The notes beneath the pieces are model-generated. The model ran no database searches and was not told where the DNA came from. It saw only the letters and a program-made list of their open reading frames with translations. The position numbers were made by a program, and so were the translations under genes. This document shows, piece by piece, positions 1 to 64,000 of a stretch of 64,000 bases of DNA (its first letter is position 1; each line of letters opens with the position of its first letter). This DNA is from Streptosporangiaceae bacterium (lineage in GTDB: Bacteria > Actinomycetota > Actinomycetes > Streptosporangiales > Streptosporangiaceae). The stretch spans positions 1,578,332 to 1,642,331 of the forward strand of contig CBDIDG010000006.1 of the NCBI GenBank assembly GCA_965277615.1. The letters are read 5' to 3'.

Positions 1-278
1 CGCGACCAGCTGGCGGGGCAGCGAGGTGGCGGCCGTGGTGCGGGTGACCGGCTCGGTGACCGTGGCCTGGGAGTGGGACGACTGGCCCGCCACCCCGGAC
101 GGCACGACGATGACCGAGGCGCTCGCGACACCGGCGTAGCCGGTGCCCGTGGCCGCCACGGCACCCAAGCCGACGGCGGCGGCGGTCACGCAGAGCCTGC
201 GCCAGATCACCCTTCCCACAGTTTGATAACTGTAGCTGGCGGGTCCGGGCAACTGAAGAGCGCGGGGGGAGCCGGGCC

Positions 279-2021
279 TCAGTAGCAGACGTTGATGTGG
301 ATCCGGGCCGCCTCGGGCGGGTGGATCAGGGCCTGCCGGGTCTTGGCGTCCGCGGGCCGGTGCAGGACCACGTAGCCGTCGTCGGCAAAGACCTGCCGGT
401 AGCCGTGGGCCTTCAGGTAAGCCACGTCCTGGGCCTGCTGCTGCGGAGTGCAGAACGGGAAGTCCAGGCCTTTGGTGTCGGCCACCACCCACGGCGCCCA
501 CCGGGGCGTGCCGTCCAGCAGCAGCACGGTGTCCCGGCCGGACAGGTGCGGTCCGACGTTGTTGGCCGCCTCGACCTCGACCCCCGACGGTACCTGGGCG
601 GCGGCCCGGTCGGCCGCAGCCATCCGCGGGTTGACCATGTAGTACTTGGGGTGCAGCAGCTGCCCGAACGGCGAGAACGGCACGTAGGCCAGCGCCGCGA
701 TCAGCACCAGCGAAGCCCAGATCGTGGCGGGCGGCCAGTCCCGGGCCCGGCGGTGCTCGTTCCCTCCCGCCCCGCGGTGCTCGTTCCCTCCCGCCCCGCG
801 GTGCTCGTTCCCTCCCGCCCCGCGGTGCTCGTTCCCTCCCGCCCGTCCCAGCGGCAGGTGCCAGCCTGCCCGCTGCCACCAGCGCTGCAGCCGCGCAGCC
901 CCGTCCACGGCGGCCAGGAACATGATCATCACGATGAAGGCGTTGTACTGGAACTTGGCCTGCCACCACAGCGGGTAGCCGGAGGCCAGCATCCGCTCGG
1001 CCAGCAGCGGCACGGCCGCCAGTACCAGCGGCGAGGCCAGCGGCAGGAACGCCAGCGGGGCCAGCAGCCCGATCATCGTGCGGACCTTGACCCCCGGCGT
1101 GGCCAGGACATGCAGGGCGTGCAGCGGGTGGGTCACGATGTTCCCGGCGGCGGAGCCCAGGGTCGGGCCGAACTGCCCGTAGGCCCAGTAGAAGGTGGCC
1201 GAGCCGCCGAACGCCGGGATGAGCTGGTGGCTGGTCAGCCAGGTCGCGGCCAGGCCGCCGGCCACGAACCCGAGCCCGGTCCAGCGCCGGCGGGTCAGCA
1301 GCAGGTAGACCCCGTAGCCCGCCACCAGCAGGCCCATGTCCTCCTTGACCAGCAGCAGGCCCACCGCGGCGGCGATCGCGGGCCAGCGCCGGCCGGCCTG
1401 GAACCGTTCGGCCATCACCGCGGTGAGGACGGGCACGAACGCGACCTCGTGGAAGTCGAACGTCACCGCGGCCATGATCGGCAGCGACAGCGCGTAGGCC
1501 GCGGCCACGCCGTAGGCCGCGAGCGGGCCGAGCTGGCGGGCGGTGAAGGCCCACAGCGGCGGGATGGCCAGCGCGAACAGCACGCCCTGGGCCACCAGCA
1601 AGGTGGTCGGCCCGTCGTGGATCCAGTAGAACGGGGCCAGCACGGCCAGCAGCGGCGACCAGTGGTCGGACAGCAGCAGGAAATGCGCGGTGCCGCCGTC
1701 GGCCACCCCGCGGGCGATCGATACCGGCGCGCTGAAGTGCGCGTACCCCCGGATGCCCTGGTCGAAGATGACCAGGTCGAACGTGCTGGACAGGAACCGG
1801 CGGAACCGGATCAGCGCGTCCGTCACGTAGACCAGGGCCGCGACCACGGTGAGGATCGTCACGCCGCGCCAGTGGCGGCGCAGGCCAGCGGCGGGCGGTC
1901 CGGTGCCGTCCGACGCCGCGTCCGACGCCGCCGCAGCCGCCTCGGGCACGCCATCCGCCCGGGTGGCTTTAGCCGCCTCGGGCACGCCGTCCGCCCGGGC
2001 ACGGGCGGCCTGACTCCTCAC
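279..2021 (-). CDS. DUF2079-type polytopic membrane protein, paralog A (putative envelope glycosyltransferase-like)
   Basis: ORF 279..2183 with many hydrophobic helices. Motif FDFHEVAFVPVL is shared with the paralog at 30811..32481 (FDFHEIAFALPLL). Family name is from memory. Start uncertain: the full ORF would overlap the divergent TetR gene, so the GTG at 2021 is used. Confidence 0.7.
   Translation of the reverse strand: MRSQAARARADGVPEAAKATRADGVPEAAAAASDAASDGTGPPAAGLRRHWRGVTILTVVAALVYVTDALIRFRRFLSSTFDLVIFDQGIRGYAHFSAPVSIARGVADGGTAHFLLLSDHWSPLLAVLAPFYWIHDGPTTLLVAQGVLFALAIPPLWAFTARQLGPLAAYGVAAAYALSLPIMAAVTFDFHEVAFVPVLTAVMAERFQAGRRWPAIAAAVGLLLVKEDMGLLVAGYGVYLLLTRRRWTGLGFVAGGLAATWLTSHQLIPAFGGSATFYWAYGQFGPTLGSAAGNIVTHPLHALHVLATPGVKVRTMIGLLAPLAFLPLASPLVLAAVPLLAERMLASGYPLWWQAKFQYNAFIVMIMFLAAVDGAARLQRWWQRAGWHLPLGRAGGNEHRGAGGNEHRGAGGNEHRGAGGNEHRRARDWPPATIWASLVLIAALAYVPFSPFGQLLHPKYYMVNPRMAAADRAAAQVPSGVEVEAANNVGPHLSGRDTVLLLDGTPRWAPWVVADTKGLDFPFCTPQQQAQDVAYLKAHGYRQVFADDGYVVLHRPADAKTRQALIHPPEAARIHINVCY
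751..846. repeat. 4 x 24-bp perfect head-to-tail tandem repeat inside CDS
   Basis: cggtgctcgttccctcccgccccg repeated four times (last copy differs in its final 2 nt). It is in frame and encodes GAGGNEHR x4 on the minus strand. Confidence 0.95.
1935..2006. repeat. 2 x 36-bp tandem duplication in the N-terminal region of DUF2079 paralog A
   Basis: agccgcctcgggcacgcc[a/g]tccgcccggg occurs at 1935 and 1971. It encodes RADGVPEAA twice. Confidence 0.85.
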
Positions 2022-2119
2022 CGCTGGAAGGGTAGCAGCGCCGCAGGTGGACCCGGGTTGATCACGGGCACCTGGCCTGAGTGCCACCGGCCCGCGAACC
2101 GGAAGGCTAGTCTCTCTAT

Positions 2120-2812
2120 ATGACCCACGAGGGAAGCCACAGCCCGGGTGTCCCTGAAACAGACGAGAGTCACCCGCCACCATCGCACGGGGGCGGCGTG
2201 CCCGCCCGCGACCGTGAGCTTCGCGCTCAGGGCCGGGCCACGGTCAAACGGCTGCTTGACGCGGGCATGGTCGAGTTCGAGGAGCGCGGTTTCCACGGCG
2301 TCAGGGTCGATGACGTGGTCCGCCGGGCCGGCATCTCGCACGGCACCTTCTACCTCTACTTCTCCAACAAAGAGGACCTGTTCAAGGCCCTGCTCCAGGA
2401 CGCCCTGCGTGACATGGAAGTGGTGGCGGGCGATTTCCCCGTCGTGACCCGGGACCAGGCCGGCATCACCGTGCTGCGGCGCTGGGTCCGTACCTTCTTC
2501 GACGTGTACGCGGCCCACGCCACCGTGATCCGCATCCTGAGCCAGGCCGACCTGGTGCCCGAAGAGGTCTACGGCGACGGCCTGCAGATGCTGTTCAGCA
2601 TCTCCGAGGCCATGACCACCGGCATGACCGTGGCCTCCCGCAGCGCGGGCCAGCAACCCGAGCACGTCGAGCTGACCGCGGTCGCCTGCCTGATGATGCT
2701 GGAGCGCATCAACTACCTGCTGAGCGCCGAAGTGAAGCTCCCCATCGACGAGATGGCCAACCGCATCGCCGACATCATGTTCGCCGCGTTCGGACCCTCC
2801 CCCACGTTCTGA
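2120..2812 (+). CDS. TetR family transcriptional regulator
   Basis: N-terminal HTH GFHGVRVDDVVRRAGISHGTFYLYFSNKEDLFKAL. Divergent from the DUF2079 gene. Confidence 0.85.
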   Translation: MTHEGSHSPGVPETDESHPPPSHGGGVPARDRELRAQGRATVKRLLDAGMVEFEERGFHGVRVDDVVRRAGISHGTFYLYFSNKEDLFKALLQDALRDMEVVAGDFPVVTRDQAGITVLRRWVRTFFDVYAAHATVIRILSQADLVPEEVYGDGLQMLFSISEAMTTGMTVASRSAGQQPEHVELTAVACLMMLERINYLLSAEVKLPIDEMANRIADIMFAAFGPSPTF

Positions 2813-2817
2813 CCGCG

Positions 2818-3258
2818 CTAGGGCGCGCTGTCCCGGGACGGGTCGAACTCCAGCACCTGGGTCAGCCGGATGTTGTTGCCGGACGGGTCGCGGAATGACG
2901 TGTCAATGCCGTACGGCTGGGCGGTGGGCGGATCGTTGAACGTCACGCCGCGCGCGCTCAGCTCGTCGTAGGCGGCCTGGCAGTCGTCGGTCTCCAGGAA
3001 CAGCGTGCCGCCGGCCCCCTTGGCCACCAGGCCGGCCAGGGCCTCGCTGTCCGGCCCGTCCAGCATCGGCGGGCCCGCCACCGGCATGAGCACCACCCCC
3101 ACGTCGTCCTGGCCGACCGGGCCGACCGACAGCCAGCGGAAGTTCCACGCGGCCACGGTCACGTCGGAGCGCACCTCCCAGCCCAGCGTCTTGGTGTAGA
3201 AGTCCAGGGCGGCATCCTGGTCGTGCACCCAGAACTGGGCGTTGGCGATTCTGATCAT
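2818..3258 (-). CDS. VOC/glyoxalase-family protein
   Basis: 146-aa C-terminal part of ORF 2818..3846, starting MIRIANAQFWVHDQDAALDFYTKTLGWEV. This is the typical glyoxalase/bleomycin-resistance fold signature. ATG at 3258. Confidence 0.8.
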   Translation of the reverse strand: MIRIANAQFWVHDQDAALDFYTKTLGWEVRSDVTVAAWNFRWLSVGPVGQDDVGVVLMPVAGPPMLDGPDSEALAGLVAKGAGGTLFLETDDCQAAYDELSARGVTFNDPPTAQPYGIDTSFRDPSGNNIRLTQVLEFDPSRDSAP

Positions 3259-3335
3259 CGATTCTCCCCTGTGGTGAAGCGCTGCCGGCGGGCGCGGTTG
3301 TAAATCGCGGTTGTGCAGCGCTGGCAGGAAGAACC

Positions 3336-3803
3336 CTACGGACGGGTGGCCACCCCGTCTTCTCGAAACGTGCGGTTCTGCGGCCGGGCGAACGCCATGG
3401 CCACGCAGCGGGGAACCCGCACCGCCCGCGCGGCCGGGGGCCAAGACCGGCGGTAAGCCATCGGCGAGCAGCCGTAGACCCGGGTGAAGCTGGTCGTGAA
3501 CGAACCGAGGCTGCCGGCGCCCACCGCGAAGCAGACCTCGGCCACCGGCCAGTCGGTCACCCGGAGCAGGGCCGCCGCGCGCTCCAGCCGCCGGGTCAGC
3601 AGGTACCGGTGCGGGGGCTCGCCGAACACGCGGCGGAACTCCCGGCTGAAGTGGGCCGGGGACAGCCCGGCCACCCGGGCCAGGTCGGCCACGGTCAAGG
3701 GCTCCGCGTACCGCGCATCGGCCAGGTCGCGGGCCCGCAGCAGCTGGCGGGCCCGCAGCTGGCGGGCCCGCAGCAGCTGGCGGGCGAGCCCCGGCACAGT
3801 CAT
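3336..3803 (-). CDS. AraC-family HTH transcriptional regulator (short form)
   Basis: LTVADLARVAGLSPAHFSREFRRVFGEPPHRYLLTRRLERAAALL...GSFTTSFTRVYGCSP. Start MTVPG at 3803 (alternative 3827). Confidence 0.8.
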   Translation of the reverse strand: MTVPGLARQLLRARQLRARQLLRARDLADARYAEPLTVADLARVAGLSPAHFSREFRRVFGEPPHRYLLTRRLERAAALLRVTDWPVAEVCFAVGAGSLGSFTTSFTRVYGCSPMAYRRSWPPAARAVRVPRCVAMAFARPQNRTFREDGVATRP

Positions 3804-3851
3804 CCATCCAGCGTACGGCGGTAGCATCCGGCCGCAGCGGGCACACTCTAG

Positions 3852-5291
<1,440 letters not shown>

Positions 5292-5341
5292 CCGGGCGGG
5301 CCGCCTGCGGCCCTGGGGCCGCGGCTCCCCGGCTCGGTGGC

Positions 5342-6259
5342 TCAGCCGGCGCCTGGGGGCAGCCCGGTCGCCCCGGCCGCCTCCACGGCGGTGTGGGCCT
5401 TGCTCTCGGCCTCCAGGGCGGGCGGTGGCTCGGTGCCCGCGGCGCTGGCCGCCTCGGCTTCGGCTTCGGCCGCGCGGGCCAGGACCTGGGCCGTCTCGGC
5501 CCCGGCCGCGGCGGCGGCCCAGCGGCCGATCCGGTCGGTCAGCGCCGGCCGGCAGGCGGTCTCGGCGTGGCCGTAGCCCGGTAGCAGCCACAGCTCCTTG
5601 GGCTCGTTCGCGGCCCGGAAGATCTGCTGCGCGTGCTCGACCGGGAAGTAGGGGTCCTGGTCCCCGTGCACCACCAGCAGCGGGATGCCCTGGATCTTCG
5701 CCGCGGCCTGGTCCGGCGGCACCGGCACCGGGTCCCACGCCTCGGGCGTGATCCGGGTGTCGTAGGCCTTCCTGGTGATCAGGCGGCCGATGCGGTGCTC
5801 GACCGCGAAGTGCACGCGCCGCATGCGCTCGGTCCCCCGGTAGTACCACCAGCCCGGGCTGCTGACCGACACCACGGCGTCCAGGCCGCCACCGACCAGC
5901 CCGGCGTAGCGCAAGACGATCGACGCCCCCATGGAGAACCCGACCGCGGCCACCCGCTGGTACCCGAGCTCGCGGGCGTAGGCGACGACCACGTCGAGGT
6001 CGTTGATCTCCTTGTCGCCCATCGTGCACAGGCCACCGGACGAGCCGTGCCCGCGCAGGTCGAAGGCCAGCACGCCAGCCGTCCGGTTCAGCCGGGTGGC
6101 GATCCGCCAGACCGCGGGCCGCTGCCAGGACAGCGTGAACCCGTGAACGAGCACGATGGCAAGGTCGCTGTCCTGGGTCAGGTGGACGGTGTTGATCGGG
6201 ACGCCATCGTCGGTTACCAGGGTCGTTGCCTTCGTCACCGGTTCAGCCACGTATCCCAT
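5342..6259 (-). CDS. alpha/beta-fold hydrolase
   Basis: IVLVHGFTLS...FDLRGHGSSGG...GFSMGASIVLRYA (nucleophile elbow GxSxG). Ala-rich C-terminal tail. Start ambiguous (6259, 6283 or 6313). Confidence 0.75.
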   Translation of the reverse strand: MGYVAEPVTKATTLVTDDGVPINTVHLTQDSDLAIVLVHGFTLSWQRPAVWRIATRLNRTAGVLAFDLRGHGSSGGLCTMGDKEINDLDVVVAYARELGYQRVAAVGFSMGASIVLRYAGLVGGGLDAVVSVSSPGWWYYRGTERMRRVHFAVEHRIGRLITRKAYDTRITPEAWDPVPVPPDQAAAKIQGIPLLVVHGDQDPYFPVEHAQQIFRAANEPKELWLLPGYGHAETACRPALTDRIGRWAAAAAGAETAQVLARAAEAEAEAASAAGTEPPPALEAESKAHTAVEAAGATGLPPGAG

Positions 6260-6358
6260 TGTGGGGGCCCAGCACCGGTCCATGGTCACCGGGACGACGT
6301 CCGCCCCTGGCACCGGGGGTGGTGCCAGGGGCGGACGCTACGTGCGGGGTGGTGCCGG

Positions 6359-7780
6359 TTAGGTGTCGTCCGACCTGGTGATCGGAGTCCGCTCCGGCGA
6401 GGGTGGGGTGGAGGTTTCGAGTGGTGGTTCGGACGCCATGCCGGAGCCGGCGGCCACGCGGACGAGATCCTCGGAGGGGTAGACCTCTTCGCCGTGCACG
6501 GCGACGTCGCCGATCTCCAGGTCGGCGTCGGGGATGCGCAGCTTCATGAACAGGCCGAGGACCCGCAGGATGATGAACGTGACCAGCCCGTCCCAGACGA
6601 TGATGGTCAGCGCCGCGCCCGCCTGGATGGCCAGCTGCTTCGGGTGACCGTAGAACAGGCCCGCCCCGCTGAAGCCCGCGTTCTTGCCCAGGCCCAGGTA
6701 CTCGATCATGTTCGGGTCAGCCAGGCAGCCGGTCAGCAGACCGCCGAACAGGCCGGCGATGCCGTGGGTGTAGACCACGCCGAGGGCATCGTCCACCTTG
6801 TTGAACGGCCACACGTAACGCGGCAGGTAGGTCCAGGCCACCCAGACGATCGCCGAGCAGACAAAGCCGATGACGATGGCGCCGAGGCCGTTGACGAAAC
6901 CGGCCGCAGGGGTGATACCGACCAGCCCACAGATCATGCCGTTGAGAGCGCCGAGGAAGGTTGGCTTCTTCTCGGAGCTCAGGAACATGTCCATAAAGAT
7001 CCAGGTCAGCATGGCCACGGCCGTGGCCACGTTGGTGTTGACGACGGCGGCGGCCGCGTCGGCCCCGGCGAAGTAGGGGTCACCACCGTTGAAGCCGTTC
7101 CAGCCCAGCCACAGGATGCCCGCGCCGAGCGCGACGAACATCAGGTTGTTGGGTATGGCCCGTTCCCGGTCCCGCGCCAGGCGAGGACCGATGACCGCGG
7201 CCGCGACAAAGCCCGAGGTACCGGCGGCCAGGTGAATGACGTAACCACCGGAGAAGTCCAGCGCGCCCTTGCCGGCCCAGTAACCGCCACCCCAGAGCAT
7301 GAACGCGTTCACGCAGTAGGCGAACGTGATCCACAGCGGTACGAAGATGCACCACAGCCGGAAGTTGATCCGGCCGAGCACAGCGCCGATGAACAGGATG
7401 GGAGTGATCGCCGCGAACACGAACTGGAAATAGACCAGCGAGGCCTGCGGGAACCGGAACTTGGGCATCAGCCCGTCGAGCAAGGGGACGTTGGCTTGGC
7501 CTTGTAGTGCGTTATGGCCAAGCACGGTCCCAGGTATGCCGACAAATGTGCCGATCCACTTGTGACCGAAGGCCATGTCGAAGCCCCAGAGGACCCAGAC
7601 CACCAAGACCAGGCCGAAGGTGGTGAACACCATCATCACGGTGTTCATGGCCCACTTTTTTTGCACCAGACCGCCGTAGAGGACGGCCAGTGCGGGAATG
7701 CTCATCAAACCGACGAACGTGGCGGCTGTCATCTGCCAGGAGTTGTCCCCGGCATTCAGCCATGATGCGTATGGAATCAC
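6359..7780 (-). CDS. amt: ammonium transporter (Amt family) with C-terminal extension
   Basis: NAGDNSWQMTAATFVGLMSIPALAVLYGG and 11 TM-like segments. GGAGG lies 10 nt upstream of the GTG start. Confidence 0.9.
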   Translation of the reverse strand: MIPYASWLNAGDNSWQMTAATFVGLMSIPALAVLYGGLVQKKWAMNTVMMVFTTFGLVLVVWVLWGFDMAFGHKWIGTFVGIPGTVLGHNALQGQANVPLLDGLMPKFRFPQASLVYFQFVFAAITPILFIGAVLGRINFRLWCIFVPLWITFAYCVNAFMLWGGGYWAGKGALDFSGGYVIHLAAGTSGFVAAAVIGPRLARDRERAIPNNLMFVALGAGILWLGWNGFNGGDPYFAGADAAAAVVNTNVATAVAMLTWIFMDMFLSSEKKPTFLGALNGMICGLVGITPAAGFVNGLGAIVIGFVCSAIVWVAWTYLPRYVWPFNKVDDALGVVYTHGIAGLFGGLLTGCLADPNMIEYLGLGKNAGFSGAGLFYGHPKQLAIQAGAALTIIVWDGLVTFIILRVLGLFMKLRIPDADLEIGDVAVHGEEVYPSEDLVRVAAGSGMASEPPLETSTPPSPERTPITRSDDT

Positions 7781-7914
7781 TGCCCTGCGCCTCCAGGGGG
7801 GCTACCTTGGAAAGGCCATGCGGGTATCCAGGGGTCTCCCCCAAAGGGCCATACGGACCCACCCCGGCCGCTCCGGTGTCTTTCACGGAACGACTACATA
7901 TTTCCCATGGGCCG

Positions 7915-7953
7915 GTTTCCGGCTCATTTCCCGTTTGTTACGCGGCCGGTAAC
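7915..7953 (-). promoter_or_regulatory. candidate GlnR-type box upstream of amt
   Basis: Read on the amt strand: GTTAC-n7-GTAAC-n6-GAAAT-n6-GAAAC, 135-170 nt upstream of the amt start. It resembles the actinobacterial GlnR gTnAc-n6-GaAAc repeats (from memory). Confidence 0.4.
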
Positions 7954-8307
7954 GCATCAGGTCAGCAGCACGCTCATGTTTCGTCCGTGTGACGCAACGC
8001 CGGGCCAGAGCTGTCGAAATGCCCCATAGAGCCCATCCAGCCCCACAGTGTGTCAGTCCTTTCAGCTTCCTGCGGCCGTCCGGGCCCGGCATCTGGTGGC
8101 TCTCAGGTAGGGCATCGCCCCACGTCAGAAGGGTATTGACCGGCCGGCGAGCGGTGATTTCGCCCCGGCGGCCCGATCGCGGGCGACCCGAGCCAGGGCA
8201 CCGAGCCGGTTCGGCCCCGGCCGGAACCGTATGTCACTTTCCCGTAACGGTCACAGCACTAACCCTTGAGTGAGGTATAGGCACAGACGTAACCTTCAGG
8301 ACACGTC

Positions 8308-8321
8308 GGTAAGCGCTTACC
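8308..8321. promoter_or_regulatory. candidate LacI-family operator
   Basis: Perfect 14-bp palindrome GGTAAGCGCTTACC, 107 nt upstream of the LacI-family gene. It fits the nGTAAnCGnTTACn family pattern. Confidence 0.6.
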
Positions 8322-8427
8322 GCTTACCGGCGCGGGACCCGGCACAGGCGCCGGGTTCGGGGCCCGGCGCAGGCGCTGGCCCAGGCTCGGCACAGTCGCC
8401 GGGCCGCTGTCAGGAAGGGGTCGGCCC

Positions 8428-9573
8428 GTGGACGCGGAGACGACGGTGAACGCGGACAGCGCCGCGCCCCCCGCCCCTTCCGCGCCCGCCACCCAAGGCT
8501 CGGTGGGGGTCAGCCAGGCCCCGACCATCTACGACGTGGCGCGGTCGGCCGGGGTCTCGATCGCGTCGGTCTCGCGGGTGCTGAACGGCCGCCGCAACCC
8601 GCGCCCGGAGACCCGGGACAAGGTGCTGCAGGCCGTGGCCGAGCTGGGCTTCGTGCCGGACGACGCGGCCCGGGCCCTGAGCGCCCGGCTGAAGGAAGTG
8701 GCCGGCGTGATCATCCGGCTGCCGTGGACCTCGCGGGACCCGGAAGACCTGTTTGCCGACGAAGAGGACAGCCTGCAGTTCCCCGACATGATCAACCGGG
8801 GCATCGCCGAGGCGGCGCAGCGGCGCCGGTTCGACATCCTGGTGCGGTCGGTCGAGCTGGACGAGCACGACCCGGGGGGCCGGATCCTCACGCTGGCCCG
8901 CAAGAGTGACGGCATCATCCTGCACGACCGGGTGCTGAACGCGGACCAGCTGGAATGGCTGGGCCGGCAGGTCCCGGTGGTCACGCTGGCCGCGGAGGCC
9001 ACTTCACTGACGGCCAACGTGCGCAGCGACAACGCGGCCGGGATGCGGGACCTGGCCGGTCACCTCCTGTACGACCACGGCTACCGGACGATCAGCTACA
9101 TCGGCGGTCACATCGACAGCCCGGACAGCATCGCCCGGTTCGACTCCCTGGCCGCAGAGGTCGCGAACGCGGGGGCGACCCTGCTGGACGGCCCGGCGTG
9201 GCAGGGGAACTACACCGCGGGGGGCGGCGCGCAGGTGATCAACAGCCTGCTCGACCGGGGAACGCGCATGCCGGACGCGATCGTGTGCGCGAACGACCAG
9301 ACCGCCATCGGCGTGCTCTACGCCCTGGACCGGCACGGTGTGCGCGTCCCCGAGGACGTGGCGGTCACCGGGTTCGACGACATTCCGGTGGCCCGGCATC
9401 TGCAGACCCAGCTGACCACGGTCCGCCAGCGCATCAGGGAACTTGGTGCCACAGCCTTCGAGGTGCTCTATTCGATGATCAACCACGAGACCCCCGCGAT
9501 GAGAGATGTGGTGCTCCCGACCACGCTGATCCGCCGCCGGAGCTGCGGCTGTGAGGGTGGTGATCCAGCATGA
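8428..9573 (+). CDS. LacI family transcriptional regulator
   Basis: TIYDVARSAGVSIASVSRVLNGRRNPRPETRDKVLQAVAELGFVPDDAARALS followed by a periplasmic-binding-like core. Overlaps the next gene by 4 nt. Confidence 0.9.
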   Translation: MDAETTVNADSAAPPAPSAPATQGSVGVSQAPTIYDVARSAGVSIASVSRVLNGRRNPRPETRDKVLQAVAELGFVPDDAARALSARLKEVAGVIIRLPWTSRDPEDLFADEEDSLQFPDMINRGIAEAAQRRRFDILVRSVELDEHDPGGRILTLARKSDGIILHDRVLNADQLEWLGRQVPVVTLAAEATSLTANVRSDNAAGMRDLAGHLLYDHGYRTISYIGGHIDSPDSIARFDSLAAEVANAGATLLDGPAWQGNYTAGGGAQVINSLLDRGTRMPDAIVCANDQTAIGVLYALDRHGVRVPEDVAVTGFDDIPVARHLQTQLTTVRQRIRELGATAFEVLYSMINHETPAMRDVVLPTTLIRRRSCGCEGGDPA

Positions 9574-10544
9574 TCCCCCTGTCACGGAAGATCGCCGTGT
9601 ACGTCATCACGGCCTGGGTGGCCATCACGATCAACTTCCTGCTCCCCCGGCTGATGCCGGGCAACCCGATCCAGACCATGATCGGCAAGCTCCAGGGCCG
9701 GGTCACCCCGCAGATGCAGAAGGCCATCCAGCTCCAGTTCGGGATGGGCCTGCACCAGGGGTTGTGGTCGCAGTACTGGAGCTACTGGGGCCAGCTGTTC
9801 CACGGCAACCTGGGCCAGTCGATCACGCTGTCCGCTCCGGTCAGCACGGTGCTCGGCCAGACGCTGCCGTGGACCATCGGGCTGCTGGGCGTGTGCACGG
9901 TGATCAGCTTCGTGGTCGGCACCCTGCTCGGCATCGCGCTGGGCTGGCGGCGAGGTTCCTGGCTGGACGGGCTGCTGCCGACGTCCACCTTCTTCCAGGC
10001 GGTGCCGTACTTCTTCCTCGGCACCGTGCTGCTGCTGGTGTTCGGCAGCAACCTGCACTGGTTCCCGGTGCTCGGCAACTATCAACGCGGGCTGACCCCC
10101 GGGTTCAACTGGCCCTTCATCTCCAGCGTGATCCGGTACGCCGAGCTGCCCGCCATCACGATCATCCTCAGCTCGATCGCGGGCTGGATGCTCGGCATGC
10201 GGAACATGATGGTCACCACCATGGACGAGGACTTCGTCCTGGTGGCCCGGGCCAAAGGACTGCCCACCCGCAAGGTGGTGACCTACGCGGCCCGGAACGC
10301 CATCCTGCCCAGCATCGCGAACTTCTCCCTGGCCATCGGGCTGATCGTGTCGGGCGCGCTGCTGGTCGAGCTGGTGTTCAACTACCCCGGCGTCGGCAAC
10401 CTGCTGCTGCAGGCCGTGCTCAACCAGGACTATCCGCTGCTGCAGGGGATCTTCCTGGTCATCACGCTCACCGTGCTGGCGGCCAACCTGATCGCCGACT
10501 TCGTCTACGTCGCCCTGGACCCCCGCGTCCGGCAGGAGGCCTGA
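9570..10544 (+). CDS. ABC transporter permease (Opp/Dpp B-type)
   Basis: KIAVYVITAWVAITINFLLPRLMPGNP and an EAA-loop region VLVARAKGLPTRKVVTYAARNA. Confidence 0.9.
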   Translation: MIPLSRKIAVYVITAWVAITINFLLPRLMPGNPIQTMIGKLQGRVTPQMQKAIQLQFGMGLHQGLWSQYWSYWGQLFHGNLGQSITLSAPVSTVLGQTLPWTIGLLGVCTVISFVVGTLLGIALGWRRGSWLDGLLPTSTFFQAVPYFFLGTVLLLVFGSNLHWFPVLGNYQRGLTPGFNWPFISSVIRYAELPAITIILSSIAGWMLGMRNMMVTTMDEDFVLVARAKGLPTRKVVTYAARNAILPSIANFSLAIGLIVSGALLVELVFNYPGVGNLLLQAVLNQDYPLLQGIFLVITLTVLAANLIADFVYVALDPRVRQEA

Positions 10545-10549
10545 GGCTC

Positions 10550-11605
10550 ATGACCGTCCACGCCGACGACCTGGCCCCCCTCCCGGCGGGCCAGCTCACT
10601 CCCCCGGTACCAGTCAAGGGCAACGTGACCCGGGCGATCCGGCTGCCGCGCAACCCCAAGGTCATCGCCGGCCTGATCATCATCGCGGCCTTCGCGATCT
10701 TGACCCTGGTCGGCCCCTGGGTCGCGCCCTACTCGCCCAACGACAACTCGTTCGCGCAGAACCTGCACCCGTCGGCCGCGCACTGGCTCGGCACCAGCAA
10801 CCTCGGCGCGGACATCTTCTCCCAGCTGCTCAACGGGGCCCGGGCCACCATGGTGGTGGGCTTCATCGCGGGCCTGGTCGCCACCGTGCTGTCGGTGATC
10901 ATCGGCATCACCGCGGGTTACCTCGGCGGCGGCACCGACGAGGGGCTGTCGCTGACGGCCAACGTGTTCCTGGCCATCCCCGGGCTGCCGCTGCTGATCG
11001 TCCTCCTCAGCTACCTGCCGCCCGCCGGCCGGTCGAACACGCTGCTGATCGGCGTGATCATCGCCATCACCGGCTGGGCCTGGGGCGCCCGGGTGCTGCG
11101 GGCCCAGACCTTGTCGGTCAAGCGGCGGGACTTCGTTGAGGCGGCCCGGATCATCGGCGAGAGCCGGATCCGGATCATGTTCTCCGAGGTACTGCCGAAC
11201 CTGGTGGCCATCGTGGCCTCCTCGTTCCTGTTCACCATGCTGTACGCGATCGGCACCTACATCGCGCTGGCTTACCTCGGCGTGACCAGCACCTCGGTGT
11301 GGAACTGGGGCACGATGCTGTACTGGGCCCAGACCAGCAACGCCCCGCTGACCGGCGCGTGGTGGTGGTTCGTGCCCCCCGGTCTGTGTATCGCCCTGGT
11401 CGGCATGGGGCTGGCCCTGCTGAACTTCGGCGTGGACGAGTTCATCAACCCGCGGCTGCGGGCCGGGGGCCTGTCCAAGAAGGGCATGCGCAAGGCCGGG
11501 CTGCCCCGGCACCCCAAGCTGGGCCTGACCCCGGTGGTCAGGAACCGGCCCGCCTCGACGGCCACGGCGGCGACCGCGGCCGGGCCCGCGAAGGTGGCCC
11601 GATGA
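10550..11605 (+). CDS. ABC transporter permease (Opp/Dpp C-type)
   Basis: Internal ATG at 10550 in ORF 9551..11605. Contains VGPWVAPYSPND and FVEAARIIGESRIRIMFSEVLPN. Confidence 0.85.
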   Translation: MTVHADDLAPLPAGQLTPPVPVKGNVTRAIRLPRNPKVIAGLIIIAAFAILTLVGPWVAPYSPNDNSFAQNLHPSAAHWLGTSNLGADIFSQLLNGARATMVVGFIAGLVATVLSVIIGITAGYLGGGTDEGLSLTANVFLAIPGLPLLIVLLSYLPPAGRSNTLLIGVIIAITGWAWGARVLRAQTLSVKRRDFVEAARIIGESRIRIMFSEVLPNLVAIVASSFLFTMLYAIGTYIALAYLGVTSTSVWNWGTMLYWAQTSNAPLTGAWWWFVPPGLCIALVGMGLALLNFGVDEFINPRLRAGGLSKKGMRKAGLPRHPKLGLTPVVRNRPASTATAATAAGPAKVAR

Positions 11606-12777
11606 GCGCCGGCCACGTGGTTGCCCCGGTGACAGCAGGCGACGGCGAGGTCAGCCGGCCGGCGCACCAGGGCGACCCGGTACTGGAGATCCGTGGGCTG
11701 TGCGTGGACTACGGGTGGGGCGAAGAGGCCGTGCACGCGGTGGTGGACGCCAACCTGACCTTGCGCCGCGGCCAGGTCCTCGGACTGGCCGGGGAGAGCG
11801 GCAGCGGCAAGTCGACGCTGGCCTACGCGGCCACCCGGCTGCTGCGCGAGCCCGGCGTGATCACCGGGGGTGAGGTGCTGTTCCACTCCCGCCCGAACGC
11901 GCAGAGCGGCCCGGACGCGATGGCGGGCACTGCCGACCTGCTGGACCTGGACGAAGGCGACCTGCAGCGGATCCGCTGGTCGGAGATCTCGGTGGTCATG
12001 CAGAGCGCGCTGAACGCGCTCAACCCGGTGGCCACCATCGGGTACCAGATCGAGGACGTGCTGAAGGCCCACCGGCCGGACCTGAACCGCGCGGGCCGCA
12101 TCCGGCGGGCCACCGAACTGCTGGAGATGGTCGGCATCACCGGCGACCGCCTCGGCAGCTATCCGCACGAGCTGTCTGGCGGCATGCGCCAGCGGGCTAT
12201 GATCGCGATGGGCCTGGCCTTGGAGCCACAGGTCGTGATCATGGACGAGCCCACCACCGCGCTGGACGTGGTGACCCAGCGCGAGATCCTGGAAGAGCTG
12301 ATCCGGCTGCGGGACGAGCTGGGCTTCGCCGCACTGTTCATCACCCACGACCTGTCGCTGCTGATCGAGCTGGCCGACGAGATCGCGGTGATGTACGCGG
12401 GCCGGCTGGTCGAGCGGGCCGGGTCGGAGTCGCTGTTCCGGGCGCCACGCCACCCCTACACCTACGGGCTGCTCAACTCGTTCCCGCCCATGCACGGGGA
12501 GCGGAAGGCGATGACCGGGATCGCCGGGTCACCGCCGGACCTGCGGTCGATCCCGTCCGGGTGCGCGTTCCACCCGCGCTGCCTGCACGCCATGGACCGG
12601 TGTTCGGTGGACGTGCCCGAGCTGGTGCCGCTGACCACCGGGCCGGTGCCGCACGGCCGCAGCCCGCGCGAGGTGGCCTGCTGGCTGCACGACCCGCAGT
12701 CGGCGAAGCCGGTGCCAGAAGGACTGAACAAGCCCGATCCAGCCGACCCGGTGGCCCCCGAGGAGGAAAAGGCATGA
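11602..12777 (+). CDS. ABC transporter ATP-binding protein (Opp/Dpp D-type)
   Basis: Walker [10 protein letters not shown], signature LSGGMRQR, Walker [13 protein letters not shown] and C-terminal oligopeptide-type motif [12 protein letters not shown] overlap with the permease gene. Confidence 0.9.
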
Positions 12778-13871
12778 CCGAAACGGTGACGGCCACGTCG
12801 GTGCTGGAAGCCCGCAACCTGACCAAGCACTTCCACGTCCGGCACGGGGTGCGGTCCCGGTCCGCCGTGCACGCGGTGGAGAACGTGTCGCTGGCACTGC
12901 CCCGCTCGGCGGTCACCGCGGTGGTGGGCGAGAGCGGGTCCGGCAAGTCCACGCTGGCCCGGATGCTGGCCCGGATCATCCCCCCCACCTCGGGCGAGCT
13001 GCTGCTGGACGGGCAGCAGGTGCCGACCGGCCAGCGGAAGCGGCAGGAGTACGCGCGGCGGGTCCAGCTGGTCCTGCAGGACCCGTTCGCCTCGCTGAAT
13101 CCGGTGCACTCGATCCGGTACCACCTGGCCCGGCCCCTGAAGATCCACCACATGACCGACGGGGACCTGGACGGGGCCATGGATCAGCTGCTACGGCGGG
13201 TGGCCCTGGACCCGCCGGGCCGCTTCATCGACAAGTACCCGCATGAGCTGTCCGGTGGCCAGCGGCAGCGGGTGGCGATCGCCCGGGCGCTGGCCGTGCA
13301 GCCGGACGTGCTGCTGGCCGACGAACCGGTGTCCATGCTCGACGTGTCGATCCGGCTCGGCGTGCTCAACCTGCTGGCCGACCTGCGGGAGAAGTCCCAG
13401 CTGGCCATCTTGTACGTCACCCACGACATCGCCTCGGCCCGGTACCTGGCCGACACGATCGTGGTCATGTACGCGGGTGAGCTGGTCGAGTCGGCCCCGA
13501 GCGCCGAGCTGACCGACGCCCCGGCCCACCCCTACACGCAGCTGCTGCTGTCGGCGGCGCCGGACCCGGCCCGGCCCGAGCCACCGTCGCTGGCCGGCCG
13601 CGGTGCCCCGCCCAGCCTGGTGTCACCGCCGCCGGGCTGCCGGTTCCATCCACGGTGCCCGCACGCCATGGCGGTGTGCCGGGAGCAGCGGCCGCCCACC
13701 GTGGCCGTCTCCCCGGGACACAGCGCAGCCTGCTGGCTGCACGCCAGCGACCTGAGCCCGGCCCAGGCCAAACCGCTCAACGGCCAGGCCAAGCCGCTCT
13801 CGGCGGCCACGCCGGCGGCCGGGGCCGCGATACCACCATCCCGTACGGCCGAGCCATCCAAGGAGGGGTGA
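12774..13871 (+). CDS. ABC transporter ATP-binding protein (Opp/Dpp F-type)
   Basis: [41 protein letters not shown] overlap with the previous gene. Confidence 0.9.
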
Positions 13872-14048
13872 TGAGTTGACGCGCCGAGTGATCGCTTAGC
13901 CCGATCCCGCTTCCGCCTCCGGGCGGCAGCCTCGGCGACCGGTCGTACGCCCGGCCGGCCCGCATCGAAATACCAGGCGAAAAGACCCCGACACGGTCAA
14001 CAACGCTGGCCGGTGAAGAACCGGCCGGGCAATTTGGAGTTTAGAGCA

Positions 14049-15746
14049 ATGAGTCACAGATACCTGAAGGGCATCGCGGCAACGATGGTCCTCGGCCTGG
14101 GCGTCGCGGCCTGCTCGAGCGGCCACAGCAGCGGTTCGGGCAGCTCCGGCAGTTCGTCCAAGACCACCTCCATCACCGAGGAAGCCGTCACCGGCGTCAC
14201 GTTCATCAAGAACTTCAACCCGTTCGACGTGAACTCGTTCGCCTCTCAGGTGGACGCGAAGTCGCTCCTGTACGAGCCGCTGTTCGAGTTCAACGCGCTC
14301 AAGCCCGGCGTGATCCACCCGATGCTTGGAACCAAGTACGCCTGGTCCAACGGGGGCAAGACGCTCACCGTGACCCTGCGCCAGGGCGTGAAGTTCAGCG
14401 ACGGCACGCCCTTCACCAGCGCCGACGCCGCCTTCACGTTCAATACGATCAAGGCCAACGCGGCGGCCAACTACAGCGGCCTCCCCACCATCACCAGTGT
14501 CTCGGCCCCCGATGCCAGCACGCTGGTGCTGAACTTCCAGGCCGCCCAGTACGCGAACCTCTTCTCCATCCTGGGCAACACGTTCATGGTCCCGAAGCAC
14601 ACGTTCTCCTCGCTCAGCAACGTGGCCACGGCCTCGGTCGCCAACCCGGTCGGCACCGGGCCGTACGTGCTGAAGTCGTTCACCACCCAGCAGGTCACGT
14701 TCACGGCCAACCCGAAGTGGTGGGGCGGCAAGCCTGCGATCACCCAGGTCAACATCCCCTACTACTCGGGTAACACGGCCGCCACCACCGCGCTGGCCGC
14801 GGGCCAGCTGGACTGGGCCGGGAACGAGATCCCCAACCTGAAGCAGCTGTACACGAGCAAGGACCCGACCCACAACCACTACTGGTTCCCCGGCGGCAAC
14901 ACGGTGACGCTGTGGGTCAACGTGGCCAAGGGCGGCCCGCTGGCCGACGCCAAGGTCCGCCAGGCGATCAGCGCCGGCATCAACCGGCAGCAGCTGTCGA
15001 GCAAGGGTGAGTACGGCTACGAGGCCCCGGCGACCTCCTCCAGCGGCCTGATCCTGCCCGCCCAGCAGCAGTTCCTGAACCAGAAGCTGGCCAACGACCT
15101 GTCCCCCACGGCCGACGCCAGCAAGGTGTCCTCGATCCTGACCGCGGACGGCTACCAGAAGGACAGCAAGGGCTTCTGGGCCAAGGGCGGTAAGGAGATC
15201 TCGTTCTCGGTCGAGGACCCGACCGCCTTCACCGACTATTACGCGGACGCCCAGCTGATCGCGGGCCAGCTCAAGGCGGTCGGCATCAACGCGACCGTGG
15301 ACGGCGTGGCCGCGCCGTCGTGGTTCACCGACACCCAGGACGGCAACTTCCAGACCGTCGTGCACTGGGGCGGTGGCGCGGGCGGCACGTCCAACCCGTA
15401 CCCGTTCGGCCAGTTCCAGTACTGGATGGACAACACCCTGACGGCCAAGCTGGGCGCGAGCGCAGCGTCGAACTACGGCCGGTACAGCAACTCCACCGCC
15501 CAGGCCGCGATCACCGCGTTCGAGAACACCAACGACGCCACCGCGCAGCAGACCCAGCTGAACACGCTGGAGAACCTCGAATCCACCGAGATGCCGACCA
15601 TCCCGCTGATGTACGGCGCGGACTGGAACGAGTACAGCACGGCCCGGATCACGGGCTGGGCCACTCAGTCCAACCCGTACATGGACCCGGCGCCGGACGA
15701 CCCGGAAGTGGGTTACATCCTGACCCACCTCAAGGCCGCCTCGTAA
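14049..15746 (+). CDS. ABC transporter substrate-binding lipoprotein (family 5)
   Basis: Lipobox LGLGVAAC after MSHRYLKGIAATMV, then a Ser/Gly linker. Family-5 SBP-like body. Confidence 0.85.
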   Translation: MSHRYLKGIAATMVLGLGVAACSSGHSSGSGSSGSSSKTTSITEEAVTGVTFIKNFNPFDVNSFASQVDAKSLLYEPLFEFNALKPGVIHPMLGTKYAWSNGGKTLTVTLRQGVKFSDGTPFTSADAAFTFNTIKANAAANYSGLPTITSVSAPDASTLVLNFQAAQYANLFSILGNTFMVPKHTFSSLSNVATASVANPVGTGPYVLKSFTTQQVTFTANPKWWGGKPAITQVNIPYYSGNTAATTALAAGQLDWAGNEIPNLKQLYTSKDPTHNHYWFPGGNTVTLWVNVAKGGPLADAKVRQAISAGINRQQLSSKGEYGYEAPATSSSGLILPAQQQFLNQKLANDLSPTADASKVSSILTADGYQKDSKGFWAKGGKEISFSVEDPTAFTDYYADAQLIAGQLKAVGINATVDGVAAPSWFTDTQDGNFQTVVHWGGGAGGTSNPYPFGQFQYWMDNTLTAKLGASAASNYGRYSNSTAQAAITAFENTNDATAQQTQLNTLENLESTEMPTIPLMYGADWNEYSTARITGWATQSNPYMDPAPDDPEVGYILTHLKAAS

Positions 15747-18314
15747 GTGACGAACCGCTATGACGAGCGGGCTCCGCGCCTCGGCGCGGAGCCCGTCCCG
15801 TCTTCTGGAAAACCCGTACCGCCGTCGCTGACTGCGGAGCTGGGCCTGGACGAGAAGATCCGCCTGCTCACCGGGGCGGACAACTGGCGCACCGTGGCCG
15901 AGGACCGGCTCGGCCTGCGGCCGCTGGCCATGTCCGACGGGCCCGCCGGGGTCCGCGGCATCGTCATGGACGAGCGGGCGCCGTCGTCCAGCCTGCCCTG
16001 CCCCTCGGCTCTCGGCGCGACCTGGGACCCGGCCCTGGTGACCGAGGTCGGGGCGGCTCTGGGCGCCGAGGCTCGGGGCAAGGACGTCGACATCCTGCTC
16101 GCTCCCACCGTGCACCTGATGCGCACCCCGCTGGGCGGCCGCGGGTTCGAGTGCTTCTCCGAGGACCCCGTGCTCACCGCGGGGCTTGCCGCCGCCTACG
16201 TGCGCGGGGTGCAGAGCGTCGGTGTGGCCTGCGCGATCAAGCACTACCTGTGCAACGAGTCGGAGACGCAGCGCTGGACCTACGACGTGCACGTGGCCGG
16301 GACCACGCTGCGCGAGCTGTACCTGGTGCCGTTCGAAGCGTGTGTCCGCGACGCCGGCGTGGCCGTGGTGATGGCCGGCTACAACGCGGTGAACGGGGCC
16401 ACGATGACCGAGAACACGTCGCTGCTGACCGGCGTGCTCAAGGACGAGTGGGGCTTCGCCGGGATCGTGCTGTCGGACTGGCACGCGGCCCGCAGCACCG
16501 AGGCCACCGCCCTGGCCGGGCTGGACCTGACCATGCCGGGACCGGACGGCCCCTGGGGCGAACGGCTGGCCGCCGCGGTGCGAGCCGGGCGCGTGCCGGA
16601 GGGGCTGATCGACGACAAGCTGACGCGGCTACGGCACGTGGCGACTCAGGTCGGTGCCCGTGAACCCAGCGGACGGGGCTCATTTTATATAAATAATGAC
16701 GTGACCGACGGGCTTGAAGTGGCCCGTGCGGCCGGACCAGCCGATCCGGCCCTGCTCCGGCGGGCCGCGGCGGCCGCGTTCACCTTGGTGCGCAACCAGG
16801 ACGAGGCGCTCCCGCTGGAGCTGACCGGCCCCCGCGAAGTCCGGCGGCTGGCCCTGATCGGGCCGAACGCGGTACACCCGGTCAGCCAGGGCGGCGGCAG
16901 CGCCGCGGTCCCGCAGGCCAGCCTGGCCACCCCCGGCGACGCCCTGCGCACGGCGCTGGCCAGCTTGGCCGGCCAGACCGGGCCGGCCGAGCTGACGGTC
17001 GAGCCCGGCTGTGTCACCTGGGAGGCCGTGCCGCAGCCGGAACCGTCTGCGCTGACCGATCCGGTCACCGGCGGGGCCGGCGTCCGGCTGGAGTTCCGCG
17101 CGGCCGACGGGGACCTGCTGGCCGCCGAGCACCGCAGCGCGACCATGTTCACCTGGTGGGAAGGCCTGCCGGACGGGGTGGGCTGGGGCGGTGACGGCCG
17201 GATCGTGCTGCGGACCCGGTTCCGGGCCCCCTCGGACGGCCCGCACCTGATCGGCGCGGGCGGCGTCGGGCAGCTCACGCTGACCGTGGACGGGACGGTG
17301 CAGGCCCAGGGCCGCACCCCGATCCCGGCCGACCCGGTGGAGGCGATGGTCCGGCCGGGTGAGGTCCGGGCCACCGTGCCGCTGCGGGCCGGGCAGGACG
17401 CCGAGCTGGAGGTCTCGCTGCTGCCGGAGAACTGGAAGCAGGGCCCGATCTCGATCCGGCTCGGGGTGGTGCCGGCCCCGGACGAGGATGCGCTGCTGGA
17501 CGCGGCGGTGCGGGCCGCCGGTGACGCCGACGCTGCGGTGGTCGTCGTCGGCTCCGGGCCGGCCGCGGAGAGCGAGGGCTACGACCGGCCGGGCCTGGCC
17601 CTGGCCGGGCGGCAGGACGAGCTGGTCCGCCGGGTGGCGGCGGTCAACGACCGGACGATTGTCGTGGTCAACGCGGGCATGCCGGTGCTGACGCCGTGGG
17701 CGGATGACGTGGCCGCGCTCGGCTGGGCCTGGCTGCCCGGGCAGGCCATGGGTGACGCCCTGGCCGACGTACTGCTGGGCCGGGCCGAGCCCGGCGGGCG
17801 GCTGCCGGTCACACTGCCCGCGGCCGAGGCCGACTGCCCGGTGCTGCACGCAACTCCGGTGGACGGCGTGCTGCGCTACGACGAGGGCCTGCTGATCGGG
17901 TACCGGGGTTTCGACCGGGCCGGGACCGAGCCCCGGTACCCGTTCGGTCACGGGCTGGGGTACACCAGCTGGGCCCTGGACTCGATGGCCGTGGGCGCGG
18001 CGGCCGGGGCGGACCTGGAGGTCACGGTGGTGGCCCGGAACACGGGATCTCGCCCGGGGCGGGACGTCGTTCAGGTGTACGTGGCTCCCCCACCCGGCGA
18101 AGACCGGGGCCGTCCCGTGCGGACGCTGGCGGGATTCGCGTCCGTGACCGCAACGCCCGGGGAGACGGTGGAGGTACGGATCGCCGTCCCGGGCCGGGCG
18201 CTGGCCCGCTGGGACGAGGCCACCGATGGCTGGGTCTACCCGCCCGGTGAGTACACGGTCTACGCCGGGCACTCCTCGCGCGACCTGCCGCTGTCGGTCC
18301 AGGTGGTGCGCTGA
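15747..18314 (+). CDS. glycoside hydrolase family 3 (beta-glucosidase-like)
   Basis: KIRLLTGADNWRT, MSDGPAGVRG, KHYLCNESE, VLSDWHA and C-terminal fibronectin-like LAGFASV. Confidence 0.9.
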   Translation: MTNRYDERAPRLGAEPVPSSGKPVPPSLTAELGLDEKIRLLTGADNWRTVAEDRLGLRPLAMSDGPAGVRGIVMDERAPSSSLPCPSALGATWDPALVTEVGAALGAEARGKDVDILLAPTVHLMRTPLGGRGFECFSEDPVLTAGLAAAYVRGVQSVGVACAIKHYLCNESETQRWTYDVHVAGTTLRELYLVPFEACVRDAGVAVVMAGYNAVNGATMTENTSLLTGVLKDEWGFAGIVLSDWHAARSTEATALAGLDLTMPGPDGPWGERLAAAVRAGRVPEGLIDDKLTRLRHVATQVGAREPSGRGSFYINNDVTDGLEVARAAGPADPALLRRAAAAAFTLVRNQDEALPLELTGPREVRRLALIGPNAVHPVSQGGGSAAVPQASLATPGDALRTALASLAGQTGPAELTVEPGCVTWEAVPQPEPSALTDPVTGGAGVRLEFRAADGDLLAAEHRSATMFTWWEGLPDGVGWGGDGRIVLRTRFRAPSDGPHLIGAGGVGQLTLTVDGTVQAQGRTPIPADPVEAMVRPGEVRATVPLRAGQDAELEVSLLPENWKQGPISIRLGVVPAPDEDALLDAAVRAAGDADAAVVVVGSGPAAESEGYDRPGLALAGRQDELVRRVAAVNDRTIVVVNAGMPVLTPWADDVAALGWAWLPGQAMGDALADVLLGRAEPGGRLPVTLPAAEADCPVLHATPVDGVLRYDEGLLIGYRGFDRAGTEPRYPFGHGLGYTSWALDSMAVGAAAGADLEVTVVARNTGSRPGRDVVQVYVAPPPGEDRGRPVRTLAGFASVTATPGETVEVRIAVPGRALARWDEATDGWVYPPGEYTVYAGHSSRDLPLSVQVVR

Positions 18315-18353
18315 CGGCCCGGGTCGGCCCGGTATTACTGGTCCGGCCCGGTA

Positions 18354-19022
18354 TCAGTTGGGGTTGTACGGGGCGTAGCGCAGGTCGGGCGCGGGGCGGG
18401 CGGTGAGGGTCTGCAGCATGGTGGTCTCGTGGACCAGCATGGCCCGCTCCGCGGTCAGGCGGCTGAGCGAGTCCGGCTCGGCCAGCAGCGCCTGCCGGTC
18501 CGGCAGGTCAATGATCATGGACGCCGCGACCAGGTAGGACAGCAGGACGGGCTCTTCGGGTACTTCGGGCACGTTGACCTGGGCCAGGCCCTGGGCGGTG
18601 AGCACGTCCAGGTAGGCCTGGAACGCCCCGGCCACCAGGTGCGCGGCCCGGCCGGCCGCGGCCGAGTCGCCCTCGTCCTCGGCCAGGAACTCGACCTCGC
18701 CCTGCAGGTAGGCCCGGGACTCATCCAGGGTGTCCAGCCGGAACCGCTGGGTGCCCACGGCGACGACGTCGTAACCACCGTCGTCGTTGCCCTCGGTCTC
18801 GCGCAGGGTCGCAGTGCAGCCGACCTCGTACAGCGAAGAGACGCCTTCGACGCCGGTCTCCCGGCCCTTCTTGATCGCGATCACGCCGAACCGGCGCGGC
18901 TCCGGGCCGTCGAGCAGGTCCCGCACCAGCTCCTTGTACCGGTCCTCGAAAATGTGCAACGGCAGCAGCATGCCGGGGAACAAGACGGTGCCGAGCGGGA
19001 AGAGCGGCAGCGTGTCGGTCAT
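18354..19022 (-). CDS. LON substrate-binding (Lon N-terminal) domain protein
   Basis: LPLFPLGTVLFPGMLLPLHIFEDRYKELV. Confidence 0.8.
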   Translation of the reverse strand: MTDTLPLFPLGTVLFPGMLLPLHIFEDRYKELVRDLLDGPEPRRFGVIAIKKGRETGVEGVSSLYEVGCTATLRETEGNDDGGYDVVAVGTQRFRLDTLDESRAYLQGEVEFLAEDEGDSAAAGRAAHLVAGAFQAYLDVLTAQGLAQVNVPEVPEEPVLLSYLVAASMIIDLPDRQALLAEPDSLSRLTAERAMLVHETTMLQTLTARPAPDLRYAPYNPN

Positions 19023-19121
19023 GCCGTGACCTTATGCCGATTGCGCTTCGCCGGCTACATCTGGGTAGACAGGGCACACCAGGAAACCAGCCGGAAACAA
19101 TCGGGCGCTAAGGATGGAACC

Positions 19122-19937
19122 GTGCAAACGCGGCGAGTAGGAATTGGGTGCGGCTTCACCTACGTGGCGGAGGTCGAGACCCCGGTGGTGTTCCACATCG
19201 AGCCCCGGGCCGCAGCGGAAATCACGCTGACCGATGCGCAGCTCGACGCCGACCCGGCGATGACGCTGCACTCCTACACCGACCTGTACGGCAACCCGTG
19301 CACGCGGGCCATCCTGCCCGTCGGCCGGTCGCTGGTCCGGTACGCCGCGGTGGCCACGGTCCCGGACGCGACCGAGGACGCCGACGAGGACGCCCCCGAG
19401 TGCCTGCCGGGCAACCTGCCCGACGACACCCTGCTCTACACGCTGCCCAGCCGGTTCTGCCTGCCCGATCTGCTCGGCGACGAGGCCTGGTCGAAGTTCG
19501 GCGGCCTGACCCCGGGCTACCGCCGCGTCCAGGCCATCTGCGATTACGTGAACGAGTACCTGACCTTCGCCTACGGCAGCAGCACCGCGACCTCCACCGC
19601 CGCCGACGTGTTCGAGTCCGGGCGCGGGGTGTGCCGGGACTTCACTCATCTGGCCATCTCCTTCTGCCGGGCGCTGAACATCCCGGCCCGGTACGTGTTC
19701 GGCTACCTGCCGGACATGGACGTGCCGCCAGACCCCGCGCCGATGGACTTCGCGGCCTGGATGGAGGTGTGGCTGGGCGACCGCTGGTGGACGTTCGACC
19801 CGCGGAACAACATCCGGCGCAAGGGCCGGATCCTGATCGGCCGCGGCCGCGACGCCTCCGACGTGGCCATGGCCACCACCTTCGGCGGCCCGTTGCTGGA
19901 GCAGATGACCGTCCAGGCCGCAGAGATCGCCGACTGA
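19122..19937 (+). CDS. transglutaminase-family protein
   Basis: GTG at 19122 with AAGGA 8 nt upstream. Contains GRGVCRDFTHLAISFCRALNIPARYVFGY (Cys-His core). Confidence 0.8.
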   Translation: MQTRRVGIGCGFTYVAEVETPVVFHIEPRAAAEITLTDAQLDADPAMTLHSYTDLYGNPCTRAILPVGRSLVRYAAVATVPDATEDADEDAPECLPGNLPDDTLLYTLPSRFCLPDLLGDEAWSKFGGLTPGYRRVQAICDYVNEYLTFAYGSSTATSTAADVFESGRGVCRDFTHLAISFCRALNIPARYVFGYLPDMDVPPDPAPMDFAAWMEVWLGDRWWTFDPRNNIRRKGRILIGRGRDASDVAMATTFGGPLLEQMTVQAAEIAD

Positions 19938-19957
19938 GTCAGACGGCTCTGGGAGCG

Positions 19958-21766
19958 CTAGTCGGCTGTGGGCGCGTTCTCAGGCTGCCCGATCGCATGC
20001 GGGGCGGGGCGGTCGCGGCGCAGGACGGCCAGCAGTTCCTCGTACGGGCCGATGAGGAAGGCCTGGTCGCCGTCGCGGAACCGGGTGCCACGGCGCGGCG
20101 GGTGCTCCAGTAGCTGCTCGTCGGCGGCGCGGCGGATGGCCAGCACCCGGGTGCGGGCCGACAGGTCGCTCATGGCCAGGCCGTTCAGGCCACCGCCGGG
20201 GCTGACGGTCAGCCGGGCCACCAGCAGCGGCTCGTCGCCGGCGTAGAACGTGCTCAGCACGTCCAGGCCGAGCGCGGCGCCGACGAACCACGGCGCGGCC
20301 AGCGCCGCGGTGGAGCGGACCGAAGTGAAGCCGAAGTTGTGCCGGACCGACCGGGCGAACGGCGAGTCGAACATCCGCAGCACGACCGGGACTGAGTCCC
20401 AGCGCTCCCCCAGCTGGTCGCGGACGGCCAGGCCGGTCTCCAGGTTGGCCAGGTCGTCACTGGTCACCACGGCGACCGCGGCCGCGTTGGCTAGGCTGAC
20501 GGCCTCCAGCGTCTCCGGCAAGGTGGCGTCGGCGATGATCGCCGGCACCTCCAGCGCACGAAGCTGGCCCAGATGGCGGTTGCTCTCGTCCTTGTCGACC
20601 CCTACCACTTCCCGGCCCGCGCTGACCAGGCGCTGGATGACCCGGATGCCGACCGAGCCCAGGCCGATGACGATGACGTGGCCGCTGAGCCCGACGATCC
20701 GCTGACGGCCGAGGGATTCCTCCAGGCGCCGGCTGACGATCATGTTGGTGAGGGTGGCGAAGAACACGGCCACGAACGTCGCACCGAGCAGCATGAGGCT
20801 GATGGCCCCGATGATCAGCCACGGGTCCTGGCCGCGGAAGCTGAAGTCGCCGTACCCGACGGTGGTGACCGTTTCCACCGCGAAGTAGGCCGCCGACAGC
20901 AGGGAAATGTGCCGGGGATGACCAGACGCGGTGGGCAGCGAGTAGGCGGCGTGCAGGATCAGCGTGGCCGCCAGCAGCACCACGATCAGCACGGCCAGCG
21001 CGGTGGCCATCCGCCGGTCCGCGACGGCCCGGGCCAGCGACACCAGCAGCTGCCGGGCCCGCCGGGTCACCCGGGGCCGCCTGACGTTCTGGCGGACCTG
21101 GATCGGGCCGGTGATCCCGGCTGTGCGCAGCTCGTCCGGGGCGCAGAACACGATCACCCGGTCCCCCTGGCTGACCAGGTGGTCGCGGCCGGGGCAGATC
21201 ACGGTGTCGTCGCCGCTTGCGGGCAGCACCGCGATCGGAGCCAGCGCCCCGTACAGGTCCCGGAGCGTGGCGGTGCGCGGCGCCACAGTCCTGGCCGCCA
21301 CGAATCGTTCCCGGTCCAGGAGGATCTCCTGCAGCCCGGACTGCAGGCAGGCCTCGGCGATGGCCGGTGCGGACAGCGAGGCCACGTCCAGCACGGCCAC
21401 GTCGATCTGGGCCAGCGCCCGGCCCACGGCCGGGTTAGCCAGCTGGACCACGATCCGCACGTCAGCCCGCAGCTCGCGGGTCAGCAGCGCGGTCTCCAGC
21501 GTCTGCAGGTCATCTTCCAGCACGCAGATGACGGCGGCCGCGCCGGCCAGGCCCGCCTCCATCAGCATGGCCGCCGTCCGCGAGCTGGCCGGCAGGTGCG
21601 GGACACCCCACCCGGCCAGCTGCCTGGCCAGCGCCGGATCGGGCTGGTCGTCGACCACCACGGCCGGCACGCCGGACAGGTTGAGCTGCTCGACGATGCG
21701 CAGCCCGACACTGTGCAGGCCGCACACGATCACGTGCCCCCGCCAGTCCGCGTATCCGCCCGTCAC
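19958..21766 (-). CDS. potassium channel protein flanked by RCK/TrkA-N domains
   Basis: Selectivity filter [10 protein letters not shown] between two TM helices. Rossmann-like [11 protein letters not shown] and [11 protein letters not shown] lie on either side. Confidence 0.85.
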
Positions 21767-21881
21767 CTGGGCATTGTCTGCTCCGTCGATGACGCTGATG
21801 TTAGCGGCGCGTATGCGGCAGGTGAGCTTTACCCTCGCGTTAGCCCTGGCCAGGTCGTCCCTACGCGCCCGCCGGGTAGGG

Positions 21882-22858
21882 ATGGGCCATGATGGGCCGG
21901 TGGACTTCGAGCCGTACCGGGGTGAGCTGGTGGCGTACTGCTACCGGATGCTGGGCTCGGTCCACGACGCCGAGGACCTGGCCCAGGAGACGATGCTGCG
22001 GGCCTGGCAGGCCCGCGACCGCTATGACCCGAGCCGGGCCTCGGTCCGCACCTGGCTGTACCGGATCGCGACCAACGCCTGCCTGTCCGCGCTGACGGGA
22101 CGGGCGCGGCGGCCGCTGCCGTCCGGGCTGGGCGCACCGAGCCGCGATCCCGCAGCACCGCTGACTCCGTCGTTCGACATCCCCTGGCTGCAGCCGTTCC
22201 CGGACGCGCGGTTCGACCCAGGGGTACGGACCGGGCTGCGGCTGGCGCTGGTGGCCGCGATGCAGGTGCTGCCGCCCCGGCAGCGTGCGGTGCTGGTGCT
22301 GCGGGAGGTGCTGGAGTTCAGCGCGGCCGAGGTCGCCACCCAGCTCGGAACCACGGTCCCGGCGGTCAACAGCGCCCTGCAGCGGGCCCGGGCCACGCTG
22401 GCCCAAACCAGGCTGGCACAGACCGGTGGCCTGGAGGAGGTGGCCGAACCGGGCGATCCCGAGGCAAGAGCGGTGATCGAGCGCTACGTCCAGGCGTTCG
22501 AGGCGGCCGATGTCCCGGGGCTGGTCCGGCTGCTGGCCGACGAGGCGGTGCTGGAGATGCCGCCGGTGCCGCTGTGGTACCGGGGCCGCGGCGATTACGG
22601 CCGGTTCATGGACCGCGTGTTCAGCCTGCGCGGGCCGGGCCGGGCTGGGCCCTGCGGCCCCTCACCGCCAACGGCGGGCCCGCGCTGGCCGCGTACGCGC
22701 CGGAACCCGGGGGCGGGCACCGGCGGCACACCCTGCAGGTCTTCACCGTGGCCGGCGGACTGGTCACCAGCAACGTGGTGTTCGCTGACCCAGAGGTCTT
22801 CGAGCTGTTCCAGCTGCCGGAACAGATTTTTCCTGGAGAGCTGCGCCCAGTGCGATGA
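21882..22858 (+). pseudogene. ECF41/SigG-like sigma factor with SnoaL-like C-terminal extension, frameshifted
   Basis: [23 protein letters not shown] and [31 protein letters not shown] are in frame 1. The expected C-terminus [17 protein letters not shown]...[10 protein letters not shown] is in the -1 frame (ORF 22574..22858). Confidence 0.8.
22632..22651. repeat. tandem pentanucleotide GGGCC GGGCC GGGCT GGGCC at the frameshift point
   Basis: Read directly. Deleting one unit restores ...[17 protein letters not shown]... Confidence 0.9.
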
Positions 22859-22914
22859 GTCCGGGCGGTGCCGCCAGTACGTACCGGCGAGCATCGACCG
22901 AAGGGAACACCATC

Positions 22915-23469
22915 GTGAGCGTCATCGTCATCGAGTTCATCACCCTGGACGGCATCGTGTCCGACCCGGACGGGTCCGGGGGCACCCCGGCCGGCGGCTG
23001 GGCCTTCCGGCACGGCCCCGAGGCGGTCGCCGGGGACAAGTTCCGCCTCGGGGCCGTGCTGGACGACGGGGTCATGCTGCTGGGCCGCAGGACCTGGGAG
23101 CTGTTCGCCAAGATCTGGCCCGGGCGCGACACCCCGTTCGCCCAGCGCATGAACGCCGTGCCCAAGCTGGTCGTCTCCCGCACCCTGACCGACGCCTCGG
23201 ACTGGGCCAACTCCCAGGTCGCGGCCGACCCCCTCGACGTAGTGCAGCGCGAGTCGCGCGACGTGATCATCACCGGCAGCCTGAGCGTCGTCCACCCGCT
23301 GATCGCCGCGGGCCTGATCGACGAGTACCGGCTGCTGACCTTCCCCACCATCCTCGGCACCGGGGAACGGCTGTTCCCGGCGGGCGGTCCGCCCGCACAC
23401 CTGGAGCTGCTGGCGGCCGACCAGTCCGGCGCCGCCGTCCTCGCGCGATACGGGACGGCAGCAGCGTGA
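22915..23469 (+). CDS. dihydrofolate reductase-family (RibD C-terminal domain) protein
   Basis: [12 protein letters not shown]...[15 protein letters not shown]...[13 protein letters not shown]...[25 protein letters not shown] at 22915. Confidence 0.8.
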
Positions 23470-23472
23470 TGG

Positions 23473-25077
23473 TTAGTCAGCCTGGGCCTTCTGGGCGGCC
23501 AGGTGGTCCCAGTCGTGCAGGAAGATCTGCTGGAAGTACTGGGCGGCGTCCGGATGCTCGATGATCACGCCGGCGTCGCGGTTGTACAAGGTGCCGTCGG
23601 TGGACCAGTTCTGGCTGCTGACCAGTACCCGCTGGCCGTCGGCGATGATGCCTTTGTTGTGCACGTTGTTCTGGATCTTGACGTTGTGCACGACGTCGAG
23701 GCCGAGGGCCTGCAGCTGCTCCAGGTAGCCGGCCTTCTCGAACTCGCTCATGATGATCTTCACGTCGACGCCGGCCGCCTGCCGGGCGATGACGGCCTGC
23801 ACCAGGTCGACGAAACCCTGGGAGGTCGCATCGGTCTGCCGGGGCAGCTCGATGTACTGGAACTGCAGGTAGAGCGTCTGGGTGGCCGAGGCGATCAGGT
23901 CCTTGACCGCGGTGGTGTAGACGCCGGGGTCCGGGGTCAGCACCGGGGTGATCCGCATCGTGCCGGTCACCGTCCGGGGCGGGAAGAACGTGGCGAACGC
24001 GGGGGTCTCGGTGCTGCCGAGCGAGGGCGGCGTCAGCGGCGGGCCGGCCTGCTCGGCCGGCCCGTTGTGCGCGGCGGCCACGGCCAGGTCGTGCTTGATG
24101 TAGTCCTCGAACACCCCGGCGAGATGGGCCTGATCGATGATCACGTGCCAGTCCCGGTCGCGGTGCCGGGCCTCGCTGGCGTCAGCGGCGCTGGCCGGGC
24201 TGGCCGCCGGGTCGATGTCGGGCTGGTTGGAGTTGTTCCAGTTGCCGCTGGACAGCCAGGTCGCGGCGCGGTCCCGCACCGCGACCTTGATGTGGTAGGC
24301 GCTCGGGTAGATCCAGGCCGTAGCGTCCTTGTCGGTCCGGGTCAGCGCCCAGGCCTGGGTGAACTCAGACGTCAGGGCCTGGTGAAGCGTGGCCACCGTG
24401 TCCGGGTCGGTCTGGTCCGCGGTCGGGTTCTTGGCCGGGTGGTCAAGCACCAGGCTGAACGGCTTGCCGTTCAGGTCGCCCTGCACGGCGCTCAGGACGT
24501 GGGCCGAAGTGAAGTCATACAGGCCCACCGTGAACGTCTCCGTGGTCGCGGCCAGGAAGTCCTTGAGCGCGGGCCAGCCCGAGTCCGGGCTGGCGCACAG
24601 GTGGACAGTGGCCTCCCCCTCCACCGGGTTCAGCGTCACGCCAGCCGGGCCGCTGTAGTCCAGCTGCGGTTTGGAGATGGCCGCCGCCAGCGCGGCGTGG
24701 GCCGACGCCAGCGCGGCCGGGCGCAGGCCGGGATGCGGGCCGCCCAGCGTCTGCTCGTCCGCGAAGTGCGGTACCGAGCCCTGATCCGGGGCCAGCCGGT
24801 ACTCCTGGGCGTATCCTTGCGGGTCCTCCAGTTCCTTGCGCTTTTCCGGCGACGCCTGCCGGACGTCGGTCGGCACCCCGGCCACCTCGGCCGGCACCTG
24901 GTCGGCCGCCGGCAGCTGCGATTTCTTCTGCGCCACGGTGACGACGATGGCGGGAGCCGAGGTCAGCCAGTCGTTGGTCACCTTGTAGCCCGGCCGCACG
25001 GACAGGACGCCCGGCTTGCTGAGCTCGGCCAGATGCTGGCTGATGACGTTGTTCAGTCCGGACAGGTCCTCAGGCAT
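23473..25077 (-). CDS. phospholipase D-superfamily protein with two HKD motifs and an unassigned ~150-aa N-terminal region
   Basis: [24 protein letters not shown] and [27 protein letters not shown] at 25077 preceded by GGGGAGGG (longer ORF runs to 25104). Confidence 0.8.
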
Positions 25078-25160
25078 GGCACCCTCCCCTAGTCGCGCTC
25101 TCATCCAACCGGAGACGCGGCGCCCCGTCCTGATACTCCGGTTAGCCGGGCAGTGAACAG

Positions 25161-25349
25161 TCAGCCCGGCGTGTCGCGGCGGAGGCCCTCGGCGGCGTAT
25201 TCCGCGAGCAGGTCGCTGACTGACAACCCGCGGTGGACGGCCTGGGCGGCCAGGGCCTCGGCCAGGTCGATGGGGAAGACAACGGTGCGGTGCACGCAGT
25301 CGTCACCCTCCCAGGCTTCGCCGGCCGGTTCATCCGCGGACTCAGACAT
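25161..25349 (-). CDS. ribbon-helix-helix (CopG/antitoxin-like) small protein
   Basis: 62 aa. RTVVFPIDLAEALAAQAVHRGLSVSDLLAEYAAEGL. GGAAAGGAG RBS. The start overlaps the upstream stop as ATGTCTGA. Confidence 0.7.
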   Translation of the reverse strand: MSESADEPAGEAWEGDDCVHRTVVFPIDLAEALAAQAVHRGLSVSDLLAEYAAEGLRRDTPG

Positions 25350-26652
25350 GCTCGCTCCTTTCCACCGCGCTGGCCGCCGGACGGTCCGCCGTACCGGCCG
25401 ACGTTGGCGCGGGCAGTGGCACGTACCGGCGCAGGACCCGGTCGCTGAGCAGGCCGAGGCAGCTGAGGTTGGGGAAGCCCGGGCCCTGCGCCAGCCCGGC
25501 CAGCATGGGCAGGTGCAGCGCCGGGGTGAGCCCCGCCACCGACAGGTCCACGTCGATCAGCTTTTCCAGCAGCTCGCCGCCCCGCGGTCCACCGCTCGCC
25601 GCGGCGAGCCGGGCCCGCGCCTCCGGGCCGAGCAGGGACTCGAACCAGCGGGATTCGAAGCCGATGGCCACCACCACGAAGTCGTAGGCCACCTTCTCCC
25701 GCTCGGGGCCGTACTCGGTGGTGAGGACAACCTGATGGTCGCTGGCCTCGATGGCCACGGCCCGGCCCGCCAGCGTGCGGAACCGCCGTGATGCGTTGAG
25801 CACGGCCTCGGCCTGCGCGGAGAACACGCCACGGTCGGTGCGTTCGAGGAACTCGCGCCGGTGCCGCTCGGCCAGGGCGGGCCAGTCCCGCGGGTCGGAG
25901 TAGAACCGGTTCTCGGCGTAGCTCTCGCCCCGCGAGTAGAGCACGCCGCGGCTGGTCACCACGTCGACCGTGGACCACTTGTGGGCCCGGCGCAGCAGGT
26001 CGATGACCACCGAGGCCGCAGTCTCCCCGCTGCCGATGACGCAGATGCTCTGGGCCAGGTGCGGGCCGGGGCGTGGTGTGTGCTGCCAGTAACTGCGGCC
26101 GGTGGTCACCCGCGGATGCGCCACCGGCTGCCCGGGCACCTGGATCGGTGGCCCGGTCCCGGTGAACACCACGCCGTCGGCCCACAGCGCGGACCCACCG
26201 GACAGGTCGAGCCGCCACCGGTCCCCCACCGTCTCCAGACCCTCAAGCTGCGCCGTGACCACCTCGGCTCCCGCTTTGGCGGCGGCGTCGCGCAGGTAGA
26301 AGCTCCACTGCCGGTGGGTGGGACGGAGCCGGCCGCGATCGACCCAGTCGGCGTAGTCGCCCCGCTCGATCAGGTACCGCTGAAAGCCAAAACCGGCCAT
26401 CGCCGCGGTGACCGCGGCCGAGGCATCACCCCAGCTGTCCGGGTAGGGGAAACCGATGTCCTTCTCCGGTGGCGTGCCCAGCGGCAGCGAGCCGGAGGTG
26501 TAGCCCTGCCGGCCGGTCCAGTTCCCGGCCACCGGCCCGGGGTCGATGAGCACCACCCGGGGCGCGTCCAGGCCGGCCGCGGCCAGGGCCCGCGCCTTGA
26601 CGGCGATGGCGATGCCCTTCGGGCCCGCGCCTGCGACGGCCAACGTCGGCAT
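25342..26652 (-). CDS. FAD/NAD(P)-binding two-dinucleotide-domain flavoprotein (N-hydroxylase/monooxygenase-like)
   Basis: MPTLAVAGAGPKGIAIA (GxGxxG at the N-terminus), second VIGSGETAASVVIDLL, and late VVVAIGFES. Confidence 0.7.
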   Translation of the reverse strand: MPTLAVAGAGPKGIAIAVKARALAAAGLDAPRVVLIDPGPVAGNWTGRQGYTSGSLPLGTPPEKDIGFPYPDSWGDASAAVTAAMAGFGFQRYLIERGDYADWVDRGRLRPTHRQWSFYLRDAAAKAGAEVVTAQLEGLETVGDRWRLDLSGGSALWADGVVFTGTGPPIQVPGQPVAHPRVTTGRSYWQHTPRPGPHLAQSICVIGSGETAASVVIDLLRRAHKWSTVDVVTSRGVLYSRGESYAENRFYSDPRDWPALAERHRREFLERTDRGVFSAQAEAVLNASRRFRTLAGRAVAIEASDHQVVLTTEYGPEREKVAYDFVVVAIGFESRWFESLLGPEARARLAAASGGPRGGELLEKLIDVDLSVAGLTPALHLPMLAGLAQGPGFPNLSCLGLLSDRVLRRYVPLPAPTSAGTADRPAASAVERSEHV

Positions 26653-27062
26653 ACCCGCGAGGATAACCTCCGCCCGCCCGCGGCGACGGTTTCGTAGGCG
26701 TCCTGGCAGAGTTCGGCGATCTCGGCCCAGTCGGGCTCGCCGTCGAGGTGGACCCCGATCCAGCCGCGGCCGCCGACGTACGGGGGGCGGAAGATCCGGT
26801 CCGGCTCGGCCGCGATCAGCTCGGCCTGGGCGCCGGGCGGGGCGGCGCACCACAGGTGCGGGAACTGGTTCTGGTGGTGACCCTGGGCCCACAGGGTGAC
26901 GAACGATTTCTTGTCCCGTACGTACCAGGTCGGCGCGCTGTGGCTGGGCCGCTCGGTGACCTCGGGCAGGGCCAGGCAGATGCCCCGCAGCCGCTCGGCC
27001 AGCTCGCCGGGCCGCTCATCCGCCAGCTCGCCTGGCCGTTCCCCGGGCTGATCTGTGGTCAT
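26370..27062 (-). CDS. MmcQ/YjbR-family protein with an anomalous C-terminal read-through
   Basis: LPEVTERPSHSAPTWYVRDKKSFVTLW...PPYVGGRGWIGVHLDG...CQDAYETVA. Similarity ends near 26680, but no stop occurs until 26370. Confidence 0.6.
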   Translation of the reverse strand: MTTDQPGERPGELADERPGELAERLRGICLALPEVTERPSHSAPTWYVRDKKSFVTLWAQGHHQNQFPHLWCAAPPGAQAELIAAEPDRIFRPPYVGGRGWIGVHLDGEPDWAEIAELCQDAYETVAAGGRRLSSRVCRRWPSQARARRASPSPSRRGPWPRPAWTRPGWCSSTPGRWPGTGPAGRATPPARCRWARHRRRTSVSPTRTAGVMPRPRSPRRWPVLAFSGT

Positions 27063-27078
27063 GCCGCACCCTCCGCCG

Positions 27079-27480
27079 TTATTCGGCGGTCTGGGCGTCC
27101 TCCAGGCTGCCGTACACCGGAATGTACTGGTCGGCGCCGGTGAGTTCCAGGATGCGGGCCACCACCGGCTGCGGGGCGACCAGGGCCATCGTGCCGCCGC
27201 GGACGTTCAGCACGGTACGCACGCTGAGCAGGACCTGCATGCCGGTGGAGTCCATGAAAGCCAGCCCGGACAGCTCCAGGATCATCCGCCGCGTCCCGCG
27301 GGACACCTCGGAGGTGAGCACGTCGCGGAGCTGCCGGCCGGTGTGCAGATCGCACTCCCCGGTCAGGGTGACCAGCGTGTACGCGGACCCAGCGGTCACC
27401 GAGATCGTGAGCTCGTCCACCCCACCCCTTCCAGGCAACGACAGGCGGGCAGGCGGCCGGCCAGCTAAGCGTCCCGCCAT
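27079..27480 (-). CDS. STAS-domain protein (anti-sigma-factor antagonist-like)
   Basis: LVTLTGECDLHTGRQLRDVL...ILELSGLAFMDSTGMQVLL...VVARILELTG. Start MAGRL at 27480 (ORF extends to 27555). Confidence 0.7.
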   Translation of the reverse strand: MAGRLAGRPPARLSLPGRGGVDELTISVTAGSAYTLVTLTGECDLHTGRQLRDVLTSEVSRGTRRMILELSGLAFMDSTGMQVLLSVRTVLNVRGGTMALVAPQPVVARILELTGADQYIPVYGSLEDAQTAE

Positions 27481-27551
27481 GTTAGGGCCTGCTGAACTCA
27501 CCGTCCAGGTTTTGACCGGCCCGTTTTGGTGGCCTTTGGGAGGCCGCCGCA

Positions 27552-28736
27552 TCACGCTCCCGGGAGGTTGACCAGGCCGGCCAGGGCGGCGCGGTGGTGG
27601 CTGGAAGTGCCGAAGCCGATCGAGTCGGCTTTAGCCCGCTTGAGGTACAGGTGGGCCGGGTGTTCCCAGGTGAAACCGATGCCGCCGTGCATCTGCACGC
27701 ACTCCTCGGCCGCGTGGACCGCGACGTCGCCGCAGTGCGCCTTGGCCAGTGCGACCGCGACCGGGGTGTCGTCGTTGCCCTCGGCCAGGCAGGCCGCGGC
27801 GTACCGGGCCGCGGCCCGGGCCTGGGTGATCTCCACCCACAGGTCGGCCAGCCGGTGCTTGAGGGCCTGGAACGAGCCCACCGGCCGGGCGAACTGGCGC
27901 CGCTCCTTCACGTAGGCCACGGTCAGCTCCAGGCACTTCTCGGCCACCCCGAGCTGCTCGGCGGCCAGCCCGGCCGCCCCGGCCAGCAGGGCGAGCTGGA
28001 ACGCGTCCTCGGCCCCGGAGCCGGACGCGATCAGCCGGGCTTCCACGTCGTCGAACTCCACGTCGCACAGCGGCCGGGTCATGTCGAGCGAACTGACGGG
28101 GGTCCGGCGCACGCCCTCGCTGCGGGTGCCGACCACGTACAGGGCGTGCGGCACGCCATCGGCCGGGACCAGCAGCAGGTCGGCGTCGAGCGCGTCGGCC
28201 ACCCCGCGGACCTCGCCGCGCAGCCGGGCGCCACCGTGGCCGTCGCCGGCCCGGGGCGCAGACAGCCGGGCCGTGCGCGGGAACTCGTCGCCGGGCGCGG
28301 TAGCGAACCCGACGGCCAGCGCGATGGTCACGTCGCCGCGGGCCAGCTCGGGCAGCAACTGGTGGTCACCGGCCTCCAGCAGGGCCATGGTGGCCACCAC
28401 CGCGCTGCCCAGGTACGGGACCGGGGCCACGGACCGGCCCAGCTCCTCGGCCACGGTGGCGGCCTCGCGGAACGTGGCCCCGGCGCCGTCGTCTTCCTCC
28501 GGCACCAGCAGCCCGGCGCAGCCCAGGTCGGCGGCCAGCGCGTGCCACAGCGCGGTGTCGCCGCCGGTCCCGCTACTGCCGTCGGCCCGGGGCAGCACGT
28601 CCTCGGGCTTGCACCGGCGGGCGAGCAGCGAGCGGACGCTGTCGCGCAGTTCGGTCTCGGTCTCGGTGTAGAGCAGGTCCGGCGTACGGTCGGCGGCAGC
28701 CTGCTCCGCCCCTTCCAGGTCAGCAGTGGTGGTCAT
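27552..28736 (-). CDS. acyl-CoA dehydrogenase family protein (subunit-like partner)
   Basis: C-terminal VQMHGGIGFTWEHPAHLYLKRA. Overlaps the upstream ACAD gene by 4 nt. Confidence 0.85.
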   Translation of the reverse strand: MTTTADLEGAEQAAADRTPDLLYTETETELRDSVRSLLARRCKPEDVLPRADGSSGTGGDTALWHALAADLGCAGLLVPEEDDGAGATFREAATVAEELGRSVAPVPYLGSAVVATMALLEAGDHQLLPELARGDVTIALAVGFATAPGDEFPRTARLSAPRAGDGHGGARLRGEVRGVADALDADLLLVPADGVPHALYVVGTRSEGVRRTPVSSLDMTRPLCDVEFDDVEARLIASGSGAEDAFQLALLAGAAGLAAEQLGVAEKCLELTVAYVKERRQFARPVGSFQALKHRLADLWVEITQARAAARYAAACLAEGNDDTPVAVALAKAHCGDVAVHAAEECVQMHGGIGFTWEHPAHLYLKRAKADSIGFGTSSHHRAALAGLVNLPGA

Positions 28737-29947
28737 CGGGGCAGGTCCTTCCAGGGAACGTCTTTGTCCACCCGCGGCTCGGACGGCAGGCCGAGGACGC
28801 GTTCAGCGATGATGTTGCGCAGCACCTCGGAGGTGCCGCCCTCGATCGAGTTGCCCTTGGCCCGCAGGTAGCGGAAGCCAGGATCGCGGCCCAGGAACTC
28901 GGCGTGCGCGGGACGCCGCATGGACCAGTCCCCGTAGCGAAGGCCGTCTGCGCCGGCCAGTTCCACGTCGAGACCGGAAATCTCCTGGTTGAGCCGGGCG
29001 AAGGTGACCTTGGCCGCCGACCCTTCCGGCCCGGGCTGGCCCGCGGCCAGCTGCTGGCGCAGCCGCAGGCTGGCCAGCCGGGCCACCTCGGTGTCGGCCC
29101 ACAGCCGCAGCAGCCGGTCGTGCAGCCCGGGGCTGCGCCGCTCCGGATGGTCCCGCCAGGCCCGGGTGACCAGGCCGATCATGCCGCCCTCGCGGGGCAT
29201 CCCGGCCCCGCCGATGGCCACGCGCTCGTTCATCAGCGTGCCCTGAGCGACCTTCCAGCCCTCCCCCACCTGGGCGATCCGGTGGGAGTCGGGGATCCGC
29301 ACGTCGGTCAGGAAGACCTCGTTGAACTCGGCTTCGCCGGTCAGCTGCCGTAGCGGCCGGACGTCCACCCCGGGATCGGTCATGTCGCAGACGAAGTAGG
29401 ACAGCCCCTGGTGCTTGGGCACGTCCGGATCAGTGCGGGCGACCAGGATGGCCCACCGGGCCTGGTGGGCCAGGGACGTCCACACCTTCTGCCCGTTGAC
29501 GATCCAATCGCCCTCGTCGTTACGTTCGGCCCGGGTGGCCAGCGAGGCCAGGTCGCTGCCCGCGCCGGGCTCGCTGAACAGCTGGCACCAGATCTCCTCT
29601 CCGGTCCACAGCGGGCGCAGCCAGCGTTCCTGCTGTTCGGCGGTGCCGAAGGCCAGGATGGTCGGGGCAGCCATGCCCAGCCCGATGACCTGAATGCCCG
29701 GGTCGTTGGTCGGCGCGCCGGCCGCGGCGAACGCCTGGTCGGTCACGGTCTGCAGGGCCCGCGGCGCGCCCAGGCCACCGCGGCCCTCCGGGTAGTGCAC
29801 CCAGGCCAGCCCGGCGTCGTAGCGAGCCCGCAGGAAGTCGAGCCGGGGCGTGGTGGCTGGGTCGTGCGCGGCCAGGAAGTCCTTGACCTTGGCCCGGATG
29901 TCGTCGGGGGTCAGCGCGGTGTTGCCCAGCGCGGGGTTGTTCAGCAC
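28733..29947 (-). CDS. acyl-CoA dehydrogenase family protein
   Basis: WCQLFSEPGAGSDLASL...GQKVWTSLA...GGTSEVLRNIIAERVLGLP. Confidence 0.85.
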   Translation of the reverse strand: MLNNPALGNTALTPDDIRAKVKDFLAAHDPATTPRLDFLRARYDAGLAWVHYPEGRGGLGAPRALQTVTDQAFAAAGAPTNDPGIQVIGLGMAAPTILAFGTAEQQERWLRPLWTGEEIWCQLFSEPGAGSDLASLATRAERNDEGDWIVNGQKVWTSLAHQARWAILVARTDPDVPKHQGLSYFVCDMTDPGVDVRPLRQLTGEAEFNEVFLTDVRIPDSHRIAQVGEGWKVAQGTLMNERVAIGGAGMPREGGMIGLVTRAWRDHPERRSPGLHDRLLRLWADTEVARLASLRLRQQLAAGQPGPEGSAAKVTFARLNQEISGLDVELAGADGLRYGDWSMRRPAHAEFLGRDPGFRYLRAKGNSIEGGTSEVLRNIIAERVLGLPSEPRVDKDVPWKDLPR

Positions 29948-30702
29948 AACGGACCGCCCGCCACGTAGATGACCTGGCCGGAAACGAACCCGGCACCCTC
30001 ACTGACCAGGAACGAGACGGTGTGCGCGACGTCCTCGGGCACGCCGACGCGGCGTACCGGGATGCCGGCCGCGGCCGCGTTCTTGAAGTCGTCGAAGTCC
30101 ATGCCGACCCGGGCCGCAGTGGACGCGGTCATGTCGGTGGCGATGAACCCGGGCGCGACCGCGTTGGCGGTGATGCCGAACTGGCCCAGCTCCTTGGCCA
30201 GGGTCTTGGTGAAGCCCTGCAGCCCGGCCTTGGCCGCGGAGTAGTTGACCTGGCCCCGGTTGCCCAGCGCGGAGCTGGACGAGGTGTTCACGATCCGCCC
30301 GTACTTGGCCGCGACCATGTGCTTCTGGGTCGCGCGGGTCATCAGGAAGCTGCCGCGCAGGTGCACGTCGATCACGGTGTCCCAGTCGTCGTCGGACATC
30401 TTGAACAGCAGGTTGTCCCGCAGCAGGCCGGCGTTGTTGACCAGGACGGTGGGGGCACCCAGCTCGTCGGCCACCCGGCTGACGGCCGCCTCGACCTGGT
30501 CGGTCTTGCTCACGTCGGCGCCGACCCCGAGAGCGCGGCCGCCCGCGTCGGTGATCTCCTTGACCGTGCCCAGGCAGGCCTGCTCATCCAGGTCCAGCAC
30601 GGCGACGGCCATGCCGTCGGCGGCCAGGCGGCGGGCGACTCCCGCGCCGATGCCGCGCCCCGCTCCGGTCACGATGGCAATTCGCTGTGTCTCCTGCGAC
30701 AT
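29941..30702 (-). CDS. SDR-family 3-oxoacyl reductase (FabG-like)
   Basis: IAIVTGAGRGIGAG, NNAG, YSAAKAG. Confidence 0.85.
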   Translation of the reverse strand: MSQETQRIAIVTGAGRGIGAGVARRLAADGMAVAVLDLDEQACLGTVKEITDAGGRALGVGADVSKTDQVEAAVSRVADELGAPTVLVNNAGLLRDNLLFKMSDDDWDTVIDVHLRGSFLMTRATQKHMVAAKYGRIVNTSSSSALGNRGQVNYSAAKAGLQGFTKTLAKELGQFGITANAVAPGFIATDMTASTAARVGMDFDDFKNAAAAGIPVRRVGVPEDVAHTVSFLVSEGAGFVSGQVIYVAGGPLC

Positions 30703-30810
30703 CCGCGTCCCTCTCCGATCCGGGTGGTACCCGCTGACTGGCGCTCATCTACTGGGCTCGTCTAGTGGGCTTATCTACTGGTCAGTATCTAACGACCGAA
30801 CCTGATTCTG

Positions 30811-32481
30811 CTATTGCCCCCTGGTCAGCCGGAAAACGTAGATGTCACCGGTGTCGTAGATGACCTGGTAATGCCGGCCGCGGTGCTGGCTGGCCACGAA
30901 GGCCGGGATGTTGGCCGGCTCGGGCGAGTAACCGCTGTCGGTGCCGTCGAACACGATGTACTCGGTGTCCGGGTTACCGCTGTTGCCGATCCAGAACGTG
31001 TCCGTGCGCGCGGCCAGAGGCGCCAGCAGGTCCAGCGTGGTGGTGACGGTGGCGCCGTCCGGCACCCGGGCCATGGCCGCGCGCATGTCGGCCTGGTGAC
31101 TACCGAGCCGGTAGGTGCCGGGCAGCCACAGGCTGCTGAGCGGGAACTGGAAGATCAACGCGGCCGCGATGGCCAGCATGGCCGCCGCGCCGTGCCGCCC
31201 GATCGTCGTGGCCAGCGCCGTCCGCCGGGCCTCCGCCTTGGCCGCCAGCGGGCCGGACGGGGGGGCACGGTCCGGGTCGGACTGCGCCGCCCGGATCCGG
31301 ACGATGGCGTCGATGGCCGCGAGAAACAAGATCGTCATCGCGGTGGCGTTGTAGTGGTACTGCGTGCCCCAGAAGTTGGCGTTGGTGGCCAGGAAGCGCA
31401 GCACGATCGACGGCAGCGCGATCAGGGCCAGCGGCGACCACAGCGCGATGAACGCGGTGGGAAGCAGCAGCATGAGCACGGTCTGCAGCTTGGCCGGCCA
31501 GGCGGTGAAGAACTGCCGGACGGTGGTGCCGACGCCGAAGCTGCTGCCGGGGCTGAACGTGCCGCCGTCGCCCCAGTACAGGTACTGGTGGGCCGGGTTG
31601 AAGTGCGGGATGATCACCGCGATGGCCAGCACCGACCAGGCGATGCCCCACGCGACCAGGAACTGGCCGCCGATCAGCGCGGTCCGGACCGACGGCCGGG
31701 GATCGTCCCGCCACAGGCTGATCACGATCATCAGCACGCCCAGGGCCGCGACGGTGAACCCCTGGTCTTCCTTGACGAACACCAGCGGCAGCGCCCACAG
31801 CACCGCGTTGCGGTAGCGGCCGCGGATCAGCGCGGCCAGTGAGAAAGCCAGCAGCGGCAGGGCGAAGGCGATCTCGTGGAAGTCGAAGTCGATCATCTGC
31901 TGCAGGCCCCAGGAGAGCCCGTAGGCGGCCCCGATGGCCGCACCCGCCCTGCGCCCCAGCTTCTCGGCCGCGACCCAGGTCACCGGGAGCACGGACACCG
32001 CGGTCAGCACGGCCTGGGCCACCAGCAAGGTGATCGGCGACGGCCAGAGCAGGAAGAACGGCGCGACCAGCGCCACGATCGGTGAGAAGTGGTCGCCCAG
32101 CAGGTTGAACCCCGCTCCGCGGATGTCGGCCACCGGGGCGTGCAGGTGCGCGTACTGCTTGACCTGCTCGGTGAAGATGCCCAGGTCCCAGGACGCCGGG
32201 TTGAACTGCAGGTACCGGAACAGCGACAGCACCAGGTAGACGGCGAACACGAACCCGGCGATCAGCCAGGGTGCCCACCACACGGGGCGGCGTGGCCCGC
32301 TTCTTGCTGTTATCAGCGGCAAGCGGGCGAAGAAGGCGCGCAATGGGCCGGCTGGCGTTGTCGCCGCTACTCCGGCTGGCGTTGTCGCCTCTACTGACGT
32401 CGGCTCGGGCTCGGCGGGCAGGCTGGCCGGGGTGGTGCCGGGCGGTTCGGCACCGCCGTCATTCAGCCCGTTGTCCCGCAT
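30811..32481 (-). CDS. DUF2079-type polytopic membrane protein, paralog B
   Basis: ATG at 32481 (MRDNGLNDGG) avoids overlap with the TetR gene. Colinear with paralog A (SWDLGIFTEQ / FDLVIFDQG; FDFHEIAFALPLL). Confidence 0.75.
   Translation of the reverse strand: MRDNGLNDGGAEPPGTTPASLPAEPEPTSVEATTPAGVAATTPAGPLRAFFARLPLITARSGPRRPVWWAPWLIAGFVFAVYLVLSLFRYLQFNPASWDLGIFTEQVKQYAHLHAPVADIRGAGFNLLGDHFSPIVALVAPFFLLWPSPITLLVAQAVLTAVSVLPVTWVAAEKLGRRAGAAIGAAYGLSWGLQQMIDFDFHEIAFALPLLAFSLAALIRGRYRNAVLWALPLVFVKEDQGFTVAALGVLMIVISLWRDDPRPSVRTALIGGQFLVAWGIAWSVLAIAVIIPHFNPAHQYLYWGDGGTFSPGSSFGVGTTVRQFFTAWPAKLQTVLMLLLPTAFIALWSPLALIALPSIVLRFLATNANFWGTQYHYNATAMTILFLAAIDAIVRIRAAQSDPDRAPPSGPLAAKAEARRTALATTIGRHGAAAMLAIAAALIFQFPLSSLWLPGTYRLGSHQADMRAAMARVPDGATVTTTLDLLAPLAARTDTFWIGNSGNPDTEYIVFDGTDSGYSPEPANIPAFVASQHRGRHYQVIYDTGDIYVFRLTRGQ
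32348..32395. repeat. 2 x 24-bp tandem repeat in the N-terminal region of paralog B
   Basis: ccggctggcgttgtcgcc[g/t]ctact twice, in frame (ATTPAGVAATTPAG). Confidence 0.9.
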
Positions 32482-32521
32482 CGCACGCAGCCTACACGCG
32501 CGTCCTCGGGCGGCCGAAGGA

Positions 32522-33097
32522 TCAGAAGGTGGCCGCGTCGAGCAGGACCTCGGCCGCGGCCCGGGCCCGGGCCGCCGCGTCCTGGTCGCGGTCGATCCGC
32601 GCGGCCCAGTTGACCCCGTCGTAGAGCAGGTGCAGCTGGGCGGCCAGGGTGGCGGGGTCGGCGGCACCGGCGTCCTGGGCCAGCTCGGTGAACAGGCCCC
32701 GGGTCCAGGCCCGGTACTCCTGGGTGACCTGCTCGGCCACGCTGCCGGGGCCGGACTCGGCGCTGGCGTTGGCGAACGCGCAACCGTGGTAGCCCGGCTG
32801 AGCGATCGTGTCGCCGAGGGCGTCGAATACGCCGAGCAGCCGTCCCCGCGGCGTGCTGTAGCGGGTCAGCCATTGCGTGATGCGGGTCCGGCGCTGGTCG
32901 TACTTCCGGTTCAGGTAGGCCCGGACCAGCTCGTCCTTGCTGCCGAACGTGCTGTACAGGGAGGCCTTGGCCACGCCGGCCTTCTCGATCACGCGGTCGA
33001 TCCCGACGATGTGGATGCCCTCTTCGTAGAAGAGCTCGTCGGCCGCGTCCAGCAGCCGTTCCCGGGCTGAAGGGCGCCGCGCAGTGCTGGTGCTCAT
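32522..33097 (-). CDS. TetR family transcriptional regulator
   Basis: RERLLDAADELFYEEGIHIVGIDRVIEKAGVAKASLYSTFGSKDELV. Confidence 0.9.
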   Translation of the reverse strand: MSTSTARRPSARERLLDAADELFYEEGIHIVGIDRVIEKAGVAKASLYSTFGSKDELVRAYLNRKYDQRRTRITQWLTRYSTPRGRLLGVFDALGDTIAQPGYHGCAFANASAESGPGSVAEQVTQEYRAWTRGLFTELAQDAGAADPATLAAQLHLLYDGVNWAARIDRDQDAAARARAAAEVLLDAATF

Positions 33098-33111
33098 GCA
33101 TTTGACAATAC

Positions 33112-33157
33112 CAGACCGGTCTGTCTACCGTGGAGCCACATCAGACAGACCTGTCTG
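33112..33157. promoter_or_regulatory. two candidate TetR operators in the divergent TetR/MFS intergenic region
   Basis: Perfect palindrome CAGACCGGTCTG (33112..33123) and inverted repeat CAGACA-gacc-TGTCTG (33142..33157). Both share CAGAC...GTCTG arms. Confidence 0.6.
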
Positions 33158-33210
33158 TTCCGTAGGACGGAGGATCGTCCGGGGAGTCAGACCATCGGGA
33201 GGCTAATTAA

Positions 33211-34467
33211 ATGAAAGCACCACGACTGCCTCGTACGGCGGCGTTCTACCTGCTGGCGTCGATCATTGTGGGCTTCCTGGCCGGGTCCAGCGCGCCGACC
33301 CCGCTGTACGCGGTCTACGCCAGCCGCTGGGGCTTCTCCCCCATCACAACCACGATTGTGTTCGGGGTGTACGCGCTGGCCGTGCTGACCGCGCTGCTGA
33401 CCGTGGGCTCGCTGTCGGACCACGTGGGCCGGCGCCCGGTACTGCTGGCCGCGCTGGCCGTGCAGGTCGTGGCCATGGTGGTGTTCATCACCGCGGACGG
33501 CGTGCCGCAGCTGCTGGTGGCCCGGGTCGTGCAGGGCCTGTCCACCGGCGCGGCCGCCGGGGCCATCGGGGCGGGCATGCTCGACCTGAACAAGACCCGG
33601 GGCACGATCGCCAACGCGGTGGCCCCGATCACCGGCAGCGCGGCCGGGGCGCTCGGCTCCGGGCTGCTGGTGCAGTACCTGCCGCAGCCCACCCACCTGG
33701 TGTACCTGGTCCTGCTCGGGGTGTTCGTGCTCCAGGCGATCGGGGTGCTGCTGATGCCGGAGACCTCCAGCCCCACCCCGGGCGCCCTGGCCTCGTTGCG
33801 GCCCCAGTTCGCGGTGCCCGCAGCGGTCCGGCGGCCGATGCTGTTCGCGGTGCCCGCCCTGGTCGCGGTGTGGGCCATGGCCGGCCTGTACGGGGCGCTC
33901 GGGCCCGCCCTGGTCAAGCTGGTCTCCGGTTCCGGCTCGGTCGTCCTCGGCGGCTTGTCCCTGTTCGTGCTGGCCGGCAGCGGAGCCGTGGCCGTGCTGC
34001 TGCTCCAGCGGCAAAACGCCCGGCAACTCACGCTGATCGGCGGCGGCGCGCTGCTGGCCGGGATCGCGCTGACCCTGATCGCCGTGGGCACCCGGTCGAC
34101 GGCCGGATTCTTCGTGGGCACGGCGATCGCCGGGATCGGCTTCGGCGGCGGTTTCCAGGGCGCCATCCGGTCGGTGATGCCACTGGCCGCGCCGCACCAG
34201 CGGGCCGGAGTGCTGTCCGTGGTCTACGTGGTGTCCTACCTGGCCCTGGGCCTGCCCGCGGTCATCGCCGGCGTCCTGCTGGTGCACGGGGACAACCTGC
34301 TGCACACCACGGTCCAGTACGGCGTGGCGGTTATGGTGCTGGCGGCACTGGCCCTGCTGGGCGCGATCCGGCCCACCCGCCCGGCGGTGGAGACCCGGCC
34401 CGAGCGCGATGAGGTGATCGAGCCGGAGCAGGCCCGGGAGATGCGCACCGCTGAGCGGGTTATTTGA
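33211..34467 (+). CDS. MFS transporter
   Basis: 12 TM-like segments. GSLSDHVGRRPVLL loop motif. Confidence 0.85.
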   Translation: MKAPRLPRTAAFYLLASIIVGFLAGSSAPTPLYAVYASRWGFSPITTTIVFGVYALAVLTALLTVGSLSDHVGRRPVLLAALAVQVVAMVVFITADGVPQLLVARVVQGLSTGAAAGAIGAGMLDLNKTRGTIANAVAPITGSAAGALGSGLLVQYLPQPTHLVYLVLLGVFVLQAIGVLLMPETSSPTPGALASLRPQFAVPAAVRRPMLFAVPALVAVWAMAGLYGALGPALVKLVSGSGSVVLGGLSLFVLAGSGAVAVLLLQRQNARQLTLIGGGALLAGIALTLIAVGTRSTAGFFVGTAIAGIGFGGGFQGAIRSVMPLAAPHQRAGVLSVVYVVSYLALGLPAVIAGVLLVHGDNLLHTTVQYGVAVMVLAALALLGAIRPTRPAVETRPERDEVIEPEQAREMRTAERVI

Positions 34468-35317
34468 GCAGGAGGCGCCGGATCCGGCGGCTGGCCACGT
34501 ACAGCCCGGCCAGGCCCAGGACGGCGAGGTAGGCGACGTTGACCAGCAGGGCCGGCCCGGGGTGGCCGAAAGCCAGGCCGCGCAGCAGGTCCACCGCCTG
34601 GTACAGCGGCGTGCACTGCACCACGATCTGCAGCGCCCGCGGGTACACCGCGAGCGGGAAGAACGTGGTCGAGAACAAGAACATGGGCAGCGTGGCCAAG
34701 ATGATGAAGTCGAAGTCCTTCCAGCTGCGCATGTAGGTGGTGGCGGCCATCCCGATCCCGGCGAACGCGAAGCTGACCAGCAACGAGGCGGGCAGGGCCA
34801 GGATCAGCCAGGGGGTGGTGGCCAGCCCCAGCGCCGCCAGCACGACCAGGAACAGCACCGCGTACATCAGCCCGCGGCTCAGCGCCCAGGTCACCTCACC
34901 GACGGCCACGTCCACCGGCCCGAGCGGGGTGGACAGCGCCGCGTCGTAGACCTTGGCGTACTTGAGCTTGTGGAACACGTTGAAGGTGGAGTCGTACACC
35001 GCGCCGTTCATCGACGTGGTGGCCAGCAGCGCGGGCGCCACGAACTCGGTGTACCCGACCGGCTGGCCGCCGGGCCCGTTCACCGTCCCGACCAGGTGCC
35101 CCAGGCCCACCCGTACCGACAGCAGGTAGAACAGGGGCTCCAGGATCCCGGTCACAAGCAGGATCCACAGGTGGCGGTAGGCGCGGGCGTTCCGCTCGAC
35201 TAGCGACAGGCCGGCCCGGCCGGGCAGCCCGGGCAGGGGCAGCCACTGCAGCGACCCGCCGGTCGCGGTGGCGGGGGCCGAAGCGGAGGCTCGGGCGGTC
35301 GCGGGGGTGTTACTCAT
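34460..35317 (-). CDS. ABC-2 type transporter permease
   Basis: 6 TM-like segments, ABC-2/NodJ/DrrB-like. Overlaps the neighbour by 8 nt. Confidence 0.8.
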   Translation of the reverse strand: MSNTPATARASASAPATATGGSLQWLPLPGLPGRAGLSLVERNARAYRHLWILLVTGILEPLFYLLSVRVGLGHLVGTVNGPGGQPVGYTEFVAPALLATTSMNGAVYDSTFNVFHKLKYAKVYDAALSTPLGPVDVAVGEVTWALSRGLMYAVLFLVVLAALGLATTPWLILALPASLLVSFAFAGIGMAATTYMRSWKDFDFIILATLPMFLFSTTFFPLAVYPRALQIVVQCTPLYQAVDLLRGLAFGHPGPALLVNVAYLAVLGLAGLYVASRRIRRLLLK

Positions 35318-36158
35318 AGAGCCGCTGGGTGTAGGTCCGCTGCGCGGCCACGCAGCCCGCCAGGGCCAGCACCAGGAGGTAGCCGACGTGCACGGCCGTG
35401 CTCCCCAGGTCGGCGTGGCCCAGGGCGAGGGAGCGGCACAGCGCCACGCCGTGCCAGAGCGGCGTCACGTAGGCGACCGGCTGCAGCCAGCCCGGCAGCT
35501 GGCTGATCGGGAAGAACGTGCCGGAGAACAGGAACAACGGCACCATCACGAACCGCATCAGCACGGCGAAGCTGACGTCGGTGGTCCGGGTCACCGACCA
35601 CGCCATCAGTCCCGGCGCGAACGCCAGCCCGGTCAGCACGGCCGCCGGCAGCGTCAGGATGACCAGCGGCGAACTGACCGCGCCGAACGCGGCGATCACG
35701 GCCAGGAAGATCCCGCAGGTCATGAACAGCCGCAGCGTGACGAACATCAGGTGCCCGCGGAACACGTCCGCCGGGCGCAGCGGGCCCGCCGCGGCGGCGA
35801 AGTAGTTCTGTATCCATTTGACCGAGCCGAGCACCGGATACATGCACTCGCCGAACGCGGTCTGCATGGCGGTGGCGGCCAGCAGGCCGGGCGAGATGAA
35901 GGCCAGGTAGGTGACCCCGCCCAGGCTGGCCGAGCTGTGCCGGTTGACCAGCGTGCCCAGGCCCGCGCCCATCGCGCTCAGGTAGAGCACCGGGCCCAGC
36001 ACGCTGGAGATCACCGAGCCGCGCCAGGTCCGCCGGTAGTTGGTGAGCCAGTACCGCAACTCGCGGACAGCGAAGCCCCAGGGCTGGACCGCGCGGCCCC
36101 GGCCGGTAGCCGCCGGGGCGGGCCGGGCGGTGGCCGGAGCGTTGATCGGTGCCGCCAT
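35310..36158 (-). CDS. ABC-2 type transporter permease
   Basis: Paralogous to 34460..35317 (RNYRRTWRGS / RNARAYRHLW). Confidence 0.8.
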   Translation of the reverse strand: MAAPINAPATARPAPAATGRGRAVQPWGFAVRELRYWLTNYRRTWRGSVISSVLGPVLYLSAMGAGLGTLVNRHSSASLGGVTYLAFISPGLLAATAMQTAFGECMYPVLGSVKWIQNYFAAAAGPLRPADVFRGHLMFVTLRLFMTCGIFLAVIAAFGAVSSPLVILTLPAAVLTGLAFAPGLMAWSVTRTTDVSFAVLMRFVMVPLFLFSGTFFPISQLPGWLQPVAYVTPLWHGVALCRSLALGHADLGSTAVHVGYLLVLALAGCVAAQRTYTQRLYE

Positions 36159-37144
36159 CAGTCCCCCAGCTGGCGGCCGGTCAGCCGGAGGAACACGTCC
36201 TCCAGGGTGCTGCGCCGGGCCAGCGAAGTGATCGGCTCGACCCCGAGGGCGCGCGCCGCCTCCAGCGCCCGGTCACCGTTCCGGGTGTAGATGAGCACCC
36301 GGTCGGCCAGCACTTCCTGCCGCTCGGACTGGAGGGCCGACTGGAGGGCAACGAGCTTTTCCGCGGCCAGCTGGTGGTCTGAGGGGTCGAAGCGCAGCTC
36401 CAGCACCTCCGGGGTGGAGTACTGCTCGATCAGCTGCCGGGGCGAGCCCTCGGCCACGATCTTCCCGGCGTCCATCACCACCAGCCGGTCACACAGCTGT
36501 TCGGCCTCGTCCATGTAGTGCGTGGTCAGGATCAGCGTGACGCCGCGCTGCTTGAGCCGGAACAGCCGGTCCCACACGATGTGCCGGGCCTGCGGATCCA
36601 GCCCGGTGGTGGGCTCGTCGAGCAGCAGGATCTCCGGGTCGTTGATCAGGGACCGGGCGATGACCAGCCTCCGCTTCATGCCCCCGGACAGCGGCTCCAC
36701 CTGATCCTCGGCCCGGTCGCTGAGCTGCACGAACTCCAGCAGGCTGGCGGCCCGCTCCCGGATCACGGCCCGGGGCAGGCCGAAGTACCGGCCGTAGACG
36801 ATCAGGTTCTCCCGGACGGTCAGCTCGATGTCGAGCGTGTTCTCCTGCGGGACCACACCCAGCCGGGCCCGGATCGCGGGTCCGTCCGCGACCGAATCGT
36901 GGCCCAGGATGGTGAGCTCGCCGCTGGACGGCGGGGACACGCAGCCGACCATCCGCATGGTGGAGGACTTGCCCGCGCCGTTCGGTCCGAGGAACCCGAA
37001 TGCCTCGCCCCGGGCGATGCCAAAGTCGATGCCGGCCACCGCCGTGAAGTCCCCGAACCGCTTGGTTAGGCTCCGTGCACGCACGAGTAGGTTCAGCTGG
37101 TCAGGGTCCGGCACCCTGGCGACGTTACCCGGCGTCTCTGACAA
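36158..37144 (-). CDS. ABC transporter ATP-binding protein (DrrA/NodI-like)
   Basis: GPNGAGKSST, LSGGMKRRL, LLLDEPTTGLD. Confidence 0.9.
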   Translation of the reverse strand: MSETPGNVARVPDPDQLNLLVRARSLTKRFGDFTAVAGIDFGIARGEAFGFLGPNGAGKSSTMRMVGCVSPPSSGELTILGHDSVADGPAIRARLGVVPQENTLDIELTVRENLIVYGRYFGLPRAVIRERAASLLEFVQLSDRAEDQVEPLSGGMKRRLVIARSLINDPEILLLDEPTTGLDPQARHIVWDRLFRLKQRGVTLILTTHYMDEAEQLCDRLVVMDAGKIVAEGSPRQLIEQYSTPEVLELRFDPSDHQLAAEKLVALQSALQSERQEVLADRVLIYTRNGDRALEAARALGVEPITSLARRSTLEDVFLRLTGRQLGD

Positions 37145-37221
37145 TTTAATAACCGTTTTCTGTCCTGTGCCGGTGTGACTCAGGTTCGGGGGGTAACCTC
37201 AACAAGCGTTCGGCACGGGGA

Positions 37222-37863
37222 TTGATGATGTGGGAAGGGACCGTTTACCTGGTGAAATACATCCGTGACATTTACCAGCGCTTCACGGTACTCATTCACG
37301 AGGTCTTGAAGTTCGCCATCGTCGGCGGCGTCGGCTTCGTGGTTCAGATCGGGGTGACCGACGGCCTGCACCTGGGCCTGGGCATGGGCCCGGTCAGCGC
37401 GACCGCCATCGGCTACATCATCTCGGCCGCCGTCACCTTCCTCGGCAACCGGCACTGGGCGTTCAAGCACCGCCAGGGCAAGGGCCTGCGGCACGAGACG
37501 CTGATGTTCGTCTTCCTCAACGCCATCGCCCTGGGCATCCAGGAAGCGGTCGTGGCCATCGTCCACTACGGCATGAACCAGACCGGCGGCGTGGCCTTCA
37601 ACATCGCCACCCTCCTCGGCATCGGTCTCGGCACCATCTTCCGGCTCTGGTCTTACCGGAAGTTCGTTTTCCTCGAGGTGGAGGAAGCTCCCTCGCTGGC
37701 CGAGCAGGTCAAGCCGGTCATCACCGGCCACGGCGAGGCCCACGGCGACGTCGGCTCGATGATGCCCGACTCTGGTGCCGCTGATGCTGGCCCTGGCCCT
37801 GGCTCGCAGGATGATCACGAGCAGAACGGCGAGAGCCGCCACCCGGCGCCCTCCATCGGCTGA
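37222..37863 (+). CDS. GtrA-family membrane protein
   Basis: EVLKFAIVGGVGFVVQIGV...FLGNRHWAFKH...RLWSYRKFVF. Confidence 0.8.
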   Translation: MMMWEGTVYLVKYIRDIYQRFTVLIHEVLKFAIVGGVGFVVQIGVTDGLHLGLGMGPVSATAIGYIISAAVTFLGNRHWAFKHRQGKGLRHETLMFVFLNAIALGIQEAVVAIVHYGMNQTGGVAFNIATLLGIGLGTIFRLWSYRKFVFLEVEEAPSLAEQVKPVITGHGEAHGDVGSMMPDSGAADAGPGPGSQDDHEQNGESRHPAPSIG

Positions 37864-37937
37864 GCTGGTCCTTAGTTCCTGGTCCTTCGTTCTTGGTCAG
37901 AGCCCGTCCACTCCGTGTGGGCGGGCTCTTCGGCCGT

Positions 37938-38300
37938 TCAGCCCAGGGCCAGAACGAGGCCGGCCGCGACGAGCAGTGCCGCCGTGAGCCCGTGGATGCC
38001 CAGCACGGTCGCGAGCTTCCCGCCGTTGGTGAGCACGATCAGCGCGTCCGCGGTCGCCGTGAGCGCCGCGGCGACCAGCGCCCAGCCGAGCGCCGTGCGG
38101 CCCGCGGCGGCCCAGACCACGAGCAGCACCACCCCGGAGGTGATGTCGCGGACGCCCTTGATCTCGGTCAGGGCGCGGACGTTGTCCGGGGCGACACCGT
38201 AGGCGAGCGTCGCCTGTCGGGGGGCCAGCAGGAAGCGGCTGCCGATGGCGATGATGGCGGCACAAGCGATGATCGCGACGATCAGGGCGGCGAGCTGCAT
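37938..38300 (-). CDS. small hydrophobic membrane protein (DUF4267-like)
   Basis: 120 aa with 4 TM-like segments and GVRDITSGVVLL. Family name from memory. Confidence 0.6.
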   Translation of the reverse strand: MQLAALIVAIIACAAIIAIGSRFLLAPRQATLAYGVAPDNVRALTEIKGVRDITSGVVLLVVWAAAGRTALGWALVAAALTATADALIVLTNGGKLATVLGIHGLTAALLVAAGLVLALG

Positions 38301-38355
38301 GGTGAGGGTCCCTTCGGATCTTTGTCTAGTTCCTGGTCTGGTTTTTATCTAACAG

Positions 38356-38367
38356 CGTTATATAACG
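38356..38367. promoter_or_regulatory. candidate TetR operator
   Basis: Palindrome CGTTATATAACG in an AT-rich divergent intergenic region, 17 nt upstream of the TetR start. Confidence 0.45.
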
Positions 38368-38383
38368 ATGCTAGACTATAGGC

Positions 38384-38923
38384 ATGTCCCCTAGACCCGC
38401 TCCAGATCTGGACCTGAGACGCGATCAGGTCATCGGCGCAGCCCGCGACCTCGCCGAGGCCGACGGCTGGCCCGCCGTCACCATGCGCCGCCTGGCCGGG
38501 GAGGTCGGCGTCACCCAGCCGGTGCTCTACTCCGCCTTCGCCAGCCGCCAGGCACTCATCGACGCGGTGGCGCTCAACGGCTTCGATGACCTCGCCGCGG
38601 CGCTCAGGGCGGTCGAAGCCTCGCCGAAGGCGCGGATGCGCGCCTACCTCGACTTCGCCGCCGCCCATCCCCGGGTCTATGAGGCGATGTTCTCACTGCC
38701 CTCGGGGCTGGCCTTCGCGGCCGACGACACCCCCGAACCACTCCGGCGCGCGTTCTCGGGCGTCCGCGACGCATTCCCCGATGCGGACGAGACCCAGGCC
38801 GAAGTCGCCTGGGCGGCGATGCACGGCCTGGCCACCCTCCAAGCCAGCGGGCGCCTACGCCCGAGCCACGTCGAGGCCCGGCTCGACCTCGCCCATCGCA
38901 TGCTCACCCAGCCGGAGACCTAA
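38384..38923 (+). CDS. TetR family transcriptional regulator
   Basis: RDQVIGAARDLAEADGWPAVTMRRLAGEVGVTQPVLYSAFASRQAL. Confidence 0.85.
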   Translation: MSPRPAPDLDLRRDQVIGAARDLAEADGWPAVTMRRLAGEVGVTQPVLYSAFASRQALIDAVALNGFDDLAAALRAVEASPKARMRAYLDFAAAHPRVYEAMFSLPSGLAFAADDTPEPLRRAFSGVRDAFPDADETQAEVAWAAMHGLATLQASGRLRPSHVEARLDLAHRMLTQPET

Positions 38924-38957
38924 GGAGTGCCGTGATGTCGCCTCGCGAAGGTGCTCG

Positions 38958-39836
38958 CTAGGAGCGGCAGCCGGTGCCTTCGGGGACGAGCTGGAGGTTC
39001 TCGGCCAAGACGGTCTTGGCCTGGGCCTGGGTCAGGACGCCGACCGAGACCAGGCGGCCCACCACGTGGACCTCGCGGTTGCGGGCGTTTTGCGGGTTGG
39101 TCCGCGGGTCGTCAGCCGTGGGGGCGTTGACCACGCCGGCCAGGAACGCAGCCTCGGGCCAGCTCAGGTTGGCGGGCTCGACGCCGAAGTAGCCGCAGCT
39201 GGCCTGGCGGAGCCCGTAGTAATTGTTGCCGTAGTAGGCGATCTCGGCGTACATCTGCAGGATCTGCGCCTTGGTGTAGTGCAGGTCCAGCTTGACCGCC
39301 AGCACGACCTGCTCGGTCTCAACGGTGAACCCGGACCGCCCGCTGGTGTAGAGGTTCTTGGCCAGCTGCTGCTCCAGCGTGCTGCCGCCCTGATCGGGGT
39401 GGCCGGTGAGGTCGCCCCAGAACAGCCGGGCCACGGCCAGCGGGTCCACGCCCGGGGTGGAGTAGAACCGGTGATCCTCGGTGGCCACCAGCGCCTGGGT
39501 GAACCGCGTCGGCGGCTGGACCCCGGGATAGCTGATCCCGTGCGAGACGGCCTGCTCCTGCACGAGCGCGGGCGCGTTGCTCACCGAGGGCGTGAAGACC
39601 CAGAGGCCGCCGCAGACCACAACCAGCACGATGATCAGCACCAGGAGCGTCTTGGCCAGCCGCCGCGGCCAGCGCCGCCCCGTGCGCGCCCTGGCCCGCG
39701 GCCGCGGCCGCGGCCTCGGCGCGGGGCGTGCGGCCCGCGGCTCGCGACGGTACGGCCGGGTGTCACCGCCCGTGTCCTCGTACCATCCGTCCGATCCACT
39801 GGACCAGGAATCCCGCGACGTCCCGAACACGCTCAC
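38958..39836 (-). CDS. monofunctional peptidoglycan transglycosylase (GT51 domain), membrane anchored
   Basis: ALVATEDHRFYSTPGVDP...GGSTLEQQLAKNLY, with an N-terminal TM LLVLIIVLVVVCGGLWVF. Confidence 0.85.
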   Translation of the reverse strand: MSVFGTSRDSWSSGSDGWYEDTGGDTRPYRREPRAARPAPRPRPRPRARARTGRRWPRRLAKTLLVLIIVLVVVCGGLWVFTPSVSNAPALVQEQAVSHGISYPGVQPPTRFTQALVATEDHRFYSTPGVDPLAVARLFWGDLTGHPDQGGSTLEQQLAKNLYTSGRSGFTVETEQVVLAVKLDLHYTKAQILQMYAEIAYYGNNYYGLRQASCGYFGVEPANLSWPEAAFLAGVVNAPTADDPRTNPQNARNREVHVVGRLVSVGVLTQAQAKTVLAENLQLVPEGTGCRS

Positions 39837-40096
39837 TGGTGCAGTGCCTCCCGTGCCCGACTGGACGCCACCCGCGGTAGCTCCGGCTTGTTACCCATGG
39901 ACGAACGCGGCATACCGGCGGATGCCCGCGATCAAATCTAGGTGGTTGACGCCATCTTTAACGGCCTGCAACCCGGCGTGTCGTTCCCGGCCGACAACCT
40001 TCCAGAAACCTGGAGCACCTGGAGCATTGCCCGCCCGCTCTGATCACCGCCAGGCCGCGGCCAGGTGTCACTCCCCCATTACACCGGGTTGCCTGC

Positions 40097-40203
40097 GGTC
40101 GGCGGGCGGTGTTGGCCACTAGTCGGCGGGCGGCGTTTAGCCGGCAGGCGATGCTGGCCACTAGTCGGCGGGTCGCGTTTAGTCGGCGGACGGCGTTGGC
40201 CAT
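40097..40203. repeat. imperfect tandem array with 42-bp period (alternating 18- and 24-nt units)
   Basis: Units are TAGTCGGCGGGCGGCGTT / TAGCCGGCAGGCGATGCTGGCCAC / TAGTCGGCGGGTCGCGTT / TAGTCGGCGGACGGCGTTGGCCAT, plus a partial first unit. Lies 78 nt upstream of tRNA-Pro. Confidence 0.8.
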
Positions 40204-40280
40204 TACGAGCGTGGCCCCGGCAGGTCGCGCACTACGCTAAGGTAAGTAAGCCCGCTCAGGCGGGTGTGTGCGTCAGCGCA

Positions 40281-40354
40281 CCGGGACGTGGCCCAGCTTG
40301 GTAGGGCACTTGACTGGGGGTCAAGGGGTCGCGGGTTCAAATCCCGCCGTCCCG
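40281..40354 (+). tRNA. tRNA-Pro (anticodon GGG)
   Basis: Folded by hand: acceptor CGGGACG/CGTCCCG, D stem GCCC/GGGC, anticodon stem CTTGA/TCAAG with loop CTGGGGG, T arm GCGGG-TTCAAAT-CCCGC. No encoded CCA. Confidence 0.9.
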
Positions 40355-40368
40355 ACTTAGTTTCCGCA
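40311..40368. repeat. att copy 1 (3' part of tRNA-Pro plus 14 nt)
   Basis: 58 nt repeated at 45967..46024 (1 mismatch). The first 45 nt repeat at 50061..50105 (2 mismatches). Confidence 0.85.
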
Positions 40369-40430
40369 GATTAGAGCCCGTTTTTCAACGTTAGAGACGG
40401 GCTCTGGTGGTCGCCCGAGAGCCTTGTCTC

Positions 40431-40650
40431 TCACAGTTTGTAAGCGATCTTGTGAATGCAGGCGAGCGTCTCGGTGGCTTGCTTCAGGTCCTCGTTGCTC
40501 GCGTGGACATAGGTTTTCATGGTGAACGCGGCGTCGTAGTGCCCCCCGCCCACTTGCTGACGATGGAGATCGGCACTCCGGCCTTCTCCATCAGGGACAG
40601 GGTGGTGTGCCGCGAGTCGTGCAGCCTGATCTTGCGGAGACCTTCCTTAG
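40431..40650 (-). pseudogene. tyrosine integrase C-terminal remnant (frameshifted)
   Basis: My translation: KEGLRKIRLHDSRHTTLSLMEKAGVPISIVSKWAG, then a G6 run shifts the frame. In the corrected frame it continues HYDAAFTMKTYVHASNEDL...KL*. Confidence 0.75.
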
Positions 40651-40653
40651 CAT

Positions 40654-40950
40654 CTACGGGTCCGAAAACAGTGCTCGACCGGTCGTCTCGGTGTATTGGC
40701 CGTTCAGCAGACGGCCAGCGTCCGCCTTCAGGTATTGAATGAGCGCTGGACGCGCGTGGCCCCCGCCGAACCGGTCGTCAAGTCGCCTGAAAATCTCGAC
40801 CGTGGCGCGGAACCGTTCGACGTCGGCCAAGCCGATGCGGACCGACTGCGACGCCTCGCGGCCGGAAACGGCTCCCGAATCGACCAGCCAGCGGAGCGGC
40901 GCATCATCCCAGACTCGCGGGTCAGCCGGCCCCCAGGACGTGGCCGGACC
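40654..40950 (-). pseudogene. fragment of an XRE/TPR-type actinobacterial regulator
   Basis: RIGLADVERFRATVEIFRRLDDRFGGGHARPALIQYLKADAGRLLNGQYTETTGRALFS resembles the central part of Streptomyces-type XRE regulators. It has no HTH and no C-terminus. Confidence 0.45.
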
Positions 40951-41014
40951 GCTCAGATCGGCTTGCACAACTTGCCCTGGCCTGTGCGGGCGCGGCTTCC
41001 GGGGCCGCGCTCCC

Positions 41015-41683
41015 CTACTGGCTCTCGGGCGTGATGAATCCCGACTCGTAGGCCTGGACGACCGCTTGCACGCGGTCGCGGAGGTTGAGCTTGGCCAGGA
41101 TATGACCGACGTGGATTTTGACCGTGCTCTCGGATAGGTGCAGCCCCGAGGCGATCTCGCGGTTGGACTGGCCCCGGGCCAGCAGCAGGAACACCTCGCG
41201 TTCCCGTTCGGTGAGGACATCGAGCAGGCTGTCACGCCGGGTCGCGCGCTCGGGGTCGGGCAGCAGCGGGACGAACCGGTCGATCAGCCGCCGGGTCGTG
41301 CTGGGCGCCAGGACCGCCTCGCCGCCGGCAACGGTTCGAATGGCCGCGAGCAGATCGGCGGGCGGTGCGTCCTTCAGCAGGAAGCCGCTGGCGCCGGCGC
41401 GCAGGCCAGCGTAGACGTACTGGTCCAGGTCGTAGGTGGTGAGGATCACCACCTTCGACTGTCCCCCGGCGGCGGCGATGGCCGCGGTGGCCTTGATGCC
41501 GTCGACGCCGGGCATGCGAACGTCCATGAGCACCACATCCGGCTGCAGGGCGGCCGACATGCTGATGCCCGCGGCGCCGTCGGCGGCCTCGCCGACCACG
41601 GTCATGTCGGTTTCGGCTTCGAGTATCATCCGGAAGCCCATCCGCAGCAGTGACTGGTCATCGACGAGCAGGACCCGGATCAC
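41015..41683 (-). CDS. NarL/LuxR-family response regulator
   Basis: MIRVLLVDDQ...DVVLMDVRMPGVDG, with C-terminal LTEREREVFLLLARGQSNREIASGLHLSESTVKIHV. Confidence 0.9.
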   Translation of the reverse strand: MIRVLLVDDQSLLRMGFRMILEAETDMTVVGEAADGAAGISMSAALQPDVVLMDVRMPGVDGIKATAAIAAAGGQSKVVILTTYDLDQYVYAGLRAGASGFLLKDAPPADLLAAIRTVAGGEAVLAPSTTRRLIDRFVPLLPDPERATRRDSLLDVLTEREREVFLLLARGQSNREIASGLHLSESTVKIHVGHILAKLNLRDRVQAVVQAYESGFITPESQ

Positions 41684-42897
41684 ACCGGTACCTCCTGGTC
41701 CAGCCGCAGCCGCAGCCGGGCCGACACCCGCCAGCCGGCCGCCGGCTGTGGCCCGGCCTCCACCTCGCCGCCGAAGGCCTGCACGCGCTGCCGCATTCCG
41801 GTCAGCCCGCGCCCCACGGTGTCCGGCTGGGCCGCGCGGGCGCCGGCTCCGTCGTCTTCGATGTCCACCCTCAGCTGGCCGGGCAGATACGCCAGGCTCA
41901 CGATCGCGCTGGCCCCGGTCCCGCCGTGCTTCAGAGTGTTGGTGAGCGCTTCCTGCACCAGCCGGTAGACGGCCAGCTGGGCGGCGGCGGAAAGCTGAAC
42001 GGGGGCACCGTGTATCTCGTAGCTGACGGGCAGGCCCGCCGCGCGTACGGTCGCGATCAGCGCGTCGAGCCCGTTGAGATCCGGCAGCGGCCGCCGGCCG
42101 CCGTCCGGCCCGGGCGGCCCGGGCGGCCCGGGCGGCCCGGCGGGTCCGCTGAGCAGCCGCCGGGTATCGGCCAAGGCCTGGCGCCCGGTGGCCGAAACCG
42201 CCCGCATCGCCTCGGCCGTCTGCGGGGACGAACCGGCCGAGGCGGCCGCCGCGCCCTCACTCAGAGCGATCATGACGGCAAGGTGATGGGCGACGATGTC
42301 GTGCATCTCGCGGCTGATGCGGGCCCGTTCGGCAGCGGACGCCAGCTCCAGCTGCTGATCTCGCTCCCGTTCCAGCCGTTCGGCTCGATCGTGCAGCTCC
42401 TTCAGATAGGCGCGGCGGGTCGCGGTGTAGAGGCCGAGCCCCAGCGCGGCGGCCACCATGCCCGAGCCGAGGATCGCAGCGTGCCACCACTTGAAGGTGG
42501 CCACGCTGATGCTCGCGGCGACGACCCCGCACTCGAGCAGCCCGGCCGCCACCAGGGCACGGCGCCGGGGCGCCTGCGCCGCGATCGTGTACAGGGCGAC
42601 CACCAGGGCGAAGCTGACGACCAGGTTGACATCCCACAGCCCCGCGGCGGCCGAGACGGCGAAGAGCCAGCCGAAAACCGTGACCGGCCAGACCCGGCGC
42701 ACGACGAGCGGCACGGTCAGCGCCACCTGCACGACCACGGCCAGCGCCGACGGCCCGGCATGCAGCTGGGCGTGGTACGGCAGCGAGACCGCCGCGACGA
42801 GCACGGCCACCAGCACGTCGAACGTCCACCAGCGCACCGAGCGCGCTGGTGGACGCCCTACGGGCCCGAAGAGCCCGGACAGCGGGAACGAGGTCAC
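41680..42897 (-). CDS. sensor histidine kinase (DesK/NarX HisKA_3 type)
   Basis: RARISREMHDIVAHHLAVM, N-terminal TM segments, HATPase LTGMRQRVQAFGG. Contains GPAGPPGPPGPPGPDGG. Confidence 0.85.
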   Translation of the reverse strand: MTSFPLSGLFGPVGRPPARSVRWWTFDVLVAVLVAAVSLPYHAQLHAGPSALAVVVQVALTVPLVVRRVWPVTVFGWLFAVSAAAGLWDVNLVVSFALVVALYTIAAQAPRRRALVAAGLLECGVVAASISVATFKWWHAAILGSGMVAAALGLGLYTATRRAYLKELHDRAERLERERDQQLELASAAERARISREMHDIVAHHLAVMIALSEGAAAASAGSSPQTAEAMRAVSATGRQALADTRRLLSGPAGPPGPPGPPGPDGGRRPLPDLNGLDALIATVRAAGLPVSYEIHGAPVQLSAAAQLAVYRLVQEALTNTLKHGGTGASAIVSLAYLPGQLRVDIEDDGAGARAAQPDTVGRGLTGMRQRVQAFGGEVEAGPQPAAGWRVSARLRLRLDQEVPV

Positions 42898-42918
42898 TAA
42901 GCCGATTGTCCTCCCTGA

Positions 42919-43758
42919 TCAGGCGTCGGCGCGGCGCAGCCGCCACGCGGCGAGACCGATCATCACGACCGCATAGGCGCACAGGACGCCGAAACCGCTC
43001 CATGGCGCCAGTGGATGAACCAGGCCCCGCCCTCCCCCGAACAGCACTTCCCCGGCGTTGGAGGGCAGGTACTGCGCGAAGTGCGACGACCACGAGGACG
43101 GCAGCAGGTCGGTGAGCGGCGGGATCACGAAGAACACGGCGACGAACGTGGAGATCCCGGCGGCGGTGTTACGGAGCACCCCGCCGAGCGCCATCCCGAT
43201 CATGCCCGCGACCGTCGCGTACAGGGCCGCGCCGATGACCGAACGGAGGGCACCGGGAGCGCTGATCGCGACGTTCAGGTGGTGGCTGCTCAGCAGGGCC
43301 TGCCCGAGGAAGAACGACACGAAGCTGGTGACCAGCGTCAGCGAGAACACCACCCCGGCGAAGACCCCCAGCTTCGCCCACAGCACCGGGAGCCGCCGCG
43401 GCACCACGGTCAGTGACGAGCGGATCATCCCCGTGCTGTACTCGCCGCTGATCAGCAGCACCCCCAGCACGCCGATCGCCAGCTGAGCGAACATCATGCC
43501 GTCGAGGCTGGTGGAGATCGGGCTGAAGCTCGCCCGGTCCGCCGGACCGAACGTGTGATACTGGCTGGCGCTCACCGCCGAGAAGAGCGCGCCGATGCCG
43601 ATCGACAGCACCACCGCCGTCAGCAGCGTCCATACCGTCGAGCGCAGCGACCGGAACTTGGTCCATTCCGACCGCAGGACCCGCGGCTGGGTAACCCGCA
43701 GCCCGTGCTGGCGCGCCGCCGGGGTGGCCGTGGCCGTGGATGTCATGGTCGTGGTCAT
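42919..43758 (-). CDS. ABC-2 family transporter permease
   Basis: 6 TM-like segments. 4-nt overlap with the ATPase gene. Confidence 0.75.
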   Translation of the reverse strand: MTTTMTSTATATPAARQHGLRVTQPRVLRSEWTKFRSLRSTVWTLLTAVVLSIGIGALFSAVSASQYHTFGPADRASFSPISTSLDGMMFAQLAIGVLGVLLISGEYSTGMIRSSLTVVPRRLPVLWAKLGVFAGVVFSLTLVTSFVSFFLGQALLSSHHLNVAISAPGALRSVIGAALYATVAGMIGMALGGVLRNTAAGISTFVAVFFVIPPLTDLLPSSWSSHFAQYLPSNAGEVLFGGGRGLVHPLAPWSGFGVLCAYAVVMIGLAAWRLRRADA

Positions 43759-44687
43759 GCCGCCACCTCCACCGGGGCGCTCGGGCCGGCGGAGCGGTAC
43801 TCCACGGAATCCTGGGTGAGCTCCATGAACGCCTGCTCCAGCGAAGCCTGCTGGCTGGCCAGCTCATAGACCGGCAGGTGTGCCTGCCAGGCCACGGTGC
43901 CGATCTGCTCGGCGTTCAGGCCCTGAACGTGCAGGACGTCGGCCTGGTCGCTGGTGATGGTGACGTCCGGCCCCAGCAGCAGGTCACGGAGCCGGGTGGC
44001 CTCGGGCGTGCGGACGGTGACCGAATGACCGGACGCGCGGGTCACGAACTCCTCAACGGAGGTATCGGCGATCAGCCGGCCCCGCCCCACGACGATCAGC
44101 CGGGTCGCGGTCTGCGCCATCTCACTCATCAGGTGCGAGGACACGAAGACGGTGCGCCCGTCGGCGGCCAGCCCCTTCAGCAGGTTCCGGATCCACAGCA
44201 CGCCCTCCGGATCCAGGCCGTTCACCGGCTCGTCCAGCACCACCACGCTCGGATCGCCCAGCAGGGCCGAGGCGACGCCCAGGCGCTGGCCCATGCCGAG
44301 GGAGAATCCGCCGACCCGCTTCCCGGCGACCTCGCGCAGCCCGACCATGTCGATGACCTCATCCACCCGCCGCCGGCTGATCCCGTTGGTCTGGGCCAGC
44401 GCGAGCAGGTGGTTCCGGGCCGACCGGCCGGTGTGCATGGCCTTCGCCTCCAGCAGCAGACCCAGTTCCGCCATCGGCGCGCCGGCCGACCGGTAGTCGC
44501 TCCCGTTGACCCGGACGCTGCCGTGCGTCGGCTCGTCCAGGCCCGCGATCAAGCGCATCGTCGTTGACTTGCCCGCCCCGTTCGGGCCGAGGAATCCGGT
44601 CACCACCCCTGGCTGCACGACAAAGTCGAGGCCGTCGACCGCGAGCTTGTCCCCGTACCGCTTGCTGAGGTTGTTCACCTCGATCAT
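43755..44687 (-). CDS. ABC transporter ATP-binding protein
   Basis: GPNGAGKSTT, FSLGMGQRL, VVVLDEPVNGLD. GAAGGAG lies 5 nt upstream of the ATG at 44687. Confidence 0.9.
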   Translation of the reverse strand: MIEVNNLSKRYGDKLAVDGLDFVVQPGVVTGFLGPNGAGKSTTMRLIAGLDEPTHGSVRVNGSDYRSAGAPMAELGLLLEAKAMHTGRSARNHLLALAQTNGISRRRVDEVIDMVGLREVAGKRVGGFSLGMGQRLGVASALLGDPSVVVLDEPVNGLDPEGVLWIRNLLKGLAADGRTVFVSSHLMSEMAQTATRLIVVGRGRLIADTSVEEFVTRASGHSVTVRTPEATRLRDLLLGPDVTITSDQADVLHVQGLNAEQIGTVAWQAHLPVYELASQQASLEQAFMELTQDSVEYRSAGPSAPVEVAA

Positions 44688-45004
44688 CTGTGCTCCTTCA
44701 CCCGTCACAACGCCTCATTGGGCCGGCCCTGACCGAGATCACGATCGGCCCGGCTCTGACCCTGCTCACGCTAGGGCGGCCACCCGTGCCACCGCGTCGG
44801 CCCGGCAGATACAAAATCGGCCGCCGGGTACTACCTGAGGCCTAGGTCAGCGGCTGTCCGTGCGCCAGCGGTTGTAGGCGGCGCGGCCGACCCGCGGAGG
44901 GGCGCAGGCGGCGCGGCGAGCGCGGAGCCTGTCGACACCCGGCTTCCCTCATTTACGGTGGGAGCAGGGTTAAGCCTGGTTGACCACTACCTGGCGAGGC
45001 AGCA

Positions 45005-45451
45005 ATGGACTCAGAAGACGCCTTCCGCCGTTTCGGGCACGACATTGAAAGCGACCCAATTGGGGTGCTGCTGGCCAAGTGACGGCGCGACGCTTTCATC
45101 GAGAAGCTTAAGCGGCTACCCGATGTCGTTGAGGTCATCCCGTCCGGCAGCCTCGCTCGCGGGACCCAGATTGGGCCTGTTCACGACGTTGACCTGATAG
45201 TGGTGTTCGATAGGTCCGCCCACCCGGGTTACGGCAGCGGAACCGAATCCGCCCGCGCGGCGATGATGCATCTGGAAGAAGAAATTCGGCAGCAGATGCA
45301 CCCACTGCTAGGCACCGACGCGGCTTTGCCGAATGAGACCGAGATCTGCAATCACGTGGTGAAGTGCCCGGGCGTCTCGATGGGGCCCTTCGAGGGCTTC
45401 GTCCCGTCGGCGCCGCCCGTGGACGTGATGCCGGCCGTCCGGCACAACTGA
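45005..45451 (+). pseudogene. SMODS/CD-NTase-like nucleotidyltransferase, in-frame TGA and C-terminally truncated
   Basis: My translation: MDSEDAFRRFGHDIESDPIGVLLAK*RRDAFIEKLKRLPDVVEVIPSGSLARGTQIGPVHDVDLIVVF...VDVMPAVRHN*. It has GSxxRGT..DxD and a third Asp. The stop is at 45080..45082. Confidence 0.6.
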
Positions 45452-45966
45452 TGAAACTGGGCGTGAGGTCGATCAGTTTGCGCTGACACGCAGAGCGCTG
45501 TCCACATTGGCTCCCCCTCAAGTGCAGACCTCTCAGGGACCTCGGCTAGAAGGTGAGTCATGTGGTTTGCTTGCAATCCAACACGATGGGCCAACCGTTC
45601 GTAATCGATCAGCCCATGCGCCACGGCGACGCCATAGAGGATGTCTTCCATCCGGTTGGTCCTATCAAGGTGAAGGTCTCGCGCATGAGGAAGGCGTTAC
45701 CGTCGCGAGCAGGCCGAAGCGGGCAACCGAAGGACACCGCCGGTACCGAGTGACTAAGCGAGTGACGACCGGCCCGCACGGCGGCGGACTCCCCCGTACG
45801 TCCCTAGACATCGAGTGCAGCCCGTCGCCAGATTTTCGCACTTAGTATCACAGCCGTCTCACAGACTGAAAAGACGGCACCGGACTTGGGCGTCGTCACT
45901 GGACGCCCGCTGGACTCTGACTTGCGGAAACAGACCCGGTTGCACTGGCCGGACGCCTTGTCCGCG

Positions 45967-46024
45967 ACTGGGGGTCAAGGGGTCGCGGGTTCAAATCCCG
46001 CCGTCCCGACTTAGTTTTCGCAGC
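45967..46024. repeat. att copy 2 (tRNA-Pro 3' segment)
   Basis: gactgggggtcaaggggtcgcgggttcaaatcccgccgtcccgacttagttttcgcag. Confidence 0.85.
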
Positions 46025-46043
46025 TAGTCGGCTTGATCATCTG

Positions 46044-46775
46044 TTAGACCACTCGGAGCTGGGGACCATCTGGGGACCGGCGCACCGAGATATGGGCGCT
46101 CAGGGCGTCCCCGGCATCAGTGATCGACTGGTCATCCGGGTGCAGGTAGCGCTGCGTCGTGGACAGTGACCCGTGCCCGGCGATCTTCCGCAGCACGTGG
46201 ACCTGGACGCCCGCATCAGCCAGCCAGGTCAGTCCGGTGTGCCGCAGATCGTGACGGCGAAGGTGCTCGTACCCGAGGCGGGTCACCACCTCGTCCCAGT
46301 GGGTGGCATCACGCAAGACCGCCGTGGAGATCCGGCCGCCACGCGGACCGGTGAACAACCGGCCGTCCGGTTCGTGCACCACGTCCAGGCGGGAGGCAAC
46401 TAGCTCGCGGGCCTCTTCGATGATCGGCACCTTTCGGGCTCGCTTGCCCTTGGTGGCCTTGTCGATCAGTCCGCCGGGGCCGGGTGTGGTCTGCCGCCGG
46501 ACGGTCCAGATCCACCGGTCACGGTCAATGTCGGCCTTACGGACGCCGGACACCTCACCGATGCGCGCCGCCGTGCAGGCCGCGAAGGTGACCACCTCAC
46601 CCCAGCCCGCATAGTGGTCAGCCGACCGGTCGACCAGCGCGGCGGCCAGCCGCATCAAGGCGGCGCCGTCATGCGGCGCCGCAGGCCCTGGCGTCGCGCC
46701 GGGCTTGGCCTTGGCGGCCCGCCCGGCGCACGCCGGGCCACACCCCGGGGCGCTGCGACGATCAGTCACGCTCAC
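46044..46775 (-). CDS. tyrosine recombinase, catalytic domain only (5'-truncated)
   Basis: ARIGEVSGVRKADID...LRRHDLRHTGLTWLADAGVQVHVLRKIAGHGSLSTTQRYLH. Only ~115 bp lie upstream before the divergent GNAT gene, so the N-terminal core-binding domain is absent. Confidence 0.75.
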   Translation of the reverse strand: MSVTDRRSAPGCGPACAGRAAKAKPGATPGPAAPHDGAALMRLAAALVDRSADHYAGWGEVVTFAACTAARIGEVSGVRKADIDRDRWIWTVRRQTTPGPGGLIDKATKGKRARKVPIIEEARELVASRLDVVHEPDGRLFTGPRGGRISTAVLRDATHWDEVVTRLGYEHLRRHDLRHTGLTWLADAGVQVHVLRKIAGHGSLSTTQRYLHPDDQSITDAGDALSAHISVRRSPDGPQLRVV

Positions 46776-46889
46776 AGCTCATGACGCTGGTTCGGACTCA
46801 TCGCGCCTAGTACCGCATCAGGCAACGTTTGCACCGGGGCAAATGTGGTACGGGGGTGCAGTCACTCGCCGCCCCTGCCGAGGAGTTTC

Positions 46890-47387
46890 ATGCCCGATGT
46901 ATCTGTGCGCAAAGCCGTCGCTGCCGACCGCCCCGTACTGGAACGTCTATGGCTGATGTTCTGGCACGACATGTCCGAGTTCAGGGACCAGCTCCCCGAT
47001 CCGGACGGCACGTTCCACAGCGAACGGCTCAAGGCAGCAATTGAGGACACCCACTGGACGCCATACCTGCTGGCATACGGTGAGCGCCCCGTCGGCCTTG
47101 CCCTCGTACACGAGCTGGACAGTCAGAAGCGCATCCTGAACAGCTTCTTCGTGGTGCGCGGGGCACGCCGGGCCGGGATCGGGCTGCGTGCCGTCCAAGA
47201 CGTGGTCACCAGGTACCCGGGCCACTGGGAGACCGCCTTTCAGGAAGAAAACGCGGCCGCAGTCCGCTTCTGGCACCACGTCGCCACCGAGATTGCCGGT
47301 GACGCCTGGACTAAGGACCGAAGGCCTGTACCTGAGCAGCCCAATCTTCTGCCTGATACCTGGATCTCGTTCGACGTGCCCGCATAG
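46890..47387 (+). CDS. GNAT-family N-acetyltransferase
   Basis: FFVVRGARRAGIGLRAVQDVV (Q/RxxGxG/A acetyl-CoA motif). ATG at 46890. Confidence 0.75.
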   Translation: MPDVSVRKAVAADRPVLERLWLMFWHDMSEFRDQLPDPDGTFHSERLKAAIEDTHWTPYLLAYGERPVGLALVHELDSQKRILNSFFVVRGARRAGIGLRAVQDVVTRYPGHWETAFQEENAAAVRFWHHVATEIAGDAWTKDRRPVPEQPNLLPDTWISFDVPA

Positions 47388-47560
47388 GCGGGCGGCTGCT
47401 CATATAGGTCAGAAACCAGGATCTGGTCCCAGCCGGGCAAACGTTGGATGCTACGGCACTAGTGATGACGGACGAATAGCTCGACCAGTCGGAACGCGGC
47501 GTCCGTTAGGGCGCTTCCGGCCCCGATTCGGCTCATCAGCCTTTTCCCATGACTGGCCAG

Positions 47561-49235
47561 CATCCCTAGCCTCGATCTTTCGCGCCGCTGATGTGCTGGC
47601 CTGAGGTGTCGGCTGGTGGGTGATTTTCAGGCTGGGTCGTGCCTGGCTGCCCGGTTGTCGCGCCGGGTAGGCGGGGTTCCACGGCCCCTGGTGTTTTCCT
47701 TCTTTGCCGTAGTGGCTGTTCCGGCTGTTCAGCCGGAGGGGAGGGCCTGCAGGCGGGTGACGGCGGCGGTGATGTCCGCAGCCCAGGCCCATCGTTCGGC
47801 GAGGCGGAGCCGCAGGCGGCGGCCTCCGCGCACGAGCCGGCCAGCGGCGGAGAACAGGCGCAGGCGGAGCCGTTTGGGTTCCCAGCGGCGGGCGGTCCCG
47901 GTGAGGGCGAGCAGCTGCGTCCAGGCCAGCAGGTCGCAGGCCAGGGCGACGATCTCGCACCAGACCTGGTTCTGCGCGAAGCCCTTGAGCGGGAGGTTCC
48001 GCAGCCCGGTGTCCTTCGCGCAGCGGATCCGGTCCTCGCACCGTGCCCGCCGCCGGTGGCGGAGTTCCAGGTCAGCGAGCTGGCCTTTGCGTGCATCGGT
48101 GGCGAAGGCGGTGAACCGGTGCCCGTCGATATCGGTGAAGCGCAGCTGCGCACCGGGGTGCGGGCGCTCTTTGCGGACGATGACCCGCATCCCGGCGGGC
48201 CAGCCGGACAGGTCCAGCAGCCCGGTGATGTCGGCGATCCAGGCGCCGTCGCGGATCTGCCCGTCACCGTCGTAAGCCGGCGTCCACGCGGACGCGGGCA
48301 TTTTCAGGATCGCGGCCTGCATGTCCTCGGTGATCGTCATGCCGATGGAGTAGTGCAGCCGCCGCGACGGCGCGGTCAGCCAGGTCAGGAACTCGTGGGT
48401 GCCGCCGCCGGAGTCGGTGCGGACCAGGACCTTGCGCCGCTGGTGGCGGGGCAGTTGCGCCAGAGAGAGCCTGGCCGCCTCGATGTGGTCGGCGGCGGTG
48501 TTCGAGCCGGCGTTCCCGGCCCGCAGCGCGATGGCCAGCGGTTCCCCGTTCCCGCCGGCGCCGTGGTCGGCCCAGGCGGTCATCGGGTGGAACCCGAACG
48601 TCTTCTTCCAGGTCGCAGCCGCCTGCTCTTTCTCCGAGTGCGCGATCACGACGGTGGCGTCCAGATCTATCGTGACCAGGCCGTCCGCGCCGGGAGCGTT
48701 GTCCCCGGCCAGTGCCCAGGCCCGCTCCCGCGCGGCGGAACGGGCAGCGCGGATTGCCTTAAGCGACCGGGACAGGTCCCCGGCCAGCACGCTGACCAGC
48801 CGGGATACCACGGGGCCGGACGCGACCGGCCCGGCCAGTTCCGGCTGCTCCCGTAGCACCGCGATGTCGGCCAGGCAGTCCCCGCCGAGGGCGACGGCGG
48901 CGGCCAGGTCCGCGATGATCTTCCCGGGGTCGTGGACCGCCCGCGGTGCCCGCCACCGGGCCAGCCCGCCGGACAGGCCCCGGCTCAGGCCGGTGACCCG
49001 CATCGTTTCCCACAGCAGGACCGCCCCGGCCTGGGACACCAGGCCGGGGCCGTCAGCAGAGACGGTAACCCGGGCAGTGCGTGCGCTATTCTTCACCTGG
49101 AAAGTGCCTTTGACTCGGGACGGTCAGGACCTTAGACAAGCCCAATTGTCCCAGCTGAAGGCACTTTTTTCATACCTTTTTTCACATAAAGAACGGCAGG
49201 CCGATTAACCCCGGCGAAAGCCCGAGGCTAGGGTG
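47561..49235 (-). mobile_element. IS1380-family insertion sequence with 4-bp target duplication
   Basis: Terminal inverted repeats CATCCCTAGCCTCGATCTTTCGC (left) and CACCCTAGCCTCGGGCTTTCGC (right, complement). CCAG is present at 47557..47560 and 49236..49239. Confidence 0.8.
47729..49096 (-). CDS. IS1380-family transposase
   Basis: 455 aa. VSADGPGLVSQAGAVLLWETMRVTGL...GGDCLADIAVLREQPELAGPVASGPVVSRL is typical of the family, from memory. Confidence 0.8.
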   Translation of the reverse strand: MKNSARTARVTVSADGPGLVSQAGAVLLWETMRVTGLSRGLSGGLARWRAPRAVHDPGKIIADLAAAVALGGDCLADIAVLREQPELAGPVASGPVVSRLVSVLAGDLSRSLKAIRAARSAARERAWALAGDNAPGADGLVTIDLDATVVIAHSEKEQAAATWKKTFGFHPMTAWADHGAGGNGEPLAIALRAGNAGSNTAADHIEAARLSLAQLPRHQRRKVLVRTDSGGGTHEFLTWLTAPSRRLHYSIGMTITEDMQAAILKMPASAWTPAYDGDGQIRDGAWIADITGLLDLSGWPAGMRVIVRKERPHPGAQLRFTDIDGHRFTAFATDARKGQLADLELRHRRRARCEDRIRCAKDTGLRNLPLKGFAQNQVWCEIVALACDLLAWTQLLALTGTARRWEPKRLRLRLFSAAGRLVRGGRRLRLRLAERWAWAADITAAVTRLQALPSG

Positions 49236-49506
49236 CCAGCTCCCCCACGCATGGCCCTCTCAGGACAGGTCGGCAGGGAGATAGAAGCTCAGCGTTCCCC
49301 TTCATCCGTACAATCTCCGCGCTGTTCTGGCTGGCTGACTAGGGGCCTCACCCGGTCCGACATCGTATTCCGCCGTCCACTCCAGTCAAGCTGCGGCTGA
49401 ACGCATGATCCTTTGGCCTGCCCCCTCCACACGAGCACAACCCAGCTCGCGCGGAGCCTCTGGCACTCCAAATCATCAAGCAACCGCAACTTGACCTCCA
49501 CTCCCG

Positions 49507-49543
49507 GCTCCACAACCTCGGCACCTATCGGGTGAAGGCCCCA
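49507..49543. repeat. 37-bp exact repeat, copy A
   Basis: gctccacaacctcggcacctatcgggtgaaggcccca is identical at 57395..57431. The flanks are unrelated. Confidence 0.9.
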
Positions 49544-49725
49544 GGCCGTGACCCCCTCTGGCGGCCGAGGCGGAAGGAGCAGGCGGTGGCCCCTCTCATG
49601 GCAGACCAGCCCACAGGTGCAGTCGTGCCCGGCAGGCGATCCAGTGTCAAGGCCGGGTTGACACCAAACCGGCGGCCGCGGCCGGTCGAGAACGACGCGA
49701 GTACGCCCGGTTCGTCCAACGCGTT

Positions 49726-49923
49726 ATGCGCGCTTACGCGAGGCGAGTTGCGGGAGGCGATGTTGACGGCCTGGCCGACATGGCCGGGCTTGCCACCGAG
49801 CTGGACGAGGCCATCGCCCAGGCCGTGATCGGACTGCGCGAGACCGGGTACTCCTGGGCCGAGATCGCGGCCCGCCTCGGCGTCAGCCGTCAGGCAGCAC
49901 AACAGCGCTGGGGCCATCGCTAG
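49726..49923 (+). CDS. small HTH protein typical of actinobacterial mobile elements
   Basis: GYSWAEIAARLGVSRQAAQQRWG. The frame is open further upstream (RERREYARFVQRV) without a start codon, so it may be 5'-truncated. Confidence 0.55.
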   Translation: MRAYARRVAGGDVDGLADMAGLATELDEAIAQAVIGLRETGYSWAEIAARLGVSRQAAQQRWGHR

Positions 49924-50060
49924 CCGCCAGCTAGGAGCCCAGATCTGGGGACCATTTGGGGACCACACGCTACGCACACACCCGGACAAGCCCCACGTGG
50001 CCGAACTTGGCGTCGTATCCACACAAGCCGTCTGAGCTGCAAAGACGCCTACGCCAACGT

Positions 50061-50105
50061 ACTGGGGGTCAAGGGGTCGCGGCTTCTAATCCCGCCGTCC
50101 CGACT
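50061..50105. repeat. att copy 3 (tRNA-Pro 3' segment, 2 mismatches)
   Basis: actgggggtcaaggggtcgcggcttctaatcccgccgtcccgact. Confidence 0.8.
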
Positions 50106-50168
50106 GGTCAGAAGGTTGAAAGGTCTCTCTAAACGGTCTTCGGGAGCCCAGGGTTTCTCGGATCAGGC

Positions 50169-50590
50169 TTACGTCGGCTTGCCGGCGTTCGCCTTCAGGA
50201 TGCGGTTCATCGCCGTGGCGCCCTTGGTGAGGCGGGCCGGATCTCGTGCCGGTCCACCGTCTCGGTGACCGACGTGCCGCTGTGCCCATCAGATCGCTGA
50301 TGTCCTCCAGGCGGACATCGTGCGCGCTGAGGACGGACACGAACGAATGCCGTAGCTCGCGAGGCGTCTAGCTCCCGCCGAGCCTCGCGGCCTTGGTGAT
50401 CTTCTTGAACTCCTTCCGCACGTGTCAGCGGCCCAGCGGTGTGCCGTCCTCACGGCAGAACACGAGATCGTGCTCTTGCCAGGTCTCCTGCGTTGCTGCG
50501 CGCTGCTCTCAATCCGGAGCGGAGGAGCGGAGGCGGGAAGGCGCCGTCGTTGCGTGGTTGCGGCTGAGCTCGAACACGGTCCTGTCACCC
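50169..50590 (-). pseudogene. tyrosine integrase remnant with several frameshifts/stops
   Basis: My translation gives QEHDLVFCREDGTPLG, TPRELRHSFVSVLSAHDVRLEDISDLMG and TSVTETV..HEIRP in different frames. Its 5' side runs into the GH65 3' end. Confidence 0.7.
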
Positions 50591-53043
50591 ACGCTCAGGT
50601 TGCGAACGTCGTCGCGGACCGCCGCCCTCACCGAGCGGCTCCCGCCCTCGGCGTGCAGGGCCAGCGTCAGCTGGTCGCGGGTCAGCGTCACCTGGATCGG
50701 GGTCTGCCGGAACTGCATCGAGAACGACAGGCCGCCGAGTTGGCCCGGGAGCCGGGGGTCGAAGCACAGGACGCCATCGCTGATATAGGTGCCCGCGTAG
50801 CTGCGCTGCACAAGGTCGAGCGTCCCCGCCATGACACCCATATGGATGCCTTCCTTCGTCGTACCGCCCTGAACGTCCTCGGCATCGCTGCGCAGCGCGA
50901 CCAGGAACCGTTCCCATGAGCTCTCCGGGTCGATGGCGGCGAGGACCCCGGCATGGGTGACGAAACTCAGCGTGGAGCCGTGCGAGGTGCGCCGGTCGTA
51001 GTATGCGACGTTCCGCGGCACCGTGTCGAGGCCGTAGCCGTACCCGAGGCGCCCGAAAATCTCGCGTAGCTCCTCGTCCCGGAACAGGAAGAACAGCATC
51101 ACCGTGTCGGCCTGTTTGGTGACTTTGTAACGGTTGGGATCCTTGCCCTCCGCGTGCAGGATCCGGTCGAGCCGCTGGATGTTGCCGTACTTGGCCCGGT
51201 ACGCATCCCAGTCCAGCTCTTCGAGGTCCCCATAGCCCTCAAACTGGCTGATGATCCCGTCGTCGTGGAACGGGACAAACATCCGGCGGCTCATGTCCCG
51301 CCACACCGTCAGCTCGTCATCGCCGATGCCGAGCCGCTCGCGCAACTCTTCCGCTCGGCTCGAGGGCAGCAACGCCAGCAGCTTGCCAGCGACATCGCAC
51401 AGCCACGCCACAAAAACGTTGGTGTACGCGTTGTTCCGCAGGCCGCCGTCGGCCGCATCCGGGTACTTGTCGTGGAACTCGTCTGGGCCCATTACGCCGT
51501 GGATCTCGTAACGCTCGCGCTCGGGATTGAAATGCGCGATGGACGCCCAGAAACGGGCGATCTCGAGCATCATTTCCGCGCCGTAGTCACGCAGGAATGC
51601 CTGGTCATTCGTGGTCTGGTAGTACTGCCAGATGTTCCAGAAGATCGCCGCGTTGACGTGTCGCTGGTTGTGGCTGAGGTCCGGCTCCCAGAGGCCAGAA
51701 ACGGGGTTGAGGTGGACCCGCTGTGTCTCCTCAGTTCCCTCGCTGCCGCTCTGCCACGGGAACATCGCGCCCCGGAATCCTGCCCCCCGCGCCGCCTCCC
51801 GGGCCTCGCCCATCCGGCGGTAGCGATACATCAGCAGCCCTCGCGTGACCTCCGGCAGGCGGACGTTGAAGAACGGGAACGCGTAGAGTTCATCCCAGAA
51901 CACGTGCCCGCGATAGGCCTCGCCGTTCAGGCCGCGGGCGGGCAGGCCGGCGTCCAGGTCGGCGGTATTCCGGGAGCAGACCTGCAGGACATGCGCGATA
52001 TGCAGCCGCAGCAGCAGCTGGACGCCCTCCTCCCCGGACACTCGCACGTCACACACCCGCCACAGCTCCTCCCACGCCGCGGCGTGCCGCTCGAACGAGG
52101 CGGCGAAATCAGTGTGCCGCGCCACGGACGTGGCCGCCTTAACCAGCGTGTCGCTGACCGCCGGGTCCCGGGATGTGTAGAACGTCACCATCTTCTCGAT
52201 CTGCGTCGCCTCGCCCTGGCTTACGTCGAAGGCCAGGACCTGCTGGATGTAGTCCTCCATCTGGTAGAGCCGCCGCTCGACCTGGATTGGCCGATCGCCG
52301 CGGAACACGCGGGCGCGGGCTGCATGGCTGACGTACAGGTTCGACTGCCGGGTCTCGGTCTTCAGCGCGATAACCTCGGGCCCGAGCGTCCGCGGGCCCA
52401 CAGGGTTTAGGTGGCGGCCCTCCAGCTGCCGGTAGCGGGCGACCCCGGCGTTGCTCACCCGGCCGTCGATCGCCGTGACCACCTCGACGCGCCCCGACCA
52501 GTTCCCCGGGATGAGCGTCCACTCGATCCCTCCGTGATGGGCGCCGGCCATACTAACGAAGCGGCGGCTGTGCAGCGTCGTCTCACGGCCCTCATGATCA
52601 CGGAACGAGAGGTGGCGGATCACAGTCGCGAACCGCATGTCAAGTTCATGGCGGTAACTGAGCAGCTCCACGTCGGCGAGCCGGATCACGTCCCCGCCCT
52701 CGATACGCAACTGGAGGACCAGCCAGTTCGGCAGGTTGACGAGGTCCTCGTTGAGTACGGGCAGCCCGCCTAGGATCGTCGTCTCGCGGTTGTAGCCGCC
52801 ATGCACGTAGGTGCCGGGATAGTGCACGCCGTCGGCGTCCTCCCACTCGGCCGCGCCGCGTGCGCACAGGTAACCGTTGCCCGTCGAGGTCAGCGCCTCG
52901 CGAACACCCTCAGCCCCGGGATCAAAGCCGTCATATGCGAACAAGAAACCGTCCACGACACCTCCTGCCGGCCTAGCCGCCTTCGCGGTCACCGACGGCG
53001 GGCCGGCCGCGTCGAGGGTGTACCCATTCCACTGGTTCTGCAT
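50509..53043 (-). CDS. glycoside hydrolase family 65 (disaccharide phosphorylase-like)
   Basis: 844 aa. REALTSTGNGYLCARGAAEWE, YRGHVFWDELYAFPFF, FPWQSGSEGTEETQ. Confidence 0.85.
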   Translation of the reverse strand: MQNQWNGYTLDAAGPPSVTAKAARPAGGVVDGFLFAYDGFDPGAEGVREALTSTGNGYLCARGAAEWEDADGVHYPGTYVHGGYNRETTILGGLPVLNEDLVNLPNWLVLQLRIEGGDVIRLADVELLSYRHELDMRFATVIRHLSFRDHEGRETTLHSRRFVSMAGAHHGGIEWTLIPGNWSGRVEVVTAIDGRVSNAGVARYRQLEGRHLNPVGPRTLGPEVIALKTETRQSNLYVSHAARARVFRGDRPIQVERRLYQMEDYIQQVLAFDVSQGEATQIEKMVTFYTSRDPAVSDTLVKAATSVARHTDFAASFERHAAAWEELWRVCDVRVSGEEGVQLLLRLHIAHVLQVCSRNTADLDAGLPARGLNGEAYRGHVFWDELYAFPFFNVRLPEVTRGLLMYRYRRMGEAREAARGAGFRGAMFPWQSGSEGTEETQRVHLNPVSGLWEPDLSHNQRHVNAAIFWNIWQYYQTTNDQAFLRDYGAEMMLEIARFWASIAHFNPERERYEIHGVMGPDEFHDKYPDAADGGLRNNAYTNVFVAWLCDVAGKLLALLPSSRAEELRERLGIGDDELTVWRDMSRRMFVPFHDDGIISQFEGYGDLEELDWDAYRAKYGNIQRLDRILHAEGKDPNRYKVTKQADTVMLFFLFRDEELREIFGRLGYGYGLDTVPRNVAYYDRRTSHGSTLSFVTHAGVLAAIDPESSWERFLVALRSDAEDVQGGTTKEGIHMGVMAGTLDLVQRSYAGTYISDGVLCFDPRLPGQLGGLSFSMQFRQTPIQVTLTRDQLTLALHAEGGSRSVRAAVRDDVRNLSVGDRTVFELSRNHATTAPSRLRSSAPD

Positions 53044-53136
53044 GTGCCCGACGGAGGCGCCAATGGATACGGTCCCCAGTGCGGCAGCGAAGCCGTCCTC
53101 GACGATCAGCCAACCGGAATCCGTACCGCCGGGAGT

Positions 53137-54150
53137 TCAGGAAAGTTCCTCCTGCGGTCGAGGGCCGTACGCCGCATGGATCTGCCGCTCGGTTTCCTCT
53201 CGTGGCAGGTAGACGTTCAGTTCCGTGCCGGTGCAGCGCTGAGCGCCCATCGCGTTCCCGTACTGACAGGCCACGATGTAATCCCGGTACGCGAGGTAGC
53301 CGTAGGCCAGCCCCGCGGCGAACGAGTCGCCGGCACCGGTCGTGTCCACGACATGCTCCACCTCGATGCGATCCACGAACTCCTCGGCGATCCCGCCGGA
53401 GTCGCTCCTGTAGAAGACCACGCAGCCGCGCTCATCAAGGGTCACGCATACCGCCCCGACACCGCGGTCCAGGCAGTGACGTGCCAGGTCGCGCAGTTCT
53501 TCATCGCCCAGCCGGGGCGGATCAGCCGTCACCTCCACCGATTGGGCGAGCCACGCCGAGCTCGCTTCGTCAAGGTTCATCTTCAGGATGTCGGTGTACG
53601 GAAGCCATACGTCCCGGTCGGCCCACACCCGCGGATGGCGCTTGCCGCTGCGGGTCAGCGTGATCGCCGGGCCGTGGGCGTCCAGCACCACGGTTGCCCG
53701 GCTGTGCTCCTTGATGTGCCGCAGCGTCGGCTGCCCCACCTCGTAGTCCGTGATCGGGACACAGACGAACATGTCGGCGTCGAGCACCTGGTCGACGTCG
53801 GCCGGCAGGATCGGGTTCATGAAGCTCGCCTGCCGCTCGACGCGACGATTCTGGTCAACATAGCGCAGCTCGACGACGTCCCCCTGGTCGGCCGACGACG
53901 TTATACCGGAGGTGTCAATATTCGGGAAGGCTCCCAGGATCTGCTTGACCGGACCCTCGTCTCGCCGGCGGACGTGTGATATCGGGACGATCGTGTCGCC
54001 AACATCCAGCAGAGCCGAGAGGGCAACCGCCGTATATATGACGCAGCCGTACTTCTCGAACCGCTCACCGGTATGGGTCACCACTTGGTCGCGAGGGATC
54101 GGCCCCAGCACCGCAACCTTACGACTCCCCCGGCTTTTCATGTCATTCAT
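53137..54150 (-). CDS. PfkB-family carbohydrate kinase
   Basis: C-terminal DTTGAGDSFAAGLAYGYL. 93 nt upstream of the GH65 gene. Confidence 0.8.
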   Translation of the reverse strand: MNDMKSRGSRKVAVLGPIPRDQVVTHTGERFEKYGCVIYTAVALSALLDVGDTIVPISHVRRRDEGPVKQILGAFPNIDTSGITSSADQGDVVELRYVDQNRRVERQASFMNPILPADVDQVLDADMFVCVPITDYEVGQPTLRHIKEHSRATVVLDAHGPAITLTRSGKRHPRVWADRDVWLPYTDILKMNLDEASSAWLAQSVEVTADPPRLGDEELRDLARHCLDRGVGAVCVTLDERGCVVFYRSDSGGIAEEFVDRIEVEHVVDTTGAGDSFAAGLAYGYLAYRDYIVACQYGNAMGAQRCTGTELNVYLPREETERQIHAAYGPRPQEELS

Positions 54151-54331
54151 TCACGGACACCTCCGGCGACATGCGCTCATATGGTCCTCCAGCTAGTCAA
54201 CAACACGCCGTCTGACAATTGCAGCCCAGGCCAGTGGCGTTGGCCAACACTTGAGAGTTGTGCGCCCAGGTCCGGCCCGGCGACCCTGGGCGCTTGGCCA
54301 AGAGCCCAGTTCACCCTGGCGGCGCCATGCA

Positions 54332-54393
54332 GGGCGGCCTGAACTTCCCTGACACGGAACAGGTCACGAGTTCAGGTCTTGCACCGCCCACCA
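54332..54393 (+). other. tRNA-Val(GAC)-like element lacking a D arm (probable att/tRNA remnant)
   Basis: GGGCGGC-ctgaa-CTTCC-CTGACAC-GGAAC-aggtc-ACGAG-TTCAGGT-CTTGC-ACCGCCC-ACCA. Acceptor pairs 6/7, anticodon stem 4/5, T stem 4/5 (one of them G-U). Confidence 0.5.
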
Positions 54394-54394
54394 A

Positions 54395-54790
54395 TTAGGC
54401 GGGTTCGGCCAGGAAAAGGTGCCCAGCGCCGAGGCTCCACGCAGCCCGCCGTGGTACGGCCTGGTTCCGATGCGCTGCTGTACCCCACCGGATCGCTGAT
54501 GTCTTCAAGCCGGACACGCGGCTGAGAATGGACACGAACGAGTGCCGCAGCTCACGAGGCGTCCAGGTCCTGCCGAGTCTGCGGCCTTGGTGATCTTGTG
54601 GAACTCCTTCCATACGTGCCACGATCGAGTGGCGTCCCGTCCTCGCGGCAGAACACGAGATCATGCTCCTCCCACAACTCCCCCGCCGCGAGCCGTTCCG
54701 CAGCCTGGCGAGTGTGATGCGCTCGGAGCGCCTCGATCACCTGAGTGGGCAACTCCAGGACGGGCCGACCTCTTGAACTTGGTGTCACCC
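54395..54790 (-). pseudogene. tyrosine integrase remnant (homolog of the 50169..50590 remnant)
   Basis: ALRAHHTRQAAERLAAGELWEEHDLVFCREDGTPLDR and WTPRELRHSFVSILS are in different frames. Ends 1 nt after the tRNA-Val-like element. Confidence 0.7.
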
Positions 54791-55210
54791 CTGACCCGCA
54801 CGGACCGGTACACGGCCACGGTGCCCTACGGCGAGTGGCTGCGCCGCGAGCGGCGCAGGCGTGACGCCCGCGATCAGCTCGGCTGGGCGTACGAAATTTT
54901 CGACTCGGTCGGCGCCGCGGCGTTTGCCGAACGGTCGCGCATCGAGCTGCGGGCAACCGGCGGGCACGCCCGGCCGCGCACCGTCCAGACGCCGGATACC
55001 CTGACCGCGCAAGAAGCGCTGATCGCCCGCCTGGCCGGCGACGGCGCCTCCAACCCGCAGATCGCCGCGCAGCTGTTCATCAGCCCCGCCACCGTCGCCT
55101 ACCACCTGCGGAAAGTTTTCACCAAGCTCGGCATCAGCTCACGCAACCAGCTTGCTCCCGCGCTTCCCGCCCGACAAGTCGCAGCACCGCTGGTCCCGCC
55201 GCAGGACTGA
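54790..55210 (+). pseudogene. C-terminal fragment of a large LuxR-family (LAL-type) regulator
   Basis: YGEWLRRERRRRDARDQL...FAERSRIELRATG...LTAQEALIARLAGDGASNPQIAAQLFISPATVAYHLRKVFTKLGISSR. There is no N-terminal ATPase part. Confidence 0.7.
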
Positions 55211-55770
55211 TCCCAGGCAGATCTGCGCACCGCGGCGGCCGTCCCGGCGTGGCCGGCTATCAACACGCTATCCACCACCGGGCCACGGCTATCAATCCCG
55301 GCGGATGCGCACCGGACCTAGCGTCGATGTCATGCCTCAACCGTCTGTGCGGCATGGCGGGCGTGACGCTCGCGTAGGCATTCCACAAATTGCTCTACAC
55401 CGGAGAAAAGCATGTGTCAGCATCAGCCGCGGTGCCCGGAATGGCCCGCACCTGACCACCTCGCAGCACGGATAGTAGCCGATCATCCCAGGCAGGGCTG
55501 GTGCATAGTCACTTTGCGAGCCGTCTGCATAGCCACTGTCTATCTGCACATTGGCCAAGACACTTGTTTTCCGCGATGTCCGCGCGCCTACCCTTTGGTG
55601 AACTTCTCTAGGCGCCGCAAGACTTTCAGTAGTCAAAGTGATCCTGCTCATATCTAGCTGACCGTCAACATCAATTCACGGCGTTTCACCCGTATTTGTG
55701 TCGAGAGTGATTTAAGCGGAGCTGGCGTAGATCATCGCGCCAGACGGGAGATGAACGAGATGGCAAGTCC

Positions 55771-56388
55771 ATGATCAGCAAAGTGTCAGGCCGCACCAAG
55801 CTGGCCGCGGGTGCAGGCGTCGCGCTGGGCGAGCAGTCCGATGAGGTGCTGCTCGCCGGCCTGGGCGCGGGCGATTCCGACCTCGCGGTCACATTCGTGC
55901 GACGGTTCCAGCGGATCGTTTTCGGCACTGCGCAGGCCGTTACCGGCGACCCGGCCACCGCCGAGGACGTCGCACAGCGTGCCTTCGAGCAGGCGTGGCG
56001 GCACGCGTCGGTGTATGACTCACGACGCGGCTCCGTCCGGGCGTGGCTCGCCACGATCACGCGCAACCTGGCGATCGACACCGTCCGCGCGCGAACGGCG
56101 GTGCCGATGGACCCGGACGACCTGCCGATCGTCCTTGCCGCTATGACCGAGAACCCGGAGCAGGCAACGGTCGCCCACGACAGCGCGGAACGGCTGCGCA
56201 AGGCCCTCGCCGGACTGCCCGCCCGGCAGGCACGGGCGGTGGCGATGTCCGGGATCTACGGCCTGACCGGGCGGCAAGTCGCCGATACCGAGAGGATTCC
56301 CCTCGGTACGGCAAAGACGCGGATTCGGGACGGTATGCAGAAACTGCGGGCCGCCTACCTTCCCGAGATAGCAGCGGGCCATGAATGA
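55771..56388 (+). CDS. ECF sigma factor
   Basis: VTFVRRFQRIVFGTAQAVTGDPATAEDVAQRAFEQAW (region 2) and LPARQARAVAMSGIYGLTGRQVADTERIPLGTAKTRI (region 4). Confidence 0.85.
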   Translation: MISKVSGRTKLAAGAGVALGEQSDEVLLAGLGAGDSDLAVTFVRRFQRIVFGTAQAVTGDPATAEDVAQRAFEQAWRHASVYDSRRGSVRAWLATITRNLAIDTVRARTAVPMDPDDLPIVLAAMTENPEQATVAHDSAERLRKALAGLPARQARAVAMSGIYGLTGRQVADTERIPLGTAKTRIRDGMQKLRAAYLPEIAAGHE

Positions 56389-56458
56389 GCACAACGACGT
56401 GACCTGCGCAGACCCGCATGACGTGGCCGCCGAGCTGGCGCTCGGCGTTGCTCACTGA
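56381..56458 (+). pseudogene. possible anti-sigma factor N-terminal stub (25 codons)
   Basis: ATGAATGA overlap with the sigma stop. MNEHNDVTCADPHDVAAELALGVAH* resembles the start of RskA/zf-HC2 anti-sigma factors. Confidence 0.3.
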
Positions 56459-56559
56459 TAGCAGGTCGCGGGCGCGACGTGGCCGTCATCTCCAGGGACA
56501 TCGAGTCGTTGTTGATCTTGGTTGGCATGGGGGCCCCTTTCCCGCCCGCAGAAACCACG

Positions 56560-56594
56560 GGGAGCCAGGAACGTGAGCCAACGCAGATCGGCTC
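56560..56594. repeat. 35-bp direct repeat, left copy
   Basis: gggagccaggaacgtgagccaacgcagatcggctc, 32/35 identical to 60321..60355 in the same orientation. Confidence 0.9.
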
Positions 56595-56611
56595 ATCGGC
56601 CGTATCGCTGG

Positions 56612-57175
56612 CTAGAACTGTGCCTTGAGTTCGTCGGTCTCCTGCGCCAGGTCCTGAAGCTGGGCGTATGCCGGGTTCTCGCGGATGCGGCCAACCGCCC
56701 ACCGCAGGACTTCCGCGCGACTGGTCGCGACGCCCGCCATGATCAGCGCGTCAACAGTCGCCAGGTCAGTAGGCCCCAGCAGGGTCGCCACCCGAGTAAA
56801 GTCCGGCATGGCCTCCAGCACGTTGAGCCGGTTCCCCAGGAAGCTTCTCACGTGCCCCCAGTCCGGCCTCGAAGGCATGGCCTGCCGTTCGGGCGTATCG
56901 GGAAAGAACTCGATCCACGCGATGGCCGGCAGCAGCCCGTCATGCAGCCTGTCGAGCCCCTCGCTGTTGGCCTTGAACCAGCCGTCCAGCGTCTCCTTGC
57001 TGTCCCAGTTCTCCTCCAGTCTGCCTGCCCGGTCGATGAAAACCCGGACCGCAGTCTCCCCAGGCTCGACAGCCGGATCGTCACCGTACCCAAGCACATC
57101 CACCCGGGCGAACGTGCCCTCGGGGAAAGCTGACAGCAATTTGTTCTTCACCGCGTTAGCTATCGCCTCGTCCAC
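56612..57175 (-). CDS. hypothetical protein with C-terminal ribbon-helix-helix-like domain
   Basis: GTG at 57175 preceded by AGGAGGA (ORF extends to 57247). The C-terminus is LGPTDLATVDALIMAGVATSRAEVLRWAVGRI. The N-terminal ~110 aa are unassigned. Confidence 0.6.
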   Translation of the reverse strand: MDEAIANAVKNKLLSAFPEGTFARVDVLGYGDDPAVEPGETAVRVFIDRAGRLEENWDSKETLDGWFKANSEGLDRLHDGLLPAIAWIEFFPDTPERQAMPSRPDWGHVRSFLGNRLNVLEAMPDFTRVATLLGPTDLATVDALIMAGVATSRAEVLRWAVGRIRENPAYAQLQDLAQETDELKAQF

Positions 57176-57394
57176 GGGATCCTCCTGAAGGTGACCGTCC
57201 GCTACAGGTTGCACGGGCGTCAGCAACCTAGCAGCAGGAGCAGACAAGGCGATTCCGCGTGACGCTTATGGCTGGAATGGCTTGCCTCAGGCGCCCCCCA
57301 GGCTCACGGGCGGATCGAAAGTGGGCGCACCTGCCGCAGAACGACGGTGCGAGGAATAGGGCTGCACCCGAACTGAAATCGGGCTACGCCGTCC

Positions 57395-57431
57395 GCTCCA
57401 CAACCTCGGCACCTATCGGGTGAAGGCCCCA
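57395..57431. repeat. 37-bp exact repeat, copy B
   Basis: Identical to 49507..49543. Confidence 0.9.
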
Positions 57432-57510
57432 CACTCACAGGCACCTCGTGCCGTCAGCCCGGGAGTGCGGCCGCCGACGTAATCCGGCCGAGCCGTGGCC
57501 AACGGCGAGC

Positions 57511-59085
57511 TCAGCGCACCGCCCGCCGCCGCAGGGCACCGACGGCGTTCCAGCGCAGCGCCCCGGCCAGGTCGCGGGCGTGCTCAGTCATCGAGTAGTC
57601 GGGTTGGCTGTCTACGTCGCGCAGGGCCCGGTCCAGGTCCAGCCCGTGCTGTTCAAGGACGATCGAGAAGTCTCGCCGCATCGGGCCGAGCTGATCATAG
57701 CCAAACGAGCGGTAGATACGCGGAAACTGGGACCGGTAAAGCCGGACCCGTTCATGCAGGCCCGATGAGTGCGAGAGCGGGTTCTTCGGCCGCTTCCGGA
57801 CATACTCCGGCAGGATGTCGGCGAAAGCGTGCCGCAGGATCCACTTGTCCTGCCCGTCGTGCTGCTTCAGCTCAATCGGCAGCCGCATGGCCAGCCGGAC
57901 CAGCGCGAGATCGAGGAAAGGCACCCGGGTTTCCACCCCCTGGCCCATGCTGGTGCGATCCACCCGCTGCAGCTCGGTCCGCCCCAGGTTGTGCAGCTTG
58001 TGCTGGAACAGCCGCTGCCGCAGAACCGGATCGGGCTGCCGGTACATCTCATAGCCGCCGAACAGCTCGTCCGAACCATCGCCGCACAGCACGACCTTGA
58101 CGCCGCGGCGGTGCACGTGGTCGAACAGCCGCCGGGAGATGACCGCGTTGATGATGTCGCCGTACTCGGTCAGCTCGGACATCCGGATGGCCTCCCGGAC
58201 GTCGGTATACCGGATGCTGCCCGGGGCCAGTTCAATGACCTCGTGCTCGACGCCGAGGTCGCGGGTCACCCGGCGGGCGTACGCCACGTCGTCGCTGTCG
58301 GGTGCGCCGATCGTGAACGCCACACAATCCGGGTGCTGGTCCCGCACGTGCAGCAGGGTCAGCGTGCTGTCCAGGCCACCGGAGAAGATGACGCCCACGG
58401 TCAGGTCAGTGTCCAGCCGGACCCGGATGCTGTCCTCCACCGCGGCCCGGACCAGCCGGGTCGCCTCGACCGGATCGGTGATGGGCTCATCGCCGTCGCC
58501 GATGGTCAGCAGGTCAACGTACGCGCTGACGGCGGGATCGGTGTCCGGGGCGCCCCAGCCGTGATGGCCGGGCGGGACTTCGCTGATCGGGCCGCCCGCC
58601 GGGACCAGCGCCTTGAGCTCGGATGCGACGTACAGATGACCGTGCTGCCGGGACCAGTAGAGCGGTTTGACCCCTAGCGGATCACGGGCCAGATAAACCC
58701 GGTCCCCGGCCCGGTCGGCCACCGCGAACGCGAACTCGCCGCGCAACTGGTGCACCGCCTGGTCGCCCCATTCGAGGAACGCTTCCAGAACCACCTCGGT
58801 GTCGCTATCGCTGCGCAGCTCGTGGCCGCGGGCGGCCAGGTCGGCCCGCACCTCCCGGAAGTTGTAGATCTCGCCGTTGTAGCAAACCGCCCACCGGCCG
58901 TCCGTTGAGTGCCACGGCTGGACCGCCCGTTCCCGGTCGACGATCTTCAGCCGCTGGGTGCCGAGCAGGTGCCGGTCATCGCTGAGCGTCTCGCGGACGT
59001 CACCGCGCGGTGCGATCGCGTTCAGCATCTGGTCGAACAAACCCGCATCCGGAACCGGCCCCACGATCAGCGCGATACCGCACAT
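57511..59085 (-). CDS. asparagine synthase (glutamine-hydrolysing)-family amidotransferase
   Basis: MCGIALIV (Ntn Cys), RGPD-like IAPRGD, YNGEIYNF, PP-loop VIFSGGLDSTL. GAGAGGA RBS. The ATG is 22 nt after the upstream stop. Confidence 0.85.
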   Translation of the reverse strand: MCGIALIVGPVPDAGLFDQMLNAIAPRGDVRETLSDDRHLLGTQRLKIVDRERAVQPWHSTDGRWAVCYNGEIYNFREVRADLAARGHELRSDSDTEVVLEAFLEWGDQAVHQLRGEFAFAVADRAGDRVYLARDPLGVKPLYWSRQHGHLYVASELKALVPAGGPISEVPPGHHGWGAPDTDPAVSAYVDLLTIGDGDEPITDPVEATRLVRAAVEDSIRVRLDTDLTVGVIFSGGLDSTLTLLHVRDQHPDCVAFTIGAPDSDDVAYARRVTRDLGVEHEVIELAPGSIRYTDVREAIRMSELTEYGDIINAVISRRLFDHVHRRGVKVVLCGDGSDELFGGYEMYRQPDPVLRQRLFQHKLHNLGRTELQRVDRTSMGQGVETRVPFLDLALVRLAMRLPIELKQHDGQDKWILRHAFADILPEYVRKRPKNPLSHSSGLHERVRLYRSQFPRIYRSFGYDQLGPMRRDFSIVLEQHGLDLDRALRDVDSQPDYSMTEHARDLAGALRWNAVGALRRRAVR

Positions 59086-59107
59086 ACCAATTCCTCTCCC
59101 GGCCGCG

Positions 59108-60040
59108 CTAGCGGCCGGCCAGCTGGGCATCGTAGGCGGCCTGCAGGTCGCCGCGGGCGCGGGGGCTGACGCACAGGTGCCACACCTGGCCCTCGTCAAT
59201 TACGTTGATCTGGTCCGCCTCCTGCCGTTCCAGCAGCAGCCGGGCCAGCGCCCCGCCCCGGTCAAAGCGGCGGAACCACTGCATCTCCACGTCGCAGGCG
59301 TACCCGGCACAGTGTGAGCTGGGCAGGACGGCAGCGTAGCCAAGAGACCGCAGCCGGTGCTGATGCTCGACGCTCCGGACCAGGCTGGTCACCCACAGCC
59401 GGGGCGTGCCGGCGGGCAGCGCCGTGGCCAGGTCCCGGGCCAGCTCGTTGAGCAGCGCGACGACGACCGGGCGCGACCGGGTGAACCGCAGGCCCGCTGT
59501 CCGCGGCCTCAGGTCCGGCAAGGCCTGCCGCCGGGCCCAGTCCCGGGCCCGGCTGGCCAGCCCGACCGGCTGCTCACAGTACTGAAACCCGAGCACGGCG
59601 GCGGCCTTCAGCGGGGGCAGATCGACCAGCTCGGCCGACTGGGTGACGTCGGCATCGGCGCCGAAAGGCATGGTTTCGCCCCACCACATGGTGTCGATCT
59701 GGGAGAGCAGGATGATGCGGGCGAAGGACCATACGTCGCCGGTACCACGGTCGCTGGGCCGGAAGCGGCCCAGCTCAGCGGCCAGGTACTCCGCAGCCGC
59801 GCCTGCCCCGCCTCTCAGCCGGGACAGCACCGGCGCAAACTCGCGGTGGACGAGACGCTCGCCGACGAACGCGCCTACCGCGGAAGGATCAGCCGAGCCA
59901 AGCGTCCTGCTCGCCTCCGTCACCAGGTCATCGACGGCGGCCCGGTACCCAGCCAGCTGGGCCTCCGGCGCGATCAGTGCGCCCGGGCCTGGGAAGTCCG
60001 GCTCCGCACGCTGACTCGCAGGCCTGGAGTGCTTGCCCAT
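59108..60040 (-). CDS. hypothetical protein with VanY/M15 (LAS-fold)-like zinc-site motif in the C-terminal third
   Basis: 310 aa. LWVTSLVRSVEHQHRLRSLGYAAVLPSSHCAGYACDVEM (SxHxxGxAxD pattern) and a later VWHLCV. The first ~200 aa were not recognised. Confidence 0.55.
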   Translation of the reverse strand: MGKHSRPASQRAEPDFPGPGALIAPEAQLAGYRAAVDDLVTEASRTLGSADPSAVGAFVGERLVHREFAPVLSRLRGGAGAAAEYLAAELGRFRPSDRGTGDVWSFARIILLSQIDTMWWGETMPFGADADVTQSAELVDLPPLKAAAVLGFQYCEQPVGLASRARDWARRQALPDLRPRTAGLRFTRSRPVVVALLNELARDLATALPAGTPRLWVTSLVRSVEHQHRLRSLGYAAVLPSSHCAGYACDVEMQWFRRFDRGGALARLLLERQEADQINVIDEGQVWHLCVSPRARGDLQAAYDAQLAGR

Positions 60041-60320
60041 GTCCTCCCCCTGGCACCGGACCTGTCCCTCGTCGCGGCGGCGCGATCATGGCCCACGGGA
60101 GCCAGCGCGATGCGCCGTCGCCGCACGCCGGGCACCATTGTGTACCACTGCGACCCAGTGCATCCGCGAATGCGCCAAGAACCCAGTGTGTGTCCTGCGC
60201 CGCGAGGTGAAGGCGATGACACACTCCGGCACGCACGCCCAGCCATATCAACCCGTTCTGCACACCCCACGGGAGATCCGGTCAGTGAGGCGTTCGCCCC
60301 CGGAGGACTACTCTCGTCGC

Positions 60321-60355
60321 GGGAGCCAGGAACGGGAGCCAACGCAGGTCGACTC
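60321..60355. repeat. 35-bp direct repeat, right copy
   Basis: gggagccaggaacgggagccaacgcaggtcgactc. It contains an internal GGGAGCCA duplication. Confidence 0.9.
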
Positions 60356-60404
60356 CCCCAGACTGGTCCCGACGACGTTAGGGCGTTTGTTGCAGGTGAG
60401 AGGG

Positions 60405-61057
60405 TCTCCGGCCACGCCGAAGCCCGCGACCATGTACGCGGCCAAAATCATGTGCGGCATCTCGTAGCTGGCCGAGCGGCTGAAGAACACCTGCCACACG
60501 TCGATCGACGTGATCTGGCCGTTCCGCTGAGTGAAGCCACCCGGGGTGTTCATCCACGAGTTCACCGCGATGACCGCCATCGCCCCGAAGATCCCGCTGA
60601 GCGCGATCGGCATCCCCGACCACCAGTGGGCCCAGCCCGGCAGCCGCCCCCAGCCCCACAGGTAGATCCCCGCGAAGATCGCCTCCAGGAAAAAGAACAG
60701 CCCCTCCACGGCGAACGGCACCCCCAGCACCGCCCCGTACTGGCGCATCAGCCCCGGCCACAGCAGGCCCATCTCGAACGACAGCACCGTCCCGGTGACC
60801 GCGCCCACCGCGACCAGCACGCCCATCGCCTGCGACCAGCGCCGCGCCAGCAGCATCGCGGTCTGGTTCCCCCGCCTCAGCCCGATGAACTCGGCCAGCA
60901 GCACAATCGACGGAAAAGCAATGCCGAAACACGCCAAGATGATGTGAAAGCCCAGCGTGGCCGCCATCTGCGCCCGGTCCGGAACGACATCCCCGGGCAC
61001 CTGCGCCGCGACCAGAAACATTGATCCGCTAGCGCTCATGGATACTCCCTCGGGCAT
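60405..61057 (-). pseudogene. cydA: cytochrome bd-type quinol oxidase subunit I, 3'-truncated
   Basis: ATLGFHIILACFGIAFPS...WPGLMRQYGAVLGVPFAVEGLFFFLEAIFAGIYLWGW...AVNSWMNTPGGF...AAYMVAGFGVAG, then unrelated sequence. About half of a normal CydA. Confidence 0.7.
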
Positions 61058-61284
61058 CGGCGCGGCACCGCCTGGTCCCCCACATCTCGATCAGACCGCG
61101 CCAAGTGTCGCACCCGTCGCAGTGACCCGCATCACCAGTCCGTGTGATTCGAGTTGCCTGAGAGCGCGTCCGTCAGTCCGCGCCTGGGTTGACTAGGGCG
61201 GGCACATCGGGCACCAAATCACACGATTACGTAATGCCGGCTCACCAAGATGGTGCCGACGCTGGCCGCATGCATAAGAAGAGC

Positions 61285-61450
61285 GACGCCAGCAGCGCCA
61301 CGACGAAGACCAGCTTCTCAGGCGTGTCCGGCAGCTGGACCCAGCCGACGATGGACTGTGAGGCCAGCTGCCCCTCGGACTCCGCCTTCTGGGTCGGGCT
61401 GGACGGTTACTCCGGCGAACACCTTGACCAGACCGGGACGTCCGTTGACC
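61285..61450 (+). pseudogene. fragment of a peptidase G1/A4-family protein
   Basis: SFSGVSGSWTQPTMDCEASCPSDSAFWVGLDGYSGEHLDQTGT. Nothing recognisable follows. Confidence 0.5.
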
Positions 61451-61464
61451 CGCTCGGCGTGGGG

Positions 61465-61758
61465 TCAATCTTTAGGACCCCGGAGCCCGCACCGGTGGGC
61501 AAGATCGTCGCTGGTCGGGTAGACGCGGACTGCGCCGCGGAAGGTGCCGAACGCCGACTCCAGGGCGGGAATCTTGGCGAAGACGTCGCTGATGGTCTGC
61601 CCGCAAGCCAGCCGGATCCGGGCCCGCCAGCTCCATACGTCGACCGCCACAGACATAACTTGGGATCCAGCCAGCCCGACAGCTTTGGCGATTCCCACCC
61701 GGCTCATCACCTGTGGCGGCCACGAAACATGGCTTCGCCGGTTCTGGGAGCCGGTCAT
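61465..61758 (-). pseudogene. possible N-terminal fragment of a conjugative FtsK/TraB-like protein
   Basis: VDVWSWRARIRLACGQTISDVFAKIPALESAFGTFRGAVRVYPTSDDLAHRC resembles the pre-ATPase region of actinomycete plasmid/AICE transfer proteins, from memory. Confidence 0.3.
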
Positions 61759-61762
61759 CAGG

Positions 61763-63211
61763 TCAGCCCGGAAGAAAGACTTTTGACGTATCGGCCAGAC
61801 GTCGGGGATGGCGCCTGGCCAGGTAGCCGACGTAGCCGATGCCCAGAATCATCCAGGCCACCAAGACCAGGCCCGCGTAGGACAGCGGCGGATCCAGTGG
61901 GTCGATGAAGCTGAATACCGGGATGCCCGCGCCGGTGAAGAACACCGGCACCAGGACCGCGATGCCGATAACGGGAATCAGCGCGTGCCGCCACCAGCTG
62001 AACTCCGCTCGCTGACGGCGCCAGAAATACAGCATGCAGGACACGTTGACCGCCACATATAGCAGGGCGAACACCATGCCGCTGAGGGTCCCAATGAGCT
62101 TGAAGCCGTCACTGGGCCCGAACCCGAACCCCGTCCCAAAGACGACGGCGACCGCGACAACGAACTGAATGGCCACGGCCACGTAAGGCGATTTCCACCG
62201 TGGATGGACGGCCGCGGTGATCGGTGGCAGCACTCCGACCCGGCCGAAGGCGAAGATCGTGCGGGTTGCGGCGGTGGAACCGGCGTTGGCGTTGGCCAGG
62301 CAGGAGTTGAGGACGCAAATCAGCACCAGTACCCACGCCACGCCCCACACCTTCGAGGCGAGCAGTTCCCAGTTGACGCCGAATCCCCCGCCGAACTGCG
62401 AGAACTGCAACATGTTCTGCGGGCCGAAGTAGACCGTCACGGCGTAGGTGCTGAGAAGCTCGATGAACACCACCAGCAGCAGGGCGACAAGTACGGCGCG
62501 CCCGATCGTGCGCCGCGGTGCCCGTGCTTCCTCCGCGATCGGGGCTGCGGCCTCGAATCCGCCGAAGGCGAGCACGGTGAAGATCATTCCGACCGCAATT
62601 CCGCTGAAGCCCTCATGATGCGGGACGTTCGCGAACTGGGTGCTGAAGACCGCGGCGGTGTTACGGCTGCCCGCAGCGATGACGAGCCAGACCGAGAGGA
62701 CCAGGAAGACACCGAATTCAAAAACGCTGAGGATCACATTGACCGTGGACGATGTACGGATGCCCAGGTAGCCGACTGCGGTCACCGCGGCGATGGCCAC
62801 GAGCGCGTAGAGCCACCACCAGCTGGACGGGAACACGTTCGCCGCCCTCAGCGCGGCGGTGAGGATGAGCGCGAGCAGCGGCTCGGTCAGGAGCGACAGC
62901 AACAGGTAGGCCCAGCCGACGAGCAGCCCGGCCACCGGGTGGATGGCCTGGGCGGCATAGGTGGAGAACGATCCTGCGGCCGGAAGATGCCGGGCCAGCG
63001 CACCGATCGACAGCGCGACGGTCAGCAGGGCGAGCAGGCAGAAGATGCCCGAGATGATAGCGGCGCCGCCCGCGTAGGCCATCGCCAGCGGTAGCGCGGA
63101 GACGATCGTGGCTCCGCAGCCCATGAAGGCCACCGACTGGAACAGCACTTCCCGGAAGCCCACCGCCCCCTGAGCTAGCGAAGTACCGGTTCCGGCTCCC
63201 CGGCCGGCCAT
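61763..63211 (-). CDS. APC-family amino acid permease
   Basis: 12 TM-like segments. ATG at 63211 preceded by GGGGAGGAG (ORF extends to 63244). Confidence 0.85.
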   Translation of the reverse strand: MAGRGAGTGTSLAQGAVGFREVLFQSVAFMGCGATIVSALPLAMAYAGGAAIISGIFCLLALLTVALSIGALARHLPAAGSFSTYAAQAIHPVAGLLVGWAYLLLSLLTEPLLALILTAALRAANVFPSSWWWLYALVAIAAVTAVGYLGIRTSSTVNVILSVFEFGVFLVLSVWLVIAAGSRNTAAVFSTQFANVPHHEGFSGIAVGMIFTVLAFGGFEAAAPIAEEARAPRRTIGRAVLVALLLVVFIELLSTYAVTVYFGPQNMLQFSQFGGGFGVNWELLASKVWGVAWVLVLICVLNSCLANANAGSTAATRTIFAFGRVGVLPPITAAVHPRWKSPYVAVAIQFVVAVAVVFGTGFGFGPSDGFKLIGTLSGMVFALLYVAVNVSCMLYFWRRQRAEFSWWRHALIPVIGIAVLVPVFFTGAGIPVFSFIDPLDPPLSYAGLVLVAWMILGIGYVGYLARRHPRRLADTSKVFLPG

Positions 63212-63320
63212 CCTCGCTCCTCCCCGCTGTGGAGTCCTAAGCATAGGCTGTGGCCTGGCGAAACGCTCTTATCGGTAAATAGTTGCGCATCCCTGCCGAC
63301 CTTTTGGGAAACCTTGAATC

Positions 63321-64000
63321 ATGGCACCGTCCCAGGCACGGCGGCCGTCGGCCATGGGCTCCAATCTGCGGGGACGTGCCCCCCGGTTCCTTGGCCGCCA
63401 CGATGAGCTGAGTGTGCTCGGCTCGCTGGTCCACGCTGTCCGGACCGGTGACAGCCAGGTGCTGGTGCTCCGCGGCGAGCCGGGCGTGGGCAAGACCGCG
63501 CTGCTGGACTGGGTGGCCGACCAAGCTCGGGAAAGCCAAGTGGCCCGGACCGCGGGCGTGCAGTCAGAGATGGAGCTGGCCTTCGCCGGCCTGCACCAGC
63601 TGTGCGCGGGCCTGCTCGGGCACCTGGACGGCCTGCCGGATCCGCAGCGGGACGCCTTGCGGATCGCCTTCGGCCTCAGTTCCGGGCCTGCGCCCGACCG
63701 ATTCCTCATCGGGCTGGCCGTCCTGAGCCTGCTGTCCGACGCGGCCGGAGAGCAGCCACTGCTCTGCCTGATCGATGACGAGCAGTGGCTTGATCGCGCA
63801 TCCGCGCAGGTCCTGGGGTTCGTCGCCCGCCGGCTGGCGGCCGAGCCGGTCGGCCTGGTGTTCGCCGCCCGCACCCCCGGGGATGACCTGGCCGGGCTGC
63901 CGGAACTAGCGGTTGGGGGCTTGGGGCTGGACGAGTCGCGGGCGCTTCTGGACTCGGTGCTGACTGGCCCGCTGGACGCGCGGGTCCGGGATCAGATCGT
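63321..64000 (+). CDS. LAL-type LuxR-family regulator, N-terminal AAA/ATPase part (runs off the window)
   Basis: My translation from the ATG at 63321: FLGRHDELSVLGSLVHAVRTGDSQVLVLRGEPGVGKTALLDW...LLCLIDDEQWLDRASAQVLGFVARRL. No stop before 64000. Confidence 0.8.
   Translation, partial: MAPSQARRPSAMGSNLRGRAPRFLGRHDELSVLGSLVHAVRTGDSQVLVLRGEPGVGKTALLDWVADQARESQVARTAGVQSEMELAFAGLHQLCAGLLGHLDGLPDPQRDALRIAFGLSSGPAPDRFLIGLAVLSLLSDAAGEQPLLCLIDDEQWLDRASAQVLGFVARRLAAEPVGLVFAARTPGDDLAGLPELAVGGLGLDESRALLDSVLTGPLDARVRDQI

Follow-up and report, generated by a model that had tools for sequence, protein, structure and literature searches.

A supernumerary CGGGC unit breaks the frame of an ECF56 (SigG-type) sigma factor gene in a Streptosporangiaceae genome: probably ordinary slippage or an assembly error rather than an evolved switch

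The genome of an uncultured Streptosporangiaceae bacterium (8.38 Mb, 6 contigs) contains, within a 64,000-nt stretch (the window), a sigma factor gene (21882–22858) whose reading frame is broken inside a run of GC-rich pentamers. The question raised by this locus is whether the break is a fixed pseudogene, an indel of the assembly, or a slipped-strand on/off switch, these being the three options offered in the original prediction. Starting from ATG 21882, frame 0 specifies 253 residues up to ...FSLRGPG (22640), after which it continues as RAGPCGPS... and, as predicted, stays open across the downstream gene until the TGA at 23562–23564. The family C-terminus is instead found, again as originally described, in the -1 frame; there it reads from TGG 22646 to TGA 22856–22858 and is recognized by the NF006089 profile. 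Re-reading of the sequence (22630–22659 is gcGGGCCGGGCCGGGCTGGGCCctgcggcc) returned the same four GGGCC/GGGCT pentamers, and Tandem Repeats Finder describes the tract with period 5, 4.2 copies and a score of 35. The extra CGGGC is a clean copy of the neighbouring unit, and its position is arbitrary anywhere in 22631–22645. Translation and the profile matches on both sides of the break bear out the coordinates and the break point that had been given: the N-terminal part covers positions 27–273 of the 343 positions of NF006089 and the C-terminal part takes up at 278–340, so that the two are consecutive pieces of one gene. When joined minus one unit they yield the anticipated protein of 323 aa, which aligns over 96–100% of its length to hundreds of full-length homologs. 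The pentamer-linked frameshift is thus confirmed as an observation (Table 1).

Table 1. Features of the sigma factor locus and sites of the candidate regulon. Positions are those of the window, except where a contig of the genome (C5, C6) precedes the number.
Feature	Position	Strand	Basis
Possible sigma-gene promoter, CGATGACGC-N14-CGTA	21787..21813	+	sequence reading; 2 mismatches in -35 octamer
N-terminal 253 codons of sigma gene (sigma-2, linker, sigma-4, MPPV, first half of SnoaL_2)	21882..22640	+	frame 0, Pfam and TIGR02960
Imperfect 15-nt in-frame tandem duplication, GCTGGCCCAAACCAG / GCTGGCACAGACCGG	22397..22426	+	alignment; sigma-4 to SnoaL_2 linker
Pentamer tract CGGGC CGGGC CGGGC TGGGC (C)	22631..22651	+	Tandem Repeats Finder and ortholog alignments
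Four pentamers GGGCC GGGCC GGGCT GGGCC	22632..22651	+	direct sequence reading
Supernumerary CGGGC unit	22641..22645	+	5-nt gap at this site in orthologs
Out-of-frame tail, 308 codons, 23% Arg, 14% Pro, 13% Gly	22641..23564	+	frame-0 reading across downstream gene to TGA 23562–23564
C-terminal 70 codons and stop (beta-sheet half of SnoaL_2), -1 frame	22646..22858	+	NF006089 positions 278–340 of 343, E = 2.6e-11
ECF56-type promoter-like block, CGATGAGTC, 14 nt, AGTACGTACC	22853..22885	+	match to published ECF56 motif
RibD_C (dihydrofolate-reductase-like) gene	22915..23469	+	Pfam RibD_C, E = 2.2e-17
Ten further sites CGATGAGTY-N14-[CG]GTC	C5:632307, C5:1365889, C5:714393, C6:52288, C6:1086799, C6:2313604, C6:2490778, C6:2367801, C6:920619, C6:50435		genome-wide motif scan

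The general architecture of the gene product, with a fused SnoaL_2/NTF2-like regulatory domain, resembles that of ECF41 sigma factors (M. tuberculosis SigJ, B. licheniformis Ecf41); the order of sigma-2, sigma-4 and a C-terminal SnoaL_2 with an MPP motif following sigma-4 is that of ECF56 (M. tuberculosis SigG/Rv0182c, S. venezuelae SVEN_4562, S. tsukubaensis SigG1). Pfam places Sigma70_r2 at residues 9–76, Sigma70_r4_2 at 121–173 and SnoaL_2 at 199–248 (profile positions 1–48 of 102) of frame 0; sigma-2, sigma-4 and the SnoaL_2 extension are therefore all present, though divided over two frames. The N-terminal part alone scores 295.2 bits against TIGR02960 (cut-off 264.75) and 336.4 bits against NF006089/PRK08241 (cut-off 240), whereas it reaches 98.8 bits with the ECF41 model TIGR02957 (SigJ), far below the cut-off of 323.25, and 95.5 bits with the SigJ model NF007214 (cut-off 271). 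The closest solved structure is 7qh5 (E = 1.4e-41), whereas SigJ itself (5xe7) is matched only at E = 5e-13, and neither of the ECF41 signature motifs, DGGGK after sigma-4 and the distal NPDKL, occurs in the two translated parts. The ECF56 motif after sigma-4 is MPP(F/Y/L) (Thompson et al. preprint, bioRxiv 10.1101/2020.01.30.927608); here it differs in being MPPV, a form that is invariant among 35 close homologs. By these profile and motif matches the gene is an ECF56 sigma factor (SigG type: TIGR02960, PRK08241) and not an ECF41, and the label 'ECF41/SigG-like' under which it was first reported mixes two groups. It had also been stated that the SnoaL-like extension stands in for an anti-sigma factor, which is established knowledge in the case of ECF41. 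In ECF56 one preprint finds the extension to be inhibitory (bioRxiv 10.1101/2020.01.30.927608), and one member, SigG1, possesses an anti-sigma factor, RsfG, besides (PMC7730460). No RsfG-like anti-sigma gene adjoins the sigma gene here. The copy studied here also departs from known ECF56 members in being split by a 5-nt insertion.

Directly downstream, ahead of the dihydrofolate-reductase-like gene, lies a putative -35 element of the CGATGAGT type. The published ECF56 motif is CGATGAGTT-N14-GGTC (bioRxiv 10.1101/2020.01.30.927608), and CGATGAGTC (22853–22861) agrees with its -35 in 8 of 9 bases, the stop codon TGA of the sigma gene being situated inside this element. The arrangement CGATGAGTC-N14-AGTA at 22853 precedes RibD_C and deviates from the published motif at the -10, which is AGTAC here as against GGTC/CGTC in known ECF56 promoters. 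The block is retained in every ortholog whose aligned sequence reaches that far. Throughout the genome, CGATGAGTY-N14-[CGA]GT[CA] is encountered at 11 sites, against about 1.4 expected by our own calculation from base composition, and each of the 11 is followed by a high-GC3 ORF on the same strand within 30–142 nt. These ORFs encode three RibD_C proteins (two of them thus standing elsewhere in the genome behind the same ECF56-type motif), two glyoxalases, and alpha/beta hydrolase, YCII, PNPOx, GyrI-like, DUF899 and BNR/sortilin-like proteins. As the motif exceeds its expected number and stands ahead of genes of the regulon type, including the glyoxalase, hydrolase and RibD_C genes known from the published ECF56 regulon, the 11 sites suggest a shared regulon and are put forward as a candidate ECF56 regulon, close to the published regulon classes (bioRxiv 10.1101/2020.01.30.927608); the RibD_C gene at 22915–23469 is likely a member. 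A second block (21787–21813), conserved among close orthologs, lies upstream of the sigma gene, between it and a divergent TrkA-domain channel gene, and may serve the sigma gene itself as an ECF56-like promoter.

The surroundings of the promoter-like block vary among relatives. A 14-nt unit, CCAGTG(A/C)(A/G)ATGAGT, that spans the -35-like ATGAGT and the stop region of the sigma gene is present once in the window (22845–22861), twice in the metagenome contig L028 (about 300–330) and three times in contig L027 (about 1060–1110); this natural copy-number polymorphism changes the C-terminal tail, which is not conserved, and multiplies the promoter-like element. Beyond the RibD_C gene, about 1.7 kb (23459–25172) holds a minus-strand gene (23473–25104) for a 543-aa PLD-like protein (PLDc_2, E = 1.8e-22). 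The relatives G014, G011, L016, L028 and L029 lack this segment here, their sequence skipping from about 23458 to 25173, and in G001 a homolog lies on the opposite side of the sigma gene; by this comparison it looks like a single-gene insertion. Elsewhere, an identical 66-nt string (gtccacGATGAGTACCTGGAACGGCAGTCCGCAGCGTGAATTAACCACAAATCCGCTGTCCGGAAA) recurs in 11 places on three contigs (e.g. C4:522110, C5:9271, C6:2141178) and is probably part of a multicopy insertion sequence.

Orthologs of the sigma gene were gathered from the genomes of four relatives (G011, G014, G001, G024), from two contigs reached via homologous proteins (L016, L017) and from a pattern scan of metagenome and genome-collection contigs (L027, L028, L029), and in each of these sequences the alignment opens a 5-nt gap at the site. 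All ten orthologs (78–95% nucleotide identity to the sigma gene) lack exactly these 5 nt and have an intact frame, their tract being CGGGC CGGGC TGGGC (two perfect units and TGGGC). The pattern scan tolerated 0–20 bases between the flanks, equivalent to 2–6 units, and returned the 3-unit length exclusively; copy numbers other than 3 (e.g. 2 or 5) were not seen in the ten orthologs. This genome is therefore alone in having the extra unit. The nearest relative, L028, has about 94% identity over 948 nt, is intact, and has in common with this genome an unusual NGG variant downstream of the break. The ortholog comparison revealed no private substitutions past the break in this genome, which implies that the event is very recent or not real, and the C-terminal part shows no stops, high GC3 and no sign of relaxed selection. 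Exact-protein look-ups of the frameshift product and of the neighbouring RibD_C protein (V or M first) brought up no independent assembly of the same strain, and the protein search gave no match above 93% identity. The 15-nt duplication further upstream (Table 1) recurs in one ortholog, the MAG contig L016 (GCA_036490275.1), and in none of the others.

The orthologs also account for the origin of the tract. In these, CGC GGG CCG GGC TGG GCC encodes R-G-P-G-W-A, and among 35 homologs G246 and W249 of the GPGW motif are invariant and G248 nearly so. The ten paralogs in the genome have other residues at the GPGW position and are without the repeat. Thus, the tract is solely a consequence of the GC-rich codons in which this orthogroup spells its GPGW motif.

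The frame is lost 24 residues C-terminal to the MPP motif. An AlphaFold model of an intact ortholog (P0004) is of low confidence (mean pLDDT 50.6), and the order of its secondary structures alone was used: three helices up to residue 243 precede the break and four strands (250–294) follow it. Together with the Pfam coordinates this order indicates that sigma-2, sigma-4 and the helical half of the NTF2-like SnoaL_2 persist in the predicted product and that the sheet is lost, with a predicted 308-residue Arg/Pro/Gly-rich nonsense tail in its place. Truncation of three ECF56 sigma factors right past MPP(F/Y) raised reporter activity; for SVEN_4562 the truncated form gave 2.4-fold versus 1.1-fold activity, and its constitutive expression in S. 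venezuelae led to a bald phenotype (bioRxiv 10.1101/2020.01.30.927608). In ECF41, as Wecke 2012 and Goutam 2017 are relayed in PMC7730460 and PMC8999054, partial C-terminal truncation is hyperactivating and full deletion inactivating. By analogy with such truncations, which raise activity, the product may be a deregulated sigma factor; given that it has half a domain followed by a long nonsense tail, it is judged more likely to misfold and to be non-functional. Eleven genes in the genome score above the TIGR02960 cut-off, ten of them full length and only the copy at 21882 truncated, such that its loss is likely buffered by the ten full-length paralogs. A separately expressed C-terminal fragment (ORF 22574–22858) was considered and set aside as improbable, since it would begin with 24 out-of-frame codons and go on to half an NTF2-like domain, which can hardly be expected to fold.

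Two further readings are regarded as unlikely. A slipped-strand contingency locus would toggle pentamer copy number reversibly and at a high rate, so that the sigma factor would alternate between full length under regulation and a state that is off or deregulated. The locus does resemble those of Neisseria, Haemophilus and Campylobacter, in which an in-gene tandem repeat gains a unit and the frame shifts: the frameshift lies exactly within a tandem repeat, where gaining or losing a single unit repairs or disrupts the frame, and, given that engineered truncation just past MPP raises ECF56 activity (bioRxiv 10.1101/2020.01.30.927608), the alternative state could in principle show a phenotype. 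Those loci, however, have long tracts beyond what composition predicts, strain-variable copy numbers and many representatives per genome, whereas the tract of the sigma gene has 3 units, belongs to a length class that is not enriched, is uniform across ten orthologs and has no companion locus. Repeat-mediated phase variation is recognized by repeat numbers beyond the expectation from genome composition together with high, reversible switching (PMC11868660). Here the tract has 3 perfect units, and the genome holds 65 pentamer tracts with exactly 3 perfect units and 2 with 4 (the genome maximum) where third-order Markov simulations predict 60–72 three-unit tracts; the tract is no longer than base composition predicts. 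Copy-number polymorphism among relatives, as expected of a phase-variable locus, is likewise lacking, with 3 units in 10 of 10 orthologs, and the repeat is a by-product of the GPGW motif that the paralogs do without. Of 27 pentamer tracts within strong coding signal, only that of the sigma gene breaks a frame; a GC3 phase switch at two other tracts (C3:137267 and C6:3346307) goes with a gene end whose stop codon lies next to the tract, and does not reflect a frameshift. We thus regard a rapidly toggling locus as very improbable, and attach as little credence to the milder version in which the 3/4-unit CGGGC tract would act as a low-rate contingency switch between full-length, ligand-regulated ECF56 and a form without the inhibitory half of SnoaL_2. 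The switch that had been proposed failed on tract length, enrichment, GPGW origin and orthologs alike, and the ortholog alignment suggested with it returned intact 3-unit genes in 10 of 10 cases, with no variation in its favour; the fixed pseudogene and the assembly indel named beside it both stand. An even slighter chance is given to a real frameshift that is bypassed by -1 ribosomal frameshifting or other recoding, by which full-length sigma factor would still be made. The C-terminal part is indeed intact in the -1 frame, but 22629–22660 is devoid of X XXY YYZ slippery heptamers, folding of the 121 nt downstream does not surpass that of shuffled sequence (z = 0.59), and the orthologs are unshifted, so that none needs recoding. 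Programmed -1 frameshifting was rejected for the want of a slippery heptamer, a stimulatory structure and conservation of the shift.

Most probably the break goes back to a single slippage mutation of an ordinary kind or to an error of the assembly rather than to a switch that evolved; between the first two we lean, at little better than even confidence, towards a real replication-slippage mutation. Tandem gain of one repeat unit is the classic product of replication slippage, and the other natural tandem duplications in this gene lineage (the 15-nt and 14-nt units) were counted in favour of it. An assembly or consensus artefact, in which the organism would have an intact 3-unit gene and a long-read consensus would have added a spurious unit, possibly where strains differ, is held to be a substantial possibility that falls short of even. 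The perfectly preserved downstream frame would look identical after a consensus error, every relative is intact, including the contig about 94% identical over 948 nt, and the look-ups and protein search described above yielded no same-strain assembly with which to compare. Two sister genomes, G014 and G001, come from Microflora Danica, a project whose MAGs were assembled from Nanopore reads only with one round of Medaka polishing (PMC12313526), and this 6-contig genome is probably a long-read MAG of the same kind. Two GC3-phase scans for frameshifts had been too noisy (genome-wide about 30 sites per Mb; of two other sites flagged in the window, one was a normal gene junction), and a first comparative filter had missed the sigma frameshift. 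The census of errors therefore uses a test for open frames in the two genomes: 403 kb of G014 was aligned to this genome, net non-3n indel clusters were scored, and it was asked which genome keeps an open frame and high GC3 over 70 codons on each side. Frame-breaking clusters number 51 in G014 versus 6 in this genome, which makes this assembly about ten times cleaner, not error-free. Three of the 6 are isolated, namely two 1-nt deletions, which are suspicious and speak for an artefact, and the CGGGC of the sigma gene. The clusters of G014 (MFD04463.bin.1.148; C8:552650–1052649; loci L018–L022 and L032–L051) are mostly 1-nt, some with several per gene, a pattern typical of uncorrected long-read consensus errors. 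The sigma frameshift is like the residual indels of Nanopore-only MAGs in being isolated, with a preserved downstream frame, intact relatives and a probable long-read origin; it is unlike them in being a clean 5-nt unit duplication in an assembly with few other breaks, whereas the isolated frame-breaking events in G014, like the other such events of the two genomes together, are almost all 1–2 nt. Single-nucleotide indels are the usual class of long-read error, and duplication of a whole unit is not a usual error type. That no other of the 27 coding pentamer tracts breaks its frame speaks against a systematic repeat artefact.

On balance, we infer that the insertion is present in the organism's own DNA. 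A recent, lineage-private event would have duplicated one CGGGC in tandem, (CGGGC)2 to (CGGGC)3, and thereby shifted the frame of one of eleven ECF56 (SigG-type) sigma genes; the allele would most likely be a young pseudogene, its loss buffered by ten intact paralogs that apparently share the promoter motif.

In itself the finding matters little, as it concerns a single broken copy in a highly redundant regulator family and an ordinary kind of mutation or error. For annotation, the gene is to be labelled an ECF56 (SigG-type) pseudogene/frameshift and not an ECF41, and the frame-0 ORF to 23564 is not to be called a protein. The locus clearly exemplifies an ECF56 sigma gene with its stop codon inside the -35 of a conserved, putative ECF56-type promoter of the RibD_C gene next to it, and the genome supplies an 11-site candidate regulon matching the one published for Streptomyces. 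Were the switch true, it would bring cell-to-cell heterogeneity into a conserved stress regulon (glyoxalase, RibD_C and hydrolase genes) of a soil actinomycete. If the 4-unit allele is real, nature would have produced an equivalent of the C-terminal truncations that have been engineered to activate ECF56 sigma factors.

Follow-up and report, generated by a model that had tools for sequence, protein, structure and literature searches.

Three genes between 35-nt direct repeats in a Streptosporangiaceae bacterium: probable arm DNA of tRNA-Pro elements around a conserved ORF1-AsnB operon

A three-gene block between direct repeats

When exactly three intact genes lie between two copies of a direct repeat, with truncated genes on either side, have the genes moved as a unit? 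The question arises near the end of a 64,000-nt stretch of DNA (the window) from a Streptosporangiaceae bacterium. The repeat, a 35-mer of the form GGGAGCCAGGAACG[T/G]GAGCCAACGCAG[A/G]TCG[G/A]CTC, occurs exactly twice in a whole-window search, its same-strand copies at 56560-56594 and 60321-60355 being identical at 32 of the 35 positions; none would be expected by chance (no matches in 100 shuffles), and the likeness between the copies stops at about 35-38 nt. The direct repeats are thus as an earlier note on this DNA had described them, and open reading frame listing confirmed its three intact minus-strand genes between them:

56560-56594, plus strand: left 35-mer copy, retaining only the left flank of the element
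56612-57175, minus strand: ORF3, 187 aa, GTG start, alpha/beta N-terminal domain and RHH-like helical tail
57256-57502: spacer, holding a 37-nt perfect copy (57395-57431) of 49507-49543
57511-59085, minus strand: short AsnB-type glutamine amidotransferase, 524 aa
59108-60040, minus strand: ORF1, 310 aa, cytoplasmic, helical N-terminal domain and LAS-type zinc-site domain
60041-60222, minus strand: conserved upstream (promoter/leader) region of the ORF1-AsnB operon, 97.7% identical to contig L015 and partly kept in L001
60223-60320: 98 nt joining the operon to the right 35-mer, a junction common to L023
60321-60355, plus strand: right 35-mer copy, of consensus type, retaining only the right flank of the element

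The 35-mer in relatives

The 35-mer core, whose conservation in relatives is in part imposed by the search pattern, was found in 74 other contigs (5 MAGs and 69 metagenome contigs), mostly as a single copy each. Of the 77 occurrences, 41 retain both flanks unbroken and contiguous; in 31 of them the 3′ part of tRNA-Pro follows within 170 nt. The order in intact relatives is DUF2637 gene ← gene X (81 aa) ← 35-mer – about 90 nt – tRNA 3′ part, and the arm carries a GGGAGCC motif, three times direct and once inverted. Because intact cases have the 35-mer flanked by a small gene on one side and by the 3′ half of tRNA-Pro(GGG) on the other, we consider it very probably DNA from the arm of a tRNA-Pro-integrating element; no named representative of this family was identified. 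A single-copy site within such an arm makes the 35-mer a property of the host element and not of a cassette. The single-copy "empty site" predicted by the earlier note does exist, but in this arm and not between intact anti-sigma and cydA genes. The 35-mer is likewise no generic REP-like element, the possibility which that note had held against its own reading. On single-copy relatives the two window flanks overlap by 35-38 nt and are exactly complementary; what lies left of the left copy and right of the right copy in the window forms one continuous stretch in 41 relatives. In L008, 487-612 corresponds to window 56476-56597, and 575-666 to window 60321-60413.

Proposed relic elements at tRNA-Pro(GGG)

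From 40.3 to 60.4 kb the window may, with about even confidence, be taken as a decayed tandem array of elements integrating at tRNA-Pro(GGG), since downstream of the tRNA gene its 3′ part recurs in two more direct copies:

40282-40356, plus strand: tRNA-Pro(GGG), integration target of the putative island array (ARAGORN; Rfam tRNA, 66 bits)
45963-46010, plus strand: second copy of the tRNA 3′ part (att), end of relic element 1, which contains a two-component system and an ABC transporter
46044-46775, minus strand: integrase gene adjoining the second att (Phage_integrase, E 8e-22)
47564-49233: IS1380-type element inside relic element 2
50061-50104, plus strand: third copy of the tRNA 3′ part (att), end of relic element 2
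50105-50488, minus strand: integrase C-terminal remnant F, 76-84% identical to post-att sequence of relatives
50509-54150, minus strand: GH65 phosphorylase (50509-53043) and PfkB kinase (53137-54150) genes (Pfam)
54420-54956, minus strand: DUF2637 gene fragment (54420-54469) fused to integrase fragment F′ (54467-54956)

Remnant F retains a box II-like PRELRHSFVS...GH, read straight from the sequence. Fragments F and F′ share a 214-nt repeat at 81% identity and the DUF2637 fragment adjoins F′, so deletion has here joined two or more related elements, and 54420-54956 marks where two tandem ones were fused in this way. In L015 (97% identical; 96.8% over the GH65/PfkB block) about 100 nt separate that block from AsnB. 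Tandem islands and integrative elements at tRNA genes are familiar in actinomycetes (pSAM2/SLP1-type AICEs, tRNA-linked islands), and the window resembles them in its intact tRNA followed by direct repeats of its own 3′ part, a tyrosine integrase adjoining att, the DUF2637 gene, short repeated motifs in the arm near att, and decay through deletion with cargo at the element end. It differs in having no intact element, and the loci examined showed no genes for replication or transfer.

Borders of the block

The earlier note had both neighbouring genes cut just outside the repeats. Both are truncated, but neither abuts its repeat, and element DNA intervenes on each side:

55771-56458, plus strand: ECF sigma factor gene (Pfam Sigma70_r2/r4) and 25-codon anti-sigma stub
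56467-56559, minus strand: 5′ stub of gene X (about 20 codons, MPTKINNDSMSLE...) and leader, 81-87% identical to relatives
60356-60413, plus strand: 58-nt element terminal region, cut right after an inverted GGCTCCCC-like motif
60414-61057, minus strand: truncated cydA, about the N-terminal half by translation (Pfam Cyt_bd_oxida_I positions 3-194 of 418)

The anti-sigma stub (MNEHNDVTCADPHDVAAELALGVAH*) overlaps the stop of the sigma gene (55771-56388), while cydA is broken off after about residue 217 and its frame runs on into element DNA; the attR that comes next in relatives is absent after the terminal region. These truncations are independent deletions. Contig L023, which is 94% identical and comes from a different sample, has the order AsnB-ORF1-98 nt-35-mer-terminus and then an intact att, so the right junction is real and old, and cydA was cut later. 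The left junction, between the 35-mer and ORF3, was found in this window alone.

Origin of the block

We favour, again with roughly even confidence, the reading that the repeats belong to two neighbouring truncated relics and not to one insertion. The two 35-mer copies would be homologous arm segments of two adjacent, related relics; the left relic would have been cut immediately past its 35-mer, and the right would have kept its 35-mer and terminus, the remaining body being replaced by ORF3 and the ORF1-AsnB operon. Junction deletions of this kind also produced the two integrase fragments F and F′ and the break at cydA. On the relic-array reading, the three genes are island cargo fixed in place and not a self-mobile cassette.

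The main competitor, which we think unlikely though it deserves serious weight, is a single insertion of a 3.7-kb mosaic (ORF3 locus, spacer and ORF1-AsnB operon) into the arm of one relic by illegitimate recombination, whether end-joining at a staggered break or replicative template switching, with duplication of 27-38 bp of target. The flanks are exactly complementary, one on each copy, with an overlap of up to 38 nt on single-copy relatives, and nothing left of an att or integrase lies between the copies, all of which one insertion that duplicated its target would explain equally well. The insert would be a patchwork of loci unlinked elsewhere, CGGCTCAT ends the left copy and recurs downstream of ORF3 in L011 and L012, making microhomology possible, and several lineages have their breakpoints bunched within about 60 nt of the core. 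The three mismatches among the 35 nt are also compatible with neutral decay since the split from L023 (dS is about 0.18 to the similarly distant L001). However, no known mechanism routinely yields a duplication of about 35 bp, and deletion-fused tandem relics are the prevailing process here, as at F/F′, at the cydA junction and in L015. At its position 32 the left copy moreover has a G that is a natural variant, common to L040 and L028, the types closest to the left copy with its flank, whereas the right copy with its flank is closest to the L071/L047 type; the difference in flank affinity, over 58-93 nt, is not significant (r = –0.24, P = 0.16).

An assembly chimera, in which reads from related populations were joined at short common sequences, is highly improbable. 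All relatives come from metagenomes, the region is rich in abrupt junctions and short repeats (one of 37 nt perfect), and the left junction turned up in no other sequence; but the right junction is found again in L023 and the PfkB/F′ and operon blocks in L015, the 35-mers differ at three positions and so would not collapse in a k-mer graph, and none of the three genes is disrupted, each showing purifying selection (dN/dS 0.11-0.49 for ORF1, AsnB and ORF3).

The earlier note's own model, a three-gene cassette moved as a unit by site-specific recombination at its own att-like 35-mer and serving cell-wall remodelling or immunity, could point to exactly three intact genes inside direct repeats, genuine ORF1-AsnB linkage and recurrent breaks near the 35-mer, but is scarcely credible and largely refuted: far from being confined to cassette borders, the 35-mer occurs as tRNA-Pro element arm in 74 other contigs that, L023 excepted, lack these genes, the pair occurs without the 35-mer in the other eight distinct contexts (only the window and the L023 lineage combine them), none of the four ORF3 neighbourhoods examined elsewhere links it to the pair, and the block has no recombinase, no homologue found on plasmids or phages and no match in a PADLOC defence-system search. 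The block is thus most likely not a three-gene mobile unit, and a cell-wall or immunity role for it is conjecture.

ORF3 is preceded by the AGGAGGA ribosome-binding site noted earlier, ahead of its GTG start, and by its own upstream region to about 57255. It has 923 homologues and stands as a monocistronic gene unlinked to AsnB in all four relative neighbourhoods examined (L011-L014), contrary to joint movement of the three genes. Its AF2 model (pLDDT 69) gave no fold match, and we regard it as a putative regulator, separately transcribed and unrelated to ORF1-AsnB.

The ORF1-AsnB pair

The linkage of the M15-motif gene to AsnB, by contrast, held up: the two are adjacent in the same order, with gaps of 0-25 nt, in every one of the nine other distinct neighbourhoods examined, across two phyla (actinobacteria to the cyanobacterium Rivularia). 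This is an old, vertically widespread two-gene operon, and a functional link between its products is supported.

ORF1 carries the SSHCAGYACD and later His reported in the earlier note (LAS-type H-x6-D...H) and matches Pfam DUF5715 above cut-off (29.8 vs 26.8 bits); H243, D250, H288, R222 and Q227 are invariant in its family. Its top sequence and fold matches are M15C peptidases, and with M15C/LAS L-Ala-D-Glu peptidases (ChiX 5opz, LysECD7 8q2g, RB49 endolysin 23ri) and VanX/VanY it has in common R-S-x-x-x-Q, S-x-H-x-x-G-x-A-x-D and a later W-H. Within the family the LAS zinc triad is invariant, but the M15C matches are weak (for the fold, E 0.16-0.7 and target TM 0.32-0.43), and no conserved acid occupies the canonical position three residues before the last His, a Glu five residues before it standing in its place. 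Unlike those enzymes, ORF1 has an additional helical N-terminal domain of about 190 aa and no signal peptide, and is neither secreted nor phage-borne.

The AsnB gene starts 22 nt past the ORF1 stop, and its product has the MCGI start and SGGLDS previously noted. Could it be the cell's plain asparagine synthetase, with ORF1 an unrelated or regulatory neighbour taking no catalytic part in a shared pathway? It passes TIGR01536 (345 bits, cut-off 267) and retains Cys1, the PP-loop and equivalents of K376, R387 and K449. We nevertheless find this rather doubtful: it falls short of the AsnB-equivalog model PRK09431 (314 vs 499 bits), all pair-linked AsnBs have GD(G/C)SDELFGGY and ELQRVDR, with Asp for E. 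coli Glu348 and Glu for Asp384, and the close adjacency to ORF1 extends over both phyla.

Class II (Cys1) amidotransferases with a PP-loop synthetase domain that are asparagine synthases by annotation, yet use another carboxylate, include C. glutamicum LtsA and the AsnBs of B. subtilis and L. monocytogenes, which are peptidoglycan mDAP amidotransferases (PMC7920481, PMC5485061, PMC8554201). The pair-linked AsnBs share that architecture and, in some neighbourhoods, cell-wall genes (FemAB, PG_binding, CHAP and beta-lactamase types, in only 3-4 of the others). They differ in their own signature (GDGSDE, ELQRVDR) and in always lying beside a DUF5715 protein, a pairing not described for LtsA/AsnB. 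At 514-533 aa they are also shorter than LtsA/AsnB, which have about 620-650 aa. The NAGGN osmoprotectant "trio" (AsnO-type TIGR03104, Ngg and an M42 peptidase), which yields a small peptide amide, likewise couples the gene of an AsnB-type amidotransferase with that of a metallopeptidase-family protein; here, though, AsnB scores 231 bits against the TIGR03104 cut-off of 570, the block has no Ngg ligase, and the peptidase family is LAS and not M42.

ORF1 as a cytoplasmic LAS-type zinc protein and AsnB as a Cys1/PP-loop amidotransferase with a distinct active-site signature may act jointly on one carboxylate-bearing substrate. Only tentatively do we suggest a peptide or cell-wall compound, possibly a D-amino-acid peptide or peptidoglycan precursor. 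What is noteworthy in this block is the uncharacterised ORF1-AsnB pair and not a mobile cassette.

A 35-mer in a decayed island array at tRNA-Pro

Exactly two copies of a 35-mer (56560-56594 and 60321-60355) occur in the 64-kb window, on the same strand and identical at 32 of 35 positions, with no match in 100 shuffles, and three intact minus-strand ORFs lie between them. The repeat and the three ORFs had been described in an earlier note, which took the block for a three-gene cassette moved as a unit. The evidence does not support three genes that move together between att sites of their own. Instead, an island array at a tRNA-Pro gene ends here in a decayed state, with two unrelated units as cargo, ORF3 and the conserved ORF1-AsnB operon.

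Features of the tRNA-Pro array and of the bracketed block (window coordinates)
40282-40356: tRNA-Pro(GGG), full gene
40327-40356, 45981-46010 and 50075-50104: copies of the tRNA 3' part, with 0-2 mismatches in 30 nt (chance expects 0)
46044-46775, minus strand: integrase gene after the second tRNA 3'-part copy (Phage_integrase, E 8e-22)
47564-49233: IS1380-type element; inverted repeats of 20 nt, CCCTAGCCTCGATCTTTCGC; DDE_Tnp_1_4 transposase of 455 aa, intact
50105-50488: integrase remnant F, after the third tRNA 3'-part copy, homologous to att-adjacent sequence of relatives
50269-50481 and 54467-54674: direct repeat of F and a second integrase remnant, F' (214 nt, 81% identity), flanking the GH65-PfkB block
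54420-54469: DUF2637 fragment, 50 nt, abutting F'
56612-57175, minus strand: ORF3, 187 aa, no family above threshold
57511-59085, minus strand: AsnB, 524 aa, with MCGI and SGGLDS (TIGR01536, 345 bits, cut-off 267)
59108-60040, minus strand: ORF1, 310 aa, with SSHCAGYACD (Pfam DUF5715, 29.8 bits, cut-off 26.8)

Downstream of the intact tRNA-Pro gene its 3' part recurs twice, the two extra copies reaching to 46010 and 50104. After F come genes for a GH65 phosphorylase and a PfkB kinase and then the 50-nt DUF2637 fragment fused to F', beyond which lie a LuxR fragment, a sigma/anti-sigma stub and the stub of gene X, a small element gene to the left of the 35-mer. Because the DUF2637 fragment abuts F', a deletion across two tandem elements is indicated, this junction being the expected leftover of a deletion that spans the boundary between them. 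The right end of the array lacks an att and is joined to a truncated cydA at 60413/60414. The earlier description of an ECF sigma gene with an anti-sigma stub of 25 codons, and of a cydA cut at about half length, was confirmed. In a contig from another sample (L023, 94% identity) the order is AsnB, ORF1, 98 nt, the 35-mer and the element terminus, and an intact att with an integrase-like flank comes next; since the same right junction is found there with an intact att, it is genuine and predates the cydA deletion. In a further relative (L015, 97% identity) AsnB and the PfkB/GH65 block are about 100 nt apart, with a different join upstream of ORF1; this arrangement is another deletion variant.

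Several further observations concern the array. In L015, the closest relative, positions 2371-2434 and 1795-1907 match window 40395-40459 and 45848-45960, at the left and the right end of relic element 1, and these end sequences are joined to the region upstream of ORF1, so the order of relics in the array varies between close lineages. Within relic element 1 (40357-46010, tRNA-Pro to the first att repeat), translations read by eye revealed an apparent response regulator, histidine kinase and ABC-2 transporter pair, and no apparent integrase. GH65-like genes of two relatives (L036:1888-5112 and L076), with an N-terminus that looks HAD-like by eye, share 65-68% nucleotide identity with window 50804-52902 and lie a few kb from the gene X/35-mer end; GH65-type sugar phosphorylase genes thus recur beside the relic across lineages.

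Occurrence and identity of the 35-mer

The earlier note predicted that an att-like 35-mer would occur only at the borders of the cassette. Outside the window we found it 77 times in 74 contigs, of which L023 alone has any of the cassette genes; a scan of one genome per species recovered its core in five actinobacterial MAGs, one copy apiece, and a metagenome scan in 69 contigs, most from peat or soil. Of the 77 occurrences, 41 have two conserved flanks that are contiguous: on the left the start of an 81-aa gene (MSTKINDDS...) and then a DUF2637 gene, and on the right about 90 nt followed, in 31 of the 41, by the tRNA-Pro(GGG) 3' part. The 35-mer therefore has a fixed place in the element arm beside att. 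The predicted empty site does exist in relatives, but in this arm of the tRNA-Pro element and not between anti-sigma and cydA genes. In the arm, GGGAGCC occurs three times in direct orientation (two within the 35-mer) and once inverted about 75 nt downstream, and breakpoints in other lineages cluster within about 60 nt of the 35-mer.

A REP-like repeat was rejected as the identity of the 35-mer, since there is one copy per locus in a context that is always the same. A structured RNA was likewise rejected: no Rfam family matched the region and RNAalifold on 33 sequences reported no compensatory pairs. One alignment (e.g. L008:665-690, L038, L069, L075) contains a 4-bp hairpin that RNAalifold did not report, some 30 nt ahead of the tRNA-identical att segment and with compensatory changes across lineages (GGCC/GGCC, AACC/GGTT, GACC/GGTC); the hairpin may be what remains of a tRNA arm, or may imitate one. 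Three contigs (L070, L081, L084) carry two inverted 35-mer copies about 2.9 kb apart (e.g. L081:9327-9361 and 12214-12251), one with an intact right and partly conserved left flank and the other with both flanks replaced. In one relative MAG the 35-mer has a group II intron (L010:581-896; RF02001 121 bits, RF01998 67.5 bits) about 1.3 kb away, and the left flank of the 35-mer there is, by eye, apparently swapped for transposase-like sequence.

One insertion or two relics

Similarity around the two window copies ends about 3 nt outside the repeat. The left copy retains just the left flank of the element (56467-56559) and the right copy just the right flank (60356-60413), and on the relative contig L008 the two stretches that match the window overlap by 38 nt. 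We favour an origin of the two copies from neighbouring relics of related elements, both because the region demonstrably contains tandem relics joined through deletion (F/F', the cydA junction, L015) and because the left flank and 35-mer variant (G at position 32) resemble those of L040 and L028 while the right ones resemble those of L071, L047 and L006. A test of flank affinity (n = 28, r = -0.24, p = 0.16) gave weak evidence on one versus two source elements, and neither an att nor an integrase remnant lies in the stretch from one copy to the other. A serious rival is one insertion, through end-joining or template switching, that duplicated 27-38 bp: it too accounts for the complementary flanks, which fit two relics as well, and there is a possible CGGCTCAT microhomology at the junction. 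Whether the copies come from two relics, as we favour, or from one insertion, the 35-mer is a property of the host element. No cognate recombinase was found in or beside the block: none lies between the copies, and the only integrase fragments, at 50.1-50.5 and 54.4-55.0 kb, are frameshifted.

Two units within the bracketed block

All three genes are under purifying selection relative to their relatives (dN/dS 0.11-0.49), and the block does not recur as a unit at different sites. DNA homology to the ORF3 loci of relatives is confined to 56607-57255, and ORF3 stands alone, never near AsnB, in four of four neighbourhoods (L011-L014). Homology to ORF1-AsnB operons spans 57503-60222, and eight loci (L001, L004, L005, L015, L085, L088, L091, L092) have this pair with neither ORF3 nor the 35-mer. 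No source was found for 57256-57502 or 60223-60320. A promoter/terminator scan of the block gave no match; ORF3 is transcribed separately, across a 335-nt gap from AsnB. A phage or plasmid origin was rejected for want of any match, as was the idea of a known anti-phage defence system, none of the three proteins matching any PADLOC family.

The window also holds a 37-nt perfect direct repeat, GCTCCACAACCTCGGCACCTATCGGGTGAAGGCCCCA, at 49507-49543 and 57395-57431, with unrelated flanks, one copy being near the right end of relic element 2 and the other between ORF3 and AsnB (in 57256-57502). It was not found in any of 92 loci or in viral contigs, and an IS end was ruled out as its source, the inverted repeats of the IS1380-type element being elsewhere, at 47564 and 49233.

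The family of ORF3 numbers 923 proteins. Its AlphaFold2 model is moderate (pLDDT 69; 50-70 for the helices at residues 135-186), and neither sequence nor structure gave a significant match in the PDB. The RHH-like pattern of the tail was seen by eye only and no Pfam RHH family matched, while residues 131-179 weakly match (21 bits, cut-off 160) the C-terminus of the model for AbmR, a transcription factor (PMC6282994). ORF3 may plausibly be a regulator.

The ORF1-AsnB pair

The AsnB-type assignment was borne out, with the class II features of an N-terminal Cys nucleophile (MCGI) and GATase_7 (E 6.9e-41), and with the PP-loop SGGLDS and an Asn_synthase domain (E 3.1e-56). It falls below the equivalog model for E. 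coli asparagine synthetase B (PRK09431, 314 bits, cut-off 499). Pair-linked AsnBs, down to 44% identity, all share Cys1, the PP-loop, GD(G/C)SDELFGGY and ELQRVDR, and they differ from E. coli AsnB in having Asp for Glu348 in the first of these last two motifs and Glu for Asp384 in the second. In the E. coli enzyme Glu348 controls acyl-adenylate formation.

ORF1 had been likened to VanY/M15 peptidases. In 44 family sequences, down to 21% identity, its zinc ligands (H-x6-D and a C-terminal His: H243, D250, H288) are invariant, together with W119, R222, Q227, G246 and P293. M15/LAS enzymes have a catalytic Asp or Glu at the third residue before the last His; in ORF1 this position is Q285, and in the family it varies (Q, R, I, T, G, D or P). 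E283, five residues before the His, is at least 90% conserved. Pfam DUF5715 was found in 43 of the 44 members, and Peptidase_M15_3 (E 0.006), Peptidase_M15_4 (E 0.16) or VanY (E 0.19) in at most four. The AlphaFold2 model is of high confidence (pLDDT 90.4) and has a helical N-terminal and an alpha/beta C-terminal half. M15C L-Ala-D-Glu peptidases are the best PDB matches by both profile (ChiX, E 0.0066) and fold (top Foldseek matches, E 0.16-0.7, target TM 0.32-0.43), all of them weak. Read directly, the sequence has no signal peptide or hydrophobic stretch.

A search of 90%-identity clusters yielded at least 664 ORF1 homologues, and at 50% identity there are 177 clusters. The linkage to AsnB that the earlier note had asked about holds elsewhere: a gene for an AsnB of 514-533 aa follows ORF1 by 0-25 nt in nine other distinct neighbourhoods, seven actinobacterial (L001, L004, L005, L015, L023, L088, L092), one in the cyanobacterium Rivularia sp. 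IAM M-261 (L085) and one in L091. Some contain cell-wall genes: a divergent FemAB (L088), a PG_binding protein (L085), a CHAP protein (L001) and a beta-lactamase (L005). Three apparent ORF1-GATase fusions (P0373, P0386, P0381) were rejected as evidence for a complex; with long Arg/Pro/Ala-rich out-of-frame stretches, they are frameshifted gene calls, unfit as Rosetta-stone evidence.

The two enzyme superfamilies that meet in ORF1-AsnB are known, their combination undescribed; we infer a joint role on the carboxylate of a peptide or peptidoglycan precursor. More tentatively, and with the odds against it, the DUF5715-like LAS zinc protein and the short GDGSDE/ELQRVDR AsnB could form an undescribed, ancient two-enzyme system of Actinobacteria and at least one cyanobacterium, amidating (perhaps also trimming) a cytoplasmic D-amino-acid peptide or peptidoglycan precursor. 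If so, the pair would modify the cell wall or a peptide by another route than LtsA/AsnB and MurT-GatD.

Significance

Short direct repeats around intact genes can imitate a cassette; here they are the leftovers of stacked, decaying integrative elements. The mobile part is ordinary, an already known kind of genome plasticity, and the result opens no long-standing question. The region also gives a dated example of core-like genes turned island cargo. More useful as a lead is the unstudied gene pair; in the literature searched, neither DUF5715 nor the pair is mentioned. The DUF5715 family gains a testable assignment, its LAS zinc site being invariant and its pairing with a separate subfamily of AsnB obligatory. 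Should the pair act on a cell-wall precursor, it would represent an additional modification pathway for soil actinobacteria and cyanobacteria.
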